Shown here in pieces: positions 1 through 64,000 of a stretch of DNA of 64,000 nt; position 1 is the first letter of the stretch, and each line of letters starts with the position of its first letter. The stretch lies in contig NC_083238.1 of NCBI RefSeq assembly GCF_032191835.1, positions 8,184,001 to 8,248,000 of the forward strand. Direction: 5' to 3'. The notes under the pieces were generated by a model. It was not told the DNA's origin, searched no databases, and saw only the letters and a program-made list of their open reading frames with translations. The translations under genes were made by a program, and so were the position numbers. Origin of the DNA: Heteronotia binoei (taxonomy: Eukaryota).

Positions 1-604
1 CTCACCACTCCTTCTTTCCCAGGAAACTCTACTCTGTCCTACTCTGTTCAGGCCAGAGAGCTTCATTAGCCAGGGAAGGTCCCAGCACAGCTCACTTCCA
101 CTGCCCACCTGAGTGCTCTTCCAGCTGGCCAGCTCACCCACCTTCAATCCTCTGAGGGAGTCAAGGGGAGACACACAGAGCCTGCTTTGCTGAGGGAATA
201 GCAGGAAAAGGAGAAGGCCTCCTCAGCAGCACCCACCACCACTTCCTTCCACACACAGCCAGTAAGGCAACTTGAGCCATGCTCACTCCTTTGGTGCCCC
301 CTCCTCTTCCTGAGGCACTTTACTGGGAATGTGAGAGGAGAAGCAGCTCAAGAGGAGGACGTCTCATCCTGGCAGCACTGTGCTCTTGGTGACCCAGCAG
401 GTAAGAGCATGGCCAGGGGCACTGGGAGTTGCTGACCCAAGGTCATTCAGTAAGTTTTACGGCAAGTTTTGAATGTGATCACCCCACCAGTCCTATTCCA
501 ACTTTCTAACCACTATGATACACTGGCAAGTGTGAAGGTGAATGAGTTCTCAATGGTGTGGATGCTTATATTTAGTCCAGTGATGATGTTATTTAATAAG
601 ACAT

Positions 605-3110
605 GATTGATTGATTTTATTAGAGGCTCAGGGTGGCTCACAGTNNNNNNNNNNNNNNNNNNNNNNNNNNNNNNNNNNNNNNNNNNNNNNNNNNNNNNNN
701 NNNNNNNNNNNNNNNNNNNNNNNNNNNNNNNNNNNNNNNNNNNNNNNNNNNNNNNNNNNNNNNNNNNNNNNNNNNNNNNNNCGAGGCAGGCTCAGGGTGG
801 CTTACATGACATAAATACATCATTACAATAATACAGCAATAAAATACCCAATGTCATAACGATCAATTGAATATATAATTACATTTAAAACAGCATTTAA
901 ACTAATAATTTAAAACCACAGTATGATATGGTGCTACAGTCCTAATATATGCGTATAAACATAGTTTTCATGGCGATGATACAATGGTTCCACGTTAAAA
1001 GGCCAGCTGGAAGATGATGGTCTTGCAGGCCTGGTAGAACTGATTGAGGCTCCGCAAGGCCCGCACCTCTTCTGGTAGTTGGTTCCACCAGTGGGGTGCT
1101 GTAATCAAGAAGGCCTTTTCTCTCGTAACTTTCAGTTTGGCCTCCTTCGGCCCAGGGATTGTCAGCAGATTTTGTGAGCCAGATCTCAGTACTCTCTGGG
1201 GAACATATGGGGAGAGACGGTCCCTAAGGCAGGCAGATCCTCGGCCATATAGGGCTTTAAAGGTAATAACCCGCACCTTGTAACGAACTCGATACACAAT
1301 TGGCAGCCAGTGCAGTTCCCACAGCCTAGGCTGTATATGTTCCCACCTGAAAGTCCCATTAACAGTCTGGTTGCTGCGTTCTGCACTAGCTGCAGTTTCT
1401 GGGTTCGGCACAGGGGCAGCCCCATGTAGACGGCATTACAGTAGTCTAACCTCGAGGTGACCGTTGCATAGATCACGTTGCATAGATGACTGTTGCCAGG
1501 TCATCACGCTCCAGGAAGGGAGACAACTGCCTCGCCCGCCTAAGATGAAAAAAGGCAGATTTAGCAGTGGCTGCTATCTGAGCTTTCATTGTCAAAGAAG
1601 ACTCCAGTAGCACCCCCAGGCTCTTGACCCTGCGCACTGCTATCAGTGGCGCTCCATCAAAAGCTGGTAGGGGGATTTCCCCTCCTAGACCACCACGGCC
1701 CAGGCAAAGGACCTCTGTCTTCGCTGGATTCAACTTCAACCCACTCAGCCTAAGCCAACCTGCCATGGCTTGCAACGCCAGGTCCAGATTTTCAGGGACA
1801 TCGCCAGTCCGGTTGTCCATCAATAGATAGAGCTGGGTGTCATCAGAGTACTGGTGGCAACCCAGCCCATATCTCTGGGCAATCTGGGCAAGGGGGCGCA
1901 TGTAGATGTTAAACAACATCGGGGAGAGGACCACCCCCTGAGGCACCCCACAATTAGGTGGGTGTCTCTGGGATAGTTCTCCCCCAATCGCCACACTTTG
2001 TCCCCGACCATCAAGAAAAGAGGAAAGCCACTGCAAGGCCAGCCCCTGAATCCCTGTGTTGGTGAGGCGGCAGGACAGCAGCTGGTGGCCGACCATATAG
2101 AATGCAGCCGATAGGTTTAACAACAACAGCACCGCCGAACCACCTCGATCCAGATGCCGCTGGAGATCATCCATGAGGGCGACAAGCACTGTCTCCATCC
2201 CATGGCCCAGGTGAAAGATGGACTGGTATGGATCTAGGATGGAAGCATCATCCAGAAAACTGCAATTGTAACACCACTGCCCTCTCAATAATTTTGCCCC
2301 AAAAGGGTAAATTTGAGACCGGCCGGTAATGCGCCAATTCGGTCGGGTCTGATGTAACCTTTTTCAGGAGGGGGCGGACCACAGCCTCTTTAAGAGGTGT
2401 TGGAAAAAGGCCCTCCGAGAGGGATCTATTTACGATGTCCCGTATAGGACATCTTAGCTCCCTCTGGCAAGCTTTAATTAGCCAGGAGGGGCATGGGTCC
2501 AGATCACAAGTTATTGGGCGTACAGCAGAGAGAATTCTGTCAACTTCCTCCAAGCTGAGTGTGTCAAAGCTATCTAGGGTTAAACAAGAAGACAGGCAAG
2601 GGGCCTCGAGTTCACATACTGTATCCAATGTGGCGGGGAAGTCGTGGTGGAGCGACGTGACCTTGTCTGCAAAGAATTTCGCAAAAGCCTCACAGCCTGT
2701 CTCTAACATTTGGCCTGCCTTGTGGCAGTGTTGTAAGATTCCGAACTGTCCTAAATAATTGTGCCAGGTGCGAATTTGCAGACGCAATCTTGGTCGCAAA
2801 GTAAATTTTCTTTGTGGCTTTGACTGCCATCTCATAGGACCTCAGATACTCTCTATAAGATGTTCTAGTTGCTTCGTCCCGAGTACGCCGCCATTGCCTC
2901 TCTAGCCGTCTGAGTCCTCGTTTCAGCTGGCACAGCTCCGAGGTGTACCACGGGGCCAGCTTAATGTGAGGGCGCAGAGGGTGTCGAGGTGTGATCTCGT
3001 TGATGGCTCTGGAGAGCTGGCCATGCCAGGTATCAACCAGATCATCAAGATAATCGCCAGGGATCCCGTAGAGCCATTTGGAACCACTCTGGATCCATCT
3101 GACTCCGCGA
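605..3110 (-). mobile_element. 5'-truncated, frameshifted L2-clade LINE (ORF2 RT remnant plus 3' tail)
   Basis: Consecutive minus-strand ORFs 2248-2835, 1473-2288, 1186-1476 and 995-1411 carry non-LTR RT motifs (CDLDPCPSWLIK, YRPVSNLPF, LNLSAAFYMV, GVPQGVVLSP, YSDDTQLY, VTSRLDYCN, LHWLPI). The 3' tail reads tgagccaccctgagcc on the minus strand. Confidence 0.9.
645..781. other. Assembly gap (N run)
   Basis: Continuous N from 645 to 781; L2-type 3' tail sequence (ggctcagggtggct) on both sides. Confidence 0.99.
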
Positions 3111-5116
3111 TTTACATTAGAAGCATTAAAATTTAAAAATAATTTTAAAATAATTTGGTGCTGATTTTTGGTACAGTTTTAAGATGGCGTTCAATGATCT
3201 TAAGCATCCATTAGATCCATTAGATCTAATGTCTCAGTGGTGGTGGTCAGCATTTCAGTTAAATGCTAACTGAAACAACATTGTTTACAAGCCTTGCGGA
3301 ACTGGGCAAGGCTCTGACCACCTTTGATAAGAGTTGGCACTAGGAGTCTTATACTGAGGCTAGCCGTCAGGTTCCTATTTCCACTGGGTGATTCATTGTT
3401 CGTGGTAAATTGCTGCTTCAGGTTAGGAGATGGTTTTCAGCAAAAACTGACCTACGAGAAGGGAAGGGCTGCATATGATGAGTTTTATTTTTTTTTTCTT
3501 AATTGGAAGTTTTCAAGCTAGTTTGCAATAGGGTTTTAATTGAGGATAAATTCAATAAGGCTTCTGAAGTACACATATAATAATCATGTCATAATTTTGG
3601 ACATTGATTGATCAAAGCGTTTGTATTCAGAGCCCTTTGATTTTAGTTGTCAAAGTAATATTGTAGCATGATATATCAACATGCTAATACAAACCAGAAT
3701 CTGGATCTTCGTTTTTTTGCTCGATTAACTTGTTTCTGTTGTTCAGATTATCGCCATTTATCATTTCTACTGCACCTCTCAGCATCCAAAGTATTTCTTG
3801 TTTGTCCTTATAAGTTCTTCATCGGTTAGATCAGTTTTATTTGTTACTTGCAGCATATGTGGTTGTTCCCATGTTTCTCATGGTACATTTTCCACCAAAG
3901 TCATTAGGCCAGATGATGTAGTGATGTACAGCACTAGTCAAAAGTGTCCTAACGATTGCTACAGTTGGGCACAGACATTTGATTTTGGCTCACGTTCAGG
4001 TCATTTTCTATGTTTCGCTAAGATTCTTCAGTAGCATAATGGTGTTTTCAGATTATTCAATCAATATGGTAGTCATTTCCAGGAGTTTCAAGGGGAAGCA
4101 CAGCTCCACCTGTAACTTTTCACATTCAACTGAGATGAAACTTTCATAAACTGAACCCCTCACCATATCCATGCAAAATTGCAGGAAGAGCCCCTCCTAT
4201 TTTACAGACCAATTACATTTCCCTTTTCAGAATAGTTACATAAGGATGTCTTTATAAGCTTTCCTCTCATAACTTTCTGCCCTGGGCTCCATCTGTGACC
4301 TCTTGGCATGTTACTAGTAATAACAGTCCCTTTGAACCTATAAATGTGCTTTTTGTGTGGGGGGGGGAATGGGCTTTTGGATTCTATCATGGTGGGGCCC
4401 AGGTTCTGTCATAGAATTATAGGTAGGATCTAAGATCTGAAAGTATGAGAACAGGAGCATAGGGTAACACTTTGAATGGATGACATGGCTATTAGGTATG
4501 AATCTGACTTGGTTTCTGCCCTCCCACCCACATTGGGATGCTGCCCTGACCTACTCAGTAAATATCAGTGAATGAAACATAAAAAACCCTGAACTCCCCT
4601 AGATGTTTTTAAATGTCAGGTTAGTCACCCCTCCAAGGCTAACCTACAGAGTGTAATCAGAACAGATTTTGATTAGCTACATTCCAAGTACACAAAAGAA
4701 ATGTTCCACAGCAAATCAATAAAAAGGGGCTGCATCACAGTCATGGATTCTGTTGAAATGTTGCAGACGATATGTTGATGTGACCCTAAAGCAAAAATAT
4801 CTATTAGAAAGTTCTGTTCACCATGGGGAGGGCCACACATCCCCAAAATTTTGTTCAAAGAAATTTCCCTGAAAAATGTGGTCATTCTTGTTGCTCTAGA
4901 TTTAGGTGTACTCTACCTTCAACAATATATTTATTCATTCATTGCACTTATATCCCACCCTATCCCGTGATAGGTAAGCTAGCAAGATAAATAAAATACA
5001 ATAAACATATAATTAAAACCAATCAAATAAAACAAGATGGCAGGGAAAACATACATTGCTCAGAGCAGTCCAATACACCACCTGTTGGACATCAGCAGGA
5101 TTGCAACCATCTATAC

Positions 5117-5252
5117 CAGGGGTGGCCAATGGTAGCTCTCCACATGTTTTTTGCCTACAACTCCCATCAGCCCCACCCATTGGCCATGCTGGCTGGGGCT
5201 AATGGGAGTTGTAGGCAAAAAACATTTGGAGAGCTACCGTTGGCCACCCCTG
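5117..5252. mobile_element. Palindromic hAT-type MITE
   Basis: Ends CAGGGGTGGCCAA...TTGGCCACCCCTG are inverted repeats; perfect 8-bp TSD ATCTATAC at 5109-5116 and 5253-5260. Confidence 0.9.
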
Positions 5253-5329
5253 ATCTATACGCTTGCTATGGACAGAGAAAACCAAGGTTATAGAGACATC
5301 TATGACATCAACCAAAGACCTGGTGGAAC

Positions 5330-6000
5330 AGCTCTGTTTGCAAGCCCTGCAGAACTGTAACAAGTCCAACACAGCTCTGATTTCAATTTGAACCATGTTC
5401 CACTAAGCCAGGGTCAGGACAGAAAAGGCTCTAGCCCTGGTCAAAGGACTATCAGTAGGTGCTGGTCTACAAAGCACAAGGCTCTCTGGGGCATATATGG
5501 GGAGAGTCAGTTCTGAAGGTATGCTGGTCCCAGGTCATGTAGGACTTTGAAGGTCAACACCATAACCTTGAAGTGGATCCAGTACTCAATTGGTAGCCAG
5601 TGCAATTAGCTCAGCACTGGCTGAATGTGATGCCATCAGTAAGCACGCCACTGCATTCTGACCAGTTGAAGTTTCCAGGTCAGGTTCAAACTCATCCCCA
5701 TGTATGGTAAGTTACAGTAGTCCAACTTGGATGTGACCATTGTGTGGATCACTGTAGCTAAGTCCTGCGAGGAGAGATAGGGAACAAGTTGCCTCAGATA
5801 ATAAAAGGTACACCTGGCAAGAGCAGCAACTTGGGCCTCTGTTGAAAGTGAGGCATCCAGGATCACCCCAACTCCTTGCCCTCAGCACTGGCATCAGAGG
5901 CATCCTGCCAAGCATTGGAAGCTGGATTCCCGGTTCCAAACCCCCATGACTCAGATTCAGGACCTCCATCATCGCTAGGTTTCATCTCAACCAGCTCTGC
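5330..6000 (-). mobile_element. Old L2 LINE fragment
   Basis: ORF 5636-5866 (VTSKLDYCN...KLQLV) matches the L2 ORF2 C-terminus seen at 1186-1476. Confidence 0.8.
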
Positions 6001-7368
6001 TGTAGCCATGCAGCCATGCTCTTACTGACTAATTTGAGGCCTCATTTTGAACTCTAAAAGCACTTTCAAGAATGTACAGGGTGGTGTGCCAAAATTAAAA
6101 AAATTGTAGCAGTAACTAATGACTAGACATCAACAGGAAATTTCAAAATTTTCAGGAATGTCTGTTAACCAGTGTGCAAATAGGTCTAATAATGGATTTA
6201 GTTATGCCGATTCACTTTCTAGTGACCAGTTAAGTCAGAACATTTTTGGAGCTATATTTATGTAGAGATGATGTGTGTGATTTGGGCTGCCAAAATTATG
6301 AAAAATGCAAATGCCCCCTACTTTTACCTCAGCATATGTGCAAGGTAGCATAATGTTTAAAATACATTTGTTAAGTAGGTCAAGATGTGTTGAATGATAA
6401 TTACTTGGAGTACATGGTGCAAACAAGTCATAAGAACATAAGAGAAGCCATGCTGGTGGAAGCCAGTGGCCCATCTAGTCAATCAGTTAAGTTACTCAGC
6501 CAGTGACCAGTACAGTCAAAAGCAAAAACTATTCAATGAAACATTTAAGGATATAATTGGTCTGAATATAACAAGTATCTCTAATATTTGACATTTAAAA
6601 TCCACATGTAAAAACTTAAGATCTTCACTGGTTAGATATCTCTAACATTTAGAATCTATGCATAAAATTTCATGCCAAATTCTATAGGCTGCTACAGAAA
6701 ATAGCACAGCTAATAGTGACCTGTGGGTTTTCACCATCAAAAGCTTCCTTAAAATCCAGTCCAACACTCTGAGTCACACAGCGGGCAAAACCCAGGTGCA
6801 TCAGGAAGTCCACCAGCAGGGCCAGAACTCCAGAAGTCCTTCCTCCCTAAGCACCAAATAACCTGCTCTTATGATAATAAAACCTTTGGCTTGGTATATA
6901 TTGAACCCATACCAGTTCCCCCTATGTCCCTTCTGCCCATTGCAAGCGGGAGTGAGTGATATGGCAGGCAGTTCATATTGATCATGAGCCGCCTGAACCT
7001 ATTTACTGGGCTGTTTCCTATGCAGGGATACAGACATACACATTTCACAGTAACCTTCCAACCCACTGTTACCTTGCTGTGTTTTAAATGAAGAATGAAT
7101 GAAATAAGCTTTTATTTTTAAAATCTTACCATTAGGTGTTCGTCTATGTCTGCCTGATCAACATTAAGGTCAGCCAATCTGTCTGGAATTGCTGCCCTTT
7201 GCACAGGCAAAGTTGTGTAGTCTCATGGGAGCTGTAGTTTACCAACTACCTTTAGTGACATTTAATTATTTGAGACAATGATCTATCAGCCTGGAGAAAA
7301 ATAGATATCACCTACTGTGCAGGTATAAAAACTGCTACAAGGCAGAAGGAAATGAAATCCCACCACCA

Positions 7369-7880
7369 GGGGAGGAACGGTGGCTCAGTGGTAGAGCATC
7401 TGCTTGGGAAGCAGAAGGTCCCAGGTTCAATCCCCGGCATCTCCAACTAAAAGGGCCCAGGCAAATAGGTGTGAAAAACCTTAGTTGGAGACCCTGGAGA
7501 GCCACTGCTGGTCAGGGGAAGGATGGTGGCTCAGTGGTAGAGCATCTGCATGAAAAACCTCAGCTTGAGACCCTGGAGAGCCGCTGCCAGTCTGAGAAGA
7601 CAATACTGACTTTGATGGACCCAGGGTCTGATTCAGTAGAAGGCAGCTTCATATGTTCATATTAGGGGAGGGATGGTGGCTCAGTGGTAGAGCATCTGCT
7701 TAGGAAGCAGAAGGTCCCAGGTTCAATCCCTGGCACTCCAAAAAGGGTCCAGGCAAATAGGTGTGAAAAACCTCAGCTTGAGACCCTGGAGAGCCACTGC
7801 CAGTCTGAGAAGACAATACTGACTTTGATGGACCAAAGGTCTGATTCAGTATAAGGCAGCTTCATATGTTCATATGTTCA
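7369..7880 (+). mobile_element. Three head-to-tail tRNA-derived SINEs (Squam2-like)
   Basis: Three copies of the A-box head GGTGGCTCAGTGGTAGAGCATCTGC at about 7380, 7525 and 7673; B box GGTTCAATCCC in copies 1 and 3; CR1-type tail AAGGCAGCTTCATATGTTC. Copy 2 is internally deleted. Confidence 0.85.
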
Positions 7881-7999
7881 CCACATCTACTGCTCAGCCG
7901 CAAAGCTGCCCATCATGGTGCTTAAGATGGGTGCTGTATAGTGAAGGTGAAAGGAGCAGCAGAGGCCAGACTCACCTCATGAGTGATTACAGCTGACAG

Positions 8000-10900
8000 T
8001 CTGATTCATCCAGCTGTGGCAGTCCTTCAGGCAGCTGTGGCTGGGAGTTGCCTTTGTCTCCTCAGAAGAAAAAAAGAGCTGATGAGAGTGGCATTGCTGC
8101 TCCCAGGAGGTTCAGCAGAGGGCAGAACTGACAGGCTTACAGAGTAGCTTCACCCTCTCAGCCTCAACTGCATGCTCAGCCTGGATGCAGCTCTGTGGTG
8201 TAGCTTAGGCCATAGTCTCCTTGTAGGATGGTGGCAAGGCAAGGTGAAGCAACGCTGAGTCAGTGGCAGCTTGCAGCAGCAGCAGCGGATTCCCCTCAGA
8301 GCTGTCCTGTAGGGCGCAAAGGCCCTGGGCTCCTACAGCTTAGTACCCCATTTTCAGTTGCATGTGGGGCATTTGTGGGCGGGGGGGTCACCTCTCTGGT
8401 CCCAAAGATGGCTTTTATGTCAGGGGATGGGGATTTTTACAGGGCTGGCTCTTTCTCCTTCTTGGGTGGGCTCTTCCTCCTAGGAAGCACCTGAAGTGCT
8501 ATGGAGACAGTTGACCAGCTGGGTCCTCCCAACTTGACAGTGGCTGCGGGTGGAGCAGTCCACAAGACTCCAGTCTTTTCTTGGCCTGGATGACCCAGGC
8601 TAGCCTGATCTCAGCAGATCTCGGAGGCTGAGCTGGGTCTGCCCTGATTAGTACTTGGATGGGAGACCACTAAGGAAGTCTAGGGTCGCTATGTAAAGGT
8701 AGGCAATGGCAAACCATCCCTGTCGGTCTCTGTTTTAGGTAGGGCTGACTGCCAACTCATATGTCTTTGGACCCCAGCTCCCTTTTTCCTAGCCAATCAC
8801 TCTCTTACTCCAGCTGGGAAATGAGTGGGGGTAGGGTGGTGGAAAGGAGTGATCTTCTAGTAGGACTGTTCAGAGAGCCAGCTGTAGTGTTGAAAAGAAT
8901 GTAAAAGTGAGTTCTGGGTTGGCAGCCTGCTGGGGGGTCCTGGGGACCCCCTGGAACTATAGCTCATCTGCAACTTGGAGAGATCTGTTCACTTTGGGAA
9001 AATGGATGCTTTGCAGGACCAGCTCTATGGTGTGCTTCACTGGGGTCCCTGTCCTCCCCAGGGTCCACCTTCAATGTCCCAACCTGGAACTGGCAATACT
9101 GAGGGATGGAAAGAGAATCATCAGGGAAGTTCCTGTACCAGGAAGCAACAGGGGCACGGACTAGCAGCTGGGTGGAGGCAGAGAGAAACACGGTGGTTTG
9201 GAGACCAGATCTAGAAGGACAGGAAGAGAGAAAAGAGAAAGGGACAAATGGAGTAGCAAGGGAGAGAGCTGAAAGACAGTAGCAAGGGAAGGCAGAAAGG
9301 AAGCTGATTATGCTTTGCTTGGTCACATCAGATGAGAATGCTTTTAGTTGCATGGTGTTTTCCAGGTGGCACAAATAAGAGAAGCTACTTCGCTAATAAG
9401 TAAGGCATTTTAATTATCTGAGTCATTCACAAAGAATATATTTCAGACAACGGCATATAGATGTTTGTTTGTTTTATTTTTGGAATTTCTATTCTGCCCT
9501 ACCCCACAAGTGAGTCCAACAATAAAACCATACATTAGATTAATTGAAAGAATTCATTAAAACATTATCATTAACATTTAAAATTAATTAACTCATTTAA
9601 ACACTTGTTGGCTGCTCAGTGAATGGTTTTATATTTCAGTGCAGGCTGAGCTCATGCCAGGGAGGTTGGTGATGCACTCTAATTAAAATAAGACAGTCAC
9701 TCTTGGTGCCCATAATATAATGGAGCCTAGCTGCTTAAAGCAGGGGAGACTGAAGTTCTTTGACATCTGCTGCGTCAGCCAAAGGCCTAGCAGAACAGCT
9801 CTGTTTCTCACATCAAAGTCCAAACTTTGATGTGAGAAAGAAGAAACTAAGGGAAGGGGGCATCTGATCAAAGAACCTACCGATCGCCAATGGCCAACTG
9901 GTCACTGAGGTTCTTAATTATGCTGGTGGTGGTTGGTCCTGTCCTCAGAGAGCACTACCCTTAATTCAGCATTTGGACATAGTATAGTAAGGTATTCAGG
10001 TTTTGCTGGAGACATGGCTCCAATACAACAAGGAGTTCCGTACGCGGGCGGCAGATTCATCTGCAATTGTGGATGTAGGTCATGTACCCAGCAGAACCTC
10101 TGGGTGAAGAATGGTTTGATAGTGGGCACATCACACACAGGCTCTCTGGTTCTGTAGGCACCAGTGCCGATGTATGGGTGATCAACAGTGCATTCTTTGC
10201 AAGGAGTTTGGCCCTCAAAGGGTGTGCTGCCATAGGCCTGAAGTTCTGGCACGAGTGCCCTCTGGCAGTGCCTTCATCAGTGCCCTAGGGGATACTTGGT
10301 TAGGATTTAGGGACCAACAAGGGGCTAAGCAGCCTGGCAATGGGGGTTTCTACCCACATTTTATGAAAGGAGCTCGGTCCAATTGAATGGCGTGAGTGGG
10401 AGTGGTGGTTTTAACTAAGTTAGTGGGATGACTGCTCTTTTGTTGGAGGGCTTTGTTATGTTTTCCATCAACCCCTCCAGGCTGTGTGGCTCAGGGCCGG
10501 GAATGCAGGCTGCCTGTGGTACCACCCTGGATAGGTCCTCTTCTCAAGTTGTGCAGCTTGGGGGAGGGGGGGAGGCTGGAGCTCCAGGTGGCAGTCTGAT
10601 ATCCTGACTGGATTTGAGCCACATAAGGATAGCTCACGCCAGGGGCAAGGTGGCTCACCCAATATAGCAAGGATGCCTTGACCTATCCCACATTGTTAGG
10701 GTGGCCCTTGCCACTGACATCATGTAAATAGTTGATAAAGTGGCCCTTATTTATCCCAACCTAGTGTCTGTCTCTTTCTTCCAACTGTGGGGTCAATCCA
10801 GTTCACCCAGCTTGGCACACTCAGTTGAGGCACTTGCAGCCAGGAGCAGCTGTTGCCTCCCCTGAAGGAGGAAGGGGTGATGCATTGCTGTTCCCAGGAG

Positions 10901-11525
10901 GATTCACAGTTTTATAGGGTGGCTCCGCCTCCACCTTCTCAGCTTCAACCACATTCTTGCCCCACCGTCTTGCCCAGAATGCAGTGCAGGCTTTGGCTGG
11001 GTGCCGTTTCATGGGCTGGATAGGAATTTTTCGCCCCTTACTGATTGGCTTTATATTTTGGGAGGGGGGGGGGGTTGCCTACCTTGCACTATTGTCTGTA
11101 AAAAAAACCTGGACAATTGGGTTTGGTGGTGCTGTTTAAATAGATTTGGTCACTTGGCAGGTTATTGTAGGGAAAAGAGAAAACGGATTTGTGAACACCA
11201 TTTGGAACCCCCACATTTTGGGGGACAAGGGGTCCGTCAGGATCAGCTTTTGGGTTGTATGGCTCAAGGCTGGGAATACAGGCTGCCTGTGGTACTGCCC
11301 TGGATAGGTCCTCCTCTCAAGTTTGTGTCTTGGGGGGGCTGGAGCTCCAGGGGGCAGTCTGCTATGCTGGCTGGATCTGAACCACATGATAGGTCATACC
11401 AGGGGCAAGGTGGCTTGCCCAATATGGCAATGAGGGGTTTGGGGCAACCCCTGACCTTGAGCTATCCCTCATTGTTAGGTTGGCCCTTGCTCCCTAGCAT
11501 TGAGTAATTAGTTAATAAAGTGGCC
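8000..11525 (+). mobile_element. Decayed, internally deleted Ngaro-like element (gag remnant plus split direct repeats)
   Basis: Direct repeat 10488-10746 / 11261-11525 ends in (A/G)ATAAAGTGGCC like the B repeats of the 24-31 kb element. An A-like segment near 10800-10965 resembles 8005-8180. The gag remnant 9860-10380 reads IYAG...QHLDIV...WLQYNKEFRTRAA and KFWHECPL across frameshifts. Confidence 0.65.
8584..8732 (+). mobile_element. 5S rRNA-derived SINE with RTE/BovB-type tail
   Basis: 8600-8668 (GATCTCGGAGGCTGAGCTGGGTCTGCCCTGATTAGTACTTGGATGGGAGACC) follows the 5S A-box/IE/C-box region and is followed by GGCAATGGCAAACCA. Confidence 0.75.
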
Positions 11526-11563
11526 AGGGGTGGTCACAAAGAATGTAAGAGACACATAGAATA

Positions 11564-12058
11564 NNNNNNNNNNNNNNNNNNNNNNNNNNNNNNNNNNNNN
11601 NNNNNNNNNNNNNNNNNNNNNNNNNNNNNNNNNNNNNNNNNNNNNNNNNNNNNNNNNNNNNNNNNNNNNNNNNNNNNNNNNNNNNNNNNNNNNNNNNNNN
11701 NNNNNNNNNNNNNNNNNNNNNNNNNNNNNNNNNNNNNNNNNNNNNNNNNNNNNNNNNNNNNNNNNNNNNNNNNNNNNNNNNNNNNNNNNNNNNNNNNNNN
11801 NNNNNNNNNNNNNNNNNNNNNNNNNNNNNNNNNNNNNNNNNNNNNNNNNNNNNNNNNNNNNNNNNNNNNNNNNNNNNNNNNNNNNNNNNNNNNNNNNNNN
11901 NNNNNNNNNNNNNNNNNNNNNNNNNNNNNNNNNNNNNNNNNNNNNNNNNNNNNNNNNNNNNNNNNNNNNNNNNNNNNNNNNNNNNNNNNNNNNNNNNNNN
12001 NNNNNNNNNNNNNNNNNNNNNNNNNNNNNNNNNNNNNNNNNNNNNNNNNNNNNNNNNN
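11564..12058. other. Assembly gap (N run)
   Basis: Continuous N from 11564 to 12058. Confidence 0.99.
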
Positions 12059-12489
12059 GAGACAGAGGTAGAAAGAAAGCAACTTTGAATGCATTCTCCA
12101 AGCTGCTGGTTGGTTTGGCTTGGAGAAGTGATTTAAAGGACAAATGTCTTCTCCAAGCTGGCTGATGGGGCTATAGCGACTTTGAGAGCCACGCAATAGA
12201 TGAGAAAGAGCCACATGTGGCTCCTGAGCCGCAATTTGGCCATACCTGATGTGCTCCTTATTAATCCCAAGCTGGTGTTCATCTCTTTCTTCCGATGGTG
12301 GGGAGGTATGTTCCCTTGATGAACATGTTCACTGAGAAGATCTCAACACTTCCATGGAACTATCAAAATGTACCAATATTTTCACTCCACATGACTGGGA
12401 ACACAGAACATGGAGGAGGGAATATGCAGTCAAATTGCAACCAGTTTATGGCAACCCTATCATGGGGATTACAACACAAAAGAGTAGCA

Positions 12490-12625
12490 GAGGTAGTTTG
12501 CCATTCCCTTCCTCTACATAGCAACCATAGTCTTCTTTTGTAGTTTCCCATCCAAGTTCTAATCACAGCCAACCCTCCTTAGCTTCCAAGCTCTGACAAG
12601 GCCAGGCCAGAGTGTGCTGCATAGT
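12490..12625 (-). mobile_element. Second, older 5S-derived SINE copy
   Basis: Reverse complement reads TTGGAAGCTAAGGAGGGTTGGCTGTGATTAGAACTTGGATGGGAAAC...GGAATGGCAAACTACC. Confidence 0.65.
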
Positions 12626-12929
12626 ATACTCCTAAAAGATGAGCGGTCCTAGTTAGGAAACAAACTCACTATATATGAATAGGTGTAAATGTGTAGGATT
12701 TATGCATATGTGCAAGAAAGTCAAAATCTGGTTTGTTCCATTTCCACAATTTGAAAGGACACCAGTATGGGGCTATTACTGTGAGTGGTGTGGAGAAAGC
12801 CATAGAGATGACAGCAACCTTGCCACTATAGGCAATGTATAATGGAGCAATAGTGACCTGCTAAAGGCTACTGTCTGAATTTCAGGGCTGAATGGGCATT
12901 TAAACTTGGTTTCTCCACAGGTAAAGCTT

Positions 12930-13670
12930 ACTTAGCAGCCACTGCTAAGTCCGCATTTTTTCACCTTAGGCGGGCGAGGCAGTTGGCTCCTTTTCTGGAG
13001 CATGATGACCTAGCAATGGTGATCCATGCAACAGTCACCTCGAGGTTGGACTACTGTAATGCCCTCTACATGGGGCTGCCCTTGTGCCGAACCCGGAAGT
13101 TGCAGTTAGTGCAGAATGCCGCGGCCTGGTTGTTATTGGGGCTCCCAAGATGGGAGCACATTCGGCCAGGGCTCCGGACTCTGCACTGGCTGCCAATAAC
13201 ATACCGAGTTCGGTACCAGGTGCTGGTTATTACCTTTAAAGCCCTATATGGCCTAGGACCTGCCTACCTTAGGGACTGTCTCTCCCCACATGTTCCCCAG
13301 AGAGTACTGAGATCGGCATCTCAAAATCTACTTGTTATCCCCGGGCCAAAGGATGCCGCCTGCAATCCACCAGGGACAGGGCCTTCTCTGTAATGGCTCC
13401 TTTCTGGTGGAACCAACTGCCGGAAGAGGTGAGGGCCCTGCGGGACCTTGCCCAGTTCCGCAGGGCCTGTAAGACAGCCCTCTTCCGGCTGGCTTATAAT
13501 TAACTGGCACTGGAAGCTGAGTGTAGTTTTGACAGACCGCCACTATATGTTTTATTATTTTATTGTTTTAACTGTGTTAGATGTTTTAAACTCAAATTAT
13601 GTTAGATTTGTATGTGTTGTGAGCCACCCTAAGCCACCTCGGTGGGAAGGGCGGGATATAAATTGAAATA
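12930..13670 (+). mobile_element. L2 LINE 3' fragment
   Basis: ORF 12983-13393 (VIHATVTSRLDYCNALYMGLP...LHWLPI) and tail tgagccaccctaagcc...gggcgggatataaat. Confidence 0.9.
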
Positions 13671-14518
13671 AACTTGAAACTATCCACTGCATCATGCAGG
13701 CCTCTTGAAATGATTTTTGTCAAGAATACCTATGAGAACTATGCTATTGCATTTATAAGAAATGTGATTGAAGGAAACAGATGTAAACAGCTTGGAAATT
13801 CTGTTTCCATAACACCAGCTTACTTGGTGCCATTTCACACCTTTACATTCCAGAACAGCCCTCTGGAGACAATTTGAGAACATATGACTAAGCTCACAGT
13901 TGGGCTAAGCAGAGGTGCTTTGAAGTCAAATACCTTCGCTAAATACTCTTAAGCGGGGTGCCCTGTTAATGATCTGCCAGGGGAACCTGAATTCTGAACT
14001 GTTCCATTAAGTGTGAAATGTATTACTTTCAGGTCACATGCATAAATGGAATAAAAATAATACAACTCAGAACTAAAACTGCTTGTGGTAAATAAGAATA
14101 GTTGAAATTATGTTTTTTTAAAAACATCATTAAACAAATATCATATAGATATTAACTCTGTGAACACATCATGAACACTTCATTTTTAACAACAGATTTC
14201 TAGAGGGATTCTATTTAAACGTATGTCAATTGCAATGTTCTTTGTAAATGGAGTAGGAACTAAGTGATCCAGGATGAAAGCATATTGTTATTAGCCTATA
14301 CTACAAAGATAAATTAATGTGCCAGAAAGAAAGATGTAATATCCCCATGCATCTTTACTTTCTGCAAAAGTTTCCCAAAGCTGAGCCATTGCAAACTCTG
14401 CTGTATGTAATCTTTCAGTTAACACAGTGCACATAATCTTCAAATTAATACAGCAGCCAGCATGATGTGGTTAGAAGGTTGAACTGAGATCTGTGAGATC
14501 TATTTTCAAATACCCACT

Positions 14519-14712
14519 CAGAAGAAGAAGAAGATGATGATGATATTGGATTTATATCCCACGCTACACTCCAAATCTCAGAGTGGTTTACAATCTCCTT
14601 TACCTTCCCCTCCCAACAGACACCCTATGAGCCGGGTGGGGCTGAGCAAGCTCTCTCAGGAGCTGCCATTCCAAGGACAGCTCTGAGATAGCTATGGCTG
14701 ATCCAAGGCCAC
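14519..14712 (-). mobile_element. Squam3-like SINE, 5'-truncated
   Basis: (GAA)n tail followed by GATATTGGATTTATATCCC...CAGACACCCT, the same body as the 55.5-56.4 kb and 62.7 kb copies. Confidence 0.8.
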
Positions 14713-15934
14713 TCTATCCTGCAAGCTCGCTGGGTGACCTTGGATCATTTAGTGTCTGTCAGCCCAACCTATTGTAGCTCACAGGGTTGTTGTGAGTTGG
14801 GAATACTGTTGTAAACGCTTTTGGGTTTCATTGGAGGAGGACAGGGAAATAGAGCTATCTGTTTAAATAAATAATCCAAATACCTTTATTGGCATGGAAA
14901 ATAAATAAACATGTTAATGTGATAGTGTTCCCTTTCAGAGCATGCTGTTATGTATAATATTCCTTGACCACAGATGTTGCTTAAACATGCATGAATATAT
15001 ATGAATACATTGAATATTTCCATATGCTATGCAATGAAAGTAATTGCATTGTAAAATTAATGGAAACTGATGAATAGAGAGCTACATAACATTTGATGTT
15101 CTTTTTTTCAGTGTAATTTGGCTTATAGTGTTAATATACCCACTCTGAACTTCCCTGTAGGGCTTGTGCATGCGCCACTGTCAAAGCACCCAGCCTCGAG
15201 TGAGGGGAGCAGCTTTGGTATCTTTGCCCTTGTTTACCTTGCCTCCTTGAGTCAAGCCCCCAAAGATGGGATGTCTGCTAGGGTTATGAAATGGAAGGAA
15301 GAGTATGGGCCTTGTGCTCCTCCTTGTGTGTCAGCACAAAGTGCTCACCCTGTGGTGCCAAGTGCCCTCTCTGTACTTCTGCCAAAAGTGCCTTGCCCCC
15401 TGCTCTAATTCTGCACGGTAGGAAGCTCCAAGACAGAGTCCCGTGCCATGCACCCTAACTACTGAGTTTAGAGAAGTCCTGCTGTAGGATTTTGTAGGGT
15501 GAGGGGGCTGCAATTGGGGGCTGGGGTTTGGTTGTCCAAGGGAGGGGGGATTAGCCAAACCTGTAGTTGGCATTCTGAGCTCTTCTGAGTTCCAGGGGTA
15601 GGGCTGCAGCAGTGGGGATTACCTGATTTTCACATTCCATGGGTGCCTAAGGCAAATAGCATATTGTTATTGCTGTAACCTTCTTCTAGCAGGGGGTGTA
15701 CCCAGGCTGAATGGGCTCAGGGAGATGACTAACTGGCCATGCTCCCAACAACACTCATAACCACAGCTACACAGTGGTTTATGCCACAGTTGCACCAATG
15801 GCCAGCCACCCCACCTCACCACTGGTACCTGCAAGCAATGGGGTGGTACAACAGGCCTGTAATGTTGTAAGTATAACTGTGGCTTATGCTGAAGTAGGGG
15901 TAAATCGGCTTCCAATTGCTCCTGGAAGGCAAGG

Positions 15935-17728
15935 GATGCACATTAGCAACAATATATGCGCCAAACAATGCTAAAGTAAATTTTTTCAAGATTCCGCTCC
16001 CAAAAATAATGCTAGAATTTCAAGATGAAGATATATATAGTGCTAGATCCAAAGAAGGCCAGATTTATGAATTTTAAATCTGGAAAATTACCCCAAAATG
16101 TACACCAACATTTCAAAATGCTGAAAGTAGAAGATTCCTGGAGGATCAAGCACACAAAGGGCAGAGATTTTACATTTTTTTCTTGATAGAATGTATATAT
16201 GGTGGGTATCAAAAAGTCTAACTATAAATCTAGACAAAGCAGAGATTCAACCAAAGATATTTGTAGATTATATTCCCATATAAGTAGTTTGGCAATGGAA
16301 CAAAAAATCAAGAGGAATATGGCAACTAAATGATGATCTTTTACTACAAGAAGATGTAGTAAGTGAGCATAAAAAAGAACTGGAAGAGTTAAAATAATAT
16401 AGAAAAAAATTGCTTCAACTACAATTTGAGAAGCAAACAAAATTGTTATTAGAGGAATCTTATTATCAGCTGTCACTAAAAAGAAATGAGAAAAATCAAA
16501 ACAAACCAAGATAATGGCAGAAAAAAAAATCCAAAGATTGCAACAAGAGCACAAAACCCTGAATTAAGACACACTAGCAAAGATCAGACAATAAAAGAAA
16601 CCAGTTAGATGTGTTAAAAATGCAAAAGGTACAGAAAAAAGCTAAAAATTCTAAAACAAAGTCATTTCAAACATGCAAACAAACTTGGCAGATATTTGGC
16701 ATATTGTTTAAAGAAGAATAAAGAAAAAAAGAGTAATAGGTGTAAAGAAAGGAGATTAAATTACATATGCAGAAAAAATAAATACAAGAACAATTTATCA
16801 ATGCTCTTTCAAGATTATATCAAAAGAAGTCTGTCTTCGAAAAAGGAATAAGAGAATATCAAACAAAGTTTTATTCAAGGAATGAGAGAATTGCTAAAAA
16901 TGCTCCACCACTTCCTACATGATTAAATCTAATAGAGAGAATGAGACAAGGGAACCAGCTGAACACTGAAAATAATCACCCACAATGCAGCCCAAATAAA
17001 ATGAGAGGAGGGAAATGAAAGGAGCATCTATAATAGACTTATAACGAATGAAAAGGATAATAGAAGCAAATAGCAACTGAAAATTAAAGAATAAAGGTCC
17101 TTGAAGCAGAGCACAACCTAAAACAGATTAGCACCCTATTTACAAGTTCAACACATATGAAAAAGGTTCCATCTAAAGAAGGCAATGATGAAAAGTTATC
17201 ACATTCGTACCTATTTCTCTGCTGAACATAGATTATAAAATCTTCACCACAGTATTAGCAGAAAAACTAAGAAAATGTATGCCAAATTAAATTTACATCA
17301 ATCAAACAGGCTTTGTGCCAAAGAGGTACATGAAAGACAATATATGGTTTATAATAGATGCAATCAAATTTGTGAACAAGAAGAGAAAGAAAACAGCATT
17401 TTTGGATGCAGCAAAAGCATTTGATAATTTAGCATGACTTAAAAACAAACAAACAAACAAACCCTGAATGTACTTCAAATTTGGGTTGTGGCCCTGAATT
17501 CAGAAACTGGATGCAAGGTATATATTTGAACCAACAAGCAAAGATGCTAATTAATGAACAATTAATATGAACAATCCAATTCAAAATGGAACATACCAGG
17601 GATGTCATTTGTCACCTCTACTATTTATCTTAGAAATAAAGATTCTAGCTATGAAGATCAGACAAGGCACAAGGATTAAAAGAATAATGGTGAAAGATAA
17701 CAGAATTCAAAATGAAAAGCTTTGCAGA
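15935..17728 (+). mobile_element. Degenerate L1-clade LINE ORF2 (EN to RT), truncated at the YADD-equivalent
   Basis: TIYAPN (EN) near 15950; PISLLNIDYKIF, QTGFVP, FLDAAKAFDN near 17210-17430; GTYQGCHLSPLLFIL (ORF 17567-17848); stops at SFAD. Closely similar to the L1 at 59-64 kb. Confidence 0.8.
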
Positions 17729-18801
17729 CCATGGCTGGGCCCAGACTGGCAGCTTTGGATGCACGGAAGGCATCTCAAATCGGGCTGGTTCAAAATGGAG
17801 TGGCTGAATCTCAGACACTCCCACATGAGTCACCTGTTTCCCACATGAGAGGCACTTTGTTGTGATCAGACAGCTGTTGCACGCCATCCCCTTGGTGTGG
17901 TTTGGGTTTCTTTTTCTCCATACATTTTTTTCCATACATGTGCTCATGCACTCTGGGCAGTTTTTTTTTAAAGAACACTGTTGAGTGCCTAGAGTGGATT
18001 GGTGGGTTCACACCACCAATCTGCCTCGCATGCATGTTCCCACGTTCAGATGCCCAGAAAGACAGATAGCGTGCGGCAGAAGGATTTGCTACCACTTAGC
18101 AAGTGGTAGATTTTTGAGCACCTCAGAGATGCCAGGGGATGGGATGAGTACAGGAGCAGGACAGAACTTTCTCAGTTCTGCCTTCTCCGCCCACCCCATG
18201 GGAGTACAGTTTTGCCTTGGGCAGTTCTTGCCCAGGGATGAGTTCAATCGCACAATCCATGCTTCTATGAGGGGGGAGTTCATTAGCTTCCTCCTCACTG
18301 AATACTTTTTTCAAGTCTTGGTATTCTCTGGGGATGGCCCGGACTTCCTCCACGGCCACACACATTTTCTCATTCTTGGGGGGGGGGGTTCAGGTCCCCA
18401 TGTTTTGGCCCACCGATGGCGCTTGCACTTACTGTCCGTGAAATCTATAGTCTGATCCCCCCACCTAATGTCCGGCTTGTGTTTGGCTAACCATCCCACT
18501 CCCAAGGCTACATCGAATGATGCAGATGGGGCAATTACAAACAGTTCAGTATCCCACAGGCACCATTTGAGTCTGCACACACGGTTCTCCCTTCATCACG
18601 GTACCATCCATCTGTTCAAATTGGATGAGGTGGGGCAGCAGGGTTCGTGTAAGTCCGAGGGCGTCCACCAATTTGGGGGTAATTATTTCCCTCGTACACC
18701 CCGAGTCAATTAAAGCTCGCGCGTGCATAAACCTCTTGAGCCTTGGGTTTAATAAAGTCAATGGGACAAAAAACAAAGACCCAGTTATTCTCACCCTCAG
18801 C

Positions 18802-18863
18802 GGTGCCATTAGATCCACGACCTGCTGCTTGGCACCTTTCAGTGCAGGTCGTCCTCGTTTCCC
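18802..18863 (-). promoter_or_regulatory. -1 programmed ribosomal frameshift signal (slippery heptamer plus H-type pseudoknot)
   Basis: Minus strand: G GGA AAC (18863-18857), 4-nt spacer, stem 1 ACGACCTGC/GCAGGTCGT (9 bp), loop GGTGCCA pairing with downstream TGGCACC (7 bp). The -1 frame leads into the protease ORF. Confidence 0.85.
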
Positions 18864-20301
18864 GCCGGTTCTACTTCCCAAGACATCTTGCTCAACTCAT
18901 CCATGATGATTTCTTCGAGAATTGCGGAAGCAGCAGTGCTCCCCCTCGCTGATTCCTTGGTGCGGGTAGATGTCCTCTTGGGTGTCGCTGCCGTAGGCTT
19001 TGGAGTTAAGGGGGGGGGGGCCTCGAGGTTTCTCTGGGCAGTCTGCCGCCAGATGGTTCGGGTTCCCACATCGATAGCACTTGCAGACAGGTGGAGTCTT
19101 GGTGGCCCTTCTTCCCCTCTGGTTTTGCCCCTGACCAAGACTCATGTCCTCCCTTACCCCCTTGCTGCTGTTGCCATTTTAGGGCCACTCTTTTCATATT
19201 GGTTTCTACCTCCCCTGCCAGCTGCACCCATCCTACGAGTGTGGTAGGACGCGCCTGCTGCAGGGCCTGATCCAGCACGCTCGCATTCAGACCCTTCTGG
19301 AACTGCTCTATCTTCATCAGCTCATTCCAGCCCCGAACTTTAGCTAAGTTGGCTCTAAAGTCGGCCGCATACTCACACACCGACTTTGACCCCTGTTGCA
19401 TCTCCCGCAGTGCTGTGAGAGCTCAGGTTTCTTGGAGGGAATCTTCGTATTGAGTGAGCAAGGCTTGCAGGAATCTGGCCACGGTGTCCAGCTCAGGGCC
19501 CCTCGTCTCATACAAGCTCACATACCACCTTTTGGCCACCCCTTTCAGCTTGGACCCCAAGTAGTCCACTCTACTAAAATCATCTGGGAACGTGTTCCCC
19601 CAATAGTGCATGTAACTATTGGCTTGAATTGAGAAGTATTCTACTTCTTTGGGGTCACCATCGAAGGTGGCATCCAACTCACTTCCCCGCACATAGTCGT
19701 GGGGCCCTGGCACCACTGGCTGCGGCGCCGGGGCAGGGGGTGCTGGAGCCCTTGGGGCTTGGGGTGGTGCTGGCTGTTCCACCGGTGGGGCTGGTCGTGC
19801 CGCCGGAGGTGCTCCTACTGGGATCCCTGGGATCCCCGTTGGGTCTGGCCTCAGTAGCCGGTCGATCTGCCGCCGCATCTCTTGGGCCATGAACGTGGCG
19901 TTGGCTTGGATCTCGTCCCTCAGCCCTCTTGCCATGGTTATCATCTCACCTCCCACCATTTCCAGGATATCTGGTTCACCCGGACCTTTGCCTCTGTCCT
20001 CCCCCTCGGAGTTGGAACCCGACGGTTCTCCACCGTCGTCATCGGGTCGGGGTTCTTTTTGTCCATCTCTGTCCCCGGGAGGGCAACCTTCCCGGTTGCC
20101 TCCTGGAGCTTCGCCACCTTGTCCCCCTCGAGCTGGTCTTGTTAGGATGGCCTCCCGGCGGGCTGGAGCTTCGTCCATCAGGGCAGTGGAGGTTTGCGGC
20201 TCCCACTTTTGTGGGGTGATGAACAGTTGTTGGACGTGTAGAGGGGACCCGCACCCTGCGACTCGCCTTGCATCGATGATGTGCCAAGGGGGGGTCCGCA
20301 C
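18839..20301 (-). pseudogene. gag: Gypsy gag, broken by small frameshifts
   Basis: Capsid, zinc knuckle and C-terminal ...PAGNEDDLH* are spread over successive overlapping ORFs; one break lies at the G run near 19011-19020. Confidence 0.8.
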
Positions 20302-20317
20302 CTCTATTTTCTCCAGC

Positions 20318-21141
20318 GGTTTATTTATTTATTTAGGATTTATATCCCGCCCTTCCCACGAATGGCTCAGGGCGGCTTCCAACAATTAATCAACTTAAAA
20401 TTAAACAATTTCAAATATAAAACAGTTAAATAGTTAAACAGTTAAAACATTAAAACAGAGTAATTCAGTTTCCTGTAAAAAGATGGCTGGCCAGTTTCCT
20501 CAAGTTGTTATACTAGCTAAATGTAGGCTAGGTATAGGCTAGCCGGAAGAGGGTCGTCTTACAGGCCCTGCGGAACTGCGCCAAGTCCCGCAGGGCCCTC
20601 ACCTCTTCCGGCAGCTGATTCCACCATACGGGGGCCATAACGGAGAAAGCCCTTTCCCTGGTGGCTTTCAGACGGGCTTCTTTTGGTCCGGGGATAGTGA
20701 GGAGATTTTGTGTTCCTGATCTCGGTGCTCTCTGGGGAACATGTGGGGAGAGACGGTCCTTCAGGTAGGCAGGTCCCAGGCCATATAGGGCTTTAAAGGT
20801 AATAACCAGCACCTTGTACCGGACTCGGTATATCACTGGAAGCCAGTGCAGAGTCCGGAGACCCGGCTGGATGTGTTCCCACTTTGGGAGACCCAATAAC
20901 AGCTGGGCCGCGGCATTCTGCACCAGCTGCAGTTTCCGGGTCCGAGACAAGGGCAGCCCCATGTAGAGGGCGTTGCAGTAGTCCAACCTTGAGGTGACCG
21001 TAGCATGGATCACTGTTGCTAGGTCGTCGTGCTCCAGAAAGGGGGCCAGCTGCCTTGCCCGTCTAAGATGAAAAAATGCGGACTTGGCAGTGGCTGCTAT
21101 CTGAGCCTCCATCTTTAAAGAAGGCTCCAATAGCACCCCCA
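20318..21141 (-). mobile_element. Young L2 LINE 3' fragment
   Basis: Uninterrupted ORF 20528-21142 (VTSRLDYCNALYMGLP...LHWLPV...FRRACKT) and (ATAA)n tail at about 20318-20335. Confidence 0.92.
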
Positions 21142-21196
21142 CTGTTCACTGTTATCTGGCGCTCCTTCAGCCATTCGGCTTGAAAGTTACCAGGTC

Positions 21197-21533
21197 TGTT
21201 GAACTTTAAAGAAGGATCACTTCCAAAATGCCAAGCATCAGATCTCAAAATAACCGAGCATTGATTTTGAAACAAAGTCTTAGTTTATTGATAATCCATT
21301 GTGCTCGGGTAGGCACATCAAAGGTATTTTAGGAATTCTAACACAGGCGTGTGAAACTAACACTCTTGCTACTTTATCTATTCTTGCGGTTTAGCAATAT
21401 CCTAGGTCCAGGTTTAACCCTGGGAAAGTATCCCAGGAGACCTTATCTTCAAAGAGGACATTCCTGCATTTGCTACTGGTGAGAACTAAGGAATAGGTTA
21501 TATGGCTTTGATGTGCAGTACATTAGAATAACA
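21197..21533 (-). mobile_element. AT-rich LTR-like segment
   Basis: Minus strand begins TGTTATT, ends GTTCAACA and contains AATAAA; followed by a TGG-starting segment. No TSD or partner LTR found. Confidence 0.45.
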
Positions 21534-21559
21534 GTTGAAAATACAGTTATACAAAGAAA

Positions 21560-22800
21560 GAAACAACATGCTTGACAGGGAGTTAGGCAAGATTTTTATT
21601 GGCCCCTCTTTTTTTGATCTGTATATAAATGATTAAGCTGTCTTTTTAGATCCCCACTTGTCCTATGCCTCTACTCTGGCAGATCAAAAAATATCATGAA
21701 TGCTTTATGTGGATGATATCGTGCTCCTTTGTCACTCCCCAGTAGGCTGAATATTGTCTAAATGAGGAATTATGAATATTCTCTGAATGAGGGATTATAT
21801 ATAAACACCCAGAAATCTAAAATCATGGTCTTTCCTGAATATAAATGTCAAGTTAACCCAAAGAACCTTGATCAAGTTCAATAATTTCAAGCTATTTAAG
21901 ATAGAAATTGCATCTGAAAAATTTTAAACAGAAAGCAAAATTATCCAGTTTTAATTGGCTCTAATTGACTTTTTTTTCCAAACCCATAATTTGAATGTTA
22001 TACTTGGAGGAATTCAAGCATTTAATGCTAAGGCAATTCCCTAAATGTTATATGGTATTGGGGTTTTGATTAAGGAGATAGATGAAGCAATTGACCAGCC
22101 TTTAATGCAATTTCTCCATAGTGTATCAGGCATGCCAAATTGTGTCTCTGGTGTACCCCTCAAAGAGTAATTAAATCAGAAATCTCTGGAAGGTTTAGCA
22201 TGACAAAGATAATTTTTGCTATATCTTAATATGTTCATGTCTAAAAAGGGGCACCTAAGTATTATTATTAGAAAAGATCTTCTACTGAACTCTTGGAAAA
22301 AGGTAATTGAAAACAAGGTTTAATTTAACCCAAACAAAGTATATGAGATTAAAGAAATCAAGTTAGCAGTGATACACCTGGATTTTAGAAGAATGCAGGA
22401 GAGAGCACGATGGGTCTGCTCAGCAACCATTCATGGCCTAATCCTCTTTAATTTTATTCCACAATATCTTTTTAATTTAAGGGTGCCACAGTATAGAAGG
22501 TTATTTATGCTGGCTAGGCTAAATGCCTTTCCATCAATGATTACAGAGAGCTGTTATGCAGGTATTTCTTATTCAGAGAGAGGATGTGAGTGTGGGGATG
22601 ATCATATTGAGACTTTGGAACATATTTTGCTGTTCTGTTGTTTTTGGAGGATTTGAGGAGGAAGTATTTCAGGCAGTTTATATCATATAAATTTTATTTT
22701 TCTTCATAGATTCTAATTCAGATGTTACTATTAGATACAGATTATAGGATCATGATATGAATAGCAAAAGTTTGGTCAGCAGTCATTAATGTAAAAGGAG
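21560..22800 (+). mobile_element. Old non-LTR retrotransposon remnant (clade uncertain)
   Basis: LYVDDIVLL near 21705 and C-terminal RLNAFPS...RGCECGDDHIETLEHILLFC (ORF 22369-22656). Confidence 0.6.
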
Positions 22801-22869
22801 ATAATATAAGGTTCTTTCGGTGTGATGCTGCTTGTGGCCAGTTGGCTATTAAAGCAATATTATTCAAGT

Positions 22870-23720
22870 AAGATTTGTAAAAAAAGCAAAAAGATATTGG
22901 AAGGAAATGCATGGGGAAAGGCAGTATATAAAATTAAATTCCCTATGGAAGCTAGGAATATGCTATTAGGCATACTATCTAACGAATTACCAAAAATCCT
23001 GGAGGAGATATTCAGATATATAGTAATAGTGGCTAGAATAGTCTATGCAGCAAAATGGAAACTATACATTTGTCAATGCATAGAAGAATGGGAAAACTTA
23101 GTTGCGGAATATGAAGTAATGGTGAAATTAATATTTGAGAAATAGATCACTTATAAAATTTGAGAAGAGATGGAGTGTGTATTATGCAAGTAGGTGTTAA
23201 ATTTAGAATGAGAAACAGAATTGTGCATAAATATACTGCAATGTAGAAGTAGAATAGGAATAAGTTTTAAATGTAAAATCTTGAATATAAATGTATAAGG
23301 AAGTGGATCTTGAGCAGAATCTTCTACTTTCTTATTGTGAGATAATAATAGATTTTCCTTCTATATTTTGATTACCTATTTGTTAAAAGTTACAGTGAGT
23401 AGGTAGAAACGGTAAAAATATGTAATTCTGAATATGTAGTAAACATTAAGCCAATACTTGAGAGATAAAACAGATTAGTTATGACATTTGAAATCTAAAA
23501 TCTAAATATTTGAAAACTAAAAATGCTGAATATAAATGCACCCCAACAGAAGTACATCAGAATTAAGTGGTTGTTGGGGAGAAATGAGGGTTTTTTTATA
23601 CACTCTGTGATATATAATCATTTCTGATACACAGCACATAATTATGTTTTATAATCCTTTCCCCCTTTTTGTATTCATTTTATACTATTACTTTATTTTC
23701 TTAAATAAAAAATGAAAATC
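22870..23720 (+). mobile_element. L1-clade 3' end fragment
   Basis: MLLGILSNELPK...ARIVYAAKWK...EEW (ORF 22822-23145), then an AT-rich 3' UTR with AATAAA and an A-rich end. Confidence 0.6.
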
Positions 23721-24179
23721 TTTCAATGGGTTTAACAAAACAGCTTAAAGTACACAAAGAGGTTCCTTTGAGCTAAGTTTAAATCATAGACTATATTGCT
23801 TAATTTTTTTTTTTAAATGTTTATCTTGATCTTTTCTAATGGACTCCTAAATAATCTCCCCTCTGCACCATTAGCCCGGAAGAGCAAGAATGAACACTCC
23901 GCTTAAGCATGGTTGGTAGAATTTGAGCGTAGTGTCTTTCAGTGAGGAAAAGCTCTACTGGGCCGTGCAGCACCTTGCAGCTGAATAAATGGCTTATTGG
24001 GGCAGCTCCTCCCCCATAGTCTCCAGGCATCACCTCATGCTCAGCCTGGCAGGAGCTTGGTTGAGGCTGGATTGTGGCCTCCAAACGATCAGTGGCAGCA
24101 GTGGTGGTGGCAGCAGGGTCCGAAGGCCTTGGCAGTGATCATCGCTGGCAGAGTCAGTTTGTTTGGGAGCAGCCAGGAG

Positions 24180-24408
24180 GTTTTAACCTGTCTGTCTTTT
24201 TTTTTTTTGGAAGGCAAGTCCTCTGACCTGCCTGGCATTTGTGAGGAGAAATGGTTTCATCTAGTGGTGATGATGGCTCCATGCCCAGGATGACTGTGCA
24301 AGAACAGTGGCCTGAAACAGAAGCAGTGACTCCCAAGGCATTCCTATGTACTTGTGGGGCAGTCAATTCAACCCTGCCTGTTCTGTTGGGAGTTCAGTGT
24401 GCAACAGG
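24180..24408 (+). mobile_element. Older Ngaro-like element, left part (gag up to the zinc finger); left boundary uncertain
   Basis: cagtcaattcaaccctgcctgttctgttgggagttca...gtgtgcaacagg aligns with gag 26792-26852 of the young element. Confidence 0.6.
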
Positions 24409-24591
24409 AAGGTCCGGCCCTTACCCAGCCGAGCCTGCTTGCAGGTATTGAGGCTGGGGGCCGTCTTTGCCCCTCCCGGAAGGAGGGAGGAGCAGCATAA
24501 CCCGATATACGGGTGTTTGCTGGGGCGGGGAATCAGGGCTTTATAAGCCTCGGTTCCCGCCCTCCTGCCACGCAGTTTGTTTGGCTCTCTG
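24409..24591 (+). repeat. Split direct repeat A1 (copy A2 at 30531-30712)
   Basis: Hand alignment: 8 substitutions and 1 indel in 183 bp. Confidence 0.95.
24522..24546 (+). promoter_or_regulatory. Putative Pol II promoter in repeat A (GC box plus TATA-like)
   Basis: GGGGCGGGG at 24522-24530 and TTTATAA at 24540-24546, about 25-30 nt before an Inr-like GCAGTTT and a GTGAGA donor at 24593. Confidence 0.55.
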
Positions 24592-25488
24592 GGTGAGAGA
24601 GCCACGTGCGTCGGGAGCGTTGCGGCGGCGAGGGACCTGAGCGGGAGCGGTTGGACGGCGCGGCCCCGGCTCCTTCGGCTCCTTCCCTCATTCGGGCAGC
24701 GCGTGCGGTGCGTGCGGCCAGCTGATCGGCGCTGCGAGGCTGAGTCTTTTTGCGCGGCGTTTTCTGTGGCCTGGGTGGCCTGGGCCGGGGAGGCTTGCGC
24801 AGCTAAGTCCTTCGGGCTGTACGGGGCGCGGGCGACAGGGGAGCAGCGCTTGCGAGGCCGTGTGGGGGCAGTTCTGTGGGCCAGCTAGCGGCCCGAGCGG
24901 AGGCCAGCGCGGTGCTAGGGCTTTACGGTGCTGGGCTACAGGCCGGCCACGTTGCCTTACAAGGAGGAGGAGCGCAGCTTTTCACAGTCGGTTGGTGGTC
25001 GCAAGCGCTGGGCCAGCAGTAGGCAGTAGCCTCGTGGTTGGGTTCTACTGAAAGGGGGTTCCTGGTGCCTATTAGGGCCTTTCCACACCCGGAGCTGGGT
25101 GGGTGAGGCATTTGGCCTGTTAGTGGTTAGGCCCTGCTGGCAGGTAAACCCCTTCCCCCCCCCCCGTTTTTTCCTTTTTTCTCTGGCCACGTTGGTTTGA
25201 GCCTGCTTGGCTAGTGGTTGGGGTGAATTGGGCGAGGCTTTCCTGAAACGCCCCCCCCCCCCCTGACCTCCTTTCCTTGTGCACAGGGTGCAGTAGTTTG
25301 GGGCACTGCTGCCTGGGGGCTCGATTGGGGTCTCTTTTTTCGTTGGTGGGCAAGAGTGCGTGGGGACGTCTCCTTTAATTCTAACCCTCCTTCCACCACA
25401 TTAATTGGCAAGGGAGTGCTGGGAGGGAACCCTTTGAGTGGGGTTGCAGTCACCCCTGCTTTTGGCCAGTGGCATAGAGGCATTTGGG

Positions 25489-27013
25489 ATGGCACCCAAA
25501 AAAGGGCAGGGCAAATCAAAGGGCAAACAGCCCGCCCGCCCACCCCATGGGCGGGGCCAGCAACAGCCCCCGGTGGAAGAACAGGTTGAAAGTGAGCAGG
25601 TGCGGCTGGCCATTATGGGCCAGCTGGATGCCCTAGAGCAGGAGAGAGTCGCTAGGGGCGCTCCCATTTGGGAGGGACGCCGCCGGGCCTCAGGCCGGTC
25701 GGCAAGGCTGACCTTTAAAACAGAAGTGCTCGCACGTCTTTCTGCTTTACAGGGTGGGGCAGCTGAGACCGAAACACCACTGGAACCGGACCAGGAGGAG
25801 GATCCGGAGGAGGGCCCATCGGGTGTGGCACCGGGCGGCGGTGCACCTGGCAGCAGTGAGCTTCGCACCCCGGGTGGCGCCGGGGTCTTCACGGGTGACG
25901 GTGGTAAGCCCCTTTTTCAGCCAAGTCATGGGTGGCTGTGGGGCCCCATTCAACCTCCTCCCCCCCAGCCGGTGCAGGGTGGGACATTTTGGGGTGTGGG
26001 GCAGCTAGGAGTCAGTGAGCAGTTGGGTCCTGTCCAGCTGTGGGCTTGGGGTTTTCACACACCTAGCCCGCTGCCCAACTTGGTCATTCCTCCAGTTGGC
26101 AGGCAGGCAAGCGCCATCGCGCCACCTGCTGTTTCTACCCCCCCCGTCCACACCTGACATTTTGCTGTGGGGTGGTCAGCAGTTTGCTCAGCTTCAGGGG
26201 GCTTGGCCAGTGGCTCAGGGTAGTGGGTGGTTTTACCCCCCTAACCCTTATGCCAGCATTCCCTTTCATGTTCTCCTATATGGGGATACCTCCTTACCCC
26301 TGGGTGACCATTTGACAGTCGCTAAGCGGGAGAAAATTCTCCGCGGTGAATACGTGGACGTCTTCAGTCTCCTATTCAGAGAGCTCGAAAAGAAGAATAA
26401 GGACGAGCTTCATGATAAGGAGAAGGAGAAACTGAAGAGGAGAAAAGTGGATAGATCTTGGGCGAATTGGTTGCCGGGATTTTTTATCTATGCCGGAGTC
26501 ATTGCAAGAGCGCAGCCGGCTAGGGCGGCCGCCCTCTTTCAATATATAGACATTGTATATCGGGCGTACACGGACTTCGCCGGTGCAGCATGGCTGCAAT
26601 ATGACGAAGCTTTCTGGATGAGGGCCGCAGTTAATCCTGGAATGCCGTGGGACCAAATAAACCAGCAGCTGTGGTTGCAGCTGATGTCCCCAGCGAAACC
26701 AAATGCTGGGGACAGGTCCGATAGCGGCCATTTAGTGCTGAGGGTGCAACAACAACAACAGTCTTCTACAGGGGCCCGCGTCACCGCGGGCCAGTCAGTT
26801 CAAACCCAGTTGCTTTGCTGGGAGTTCGCATCCAAGGGTGTGTGTCCCAGGAAGCCCTGTAGGTTCCGGCATGAGTGCCCTCTCTGCGGCGGACCCCACG
26901 CACTGTTGGCCTGTAGCAGATCTAAGTTTAGGCTGGGCAGCAAGCGCCCTGGGGGCGGTCAGAACCCCCCTGGTAAAGGGGCCCAGCCCCATCCGCCTGA
27001 CGGCTCTCAATAA
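25489..27013 (+). pseudogene. gag: Ngaro gag (one frameshift near the C8 run at 26138-26145)
   Basis: ATG in gggATGg context (MAPKKGQG). ORFs 25438-26157 and 26015-27013 join on removal of one C. Motifs NWLPGFFIYAG, WLQYDEAF and zinc finger CWEF...C....CRFRHECPLCGGPH. Confidence 0.85.
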
Positions 27014-28559
27014 GTGGTTACGCTTATACCCGTGCACGGCCGATGCTCGGTATTTGCGTGACGGGTTTAGCTTAGGTTTTCGGATTCCCTATCAGGGGCC
27101 TAGGGCCCCCTTTTTGGCTCCTAATTTGTGTTCTGTTGTTGGGCTCGAGCACGTGGTCTGGGAAAAAATAGCCAAAGAATGTCTGGAAGCACCACCGGTT
27201 CCCACGTTGAGGGTATCGCCCTTGGGGGTGGTTCCCAAGAAGGTTGTGGGTGAATATCGCATTATTCACCACCGTCGTACCCTAGGGGAGCATCGGTAAA
27301 CGACGCTATTCCCGAGGAATTATGCTCGGTGCGTTATACCTCCTTTGACCAGGTGGTCAAAGTGGTGCGGTCCTGCGGGATTGGGGCAGAGATGGCGAAG
27401 TGCGACATTAAGTCAGCTTTTCGCCTCTTGCCTGTTCACCCCGGGGACTTTGAGCTACTGGGTTTTTGCTTTGAGGAAAAATTTTATATGGACTGGGCTT
27501 TGCTGATGGGTTGCTCGATTTCTTGCGCGGCGTTTGAGCGCTTCAGTTCCTTTTTGGAATGGGCGCTCAGGCACAAGACCGGGGTCAATGCTACGGCGCA
27601 CTACCTGGACGACTACCTTTTTGTCGGTCCAGCGGGATCTGAGCAATGCGCCAAGTTGCTGAACGCATTTCAGGAATTAGCCCTCGAACTCGGGGTGCCC
27701 TTGGCACACGAGAAGACTGAGGGGCCAAGCACGGTCCTCACTTTTTTAGGCATTGAGCTTGACACTTTGCAACAAACGTCACGTTTGCCGGAGGCCAAGG
27801 TCGCCGACCTGAAGGCCCGGCTGGCCACTTTGAAGGGGCAGCGGAAGGTTTCGCTGCTGGAACTACAGCAGGTTGTGGGCCACCTTAACTTTGCCTGCAA
27901 AGTGGTGGCCCCAGGTAGGGCTTTTTGTAGGCGCTTTTGTGACGCTATGGGCCGGCTGCGCCTCCCCCATCACAGGGCCCGCGTTACTTCTGGAATGCGA
28001 GCAGACTTGGAGGTCTGGGAGGATTTTTTGGAATCTTTCAATAGCGTTTCTTTCTGGAGGGAGGATCTGAAGGTAGAAGCAAAGCTTCAGATTTCTTCTG
28101 ACGCCTCCGGTGCCAACGGTTTTGGTGTATTTTTTAGAGGACATTGGTGCGCGGAGCAATGGCCCGCGGAATGGTTGGATAGCGGGCTCTGTAGGGACCT
28201 GACGTTTTTGGAATTTTTTCCCATCCTGGTGGCCGTTTGGCTCTGGGGGGAGCAGCTAGCCAACCATTCGGTCCTCTTTTGGTGCGATAACTTGGCGGTC
28301 GTCCATGTTATCAATTCTTTATCTTCTAAATCTGTGTTGGTTATGAATTTGGTTAGGTCTTTCACCCTGCGTTGCCTCCAGTTGAATATTTTATTCCTGG
28401 CTAGGCACGTACCTGGGGTATGTAACAGGGTGGCGGATGCTCTGTCTCGCCAACAGATGGAGCGTTTTTGAGAACTGGCCCCAGAAGCAGATCCTTGGCC
28501 AGCGAAAATGCCAGAGGAACTGTGGCGTCTTGAGAAAAGGAAGCCGGTAGGGCCATTCA
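26970..28559 (+). pseudogene. Ngaro reverse transcriptase/RNase H (small deletion, 1-nt frameshift near 27273, internal TGA at 28469)
   Basis: VSPLGVVPKK, IIHH/LSYP..SVND, KCDIKSAFRLLP, MGCSISC..FE, HYLDDYL, FLGIELDT; RNase H SDASGANGFG, LEFFPI, WCDNLAVV, NRVADALSR. Confidence 0.9.
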
Positions 28560-28560
28560 G

Positions 28561-29436
28561 TTGGCACTAGCTCCTAGCACCAGGAAGGCGTACGACAGAG
28601 CGTCCATTCAGTTTCGGGAGTTCAGAAGTGCGGCGGCACTGCCTGACCTTTGGCCGTTCCCTGTGGAGCACATTATGCATTTCTGTGTGCACCAAAAGGA
28701 AAGAGGCCTGGGGCTGAAATCCATTCGGGGCCAACTTGCAGCATTGGCTTTTGCTAGCAAGGCCCGTGGTTTCCCAGAATATACTAGCGATTTTAGGGTT
28801 AGAAAAATGCTCGAGGGTTGGGCCCGGGAGCGTGCCCAGCGGGTTGATGATAGGCAACCTATATCCCCGTCTGTCCTTCGTGGGTTGTTTGGGGGTTGGC
28901 CCTGTGTTTGTTCCTCCCCCTTTGAAGCAGCATTGTTTCATGCTGCCTCACTGTTGGCCTTTTTTGGGGCCTTGCGTGTAAGCGAGCTGGTAGTTCAGTC
29001 CAAGGCTGATACTTCTGGGAGGGCGCTCCAATCCAAGGGTATCAAAATTGCTAACAGTCAGCTTGTTCTGACAATTCGCCGGTCCAAGACTGACCAAAGG
29101 CAGAGGGGATCCGTCATCACGATCGGTATGTGCTCCATTCAGGACTTATGTCCGGTCAGGGCTGTCCGGCGTTACATTCGCGTTAGAGGGAATGTTGAAG
29201 GCCCCTTTTTAAGACATGCCGACGGCTCCCCTCTCACCAAATATCAATTTTGGAAGGTCACAAGTAGGGCTCTGGCCAGGTTGGGTTTACAAGGCTTCAA
29301 ATTTGGAACACATTCCTTTAGGATTGGGGCGGCCTCCACAGCCGCTTCTATGGGTTACACGCCCTCTGCCATTCAGCATATAGGCCGATGGCGGTCGTCG
29401 GCTTACAAAACGTATGTTCGCCCTTTGGTCACCTAG
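28561..29436 (+). CDS. Tyrosine recombinase, open frame with catalytic R-K-H-R-Y residues
   Basis: LAPSTRKAY, FFGALRVSEL (R), RSKTDQ (K), HSFRIGAAS (HxxR), GRWRSSAYKTY (W, Y); 291 aa without stops. Confidence 0.92.
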   Translation: MALAPSTRKAYDRASIQFREFRSAAALPDLWPFPVEHIMHFCVHQKERGLGLKSIRGQLAALAFASKARGFPEYTSDFRVRKMLEGWARERAQRVDDRQPISPSVLRGLFGGWPCVCSSPFEAALFHAASLLAFFGALRVSELVVQSKADTSGRALQSKGIKIANSQLVLTIRRSKTDQRQRGSVITIGMCSIQDLCPVRAVRRYIRVRGNVEGPFLRHADGSPLTKYQFWKVTSRALARLGLQGFKFGTHSFRIGAASTAASMGYTPSAIQHIGRWRSSAYKTYVRPLVT

Positions 29437-29504
29437 ATGTAGGTGGGGGGCCTGGTGGGGTTGTATTGTTGTTACCGTATGTTGACAGTTGTTTGTCTTT
29501 TCAG

Positions 29505-30100
29505 GTGCTGGTGCTCGTGGTGAGAGACGTCGCGTTCTCATCTGCGGGCACAGCATGGTTTTCTGGGCTGCCCATTTCACCAGACGGTCTTCAGTGGGCA
29601 CCCAGCTTGGCCTCAGTGCGTGGGCCACTGTGGATTGGCTGGGTCGTCGGGGGCTGCGCTGGCCCGGTATCATGCCCCTGCTTTTCAGGGAATGGAAGGC
29701 AGCACCTCCACACATTCTTGTCATCCATTTGGGTGGGAACGACTTGGGGCTGCTGCATGGGAAAGCTCTCTCCCAGCAGGCCTTGGCCAACCTCCGGGAA
29801 ATTCGGCGGAGGTGGCCTGGGGTTATCTTGGTTTGGTCGGCAATTTTGCCGCGTAGAGTGTGGAGGCATACCATTTCACCGGGCGGTGTGGAACGAGCCA
29901 GGCGTAAAGCCAATCGGGCTATTCAGAAAGCTATGGAGGGGGGACTAGGAATCTTTCTCCCACATCCGGCCATACGGGTCGAGCAAGTTGACTTGTATCG
30001 GCCGGATGGTGTTCACCTTTCTGATTTGGGTAACCGGGCCTTTTTAGACGAAATTCGGCAGGGGGTGCGGTTGGCTCTGGGCCAACCGTTGGGGCGCTAA
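29505..30100 (+). CDS. SGNH/GDSL hydrolase (esterase-like) domain, probably a spliced exon
   Basis: Block I VLICGHS, block III VIHLGGND, block V DGVH; open to TAA at 30100. First ATG follows the catalytic Ser; polypyrimidine-AG acceptor at 29503-29504. Confidence 0.88.
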
Positions 30101-30129
30101 TGCCAAAGCAGAGGCTTGGCATTGGCGGT

Positions 30130-30530
30130 GGCTAGAGGAGGTTGGCCACAGGGTTTTCCAGGGGAGCACCTATGGCCTAGCACCGTTGGTGCGGTGGTCT
30201 GTATGAACCGTAGATGGGCTACACGGCTCAGTGCGGGGATTGCAGATCACAGGGAGCCTCACCTGGGCGGATCTTTCCACGGGGATTGATGCCGGCTTGG
30301 ATGGTGGTGGCTCGAGGCCTGGCTGCTCAGCTACAACCCGAATTTGGCGGGCTTGTGCTGGGGGCAGGGTGGCTCGCCCTTTGGACAAGGCGGGGTCTGG
30401 GGTTGACTCCAGGGCTTGTCTGGTCAGGTTTTCACCCCTCCTGCCAGTTACAGTTATTTAATGTTTTAATAAAGTGGCCCGGTTTTAAACCCAACACTTG
30501 TGTCTGCTTCTTCATTCCGACTGGGGGGGC
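30130..30530 (+). repeat. Split direct repeat B1 (copy B2 at 30880-31280)
   Basis: Both copies 401 bp, about 10 substitutions by hand alignment. Confidence 0.95.
30468..30473 (+). terminator. Polyadenylation signal in repeat B1 (second copy at 31218-31223)
   Basis: AATAAA followed by CA and a GT/T-rich stretch (TTGTGTCTGCTTCTTC). Confidence 0.6.
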
Positions 30531-31280
30531 AAGGTCCGGCCCTTACCCAGCCGAGCCTGCTTGCAGGTATTGAGGTTGGGGCTGTCTTTGCCCCTCCCGG
30601 AAGGAGGGAGGCGCAGCATCACCCGATATACGGGTGTTTGCTGGGGCGGGGAATCGGGGCTTTATAAGCCTCGGTTCCTGCCCTCCTGCCATGCAGTTTG
30701 TTTGACTCTCTGCCCACCCACCCTCCCTTTGGCAGTACAGGCGTTTGCCGGTCGCCTTTTTTAGGGGCCAGGTAGGAATTTTTTTGCTTCCACACAATTG
30801 GCTTCTGTGGGAGTGTTTTTCACCTACCTTGTACTGCCTTGTAGGTTAGGAGTTGTTAGCGGTAGTTGTCTTGGTCGCAGGCTAGAGGAGGTTGGCCACA
30901 GGGTTTTCCAGGGGAGCACCTATGGCCTAGCACCGTTGGTGCGGTGGTCTGTATGAACCGTAGATGGGCTACACGGCTCAGTGCGGGGATTGCAGATCAC
31001 AGGGAGCCTCACCTGGGCGGATCTTTCCACAGGGATTGATGCCGGCTCGGATGGTGGTGGCTCGAGGCCTGGCCGCTCAGCTTCAACCTGAATTCGGCGG
31101 GCTTGTGCTGGGGGCAGGGTGGCTCGCCCTTTGGACAAGGCGGGGTCCGGGGTTGACCCCAGGGCTTGTCTGGTCAGGTTTTCACCCCTCCTGCCAGTTA
31201 CAGTTATTTAATGTTTTAATAAAGCGGCCCGGTTTTAAACCCAACACTTGTGTCTGCTTCTTCATTCCGACTGTGGGGGC

Positions 31281-32010
31281 AAAGCCTGCAAGTACTGCTA
31301 TGTGTATCCCCTGGGTGTAGGATCTCATTCATTCATGGCTTGCACTAGGGCTAACTTCCAAGAGGGATCTAAATGTTTAGCAGGAGGAAGTGCCAACCAG
31401 CCTTCTGGTAAAGGAGTCCAGACCAATAAAACTGAAAGCACTTGAGAGCTTGCTTTGAATTTACCCCCAAAGTGGTGGTCAATTATATTTGTTACAGGGT
31501 TTCATTTTTAGTTTGAGGATTACTTTTCAGGGCCCTAAGTCCACATTGACTTAAGATCAGTCAAAGCTTGGAACATGTGGTTAGAGAAAAAACAGCCAAG
31601 GAACAGCAGGAAGGAAGGCTATCTTGGGCCCCTTTGCTTCCCCTTCAGTTCCTAACCTCCATGTCTCTCCACTTGGTCTGGTGCTTAAGAAGGCCCTCGG
31701 GGAGTAGATTAATTCACCATCTTTCATACCCTTCTTGGGGGGTGGGAGGTGTCAGTGAATGACCATATTCCTAATCAACTATGTTCTGTGAGTTATGCTT
31801 CCTTTGACTGAGCTGTATGTGCAGTATGATGCTGTGGAGTGGGAGCTGAAATGATGAAGTGTGACACCCAAAAGTGAAAAGGAGGGGTCTGGGGTAACCC
31901 CGGCTTGCCCCATTTTGCATTGGTTGTCCTTTCTTACTTGTACCATGCAAATAATTAATAAAGTGGCCCTTTAGTTATCCCAGCTTTGTTGTCTGTCTCT
32001 CTTCTGACTA
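31281..32010 (+). mobile_element. Older Ngaro-like element, right part (zinc-finger end, RT start, B-repeat end)
   Basis: KACKYCYVYPLGVGSHSFMAC...PSGKGVQT; then GYLGPF..P...LHVSPLGLVLKK...RLIHHLSYP..SVND across frameshifts; ends with AATAAAGTGGCCCTTTAGTTATCCC like the other B repeats. Confidence 0.8.
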
Positions 32011-32760
32011 TTCAGTGTTCACAGAATAGTCTCTGTTCATGTAATTGGGAACACTGATTAAAAAAAAAATCCTTATCAAAGTAATGGCACAGTTTCCTTG
32101 TGTATTGGTACCATGTTCATGTTCTGGAAGCTTCATTAAGGCAGGACAAGGCCAGTACGCTCAGGACGGGCCAGATCCAGGGCCAAGGTCAGTACTAACA
32201 TCCCCAGTCCTGGTCTATACACATTATCTTTCCCTGTATACATTTTCTGAAGAGGGCTAATGTGAACAGTGGAGGAAGATACAGATTGGAATATGCCATG
32301 TGTATTCACATACCTGGATTGGTTGAAAACATACATATTGATATTTTTAAAATATATATATATATTCACATGGCACACCCGGTAAGTTTAAGATGATGTC
32401 ATTAAAGCAATAAAATCAGCTGCACAGGAGAAGCTGCACATTAAATAAAGCTAATGATAAAGAGGGAGATAATAGGGGGAGCAGCACTTTTCAATTTTAA
32501 GAGGCTGATGAAATTTCTTTTTGAAGTTTTTCTTTTTTGCCTTGTAAAACCTTTATTTTCATTTTTATATTTCAAGGTATATTAGTCAATGCAAGATAAA
32601 CATATTGCCAGACTGGGATATTGAAAAGATGCATGTGTATGAAATCTTAAACAGCTTACCAGGGTTATACAGACATGGTTCTTTAGATATTAAATAAAAA
32701 CAATTCTCTAAATCGCCCTGAGCCTGCCTTGGCAGGGAGGGCGGGGTATAAATAAAAACA

Positions 32761-32787
32761 TTATTATTATTATTGTTGTTGTTGTTG

Positions 32788-32845
<58 letters not shown>
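32761..32845. repeat. (ATT)n/(GTT)n microsatellite at an L2-type tail
   Basis: Direct reading; preceded by ccctgagcc...gggcggggtataaata. Confidence 0.95.
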
Positions 32846-32847
<2 letters not shown>

Positions 32848-33833
32848 CTACAGAAAAGTGCACGCTGTATGAAAATGCTCCCTAACAACCTATAAAAAGC
32901 CAAATGTGTCATGTTGAGGGCAAGTAACTAGCTTCATTTTATTAAAAAAAAGAGATGGGTAAATTCCATTCTGAGCATGGGCAGTTGAAGCAGATCTTGG
33001 CATTCAGGTATTGGTAGTAAAAATGAATAGATACATCTTCAAGTTGAAGAGTGACACTTGGCTTCCAGCTAAATTCAAGACACAAGGAAGGACCAAAGGA
33101 AGGCCAGAAGGGGGAAAGTCCTCAGCACAGGCTTCTCAAGCCATCAGCAACAGGAACAGCAGTAAATGTCAAGACCAGCAAATAGTTAGAATCTGAGAAC
33201 AATAGTATCTGGTACCAGCCAAAACAGGAGTCTGGAGTGTAGGAAGCAACCACACAAGACACATGTCCTGGGAGAACTGCTCAGCTTGCAAGCCAGCAGT
33301 CTTTATTTTTATAGGATTTTGGTCTCAGATTTTGTCATCACAATCACAAGACTCGCACAAGAGCTGCCCTGAGTCCGCTTGCGGAGAGGGCGGGATATAA
33401 ATGCAAAGTAATAAATAAATAAATAATAAACAAGGGACATGCAAAACATTTACCGAAATACCGAAATCTACCATGGCAATTATCCAGAAATAACTTGTCT
33501 CAAGGCGACAGACGTAAGAACATCTCTGTTTCCCCACATTTGAGAAAGTCCCTGCTGACCTTTGTCTGGGTAGGAGACTCGTGATCTTCCCACCCATCTG
33601 GTGGTTGCAGGGTCAAAAAATCATGTAACTGCTCTCTGTAACTGGGGCAAAGTATCAAGTCTCTACTGCATGATGGGTAAGTGCAATGTGTTACTGGTTT
33701 GAGGGTCCCTGTTCATGGTGTATGGTACTATGTTTAATGTTTAATGTAACCTTGTCTTTTGTATAATGGAATTTGAATGATGTTGTTAGCTGCCCTGAGC
33801 CTGCTCCGGCGGGGAGGGCGGGATATAAATAAA

Positions 33834-33834
<1 letters not shown>

Positions 33835-33909
<75 letters not shown>

Positions 33910-33910
33910 C
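33835..33910. repeat. (TATC)n microsatellite at an L2-type tail
   Basis: Direct reading. Confidence 0.95.
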
Positions 33911-34835
33911 TACACTGGAGTATAGTAATCCTCTGAGAGCATAGTTCACCTTATTGAATATTCATCTATTCAGAATATAGTCCAGGGTATTTTGATGGTC
34001 ATTTAATTCGATGGGTTTAGGCATATAGGAGGTAGTTCAAATGGAAATATCAGTACATGTATAGGATATACTGCATGTGTACACATGAGTAACAAAATGC
34101 GATCTGAATGATCCTGTCTTTTCATGATCCTCTCTTTCATGGTATTATAGAGGAACTGAATATCTCTTACTGGTTATTCATCCACAGAAGCCTTTCTGTC
34201 CTTGAGCAGTAGGCCAGGTAGCCTCTGCTGCATGACTCATTCGAGGAAAGGTCAGCCAGAGGGGTTTTCCAAAATCATTTTTGATCCTTTGGGTCTATAC
34301 TATAAACCTGCTACAAAACAACTATTGATTACAACGTCTTTGCAACATCCTGTCTAGATTCCCATTAGCACCTTATAAAAGTGAGCTACTTTCTGTCAAC
34401 TGCATTACTCATTTCCCCAAAGACGTAAGCATGGAAAATTCAGTGTCATTGAGTACACTGGTGTGTTGCAATGTCAAAGTCGTTCCACATGAAAAGCAGC
34501 AAAAGGAGAATATCAAGCTCATTTATTTTGTAGGTTATGAGTATTTAGTATTTAAATATAAATATTTAATAAGGACTGTGCATAGAAATATTCAGGTTTG
34601 GTTCAGTTAATTTTGTTCATTTAATATTTTGTTCAGATTCATTATATCACATATTCTGGCTCATTAATCAGTTTTATAAACATTAGTTTAAATATGATTT
34701 CCCTAACCAAGGTGGGAAGAAATTCATAGGGGCTACACCTGTCACATGATTCCCCAAATTTCAGATAGATAAAGTGTTGCAATCCCATTGTAAAACCATT
34801 GAAAGGTATAACACGTTTCTATATCTAAGTTTGAG

Positions 34836-35385
34836 GGAGCCGTTTGGTGTAGTGGTTAAGTGCACGGACTCTTATCTGGAAGAAGTGGGGTTGATTCCCC
34901 ACTCCTCCACATTCAATTGCTGGAGTGACCTTGGGTCAATCATAACTCTCTCAGAGCTGTTCTCAGCCAGTTTGGTGTAGTGGTTAAGTGCGTGAACTCT
35001 TATCTGGGAGAACTGGGTTTGATTCCCCACTCCTCCACTTGCACCTGCTGGAATGGCCTTGGGTTAGCCATAGTTCTGGCAGAGGTTGTCCTTGAAAGGA
35101 CAGCTGCTGTGAGAATCCTCTCAGCCCCACCCACCTTGCAGGGTGTTTGTTGTGGGGGAGGAAGATAAAGGAGATTGTGAGCTGCTCTGAGTGGAGGGCG
35201 GAATATAAATCCAATGTCTTCTTCTTCTGCCTAGGAGCAGTTCTTGGAGAGCTCTCTCAGCACCACCTACCTCACAGGGTAGTGGGGATGGGATGTGAAA
35301 GGAGATGGTAAGCAGCTCTGAAACTCCTTTGGATGGTAAAGGGCGGGGTATAAATCCAACCGCCTCCTCCTCCTCTCTTCCATCT
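34836..35385 (+). mobile_element. Cluster of Squam3-like SINE pieces (truncated head, full copy about 34966-35230, extra 3' part)
   Basis: Heads TTTGGTGTAGTGGTTAAG...GGTTTGATTCCCCACTCCTCCAC twice; (TCT)n tail; second 3' segment. Confidence 0.85.
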
Positions 35386-37313
35386 AGTTCGAGTGAAAAT
35401 CTCAAGATTTGTAGCCCTCGTACATGGGATCATTCCTAACTCTATCATATAAGCCATTAACCTTCTCCCTTGCAAGTTACATGGAAACGCAGGTCCTCTT
35501 CACTTGTTGTTTGTCTTTAGCCATCCCTTCTCCAGCTGGCAGGCTCTGGAAGGTTGGCTGAGGAAGCAAAGGTAGATTGGGGAGAGGTCTCCCCATAGTT
35601 TCAGCTGGGGCTCTGCTGGGCTGAGCCAGACAGCCCAGCAGAGCCCACAAAACAGCTGATCCTGCAGAGAGAGGCTTTGTTGGGGCTTTGCTGGACTGTC
35701 TAGCGTCAACCAGACAGCTCAGCAGACCCTGCAAAACAGCCTTCCCTTCACTTCCCTGTGAAACCTCTGTGGGAACGGAATATTTCTGCCTTCTCTGTGG
35801 GAAGGCAGGTGGGATGCCTGGGGAAGCCAAGGCTTGGAGGGAAGGCAGTTTAAATTGCCTTCCCTTGGCTTGCCCAGTTGCCCTGCAGACACAGGGCACC
35901 TGGGGAAGTTAATCCTGGGAGTGGAGGCAGTTCAATCTGCCTTCCCTTGGGGCGCCTGAGGAAACTGATCCTGGGAGGTGGGTGGACTGGTGAAGGATGG
36001 CCATTTAAACTCTGCTGAATCTTCCCTTCCCAGCCACCCAGCTGCTTCCACTGGTCAATTACACTCCCAAGCTGATCAGTGGGGAGTGAAACTAACCAGA
36101 GGTAGGGTAGCAGGGGAAGGGAAGGCATCAGTTCCATTATACTCTATGGGGATCTTTCTCATAGAGTATAATGGGACCAAATATATTTGGCAATACTGAT
36201 TTTTCCCCAAACCCCAATATCATATGGCTATTGGGATTCAGGAATATCAGTATATACCTATATTTTTCAGGCTTGATTTACCCAAACCCCCAAAATACTG
36301 TTTATGTGTTTGTGCACAACCCTAATTAATAATATTAGTCGCTACCTAAGTACTACATACTGCTTCTGGAGATGCAATATTGTATATCCTTGTGCTGCAA
36401 AGAAAAGCAATTTGTCAAAATATATAATTTAGGTTCTCACCCAAAATGATGAAGCTCCATATAATTCACTTGCCTTTGTTGGTCTGAAATTCATATAAAT
36501 CTGACTCTCCCTCCCCCATTTTTTAACATTTCTAATATTCAGTCCAAGTTACTGATATTACTTCACTTCCAGGGTCACATTGTTAGAAGCATCTTCTCTG
36601 GAAACAAATCTAAAATGGAGGTCTTTAGAATATAGCATTAAAATAAATGCCCCAAACCCGTATAGTCAATGCTGACAGCTCTTCTGTGTTAATTGCAGCA
36701 GGAGCAGCTTCTTCCCCTCCACTTCTGGAATAAGTGATGAGCTGTTTAAAATACTGCATTTCCATTTAGGAAAATTTATTGCACAGTAAGTACTGAACAT
36801 TTGGCCACAGCATTTTCACTTTGGGTTCGCCTAATGAGCCTATAATCATTGTCTTTTTGCTGAGGATTTTTATTCCAACAGGGTTGCTTTGACATTCACA
36901 CAGGCATTTATGGTTTTAGGAGGTGAAGCCCTGAAACAAAGAGGAACGGGTGACCATAACGATAATTTTTTTTGGCTACAAACACCTGTTGGTGGAAGTC
37001 AGCAAATGCTACATCAACCAAATCCAGAAGGTGGTCCCAGCTGTTGTGTGGAGTGATTGTGGCCTCTCTGAACTAGAGATTTAGAGGAGGACATGCTGTA
37101 ATAAATGCAAGCATTCATTTTGCAAAAGGCATCATTGCAAAAGCTGTTAAGCCTTTATATTGTGACACGGGGTACATATATTTTTTTAAATGTTAGAAAT
37201 TATTTTAAGTAGCAAATATATTTACCATGAAGTGGTAGGCAGCACTGTGAGCACCAAGTATTTAAAATGAGATGCTCACCAGAATTCAAAGTTATGAACT
37301 GTAGCTGTGTCTC

Positions 37314-37730
37314 TCTGTTACCCAAACTGGACCCAGAGAAGGGGAAATTAGCTTTAAAAGGAGTTCCAGAAAGGAATAACGCAGGACTTTGGCCTATGTA
37401 TACCATTGTGGATATCAGTAGTGGGACCCCAAAATAAAATTGCAAAGAAAAAAGAGTGATTTTAAATAGAAACAAAAAAACTTTATTGTATACAAAATAA
37501 AATAAGTAAAAATGTAAGGAATCCAGCCTAAGCACCTGAGAACAAATTCCCTAAGTACCCACACATGCATATGCACAAACCAACAAAAAAGCACACATAT
37601 AAGGCAGGTGGAAAGAAACTGGGAAGTTTTAGGGAACCTAAAATCCTGGGCTTGTGGTCTGGAGAAGACCAAGGAGCAGAGCAAGGAGCTGGCTAAGCAA
37701 GGAGAAAAAACCTGCAACACAGTTGCAGAA
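37314..37730 (-). mobile_element. Possible LTR fragment (similar end at 54643)
   Basis: Minus strand ends ...TGGGTAACA with AATAAA about 150-170 nt upstream; the same TGTTACCCAAA end occurs at 54643. The other boundary was not identified. Confidence 0.3.
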
Positions 37731-38538
37731 GTGTTCAGTTAGTGGGAAACCTGGCACATTTTTCACTGACTTGGGATGGTCTTTTTATGGGGAAGAGTCT
37801 CATAGCTAGCTATGGGAACCTATTTTCCCAGAAACATAATTGGTCCAAGATACTAAGTTTTAACTGCTGAACAGTTTGAAGGTAACTGCTGTCAAACTTT
37901 GGCGGTGGAAAATGAGAAACATATCTTGATTGGGCTATTGTGAGCCAACTCTTCATGGACGCAAATGAGCCTGGGTGAGGCAATGAGATCAACATACTTT
38001 AATTAGGTTGAAGTGAGCCAGATCTGCATTGAAACAAACGTTTGAGTGAGCCAAGATAGCTCCTGAAAGAGGACGGGGCATAAATTAATGACTTGAGTGC
38101 CCTTCTTGATTGAGTAAAAAAAATGCAAAAGGAGGAACTAGGCATAGGTTAATGTAATAGCAGCTTCCTGGGACTGGACAGACACCTCTGGAATATGTCA
38201 GGATATTCCAGTGCTGAAAAGTCTTTTGTTATTGAGAATGAAATCTTATCGTTATTGAGAAATCAGAACTAGGGGAGATCGCTCTTAATCAGTTTGTAAT
38301 GCCAGAACAGTGTTTCCTGGGCTTTCGTGGCTGTACCCAGGAGCCTATGAAACCCTCCAGGATTCCGGTCCCCTTGGCACTTAGGATGTAAAAGGAGGTA
38401 TAAGACGACTAAGTCTAAAATAAGATGGGGACCCACTAACCAAAAGGGTCTTGGCTGGAGTAGGGGGCAGGGTCCTTACTACTCATTACATTATCGATCT
38501 TGTTATGGAATCGTTCTGTAGTTCGAACTCTTAACAAG

Positions 38539-38663
38539 GACTGGAGATGGCAAGATTTACTATCAAGTAATTGATGAGCATGATAACTACTCACAAATCA
38601 CTGTTCCAAGGGAAATCATACAAAACTTCAGATTTGCATTCCTGAGATACTTGAATATTGTTT
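38539..38663 (+). CDS. Candidate coding exon of an unidentified host gene
   Basis: AG acceptor, GTAAGT donor, one open frame (TGDGKIYYQVIDEHDNYSQITVPREIIQNFRFAFLRYLNIV). Not recognised, and phase does not join the next candidate. Confidence 0.3.
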
Positions 38664-39392
38664 GTAAGTCAATGTGCTTCTGGCAAGGTCAGAACTATTC
38701 TCCCTAAATTTCCAGAGGTAAAAACATGCCATCTAAAAGATACTTGATTGGATCCAGTGAACTGTCAACAGCATGAACTCAGTTACAAATCTCTTTCCTC
38801 TGTGTTTCCCATTTCCTCTCAACACATGCTCTTGAAAGCTAGTAGTGGGCTACAGTATGTGAATGGGGAGGGCTTTTTTGTAGCAGGAACTCCTTTGCAT
38901 ATTAGGCTGCACCTCCCTGATGTAGCCAATCCTCCTGAAGCTTACAGTAGGCCCTGTACTAAGAGCCCTGTAAGCTCTGGGAGGATTGGCTACATCAGGG
39001 GGTATGGCCTAATATGCAAATTAGTTTCTGCTATAAAAAAAAGCCCTGTGGATGGGTATTGCCTGAAGTCACTCCTACTTCATTGTGGAGGATGAAATGG
39101 GCTGATTTTTTTTTTTTTTTTGCAGACCTCGCGATATGCCCCAGTATCTTCCTAAGGACAGCTTTCTGAGGGGCACGGTACATTGCTAGAGAAGGGGGAG
39201 GTCCTATTTGTGAACACATTTAACATACTGTTCATTGATCAAACCCATATATTAAAAGCAAGCCAGGTTGACAGGCATGGTAGGGGTTTAAATGAGAACT
39301 AATTATTAAAGCACAGTTCAGCTATTAGCATGCACTGATGCACCACACATTTACATGGAAGTCCCATGCATTTTCATAGAATGTAATTCTAA

Positions 39393-40187
39393 GGGTGCGG
39401 TCACACTCACCATTAAATCCATCTGCAATGCGCCTCTATTATAATCCGCACAACCAATTTTCCAATCAGACAACAGCCAGGCTCCCATTCTATCCCATGT
39501 GGGTCCCGTCACTGGTCGATCAGAGTGCTCTACTGGACCTCATTTCATGAGACGTCAATCTGCATTAGCGCAGGCGCAGTGATGTCCGCTATCTGCACTA
39601 TCGAGCAGATCCAGCATCTCCTTCCTTCTCCACAAGAGACCTCGCACACCCACCATGACCTCATTCTCGAGGACGGGGATGCGTGTCGCTTTTAAATGGG
39701 TTGGATCACTAACAGTTTTGCTAGTCCGTTGGCACTACTTTTCCAACACGAGCACTACGCATGCAGAAAAACCCCCAGGAATTTAAATCAGTTCACATCT
39801 AGTTCACATCTAGTTTCAAAAGTGAATTTTGTTTCTGGACATAGGAGCGGGTAAACGATTTATCGAGCCAACATTCACGCACTCATTCACTGGCACAGTG
39901 ATATCACTTGCAGGGGGCTTTGGGCGGGAAGCAGTGGTGCGCTTCCGACGAGTTGCCAATGATGGAGTGTTTAAACAGAGAAATTCCGCTCAGGAACCGT
40001 CAGAAGAATTTTGTTCCAGATTTAAAGCAGTATCAAATTAGTCCACACCCCAGTCGTCTCAACACAGGACTCGAACAACCTAACCACCATTCGCAGATGC
40101 TGATGTTTGGACAACCACTAAAATCCAACATGCTTCCAGACTCCATTCATGCCCGTAGCGGGATTTTCTGAACATCTGATCTCACCC
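39393..40187. mobile_element. PIF/Harbinger-type non-autonomous element
   Basis: Imperfect TIRs GGGTGCGGTCACA / GGGTGAGATCAGA (10 of 13) with a TAA TSD on both sides; CpG-rich interior. Confidence 0.6.
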
Positions 40188-40872
40188 TAAGTAACTTTCC
40201 TTAAGATCAGCAGGATAAACCTATGAAGGTTTACATACAAGAAAATCCCACTATGTCCAGTGGGACATACTTCCAGGAAAGTGTGTGTAGGATAGTAGTT
40301 ATAGCAACATTTCATACAATTAATTGAGGCAATTGCATTAACTTATCTGCTCATTGACTTGGCTTTATTGACAGCTTGTATATCAATTAATAAATTCAGT
40401 GCATAAACTTCAGTAGTATGATGGGTTTTTCATGCATTCCCAACCATTATCACATGCTGTTGTGGACTGCGGGCCATAAAATGAGCTTACTGGTAGTGTT
40501 TGCAGCCTCTCCCTATGAACATTGGAGTCTTTAAGGCCATTTTAAAAGAGATAGAGTGCTGCATGATTCACCTACAGTGGTCTCTACCCCAACCTTCTGC
40601 TGACAGACTAAACCCAAGTAGCCTTATAAATGCATTCCTTACATACAAGACGTCCGAGAGCAGGATTTTAAAAAAACTTATATTCACTCTCAGGGGTAGG
40701 AGGAATAAGGAGATTCTGTAATGATTCTTTAAACTATTTAATGTTGCTGAGCACATTAAGTTATAACATCATAAGGGTTTGCTGTTTAGGATTTAGGTAG
40801 TAAAAACAGTAAGAAAAAGTAAAATTATAGAATTTTAGATATTAATTCTTGGGTGAACAGAACAATTAACAG

Positions 40873-40929
40873 CCAAGCTAATAACCTTGAAGTAATAATT
40901 GACCTTCCCTCACTCAGGATTCTCGCCCG
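40873..40929 (+). CDS. Candidate 57-nt exon
   Basis: AACAG acceptor, CCG/GTAAGT donor, open in phase 2 (QANNLEVIIDLPSLRILAR). Confidence 0.25.
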
Positions 40930-41701
40930 GTAAGTGTGAGCTCTTCTTATAAACTACAAATCTTTAGCCAATTTCCCTCAAAAACTGGGCCCCAAGACAA
41001 CTTCAGTCTCTTCCTAATGCATTTACTCTATTAGGCTGCTTTGCCAGAGGAAGCAGAAATGAGGAGAACTGACGTTGTCATATGGGATAATAAATGAGCC
41101 AAGCTTATTCTTACACTGAAACAAAAAGAAGACCTGTAGCACTCACAGGCCAGCCTCAATCATCCTACATTCACTGCAAGCCTCGTCCCTTCTCCACCTC
41201 TTGAAGGAGGGATGCAGAAGAGTTTTATCATAAAAGGCAGACCCTGAGACTTCCAGAGTCTCCTGAGAAAGGATGATCAGCCTCCCTCTCTGTCAACCAA
41301 GACCATATATCCATTGGTCTGATCTTCTTACATACAAGGCAGGCACTGAGACTTATACCTGAGACAGATTCTCTCCCTGTGTGATCTCAGCTGACAGTGT
41401 AACAGCCTTTTTTCTCACTCCCCCCTCCCATTTGGCTTCCTCAGCCATCCATGGGCCTTGATTGGTTGTCAGCTGCTCTGAACATACTCAGCAAACGGGA
41501 ATACAGGGGATCAGTGCCTGACAGAAAGGAGTATGACCTCTGGCCCTCTGTTGCCCTCACCCCAATTTGCTTTACCATCAGGAAATGTACAACATAATAT
41601 GTACTTTCCACTTTTTACCCCTGTCTTGGGAAAGATTTTAGAACCTTCTCAACCATTTATTTATTATTTATTACTTTAAATTTCTATCCCGCTCTCTCCG
41701 C

Positions 41702-42234
41702 TAGGGTTGCCAAGTCCAATTTAAGAAATATCTGGGGACTTTGAGGGTGGAGCCAGGAGACTTTGGGGGTGGAGCCAGGAGACATTAGGGGTGGAGCCAA
41801 GATCAAGGCTGTGACAAGCATCATTGAACTCCAAAGGGAGTTCTGGCCATCACATTTAAAGGGACGGCACACCTTTTCAATGCCTTCCTTCCATAGGAAA
41901 TAATGAAAAATAGGGGCACCTTCTTTTGGGGCTCATAGAATTGGACCCCCTGGTCCAATCGTTTTGAAACTTGGGGGATATTTTGGGAAGAGGCACTAGA
42001 TGCTTTATTGAAAATTTGGTGCCTCTACCTCAAAAAACAGCCCCCCCAGAGCCCCAGATACCCGCAGATCAATTCTCCATTATTTTCTATGGGAATAAAT
42101 CTCCATAGGGAATAACAGAGTTCCCAGCAGACATTCCCCTCCCCTCCCCCCCCCGCTTTCTGACGACCCTGAAGCGGGAGGAGGGCCTCCAAACCGGGGG
42201 ATCCCCTGCCCCCACCTGGGGATTGGCAACCCTA
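41702..42234. mobile_element. Non-autonomous hAT element
   Basis: TIRs TAGGGTTGCCAA...TTGGCAACCCTA; perfect 8-bp TSD CTCTCCGC; internal GGTGGAGCCA repeats. Confidence 0.92.
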
Positions 42235-44869
42235 CTCTCCGCCCATATAATCTCTGGTTTTTGTTTTTTTTTTCAGACTAAATGAGATAAAATGCACAGA
42301 TCATTGCACACTAAATATGCACGGCACCTACTATATTAGAAACTTTAACAATAATAATTCAAAAATTGTTTAGCAAACAAACTTACAAAAGAGATAGAAA
42401 ACCAGGGCGAGAGCTTATGTGTAGCTTCTCACTGCCAGTCCAGGCAGTTATAATAGTATTCATATCTCCTTCCAAGTCTAATAATTGAAGGACGTAAGAG
42501 AAAACAGAGCAGGGAATATGCACAGCCATTTTATTTACATGTGTGTGAGGAAAGCTCCACTTGCTTGGAATGATATAGTTTCTTTGCTCCTGCAATTTAA
42601 AGCAGATGCTTCCCCACCCATCAGAGAGAAAAATATTATCAGAGCACCAGAAAGATTGTTTACATAGTTGTGCAACTGGAGCTAAGCCCCAAATCTCATC
42701 TCTACATTGATATGGGAAAGATACCCTGAAGTAACTTTTTTCCAGTAAGGTTTGTTTAATTCTCTATAGTTCTGTTGATTCTGTTTCACCTCATGTCAGT
42801 AGCTGGTTTTCTAAGTATTCCTGGGAGAATGGCTGAAATCTGAAAATCTCTTGAACATAATAAACATCTATTTTTCACTTGATTCATTCCATAGAAAATT
42901 ATTGTTAAGACTGAATTTTACTTCATTCTGACCCTGATGTAACTGATATAACCATGTCTTATTTTTTAAAAAGCTTTTGCTGGTGCACTGATTAGAAACA
43001 AAGAACAGCCAGACATTTTGAATCTTTCTCTCTCGCTCTGTGTGTACTTTTAAAAAACATATGGCTCTAATTTCCATTGAGCTCAGGTGGGGAAAAATAG
43101 AGTAAAATACTAATGCTGAGATCTGCCCTTACATTTTGCAGTTTTGTATCGGAGATGTCCTGTAAGATCTAGTTGGAGATGTCATATAAGAAATTTTCAC
43201 TCCTTTGAACAAGAGCAGTTGAAATGAATTTATGGTGGACCATGGTGATAGTTCATTCATTTCTGGATAGAAGATAACAACAACTTATAAAAATTGCTTT
43301 TATTTATATCATACGCTATGGAAAGACAACTCTTGCAAGCGAATAGGGAACTATAGCAAGGGAACATTTTACCACACACCTCTGTGGTGAATCCTAAAAA
43401 TGTCTTTACCACATGACAGATTGATAGAGAAAGCTCATATAGTTCACAAAGTACCCAAGTCTTCCAACCCAGGATAGTTTGGTTGTTTGTATCATCCTGC
43501 CAAGAAGTAAGGAAAATGTTACCACATATCAGTACAGGAACTATATCCAGTGAAACAACCAGCTTTCTATGTAGTTGATATACAACTTTGTCACTGGTAT
43601 CAACCCACTTTAATTGGGGATGGGGGGGGGGGGAGGAAGTTGAAGTGCTATCACAAAAAAGCTGATGGTCCCCTAGATTTTTCTTTACAAATATAGCCGA
43701 AAGCAAGATAATGCTGAGAATCAGATTGTCTTCTGCATCGTCATTGTTGAAAGGATGTCAATCATGTCATGTCACATGCATAGCACACAAACAAGTAAAA
43801 TCCCCTATGGAGCTGGGAGCTTGTTAATAATACTGTCAGATCTCTATAACAATATTGGTCCTGAATGAGCAAAGACTTAAAACACGTTTCTTTTTGTTTT
43901 ATGTTAAAATAAACCATTTTAATGGTTTAGACTGACATTATCCCCGCCCCTTCATCTTCATTTTGAGGGGATTCATAAGAATTTCAATTCTCTCTTCAGT
44001 CTACTTTTTGGGGGTATATTTACAGTGGAATCCAAAGGGGGGGCACAGTTGGTACAGTGAACTAACTGACCTCTTGCCAGTGTAACTCAAAGTTATGCTG
44101 GTGTAAGGGCCATTTACACTGATGCAGAGTATGAGTAGCACTGTGCTGCTCGGTTAAACCACTGGAGTGATGATGCAAACTCCTACACTGGTGTAAATGT
44201 CGGTATTCCAGGGACCCTGGCACCAGATAAGTGACTCTCAAAGCATTTCAGTGTAAAACAGCCCCCACCACAGGCACAAAGCTGTGTTGGCAAAAATGGG
44301 GGTATAGCTCATTGGTGGCATGATAACCCCCAAATCACTCCTCCCCTCACAGCTGCAGCCATGCCCACAGGAACCCATGTATCTCAGCATATAAGTGAGC
44401 ATCCAATTATTACCCTCCCCTGTGCTGGCTGCACCCCTCCTTAGTACCCAATCATGACTTTCCCACTCTACAAATGGCTCCAGGAGGTTGCCTCAAAACT
44501 CCAGAGGTAGGGGCATGGAACATGAGAATTCTGTCTGACAGTTCCTTGTTGTGCAGACTTAAAATGAATGCACATGCAATTTGGTTTTGAGAAAAAACAC
44601 AGACAGGGCACTTAGCACTGCTGGGTGAGCATTGACTGGTATACACCATACGGAGAGCAAAGTCCACACTTCATGACTGATCTTTCCTAGATTTTGGTCC
44701 CCACAGATACACCAGCTCCTCCACTGGGATTCTGGGGCAGATGCACACACACAGGTAAGCAAGGCTCCCTGTCCTCCAACCAACAACTGCCTCCAGGCCT
44801 ACAATGGTGACAACAAGCTGCTCTAGGCATAGCATCTCACTCTCCTGAACTCAGCAACTGAGGAGATGA

Positions 44870-47330
44870 GCAGCAGTACCTCAATGTGCATGGAGTCCAT
44901 GTGCCGTGTGGTTAGGTAAATTGGAGCCTGCCAAGGCAGCTACTGGGGGGCAGCAGTGGTGAAGCTTGTGTGCTACGTCACCAGTTGTTTTCACATAACT
45001 GGTTGGCAAGCCCCCTGCATGAAACCCAGTGGCAGGCAGTGAGCCCCATTAACCTGAAGGCAGAGTAATACTACATGGTAGCCAAACACTTTCCCTTGCA
45101 GGAGCTGAATACCCTGATGCTGCTGTTAGAGTGCGTCTCTCAATACATGGAGGTCCTGACATGACGCTGATTCAGGTGGGAAAGATCTGGATACTGCCAC
45201 TCAGAGGGGCTGACTCATGGCATTGGGGCACCAGACAGAGTGCCCAGATCACCACAGGGTAACTCCTGTGGGAGAGCTGTCATCCTCACTGTGGAGCAAA
45301 AACTCCACTAGGTGCCATACCCACTGTCATGGGTGCTGGGGACCCTGCAGAAGAAGCTGAGCCTGCAGAAGAAACTGTGCCCCTGCCACCTGCACCAGTG
45401 CCCCTGCCTCCTGCTGGAGAAGAGTCAAGCCTCCCTGCCTCGCCCTCTCGGGTGGCTCGTGTGCGTGACCGCCTTCGTCAGGACCTCAGGGATGGGAGGA
45501 GGGCGGCACGCTCACGAGCAAGACGCTCCCTGAGCCCTGAGTTTTGAAAGGATTCTGGCCCTTCTAGGAGTGAGGATGCTGGAGTCTCAGCGGGATCCTG
45601 GCTGCCTCTCTGAGCCAGCAATTAGCCCAAATGGGCAACAGCCAGCAGAGGGCTATATAGCTGTGGGCTTTGGGAGGAGGCTTTGTGGAAGCAACTAGTC
45701 ACTTACCTGACGTTCTAGCATCCGCTTTGGCTTTTGACTTTGGCTTCTGGACCCCCTGACTTTGGCTTTGACTTCTGGACCCCCTGACTTTGGCTTCTGA
45801 ACCTCTGACCTGCGATACCTGGACGGTGATTCAGTTTTGGTGCCTTGGACCCTCTTTGCTCACCAGCTACAGACCTTGGACTGCCCCTGGACTTTGCCTG
45901 ACCCGGCCCCAGCCTGTGACACCCACAACAGAAACTGGGTCTTGGAAGCACACCAATAGAGCCAGCCTCCTGGTCTTCCCCTCTCAATGCCTATCAAGGA
46001 GGCTCCCTTAGCAACAAAGGACCAAGTGGAGTAGTGCTCACATGAGCTGCAATCCCACCCAACCACTCTGTTGTCCCTGGTTCCCTTTAACAAAGTTTGA
46101 CCAGTGTGTGTGTTCAGTTTGTGCATTCAAGGTGTAGGTATCCATTCTGGACCCTAGGGGACGCAGGAGCCACATGAACCCTGAGGATACACCACAGGCA
46201 GAGACCTTGTCCCGACAGTAATGCTGTCACAGCAGTGGAAACAGACGGGTGGGAGGAGGAGTCAAAGGGTCAGGCCACCATTTTTCCAGACAAAGGCACA
46301 CACCACACAGGCAAAAAATGCCAATTCACCCCATGCACCAAGTGAAAGCTGGGGGTAGGGTAGTGTGGGCAAAGCATCATGGCATGGCAGAGATCTGACA
46401 GCCATGGATGGTTTTTCCTGCACTGGACCTGGATGTGCTACCCAGCTCTAGAGAGCCAGCTTGGGCTGATAAACCATGCAGGACCCACCCTGGGAAGAAG
46501 CCGTTGGTGTTAAGGGCAAAAGCAATAAGTGCTTGCAAGTGGAGATGGTCAATTTCAGAGGGCATTCCTCTATTAAAGCCTACTAGGGCCATCTAGATCC
46601 TAGGGATCCCAAGGAATTTTTGGTATGCAAATGCAGGACGATGTGCAAACAGCAATGGCTACCAGGCAACAGTGGCTGCCAAAAGCACAACCAAAGGGCA
46701 GCTCAATCAATATGCATGTTGGCCTTTCTGATGGCCAACTTGTATCACAGCAACCATGACTGTAAATGGCGTTGCTACATATCCCAAGCCAGGTTCCGCC
46801 CACTGATGACCATCTTAGGGCCCAGTGCTTGCAGAGCTAGGAGCATCCACCGTTTGTAGGCTGGGTGCATGGGGTCTGCGCTGTAGAAAGATTGGCAATT
46901 TGCACAGATGTGCAGTTCCTTCCACAGCCCTGTTGTATTTGCAAAAGATACTGCTAGTTGACATCTGACCTTACAATCTCAAATGGTGAAAATCCCCAGC
47001 TCTGCAGACACTGTTGTCCTGCCCACTTTTCAGGGGCCCACAGAATGGGATCCGAGGGGCCAGTGGTGCATGGCCCCATGTCAGAGCCCTTGCCGCTCCC
47101 TTTGGATGACAAAAGCTCTGAAGCCAGTGGCAGACATGCCACCACAGTCCTGCCCAAGCCCTACGCATGCCCAGCTATCACCAGAGGCTGCACTGTGTTC
47201 GCTGCATTCTGACAAGCAGCTCACCCTGGCAGTTTTAGAATCACCCAAATGGGGGCATGTACTGGGAGAGACAGCCTTGCTTTTTTTGGGGGGGGGGGGA
47301 AGCCATGTGGAACTGGAGCCATCCCCATGA
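44870..47330 (+). mobile_element. Highly degenerate PIF/Harbinger relic (Myb-like and transposase traces)
   Basis: NLKAE*YYMV...ELNTLM near 45050-45120 (Myb/trihelix-like); KWRCYISQARFRPLMTILGP, VERLAI and VLGETAL (transposase-like) at 46750-47290. All are broken by frameshifts. Confidence 0.35.
45325..45921 (+). mobile_element. Solo Gypsy-type LTR
   Basis: TGTCA...TGACA ends, 5-bp TSD CCCAC on both sides, TATATA at 45654-45659, tandem TGGACCCCCTGACTTTGGCTT in the 3' part. Confidence 0.9.
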
Positions 47331-48403
47331 GCTAGTGGGGCTGGCATCATCTACAGGTCTCCAGTGGGATAGTTATTCTTCGCCCAGGCTGACAAGAGAG
47401 AAGCCCCCAGCTGCTGGTGCAGGCATCTGGATGCCTCTGCTGCCAGATGCATGCCTGCACCCACTCTGCTTGAGATGACCCTATAGGTCTTGCAGTAAGT
47501 CAGAGGATGTGGCCTCCCAAAACTCCCCCGTGACTACCAACTAAGGACTGTGTACTATGGGTAGTCCTCTGCAATGGACTGTATTCCAACTCCAAGCAGT
47601 TAACCAAATACTGCCAAGAGTGGGGAGTTTTATCCCAGAAACTTACACAGAGCCATGCCAAGGCTCAGGATGCACATTTCAGCACACACAGTAACAGGCA
47701 GGAAGACTACTGTCCCAGTCATCCCCTCCATTGCAACCCAGACTTCATCATACTGAGAAGAAAGCCATGAAGCCATGGAAAAAGCCATTTCCCAGAGGGA
47801 GGATGGAAAACAACACTTGCTTCCCAGTCACCATTACTGTAAAACAGCCACATCACGTACACAGCTGTAATCACATCTATGCATATGGAAAACTTTTGGT
47901 TCAGATGAAAGATAGTTACACAATGAAGCCAGGAACTCACCAGCAAGTCAATAATCACCATCGAGACTCTGCAGACAACAGGCAACATCAGTTGTTTCCT
48001 CCTTTTTGTCCTACTACAGTTTCCTAGAGGTGTCACAGATAAGTTAGCATCTGGACTCCAAATTCTCACATAACAAAATCCTGGACTTCATTGGTCCTTC
48101 CTGGGGACCAATCAGTAGGGCAAAGATCAAGTGTCCACTCTAATCAGAGTTACTGCCCAAGTGTCCACTATGAATCTGACAATTTTAGGTCAGGTAAGTG
48201 GGTGTTCATTGTCTCTCCTGGTGGTACCCCCCCCTTTTTTATTGCCAGGAGAGATAGCCCCCATACCCTGATCAAGTTTGGGCTGGTTCTTGCTACCACC
48301 TTCCCTCCTGCTGTTGCTGCTCAGATTTTCTCTTCCCTTTGGACAGTTAATTGTATCACCCGTGATCATCGCTTCAGTCCTGCTAATGCAAATGCCTCTA
48401 TAT

Positions 48404-48689
48404 GAGCGTTTTCGCACTCACCTTCAGCCGGCGCGACACCCCTCTTCACCGCGCAGGATCTGCGCAGATTTCGCACTTAAAGCCTCGGAGCAGCCGAAAG
48501 AGCCGGAAACTCCCGGCGCAAAAGCCGCGCAAATGGAAACTGCTTTTTGGCGGTTTACATTTGCGCCGCAAAAGCGCCGGGAGTTTCCGGCTCTTCTGGC
48601 TGCTCCGTGGCTTTACGTGCGAAATCCGCGCAGATCCTGCGCGGTGAAGAGGGGGGTTGCGCCGGCTGAAGGTGAGTGCGAAAACGCCC
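48404..48689. mobile_element. Palindromic Harbinger-type MITE
   Basis: Near-perfect fold-back, ends GAGCGTTTTCGCACTCACC / GGTGAGTGCGAAAACGCCC, TAT duplicated on both sides. Confidence 0.88.
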
Positions 48690-51305
48690 TATGATTTTTA
48701 TCTCTGTATATTCTTAGTTCTTTAATGATTGTGTGAATGCTAGTGTAACTGTGTGATTGTGTGATCTTTAATTCTCAATAAAAACACCTTGAATTTTTAG
48801 CAACCAATCTCCTCATACTTTATTGAGACTCTGGGGAAGTCTAACTCCCTTAAACACACGTTGTTGATCCTGCTCTTGCCATTTACTTATTAATTTTAAT
48901 TCCCTAATTCAATCTCAGAGGCAATTTGGTTAACACTGCCTTGTAGAAGCCTCCAATAACAGGTTGGGGTCTTGTACCCTGGGCCAAAAACTCTCCACAA
49001 TGTCCCCTCCAAGCAGAGATCCTATGACACCCCTGAGACCTCTCATCAAGGCAAATGTGTCTATCCAGGAGGAGATGGAGCTGAATAATGGGAAAGAGAA
49101 TCAAGGTGGCTATGCACCCAAGTCAGGGACCAAGGGAAATGAGAAGCCTTTGTGGGGGTGGGGGGAGACATGGGGCTTCTTGCCATCATGAGGTACATAG
49201 ATGAGGGTCAGGAGTGCATCAACAAGCTGCTGGGGAACCTGTTATAGTCTCTCTGAAGGCCCTGCCCCCTGTACCCTCTGACCCACTTTGCTCCCCCTTT
49301 AGTGGGGTAAAATGAAGGTTGGCGCAAGGATGCCATCAACAGCATGAGTGCCCTGCTGGATGGTACATCCCCCAGAGAGTACAGGGCACCCCCACATCCA
49401 CCTTATTTTCCATCATAGCCCATGGGGGTCTTTGCATTCTGTGTGTGAAGTGTCAATTTGGGGTGCCAGTTGGTGCTCCTCTCAACTGACAGGTGGCCAG
49501 GGCTTCTGATAGGAGGTGATTTATTTAAGGAGGGGTGTGTTGCGGTAGAGGATCATGACTCCTCTGGCCTGACCCTCTCCACCCCTGGCCAGTAATGGAT
49601 GCTTAGCTCAACAGCCTTGACTCTTGACTCCCATTGGTCCTGCCTGCCTTGTTTATCGTGCCGCACCCACCTAGCAACAATGTTGGGACGGTACGCTGTG
49701 GCAGAAATGTCACAGATTCCACAGCAGCAGCATCCAGCAACACTGATGTGGCACCTTCCCCCCGTTCAGCCACTGTACGACTTTCCTCCCGAGGGGAGTG
49801 GCGAGTGGCACGACAGCCACAGCACAGGTGCCGCATAGGATTGCTTTGTCCAGCATGTCTGGTCATTCAATAATAATAATATAATAAATTTTTATTTATA
49901 TCCCGCCCTCCCCGCCAAGGCAGGCTCAGGGCGGCTTGTGAGAATTATCTGATTTGAGTCAGCCTATTTGATTTTTAAATATACATTTCCTTAGCCATAG
50001 ATGCAGTGAAAATGCAGAAACTGTAGGGAAAAAAAAGAACCATGATAGATAGCTTCTTAATGGGTAATACTGGGAAATACACTGTTGTGTGGGGTGGATA
50101 AGGAGGAGTAGCTCTACTTTAAAAGTCTGCGTTTCCATGCTTTTTGTTACAAGGAACTGAGTACCTTGGGAAAATCGCTACAAAACGTGTTGCATAATTT
50201 AAGTAGCCCCATGATTTTGGCTGGCCAAAAATACTGTGAAAATTAGTAAATAAAAAGTATAAAGCTTCTGAGACTGCACTATGTGAAAAAGGTGACCTCA
50301 AATAGAAATCATTGCCCCAGGCAAACCCCTATTCACTGGAGATGGTTTAAGAGAAGGTCTGATCTTTTCCATTTTGTTTTTCCTCGATGATCTACCTCTG
50401 CTGGTTTTTTAGGGATTCCTCTATATTTCTCTCTCGGAAATGAGTCTGAGACTCTGAATCTCAAGAAGAAAGAAATATCATTGATTAGACTTATGTCTTA
50501 TTTCTGAAATATACAAATGTAAACTACGGTACATTCACAGTATGTTTCTTAAGCATTCTACATCTAATAATAATAAATTTTTATTTATACCCCGCCCTCC
50601 CCACCGAAGCAGGCTCAGGGCGGCTTGCAGGACATGGTGGGTCACACCATGATGTAACAATAAATACAACATAACCATTAAAATACATTTCTTAGACCAG
50701 CGATTAGATTAAAATTTACATTACAGCATAAATTAATGGTGCTACATTCTTAATATACACCACAACAACAATATCTACAACAACATACATGAAAGGAATA
50801 TGCATCTTGATTGGCATTTCCCTGATGAACAAAGAATTGAGCATATTTTAAAGTGAAATATATTTGTTGCAGCAGCATTATTCTATCATGGTACTGAAGC
50901 TTTTTAAAAAAAGACAGTTTGGATTTTAAATATTACTGAGACACATTTTAGGGTTAGCCTCCGTGACAAACAGAAGGCTGTCCCACCCCGAGGGGCTAGC
51001 TGATATAATATGCGTACCATGTACGTGGTTTTTAATATCTGCACAAGAGTCTCATCAACATGTGTTGGCATTTACAAGTATTATTTATGCTGTATGGAAA
51101 TCAAATATACTGCGAAGGCAGGGACAAGATGTGGCAAGGATTTAATTTGAAGCTGCTTTTGAGGCCAAGGAAGCAGCAGCAAGCCTGGCCATTGTGCCAG
51201 GTTTCTGGCAGGCTACATGGTCTGGCCATAGCCAAGGCCCGACAGTGACAGTCACCCCTGGTGTGCAAGATACACATTTGGAGCAGGATATGGGGTGTGA
51301 ACACA

Positions 51306-51518
51306 TGAACATATGAAGCTGCCTTATACTGAACCAGACACTTGGTCCATCAAAGTCAGTATTGTCTACTCAGACTGGCAGCGGCTCTCCAGGGTCTCAA
51401 GCTGAGGTTTTTCACACCTATTTGCCTGGACCCTTTTTGGGAGATGCCAGGGATTGAACCTGGGACCTTCTGCTTCCCAAGCAGATGCTCTAACCACTGA
51501 GCCACTGTCCCTCCTCCC
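51306..51518 (-). mobile_element. Squam2-like tRNA SINE
   Basis: Reverse complement of the 7664-7880 copy, including A and B boxes and tail. Confidence 0.88.
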
Positions 51519-52029
51519 TGTGTCAGTGGACTTGGCCTACTCACCCACCCGTATGTAAGCACAAGCTGCCCAGGCTTTTGTTCTGCACAGCCTGTTTTCC
51601 CTCTCACCCTCCAAACACTTTGTAAAGGGGTGTGTGAAGGGGAAGAACCTCAGCAGGATTGTAATGCCATAGAGTCCATCCTCCAAAGCAGCCATTTTCC
51701 CCAGAAGAAGATATCTCTGTATTGTGGAAATAGGGCTGGATTGAGCCTATGCTAACCCAGCGCTATTTCAATTTCTATATAAATTAGACTCTATACTTGA
51801 AAACTTTTTTTCTGTTTCCCAGGAGGCTTTAGGACACTTCTCATAACATCGGGTTACGGTTCAAATAACAGCTGTCTTTTAGCCTCACATGACTTTTGCA
51901 TTTTGAAATGTTTATATATTATCACATTCTAAATAGATAGTATCAGAACCTAGCTTCTTGGGACTGTCTTTGAATCACCCTATTCTTCCTGCATTTCCTT
52001 GGCCTTCTTGACCCAGAGAGATAGAAAGG

Positions 52030-52283
52030 GCTGAGTGCACAGACTCTTATCTGGGAGAACCGGGTTTGGTTCTCCACTTCTCCACATGCACCTGCTGATG
52101 TGACCTTGAATCAATCACAAGTTCTCACAGATCTGTTCTGCTCAAAAGAAGTTCTGGCTGGAAGAGCTGTCTCAGCTTCACCTATCTCTCAGGGTGTCTG
52201 TTGTGGGAAGGGGAGGGGAAAGGAGATTGTAAGCCACTCTGAGATTCCTTTGGGTAGTGAAGGTATAAATCCAATCTTCTTCT
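52030..52283 (+). mobile_element. Squam3-like SINE
   Basis: GACTCTTATCTGGGAGAACCGGGTTTG head remnant, body and TCTTCTTC tail. Confidence 0.8.
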
Positions 52284-52308
52284 TGAGCTGTGTTGTGTAC
52301 ATCACTCT

Positions 52309-52574
52309 GGTCGTTTTCGTACTTACCTTATTCCGGAGCGACGTCCCGCTTCACCGCACAGTGTCTGCGTGGATTTCGCACTACTTGCTCCGCAGAACCT
52401 GGAAGTCCCACGGCTTTTGTGTCGCAAATGTAAACCGCCAAAAACCAGTTTACATTTGTGATGCAAAAGCCGCGGGACTTCCGGGTTCTGCGGAGCAAGT
52501 AGTGCGAAATCCGCGCAGACGCTGCGCGGTGAAGAGGGACGTCGCTCCGGAATAAGGTGAGTGCGAAAACGACC
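52309..52574. mobile_element. Palindromic Harbinger-type MITE related to 48404-48689
   Basis: Fold-back with ends GGTCGTTTTCG / CGAAAACGACC; TSD not conserved. Confidence 0.8.
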
Positions 52575-55515
52575 TAAATGTCAGACACTCATCAGAGAGT
52601 AGATTGACAGTTACATTGGCTCCTATGGATGGGAAAAGGAACTTAATGTGTGAATATAGTCTTGTCCCTTGCTGTTCTTGCCAGCAACCCATTTCTCTGG
52701 GTCTTGATGAGAGCATCTGAGGATATCCTTTCTAAAATTATGGTGCACGATGCTTAAGTATTGAATTTTGATTAGTGATGTATGATTCTTACAGATTTTA
52801 ACAAATTAACATTTGGGATTGAAGTTAAATAACAGTCTCTCTTTCTTGATGCAGTTGGGGAACCAGCTTCTCTCTCTTCCCAAATGTAGTGGAAATGGGA
52901 TTGCATGCAAGGGCTCCTGTACCCTTGTTTTCCTTAACCCTCTGTCATCTGGACATCTGCTGAAAATTTGGGAGCTCTCTAGGCCCCACAAGAAAAAGCA
53001 GCAATCAAATACTTCAAATAATTTTAGACTAACAGAGTGCAAAAGCACCTATTTGATACAGTCCAAATTGCTCCAGAGTAGACCAGACCATATCCAAAAG
53101 TACAAATAGACCTTGACAGGTTCAGGTCCATCTTTTGACAGTATTTCCCTTGGAGTTTTTTTTTTACTAAAGCCCAAAAGAAGGTCGGCAGCCACCATCT
53201 GGAGAGTGGGAATCCTAGTTAAGAAACTTCTGCTCTTCTTAATTTTTAAAGAAACCTCCCCTGGATGGCTTAACATATGCAGCATTCTTTATATAAATTA
53301 ATATCTTAAGAGCTACAGAATTCATTATATAAATTTAGCTTTTGAAAGCACAGACTCAGTTTTGCTAATATCCAGGTTCTTTTTTCCCTATAGCTATTTT
53401 GTCATCCCTAGCCATAAGTCATGTGTGATACGTTGCCTGCTTCTAAGTAGAAGGAAAAGCACAACAAAATATTATAGTGGCTCTGCAATGAGGAAATCTA
53501 GAGGTGGGCTCTGCATTATTTAAAACCATTCAGAACCTTTTCCCGGCAACAAATGCACAAAAGCATCATTCATTCTTTACCAGCTTTGGCCATGATCTAA
53601 AAGAGACTTAGTTGAAAGTGAAAATGAAAGAAAAGTTAAAAGGGAAATTGCAGCCAATGTGCATATGGAATTTTCTCTTGAGTTTCCCTTTAAAATACTC
53701 TCACGACAAAGACCCAAATTAGTTTTGAAGTCTGAGAAATGAGGTAGGAAGAGGGCTATCTGTGGAGGTGGATTATGAAGATAAAACTGCCAAAAAAAAT
53801 CAGGAGCATACAGAGAACACAAGTTTATTTCTTTTGGGGCTTTTAAAAAAAAGTTTTGAGGAGCAGGAAATCACCGAACAAATTGCAATAAACTTGAATC
53901 CCAAATTCCGAAGCCTGACCCCTTATAAGTAGGGCTGGCATCAGCAGACTTTGAGGTGGGGCAGCTGCAGGGGCCCATGGTTCCTGGTGGGGGCTGCTGA
54001 GCTCCACCCATGCATCTCCCCTGCCACCTGTCTGAATACACTGTTTGCTTGAAGAAGTACTCTGCCATCAATGCTCCCAGATGCCTAGCATCGCTGGGTA
54101 AAGGCATGCAAACAACAGAGAGAGCCAGTTGGAAGCCCATGGAGGTCAGCTTAATTGGGCACCCATCACCTTAACCAAAGGCCTGGTGGAACAGCTCTGT
54201 TGGCAAAAGGGTGTGCAGGTGGTGCTGGCCACTGAGCATGGGAAGTGGGTGGTCTTACAAGTGGGAGAAGGTAGGGGCACACAAGTGGGGGTAGAAAGGT
54301 AAGGGGGGGCTGGTGGTGGACAGATGGGAGCCTCTGTCTACCTTGAGCCCCTAAAACTTGGAACTGGCCCCTTAAAACTTGGAACAAGCAAAAAAAAAAA
54401 AACATGATTAGGCATCCACAAGATAATGTGTGTGTCTTGATTAATCTGCATATTTTCATTAACAATTTTATTTCATGTGCTGTCCCAGAGTGGAAAACTG
54501 AAAAATACATGTGCATTAACATAATACATAATCAATCATGCTTTGGGAAGTCCATAATTTTGGGTGAACCACAAGAGGGCAACATAGCTTTGTCATAACT
54601 AAAGCAGCATGGGATGTGTGATCTGTTTAAAATACGAATGTATTGTTACCCAAAGGGGCAGTTTCCAATTAGTCTGGGGGGAGTTGTAAAAAGAGACTTT
54701 GTGAAAGGTAGCAACTGAGATCAAAACAGGGATTGTCCTTTTGAGAATTCTCAAAATAAACAGGTGATTTGTGCAAATTAAAGACTTTTTATTAACAAGG
54801 AAAATGAGGGAAAAGACAGGTTCATTCAGCAAAACACACAGCATTCAAGAACTAACTGGGAAAGGCAGGGAGGAGTGAGGAAACAGCATTTTAGAAACAG
54901 GCTTATATTACTAGACTTGGAGAAGTTCACAGAAGCAGCAGAGCTAGAGAGAAACAGCCAGCATTTCATTCTGTGAAGGAGAAGAAAAGAGAGCTTGGGG
55001 TGTGGCTGGTACTAAGAATATACCACAGACACAAAGCAGGCTTTGGAATACACAACACACACAAAGCAGGCTTGGGGGGGGGGGGCGTTATATGAATAGA
55101 AAAATTGTGCCCTGAGGTGGTGGGAAGGTGTGTGTGTCCCTTCCAGTGAGGAACTTTTAGAGAACAATCATGATGATTGCTTTCTCAGGGTGAAACAAAA
55201 GTTTGGACTATGGCTTGATGGGTGCTAATGACCATATTGATGACCCAAGAAGGCTTGATCAGACAGGTGATATGGAGATAAAAAGGTTAAGCAGCAGACA
55301 AAAATGATTTTGTGTATGTGGAAGAGGTTTTGAGAGTAATTGCGTGCTAGAGGTGCTAATGAAGTCTTCCAGGGACTTTTTGCATAAGTCCTGAGTAAAC
55401 CATTTGCTTAAATTATCATGCCTTCAGGGTGGGGGAAGACATCTGCCTGACCACTTCCTGATTTAGTCAAAGTTTATTTCTCTCACTTTCCTGTGGAGTT
55501 ATGTGATTGCCATTC

Positions 55516-56403
55516 AGAAGAAGAAGAAGATATTGGATTTATATCCCGCCCTTCACTCCGAAGAGTCTCAGAGCGGCTCACAATCTCCTTTCCCTTCCTC
55601 CCCCACAACAGACACCCTGTGAGGTAGATGAAGATATTGGATTTATATCCCACCCTCCACTCTGAAGAGTCTCAGAGCGGCTCACAATCTCCCCCAAAAG
55701 ACACCCTGTGAGGAAGATGAAAATATTGGATTTATATCCCACCCTCCACTCGAAGAGTCTCAGAGCGGCTCACAATCTCCTTTACCTTCCCCCCCCCCCC
55801 CAAAAGACACCCTGTGAGGTAGATGAAGATATTGGATTTATATCCCATCCTCCACTCCGAAGAGTCTCAGAGCGACTCACAATCTCCTTTCCCTTCCTCC
55901 CCCACAACAGACACCCTGTGAGGTAGATGAAGATATTGGATTTATATCCCACCCTCCACTCCGGAGAGTCTCAGAGCAGCTCACAATCTCCTTTACCTTC
56001 CTCCCCCACGACAGGCACCCTGCGAGGTAGATGAAGATATTGGATTTATATTCTGCCCTCCACTCCAAAGAGTCTAAGAGCGGCTCACAATCTCCTTTAC
56101 CTTCCTCCCCCACAACAGACACCCTGTGAGGTAGATGAAGATATTGGATTTATATCCCGCCCTCCACTCCGAAGAGTCTCAGAGCGGCTCATAATCTCCT
56201 TTACCTTCCTCCCCCACAACAGACACCCTGTGAGGTGGGTGGGGCTGGAGAGGGCTCTCACAGCAGCTGCCCTTTCAAGGACAACTTCTGCCAGAGCTAT
56301 GGCTGACCCCAGGCCATGCCAGCAGGTGCAAGTGGAGGAGTGGGGAATCAAACCCGGTTCTCCCAGATAAGAGTCCGCACACTTCACCACTACACCAAAC
56401 CAG
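55516..56403 (-). repeat. Squam3-like SINE with seven tandem copies of its about 104-bp 3' segment
   Basis: Units start at 55526, 55630, 55719, 55825, 55929, 56033 and 56137 (104, 89, 106, 104, 104, 104 bp); a single tRNA head at about 56340-56403 and a single (GAA)n tail at 55516. Confidence 0.93.
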
Positions 56404-57257
56404 TTCATGTTTGAACAGTGTCTTGGTCAGCCCCAGCTTTGGTAGCTCTTGCCCAGGATGCTCTGAACTTGAGGAGGGGTCAAGCTGTTAACAGTATAGT
56501 ATAGATTTGGCCTATCCAATGTCCTAATATCATCCTCAAATCTGCTTCACAATTACAATAGAATAATTACTTAAAGTATGAAATATATTTGAATAAATGG
56601 AGGGCAAAATCTTGCAGAGTATCGAAACACAAGCTATCTTGTAAGAAATAAATACAAGTACTATGTGTAGCTTTGACACATTTGAAGAGGTAATGCACAG
56701 ACAGCTGGTGGCTACAGTTACCCATGAATAAGGATGGAACACTACTCCAAAGGTGAGAAGCTGTTAAAGAACCCACACAACACCCTTGAGAAGCAAGTAC
56801 TATTATTCCCAATTTGCTCATATAAACTTGTACCAGGTATTACTTCTTCAGTTACTTGCAGTGCTAGGGATTTTGAGTAGAGTGTTGGAGCATTCTAGTT
56901 AGCTCAGAAAGAGAAAGAGGAAAGAAAGACACAGCAGAGGAATGGGAGAGGGAAATGTTATCTGTTATTTTTTTCTATTTCAGGTGCACAGGATGCTATC
57001 CTATGATTCTTTTTTTGTACAAAATTAGTCTTAACTGCAGTGACCTGGGAGTGGATGCTAGAGAAATTACAGCAAAGAAGATATCTAACGTACTGGGATA
57101 TTCAAAGTCCCCCATCCCTCACATTTTAGATCTTTCCACAGCTTAATTCATATGCTCCTTGAAATACTTTATCTTCCAGTAGAGAAAAATTGAAAGAGGA
57201 AAAAAACAGAATACTTAGAAACCACCAACTGACAGCATGCAGGTATATGGAATGGAT

Positions 57258-57628
57258 TTTGTTGTTCAGTCGCACAGTCCAATCCGACTCTTCGTGACCC
57301 CATGGACAAAGTCACGCCAGGCCCTCCTGTCTTCTACCATCCTCTGGTCTGCTCAAATTCATGTTTGTTACATCAGTAACACTGTCCAGCCATCTCATCT
57401 TTTGCCATCCCCTTCTTTTTTTGCCTTCTGTCTTTCCTAGCATCAGAATCTTCTCCAAGGAGTGCTCCCTTCTCATTTGGTGGCCAGAGTATTTGAGCTT
57501 CAGCTTCAGCATCTGACCTTCCAGTGAACAGTCAGGGTTGATTTCCCTTAGGACTGACTGATTTGATCTTCTTGCAGTCCAAGGGACTCTCAAGAGTCTT
57601 CTCCAGCACCACATCTCAAAAGCATCTA
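57258..57628 (-). mobile_element. BovB (RTE clade) LINE 3' fragment
   Basis: ORF 57312-57614: WCWRRLLRVPWTARRSNQSVLREINPDCSLEGQMLKLKLKY...LMLGKTEGKKRRG...RWLDSVTD. Confidence 0.92.
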
Positions 57629-57953
57629 TGGAATGGGTAATAGCATATTATTTTGTTTTTAATGAAAGGAATGCTCAAATAGACAGACACAGGAACAGTT
57701 AATATTAGTCTAGATTAGAAGCAGTTTTAGAAATGGAACCACAAAGCACAAAAATTATATCTTCTGTATAGGCTTATATATGTCTCTGCTCTACAGTTAA
57801 CAATTTATCTCAATCATATTAGCACAGCCTGTTTTAGACTAACAAATACAAATTGAAAAATAAAGCTGTAGGATTGGTTACTAAAGGCCCACTATTATTT
57901 CAGTCTAAAACATCCCTAAGCTCTGATTTATTTATTTAGTGTCAGGGACTTAC

Positions 57954-57999
57954 CACAAAGAGGAAAAAAATCAGTCTCCATAACCATGAAAAACATTAT
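57954..57999 (-). other. Candidate 46-nt exon (coding status unknown)
   Basis: Minus strand TTCTCTTCTTCTCACAG acceptor and GTG/GTAAGT donor; open only in phase 0 (IMFFMVMETDFFPLC). Confidence 0.35.
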
Positions 58000-59089
58000 C
58001 TGTGAGAAGAAGAGAATGTAAGCATTACTGTCAAATACCTAGAAGACCTTAATGTGGCAGATTTATGACAGATTTCTGTTTTGGAAATGGCATTACTGGG
58101 AAATACAAAAATGCACAATCCCCCAGATCTAACCCCACATAAGGAGTTCATAACAAACTATGGTTAGACCCAGAGGGTAGGTAAAGCCTCTATCATCAGA
58201 ATGTGTGGACAGGCTTTTAAAATAATTTTATTTAGATTACTAAATGGTTCCTATGTAGGCAGATAATAGAGAATCACACATTAATGAAATGCACATATCT
58301 TACTGTGAATGTTTTAGGCAATGGAAATATCATTGCTTGGATTGCTGTTAGTATGACTGATACACCAAAGGCTTGAAATGAAATTTATTTTGCAGCCTTT
58401 AAACTCCTGAACCAGCCCATGGTGAATCTCTGAATACAGCATTTGATTTAAATGAGATCATCCCCATTTTTAAAACAAGTATTGCATTAAAAAATTTTCA
58501 AAAGACTTCCAAGGAAAATCATTACATTTTTAAAGTCTCCAGACCTATCTTGCTATCAGGCATACCACTCTAGGAGAGGGGAGAATTTATTTCTATGTCC
58601 CCACCTCTCTCCCATGGGGGAGACCCAACTGACAAGTGAACCCATGTGAGGGGGTGATTTATCAAGTTCCACTGGGTTCTGATATCATCAAGGACAGTAG
58701 ATAACAAGTGGGCTTTTGCTGGCAAAGGCAGCCTTACCCTGTTTTTGTTTGGTTTTTAAATCATTCTGTAATTTCTGTAATCTCTTGGCTCATTCTTAAA
58801 GTTTGCCACCTTGGCTTCATTTTAACAATAATACTTAACAGAATTATAATTGCAACTTGGAAGATTGGCAGGCTGCCAGCAGCATTCAACTTCACTGTTA
58901 AGAGGAGACTTCTTGAAAATTTATGGTCTATGAATAACAGATAATTAACAAGAGATTTATGTGAGCAGTGCATAGATAAATTACTGAACTGCATTCAGTT
59001 GCTCCTTTTAAAAATACACACATACACAAAAGGAGCATTGAATGCAATATGTGTGTGTGCTATAGTAAGGGGAAATATAAGAGACAGAT

Positions 59090-59127
59090 GAAAGATAGAT
59101 GATAGATAGATAGATAGATAGATAGAT
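59090..59127. repeat. (AGAT)n microsatellite
   Basis: Direct reading. Confidence 0.9.
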
Positions 59128-61513
59128 AGAATTTTTGACAATTGTATACTTGTACACTTGCATAGAAAACAGTATAAGGAAATAATATATGGAAAATTTG
59201 TATATTTTTCAAAAGAAGAATGGCAACCGGAACATGTCAATAAGATAAAAGAAAAATAGATGAAACAGACAAAGATCAGAGAATAGAAAAAGCAATGGAA
59301 AAATGATCAGGAACACTGGAGAATCAAATGCTACAATTTGAGAAAAAAGTTCAGAAGAAAATACAAGAATCTGAGAAAAATATTCAGAGAAACATTGAAG
59401 AATCTGAGGAAGGAAGAACATCCAAGAAGTGTCTCAAGAATTATTGGCTGGATTATCATAAATTAATACAAAACTGCAAGAGCACAAGCACAAGAAATTA
59501 TAAGAATTAAAGAGAATAAAAAAGATGATATATATTTAGAAAGGCAATAGTGTCAGATTGAAAAGGCAGAACAAAGAATTGAAATTCTGGAACCTCAATC
59601 AATAACCTGTATTTTTAGAGGCATCACAGAGGATTTTGGGAGAGAGCTTTTGTGATTTACTTCAGAATTAATTGAAGAAACAAGGAGCCTTTCCTGATAT
59701 TGACCAAATTTTTAGAGTTAATTTGAGATTTGCATTTACGAAAAAGTTACTCTGAGATATATTTGTTTTTTACAATCACAAGAAAACACAAGATGCAGCA
59801 TTAAGGTTGGTTCCACACTGCTGGCTCAGAGTGGAAGTGTGCCAACCTGGAAGTGTGCCAGTGGAAACAGGAGCACACTGGAATGTACAGTGCATGGCCC
59901 ACCCCCAGAACAGGGACAGGCTGCAGGCACCCTGGAGGAGCATCCAGAGTGCTCATGCACCCATCTGCCACTCCCTAGGCACTTCATGGGCACTTCTTGA
60001 TCATCCAGAAATAAACCAAATACCACTGGAAAATACCATTCATGACAGAAGTGTACTTACCAATAGGAAGGAAACTAGTCACAACAGAAGAACAGTTTAA
60101 GCAAGTGGCTGAAGAATTGCAAGTGGAGGATTTATACAGAGAAACTGAAGGAAAATTTCTAAGCAATTGAAGCAAAGTTCACAGACTAAGAACATCGAAG
60201 AAGAAACAAACACAGAAAAGGATAAATTAGATGTGGCAGCAACATTGGAACAAAATGGATAAATTAAAAACCAAGTTCAGTAAATATTAATGGACTGAAC
60301 TCTCCCTCAAAATGCAACTAAACTTTTAATCAATTTAAAAAGCAAAACATAGATACTTTATGCCTACGAGAAACACAAATATAGAAGCAAGTTTTTATCA
60401 GAGGAATTCTACTAACAGCTGCAACAAAAAGAAGCAAGAAAAATTAAAACAAACTAAGGTAATAGTAGAAAAAATCCAGAGACTGGAAAAAGAACATAAA
60501 AGCAATCTTAATAAAGATATGCTAGCAGATATCAAACAATAAAAAAAACACAAATTAGACATGTTAGAAATGGAAGAGGTATACTAAACCCCCCCCCCAA
60601 AAAAAAAAAAAATGTCTAAAAAGAAGACATTTTGAGTAACCAAACAAACCTGGCTGGCAGACATTTGGCTTACTGTCTTAGGAAGGAAAAAAGAAATCAG
60701 AGTACTAACTGGTGTAAAGAAAGGAGATCAAATTACATATGCAGAAAAAGAAATACAGGAACACTTTATCAATGCTATTTCAGGATTATATAGAAAGAAG
60801 TCTGTTTCAGAAGAATTATTAAGAGAATATTCAAAAGATACCCCAACCATAAAATTTACATCAGAATAACATAGAAAAAATTAAAATCAAACTATAACAA
60901 TTTTTGAAATTTCCCAGACAATAAAGAACATGAAAAAGGGGACTGGATGGACTGACAACAATGTATTACAAAATTTTTGAAGAAGTATTATTTAAAAACG
61001 ATTAGCAAAAAAAAGTATTAATGATATAATTACAAAAAGTAATGACCAAGATAAAAAGGGGGGGGGGGGGAGAAAGATAATATCTCCAGTACAGCAAGAC
61101 ATGTATATAACATTAATACATAAAGAGGGCAGTGATGCAACACTACCACAGTAATACAGACCTATTTCTCTCCTGAATGTAGATTATAATTTTTTTCCCA
61201 CAATAATGGTAAAAAGACTAAGAAAAATTGTACCAAATTTAATACACAATGACCAAATAGGCTTTGTACCAAAGTCATATATGAAAAATAATGTATGGTT
61301 TATAATAGATGCAACTGATTTTGTGAACAAGAAGAGAAAGAAAGCAATATTTTTAAATTTCTGCTTGCAAAGCATGTATTTGATAATTTAACATGACCTT
61401 TTTTATTTAATGTATTTCACAATATGAGCTATGGCCCTGAATATCTTGAGCTGGATACATGGCATTTACTCAAATCAGCAAGCAAAGATTTTAATAAATA
61501 AAAAATTAACTAA

Positions 61514-62218
61514 CAGGGCTGGCCCTAGAGCACATGGCGCCCCAGGCAAACTCACTGTCCACTGCCCCCCTCCACAACTGTGGAGCCCCACCACCTGCAG
61601 GGTGAGCAGCACCAGTCGGAGCACCTGGGGGGCCCTAGGCACACCCCCACATGACCCCCCCCTTCCCTCCACCACCTTCCTTCTTCTCTTATCTGTGGTG
61701 TCGCAATGTGGAACCACACTCTGCCTCCTCCCCCGGCATGCTCAGATGAATGACATTGTCCTACTTGCTTCATTGCAGTCATGGGCATCTCAGTATAGCA
61801 GCCATGTCAAAGTGGATAAGGAAAACCAACAGCATTGCTTCTCTAAGCACACCGGAAAGGGGCGGAGTGTGGCGCCCCCTCCCCTGGAATGCTGAGAGGA
61901 GCAACTTCCTCCTTATCTGTTTTGACATGGCCACAGGCATCTCTATACTGAAATGCCCGTGGCTGCATCAAAGCAGGTAAGGAAGGATGACAGCATCACT
62001 CCTCTGAGCGCATCCTTGGACTGAGGGGACGCAGAAGGTGGCCTGCCTGCTGCCACCAGCGGAAGCCAGTAGGCCACCAGATAAAGAGTGACAGCAGTGG
62101 GCAAGAGAGGGAAATTAGGCATTTGTCTTGGTACCGGGAGGGGGGAGCCCAATTCAGCCACCCCCCTCCCAGCACCCTAGGCAAATGCCGAATTCGCCTA
62201 GTGGGCAGTAGGGCCATG
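61514..62218. mobile_element. Non-autonomous hAT element inserted in the L1 RT
   Basis: Left end CAGGGCTGGCCCTAG, degenerate right end; 8-bp TSD TTAACTAA/TTAACAAA; the L1 RT frame resumes directly after it. Confidence 0.75.
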
Positions 62219-62715
62219 TTAACAAACACAATCTCATTCAAAAAAGGAACACCTCAGGCATCTCTTTTGTCACCTCTGCTATTTATCCTAGCAATAGAGA
62301 TTCTAGCTACAAACATCAGACAAGGCACTAGGATTAAAGGAATAAAAGTAGATGATGTAGAGTTCAAAATTAAAAGCTATGCAGATGATGTGGTTCTAAC
62401 AGTCTTGAATTCCCAAAAATCATTATGGTATGTAATGGAACACATCAAAGAATTTGGATCCTTTTCATGCTACAAAATTAACAGAAAGAACAAAGAATGT
62501 AATAAAATGCTTAATGTAACAAGAAGATACAAAGAATACAGAGTGTATAGTAGCCACCAACCTCATTAAATATTCTGGAATAAATATGACTGAGTAGAAC
62601 ATTAATCTTTGAAAAAAAAACCTAAACGAAGATTTGGACATTGATACAAACAAATTTATCTCGATGGGAAAAAAAGAATGATCTTGGGATTGTGAAAAAA
62701 TCTCTGCAATCAAAA

Positions 62716-62996
62716 TGAAGAAGAAGAAGAAGAAGATATTGTATTTATATCCTGCCCTCCACTCCGAAGAGTCTCAGAGCGGCTCACGATCTCCTTTACC
62801 TTCCTCCCCCACAACAGACACCCAGTGAGGTGGGTGGGGCTGGAGAGGGCTCTCACAGCAGCTGCCCTTTCAAGGACAACCTCTGCCAGAGCTATGGCTG
62901 ACCCAAGGCCATGCTAGCAGGTGCAAGTGGAGGAGTCGGGAATCAAACCCGGTTCTCCCAGATAAGAGTCCGCACACTTAACCACTACACCAAACC
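62716..62996 (-). mobile_element. Full-length Squam3-like SINE inserted in the L1
   Basis: (GAA)n tail, body and head TTAACCACTACACCAAACC, nearly identical to 56137-56403. Confidence 0.9.
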
Positions 62997-64000
62997 GGAA
63001 TGTGTTGCCAAAACTGTTCCAAATCTTGCCCATACGTATAGAAGAAAGACAATTGAAAGAGTGGCATGGACACTTTATCAATTTATTTAGAATGGCAAGA
63101 AACCAAGAATAAGCTTCAAAATATTACAAGAGGAGAAAAAGAGAGGAGGATTAGCAGTTCCAAATATAAAATTAAATTATCCAGTAGCAGGCTTGGTCTG
63201 GATTTCAGGCTGGATTAAAAACTCAAGACAAAGAATAGTAGCTCTTGAATCGAGATGAAGTAAACCTAAATGAAGGTTTACACAATTATTTATGGATTAA
63301 GAAATCAACTGAAATGATCATAACATGAGAAACAAGTCATATAAGCCTTGTGAGAATATGGTTCACATGCCAAAATTTATTGAGCCCTCCAAATTCTCCA
63401 CTCATGTCCCCGATAGAAGCCTATCACGAAGAGAACACAAGAAATAAAAAATGATTTTTAACATATGGTATGATGATAAATACTCAGGGATAAAGCAAAT
63501 CATGGCAAGATAGTAGAGATGAAGGTATAAACATTCAGTGGTTGCTATATTATCAATCAGCTTCAAGATTAAAGAAGATAATCAACACTGAAGGTGGGGG
63601 CCCTAAGAGATGTGACTGAATTTGAACAACTGATTATAAAACAAAAAGAACAGCTACTACAATGGATATATAAGGTATTACTCCAGCTAAAAACAGAAGT
63701 GAAGAAATGTATGATGAAATGGATGCAAAACAAAAGATATCCATTTATCAATGGGAACAGTTGTGGGGAAAGATATCAAGTTTACAGCCAGCTAGCCATT
63801 GAGAGAAAATTGGTATAAATTGTTTTTTAGATTGTATATAACTCCAAAGGATATTGAGAAAGCAAATAAAAACTACAAAGGAAAATGCTGGAAATGTCAA
63901 AACATAGATGGAACCTTCTTTCATATATGGTGGATGTATAAAAAAGCAATTAGAAGGAAATACGAAAAAGGCAGAACATGCTAAAATGTAAATTGCCTAT

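What the first reader, a model, noticed from the sequence alone, without database searches (positions are those of the whole stretch)
25489..30100. Predicted spliced Gag-N/SGNH-esterase fusion protein encoded by a Ngaro retrotransposon
Seen in sequence: the SGNH ORF keeps GHS, GGND and DGVH but its first ATG lies immediately after the catalytic Ser, so it cannot be translated alone as an active enzyme. It is preceded by a strong acceptor (TGTTGAC...TTGTTTGTCTTTTCAG/G, AG at 29503-29504) in phase 1. Gag has a strong donor GGTG/GTAAGC (GT at 25904-25905), also in phase 1. Joining them gives MAPKKGQG...VFTGDG-G-AGARGERRRVLICGHS...: 138 + 1 + 197 = 336 aa with no stop. This splice skips the zinc finger, RT and YR, and avoids all the lesions in gag and RT. 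Established: some vertebrate Ngaro elements carry an SGNH hydrolase, and esterase domains in some LINE ORF1 proteins are linked to lipid or membrane binding. Inference: an env-like subgenomic mRNA makes a Gag-tethered lipid-binding or esterase subunit. I do not know of this splice being described.
Basis: partly seen in the sequence, partly recalled or inferred. Interest (0 to 1): 0.85.

Follow-up and report, generated by a model that had tools for sequence, protein, structure and literature searches.

The report
Spliced Gag fusions in Ngaro retrotransposons
A jumping gene in lizard genomes appears to use RNA splicing to attach the front part of its packaging protein to its esterase enzyme, and probably also to its integration enzyme, which would explain how two genes that lack a usable start signal get made.

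Summary
Confirmed and extended. The window holds a full-length, dead Ngaro retrotransposon (24409-31282). The donor (GT 25904), acceptor (AG 29503-4) and the open 336-aa join are as stated. Relatives support it: 31 gene models, 25 of them named and from 8 lizard species, are GagN-SGNH fusions, and 31 of 31 carry a G-first-codon residue 14 positions before GHS, where the window's junction falls. Three fusion/Gag pairs diverge at that point, Gag going on as G-K or G-E, the imprint of a phase-1 G|GTRAG donor. New: one leopard-gecko locus has an unspliced-Gag isoform and a GagN-recombinase isoform from the same donor. Its acceptor maps to window AG 28455-6, in frame with YR. So one donor and two acceptors likely give Gag, GagN-YR and GagN-SGNH, where a review (seen only as a quote) suggests frameshifting for YR. 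Limits: every named fusion is an NCBI gene model of unseen RNA support; 0 of 23 contig-derived SGNH proteins were fused; YR rests on three models; function is inferred. Not found in ten literature searches.

The parts
24409..24591 (+). Split direct repeat A1, with GC box and TATA-like TATAA at 24542 (likely promoter)
   Evidence: 95.1% identical to A2 over 183 nt; TATAA position
24592..25488 (+). Leader with no ATG before the gag start
   Evidence: 0 ATG in 1080 nt from A1 to the gag ATG, 5.8 expected, P about 0.001; 0 in 919 nt after TATA, 4.0 expected, P 0.015
25489..25903 (+). Shared coding exon: Gag N-terminal module (basic start, two short helices, disordered linker), 138 codons plus 1 nt
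   Evidence: 48% identical to P0014 over 93 aa
25904..25909 (+). Phase-1 splice donor GTAAGC; read through as G-K in unspliced Gag
25904..27013 (+). Rest of gag (W/G/P-rich linker, conserved Gag-C, CCCH-type finger); frameshifted in this copy between about 26133 and 26171
26976..28570 (+). RT/RNase H, broken in this copy (short deletion near 27190, frameshift near 27273, premature stop 28469-71); route of expression unknown
   Evidence: PF00078 E 2.8e-9; breaks; end read
28430..28456 (+). Second phase-1 acceptor (AG 28455-6), inside the RNase H ADALSR-Q-Q codons, in frame with YR
   Evidence: three models join 37 residues before APST, as this site predicts; crude score rank only 27 of 260
28457..29436 (+). 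Tyrosine recombinase exon; stop at 28531-3 in this copy; first in-frame Met is 72 codons in
   Evidence: ungapped 323-aa match, 196 identical, to P0216 from the residue after its junction; PF00589 E 7e-6
29480..29504 (+). Phase-1 acceptor for the SGNH exon (branch-like TTGAC, pyrimidine tract, AG 29503-4)
29505..30100 (+). SGNH esterase exon: GHS 29546-54, GGND 29732-43, DGVH 30005-16, stop 30098-100; calculated pI 11.8
   Evidence: PF13472 E 7.2e-11; motif coordinates read
30130..30532 (+). Split direct repeat B1 with AATAAA at 30468
   Evidence: 97.5% identical to B2 over 403 nt
30531..30712 (+). Split direct repeat A2
30880..31282 (+). Split direct repeat B2 with AATAAA at 31218; element ends in AA shared with the target, no target duplication

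Best explanation
Squamate Ngaro elements make their proteins from one start codon by alternative splicing. Scanning from the A1 promoter crosses an ATG-free leader to the gag ATG. Unspliced RNA gives Gag and serves as genome. One phase-1 donor about 125-200 codons into gag is joined to an acceptor 14 codons before the esterase GHS (GagN-SGNH, about 340 aa) or to an acceptor in the RNase H tail (GagN-YR, about 465 aa). Shown here: the sites, phase and open frames in the window, and the same junctions in gene models of relatives. Inferred: that the models reflect real RNAs (about 0.9 for SGNH, 0.65 for YR). Inferred further (about 0.45): the shared basic-plus-two-helix module is an assembly tag that brings esterase and recombinase into the Gag/RNA particle, and the basic esterase binds or slowly cleaves membrane lipid, as measured for the ZfL2-1 ORF1 esterase. 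This copy is dead, and its intact fusion frame needs no selection to explain it.
For: 31 GagN+SGNH models among 216 proteins fetched; 25 are named, from 8 species; they form 14 clusters at 70% SGNH identity, median identity 50%. Residue -14 is G 20, D 9, E 1, A 1, so 31 of 31 have a G-first codon; the other 25 positions from -30 to -5 reach at most 20 of 31. P0014/P0062 and P0017/P0063 share exact 49- and 44-aa blocks ending at the junction, and P0033/P0071 diverge there too; Gag continues G-K or G-E. Two isoforms of one Rhineura locus enter the same 205-aa C-terminus from different upstream points. Two isoforms of one Eublepharis locus are Gag and GagN-YR from the same donor. The GagN profile hits 6 contig-derived full-length Gags at E 2.5e-11 to 1e-24, so the N-terminus is Gag's. 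All 3 contig-derived SGNH ORFs that reach -15 read [L/T/A]-G, as a phase-1 YAG|G acceptor requires. All three catalytic motifs are present in 27 of 31 fusions; the Met after GHS in only 12 of 31. The first YR Met in the window lies inside the region matching the SAM-like domain. No slippery heptamer lies in the RT/YR overlap. The best PDB sequence match is the ZfL2-1 ORF1 esterase, 4C1B, E 1.5e-6.
Against: No RNA reads were seen. All 25 named fusions are NCBI gene models whose support level I could not see; such models can be ab initio or carried over by protein alignment (PMC12605758, passages). 0 of 23 contig-derived (Logan/ENA/JGI) SGNH proteins carry GagN. The donor imprint depends on how the anchor is defined: 11 of 13 Gags, 10 of 13; contig-derived ones alone give 4 of 7, P 0.09; the window size was chosen after seeing the data. 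YR rests on three models, two of them chimeric with extra junctions (P0141, P0029); both of those have a Met just before the YR core, so their families may not need the splice; the window's YR acceptor scores weakly. Several contig-derived ORFs start with M shortly before GHS (P0013, P0039, P0040), though callers may write M for GTG/TTG. The GagN helices are low-confidence in the model (pLDDT about 50-62). RT expression is unexplained.
Confidence: 0.8

Rival explanations
1. The fusions are annotation artefacts: gene finders join a gag fragment to the SGNH frame through whatever GT/AG is at hand, and the model spreads between species by protein alignment.
For: Every named fusion is a predicted model; 0 of 23 contig-derived SGNH proteins are fused. 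Some models are plainly chimeric, joining YR, Gag-C or host genes to SGNH.
Against: The junction is fixed at -14 across families only about 50% identical, inside an otherwise unconserved linker. The imprints appear in unspliced contig-derived ORFs that no splice-aware program made: acceptor 3 of 3, donor 4-5 of 7. The window, read blind, gave the same junction. Isoform pairs at single loci use the same sites.
Confidence: 0.08
2. SGNH and YR are translated without splicing, by ribosomal frameshift, reinitiation or near-cognate starts; the splice is minor or absent. This is the published suggestion for YR.
For: Poulter and Butler 2015, as quoted in PMC13003380, think frameshifting probable for YR. 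In Xenopus elements all ORFs are said to overlap. Near-cognate TTG 29489 and ATC 29540 exist. Some families have a Met at the YR start.
Against: In this copy the YR stop and the open SGNH frame are 49 nt apart, so no frameshift can join them; no slippery heptamer lies in the RT/YR overlap. The ATG after the YR stop is followed at once by a stop. It does not explain the conserved acceptor and donor imprints.
Confidence: 0.07
3. The splice is real but has no use to the element: cryptic or host-imposed splicing that removes RT and lowers genomic RNA, with the fusion protein a by-product.
For: No protein-level evidence. Cryptic donors in YR and host exons also reach the SGNH acceptor in models. 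The ZfL2-1 ORF1 protein is dispensable in HeLa cells (PMC3905857).
Against: Phase, acceptor position and catalytic residues are kept across divergent families, and the esterase has no other conserved start.
Confidence: 0.1
4. The database fusions come from internally deleted genomic copies in which GagN lies next to SGNH, not from splicing.
For: No genomic DNA of relatives could be read here; deleted Ngaro remnants exist in this window.
Against: Isoforms of one locus differ at these junctions (P0210/P0211, P0063/P0216), and breakpoints match GT and AG in the undeleted window copy. Copies with such precise junctions would themselves be reverse-transcribed spliced RNAs.
Confidence: 0.04

Closest known systems
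Ngaro-like YR retrotransposons with a hydrolase ORF (Xenopus DIRS-53_XT, DIRS-54_XT; 10.1101/2021.08.05.455354, passages)
   Same: A1 / B1-A2-B2 split direct repeats; gag, RT/RH, YR, then SGNH.
   Different: Described as four separate, overlapping ORFs with a hydrolase of 'no proven function', and said to be amphibian; the text has no occurrence of 'splic' or 'intron'. Here the element is squamate and SGNH and YR are exons fused to Gag's N-terminus.
ZfL2-1 ORF1p of a CR1/L2-type LINE (PMC3905857: abstract, introduction, passages, discussion; PDB 4C1B)
   Same: Helical self-association region, basic motif and C-terminal SGNH esterase in one chain; basic esterase (pI 10.8 there, 11.8 here); best PDB sequence match.
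   Different: There it is the unspliced ORF1 and replaces Gag. Here it is built by splicing and sits beside a true Gag. Dimerisation, activity and liposome binding are measured there and untested here.
Spliced subgenomic RNAs of LTR elements: env of retroviruses and errantiviruses (recalled); ORF3 messages (PMC5408684, passages); plant Ty1/Copia short Gag RNA (PMC5580714, abstract)
   Same: Splicing of the genomic RNA sets which protein is made; bdelloid LTR elements even carry a GDSL esterase as ORF3.
   Different: Copia splicing yields Gag alone; env messages carry little or no Gag (recalled). Here a 138-aa Gag module heads two different enzymes, one of them the integration enzyme.
LAP2alpha and ZNF451 isoforms (PMC4495291, abstract)
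   Same: DIRS-order coding sequence recruited as a spliced exon of host genes, a parallel for the host-like SGNH fusions noticed here.
   Different: Those use DIRS1 gag in mammals, not the Ngaro esterase, and are host events rather than the element's own expression.

Membership tests
Ngaro-like YR retrotransposon | Split direct repeats A1 ... B1-A2-B2 | tested here: met
   A1/A2 95.1% over 183 nt, B1/B2 97.5% over 403 nt
Ngaro-like YR retrotransposon | Order gag, RT/RH, YR, with YR overlapping the RT end | tested here: met
   PF00589 scores 26.4 bits, just under its 27.1 cut-off
Ngaro-like YR retrotransposon | No methyltransferase domain; optional SGNH after YR | tested here: met
   Pfam scan of the six ORFs found no methyltransferase; PF13472 follows YR
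Ngaro-like YR retrotransposon | Insertion without a target-site duplication | tested here: met
   only AA is shared at the two ends, and the interrupted older gag continues across the insertion
Ngaro-like YR retrotransposon | RT/RH groups with the Ngaro clade in a tree | not tested
SGNH hydrolase | Blocks with Ser, Gly, Asn and DxxH | tested here: met
   GHS, GRRG, GGND, DGVH in the window; 27 of 31 fusion models keep all three motifs scored
SGNH hydrolase | SGNH fold | tested here: met
   model of relative P0011 (not the window's product); listed Foldseek matches are SGNH-type hydrolases such as PAF-AH, or designed scaffolds
SGNH hydrolase | Esterase activity | not testable with these tools
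   needs an assay
ZfL2-1-type esterase ORF1p | ORF1 of a non-LTR element that lacks Gag | tested here: not met
   spliced product of a YR element with its own Gag; works like it, is not a member
ZfL2-1-type esterase ORF1p | N-terminal coiled coil that self-associates | tested here: inconclusive
ZfL2-1-type esterase ORF1p | Basic or arginine-rich motif | tested here: met
   7 K/R in the first 25 residues and an R-rich stretch between the helices
Retroviral-type env | 3' ORF made from a spliced subgenomic RNA | tested here: inconclusive
   strongly supported by gene models and imprints; no reads seen
Retroviral-type env | Membrane-fusion glycoprotein fold | tested here: not met
   fold is an SGNH hydrolase
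Retroviral-type env | Signal peptide and transmembrane anchor | not tested
   no predictor run; none evident by eye

The most novel reading that the evidence does not exclude
Ngaro elements across vertebrates use a 'one Gag head, several tails' plan: a single donor in gag is spliced to separate acceptors for the recombinase, the esterase and perhaps RT, so each enzyme carries the same assembly tag. The GagN-esterase rebuilds the layout of LINE esterase ORF1 proteins and gives the particle a membrane-binding subunit. Because the esterase is a ready-made phase-1 terminal exon, hosts have captured it more than once (cold-shock-domain/SGNH proteins, tandem inactive SGNH proteins).
Probability: 0.35. 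Interest if true: 0.85.

Novelty: new variant of a known kind. Interest (0 to 1): 0.72.

Why it matters
How YR retrotransposons translate their downstream, often ATG-less frames, and what the Ngaro hydrolase does, are open questions; the papers seen call the hydrolase's function unproven and quote frameshifting as probable for YR. This gives exact junctions that public RNA-seq can confirm quickly, names the real proteins to express (GagN-SGNH, GagN-YR) instead of truncated ORFs that lack the catalytic serine, and explains a family of 'uncharacterized' lizard gene models as transposon products. It also links Ngaro to the lipid-binding esterase of LINE ORF1 proteins.

Tried and rejected
Looking for a fused protein from a transcript contig: none among 23 contig-derived SGNH hits; the search scored only the top 8000 candidates. 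Accession-level look-up of cluster members could not be made, so RNA support of the models stayed unchecked. Complex prediction of GagN self-association was not available; no verdict. Other Ngaro remnants in the window have no GagN or SGNH match and could not test conservation. Supplements of the Xenopus paper could not be read; they hold ORF tables that may bear on starts and overlaps. GagN has no Pfam or PDB match. A third acceptor for RT: candidates at 26916, 26919 and 26931 are in frame but score weakly (ranks 38, 46, 101 of 260), and no search was seeded with RT or YR, so it is neither supported nor excluded. Rejected: reading the intact fusion frame in this copy as domestication (chance explains it); a YR-to-SGNH frameshift in this copy (49-nt gap); other in-phase donors at 25592, 25754 and 25823 as the main one (the Gag/fusion pairs and the distance to the W-rich motif point to 25904). 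Atlas look-ups gave only SGNH or hypothetical clusters for P0014.
Full report
What is there. The finding lies in a full-length Ngaro-type element at 24409-31282. Self-comparison gives A1 24409-24591, B1 30130-30532, A2 30531-30712 and B2 30880-31282, with A1/A2 95.1% and B1/B2 97.5% identical. Inside are gag, RT (PF00078, E 2.8e-9), a tyrosine recombinase (PF00589, E 7e-6) and an SGNH frame (PF13472, E 7.2e-11). The copy is dead: gag shifts frame between about 26133 and 26171, RT has a short deletion, a frameshift near 27273 and a stop at 28469, and the YR frame has a stop at 28531. The nearest relatives found are leopard-gecko models at 60-68% identity, so the host is probably a lizard (inference).

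The observation. All stated coordinates hold, and the join gives 336 open codons. The first ATG of the SGNH frame follows the catalytic Ser, and the frame opens 49 nt after the YR stop, so neither that ATG nor a frameshift can give a whole enzyme in this copy. No ATG occurs in the 1080 nt from A1 to the gag ATG, against 5.8 expected, which fits all messages starting at gag. By a crude matrix the donor ranks 3 of 421 and the acceptor 4 of 438. This is not proof: 4 of the 10 well-scoring acceptors downstream of the donor would leave over 150 open codons.

Relatives. A search with the SGNH frame returned 61 proteins, many of 320-357 aa. Two more searches and one profile search brought the set to 216. 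A GagN profile built from 14 of the fusion models marks 39 of them: 31 GagN+SGNH, 6 GagN+Gag-C, 1 GagN+YR and 1 GagN+YR+SGNH. These proportions reflect my queries, not abundance. The six GagN+Gag-C proteins are contig-derived and score E 2.5e-11 or better, which shows the fused N-terminus is Gag's. Of the 31 fusions, 25 are named: Eublepharis 10, Rhineura 5, Elgaria 3, Anolis sagrei 3, and one each from A. carolinensis, Heteronotia, Hemicordylus and Gekko kuhli (a record flagged unverified); 6 are unnamed. They fall into 14 clusters at 70% identity. P0141 was left out of the 31 because it also holds YR.

The junction. In a phase-1 join the hybrid codon starts with the donor exon's last base, usually G. 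At -14 from GHS, the window's junction position, 31 of 31 fusions have such a residue (G 20, D 9, E 1, A 1); no other position from -30 to -5 exceeds 20 of 31. Fusion and Gag models of the same families share exact blocks that stop there: 49 aa for P0014/P0062 and 44 aa for P0017/P0063, with Gag going on G-K as in the window; P0033/P0071 part at the same place, Gag G-E, fusion D. Two isoforms of Rhineura LOC133382123 reach the same 205-aa C-terminus from different upstream points. Three fusion models align to the window without gaps from exactly 29504. In unspliced Gags a [GSRC][KE] pair, which N|GT RAG must encode, lies within 18 residues before the W-rich motif in 11 of 13 or 10 of 13 with a different anchor (P 1e-4); for contig-derived Gags alone it is 4 of 7 (P 0.09). 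These windows were chosen after seeing the data and the sequences are related, so the P values are generous. All 3 contig-derived SGNH ORFs long enough to show -15/-14 read L-G, T-G or A-G, as a YAG|G acceptor requires.

The second acceptor. P0216 (Eublepharis LOC129341561 isoform X1) is GagN joined to YR at the same donor, while isoform X2 of that locus (P0063) is unspliced Gag. The window's YR frame from 28459 aligns to P0216 from the residue after its junction, 323 aa without a gap, 196 identical. P0141 (Rhineura) and P0029 (Elgaria) join at the same point, 37 residues before APST. In the window that point is CAACAG|ATGG, AG 28455-6, phase 1, within the RNase H ADALSR-Q-Q codons. The first Met of the window's YR frame is 72 codons in, inside the stretch matching the SAM-like domain. 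Against this: only three models, two with extra junctions and their own Met near the YR start, and a weak site score (27 of 260).

Evidence not obtained. Every named fusion is an NCBI model. That pipeline combines RNA and protein alignments with ab initio prediction (PMC12605758, passages), and the support for these models could not be looked up. None of 23 contig-derived SGNH proteins is fused; that is expected if the contigs are genomic or unspliced, but it is a miss. No reads and no DNA of other copies were available.

The protein. A model of fusion P0011 shows two short helices (pLDDT about 50-62), a disordered linker and a confident SGNH domain; Foldseek returns SGNH hydrolases. The best PDB sequence match is the ZfL2-1 ORF1 esterase (4C1B, E 1.5e-6), which is ranked only 48th by fold. 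That protein has a dimeric coiled coil, an arginine-rich motif and a slow, basic esterase that binds anionic liposomes (PMC3905857; abstract, introduction, passages and discussion read). The window's esterase exon has pI 11.8, and 27 of 31 fusions keep GHS, GxND and DGxH. I infer that GagN is an assembly tag and that the esterase targets the particle to membranes. Neither step was tested.

Literature. Ten searches found no description of these splices. The Xenopus study lists four overlapping ORFs and a hydrolase of no proven function (passages; supplements unreadable). PMC7192593 and PMC6681497 (passages) mention the hydrolase without a route of expression. PMC13003380 (sections 2.7 and 3.4) reports testis-expressed newt Ngaro elements and quotes Poulter and Butler 2015 that YR is probably made by frameshifting; I did not read that review, Goodwin and Poulter 2004, or Repbase reports, and the library lacks most subscription journals. 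Spliced subgenomic RNAs are known for Copia Gag (PMC5580714, abstract) and for ORF3 messages (PMC5408684, passages). PMC4021074 (passages) concerns an unrelated Helitron-borne SGNH gene.

Breadth and side findings. A second N-terminal module is fused to SGNH in 12 models, 7 of them the seeds of the profile, including Rana temporaria P0213; it resembles amphibian Ngaro Gag starts by my recall only. Cold-shock-domain proteins of 900-2040 aa end in a related SGNH domain with catalytic motifs mostly intact, and other long proteins carry tandem SGNH copies lacking DxxH. Each forms a strongly supported clade among element-type domains in midpoint-rooted trees with a weak backbone (the second used 58 of 199 domains). 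They may be host captures; direction and taxa are unknown.

Verdict. It is a new variant of splicing-based expression in retroelements, already sitting unrecognised in gene annotations. Interest 0.72.

Noticed in passing
window 24237-24408 and 31283-32005: The element is inserted into the zinc-finger codons of an older, internally deleted Ngaro copy: Gag-C match on the left, finger, RT pieces and an Ngaro-type end on the right. May reflect sequence-specific targeting by the recombinase.
   Followed up: partly
window 9937-10264 and 10732-10796; 12251-12303: Another degenerate Ngaro Gag-C followed after about 470 nt by an Ngaro-type end, with a 270-nt repeat (10480-10745 / 11253-11525) and a further end at 12251; no SGNH or GagN match.
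   Followed up: partly
proteins P0121, P0123, P0125, P0152, P0173 and relatives: Long cold-shock-domain (CSDE1-like) proteins ending in an Ngaro-type SGNH with mostly intact catalytic motifs; one clade; Atlas cluster of 78 members. Possible domesticated esterase; one literature search found nothing.
   Followed up: partly
proteins P0078, P0079, P0083, P0084, P0089, P0093, P0100, P0104: Proteins of 1200-3100 aa with 2-6 tandem SGNH domains that lack DxxH; two separate clades. Possibly non-catalytic binding repeats of element origin.
   Followed up: partly
proteins P0205, P0087: Models that append the SGNH domain to host PRP39 or a dual-specificity phosphatase, as exon capture by the SGNH acceptor would give.
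   Followed up: no
P0213 (Rana temporaria) and 11 unnamed models: A different conserved N-terminal helix pair fused to SGNH through a long linker; may be the amphibian version of the same splice, not shown to be Gag.
   Followed up: partly
window 26960-27015: Gag end and RT start overlap with K-G-A/P read in both frames; the only Met upstream in the RT frame is at 26871. Route of RT expression unexplained.
   Followed up: partly
window 25103, 25144, 24593 (donor-like) and 25286 (acceptor-like): High-scoring splice-like sites in the leader suggest a possible 5' UTR intron; an acceptor-like site at 25752 is the top scorer in the element.
   Followed up: no
window 55493-56311: Six head-to-tail copies of a 104-nt unit related to dispersed repeat ends at 14529, 49873 and 62722.
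   Followed up: no
window 48406-48687, 52309-52574, 5100-5269: Long near-perfect hairpins (arms 80-138 nt, loops 6-12 nt); the first two are related to each other.
   Followed up: no
window 7368-7735: Three tandem tRNA-like heads about 150 nt apart, with an inverted copy near 51297-51440; looks like a SINE cluster.
   Followed up: no
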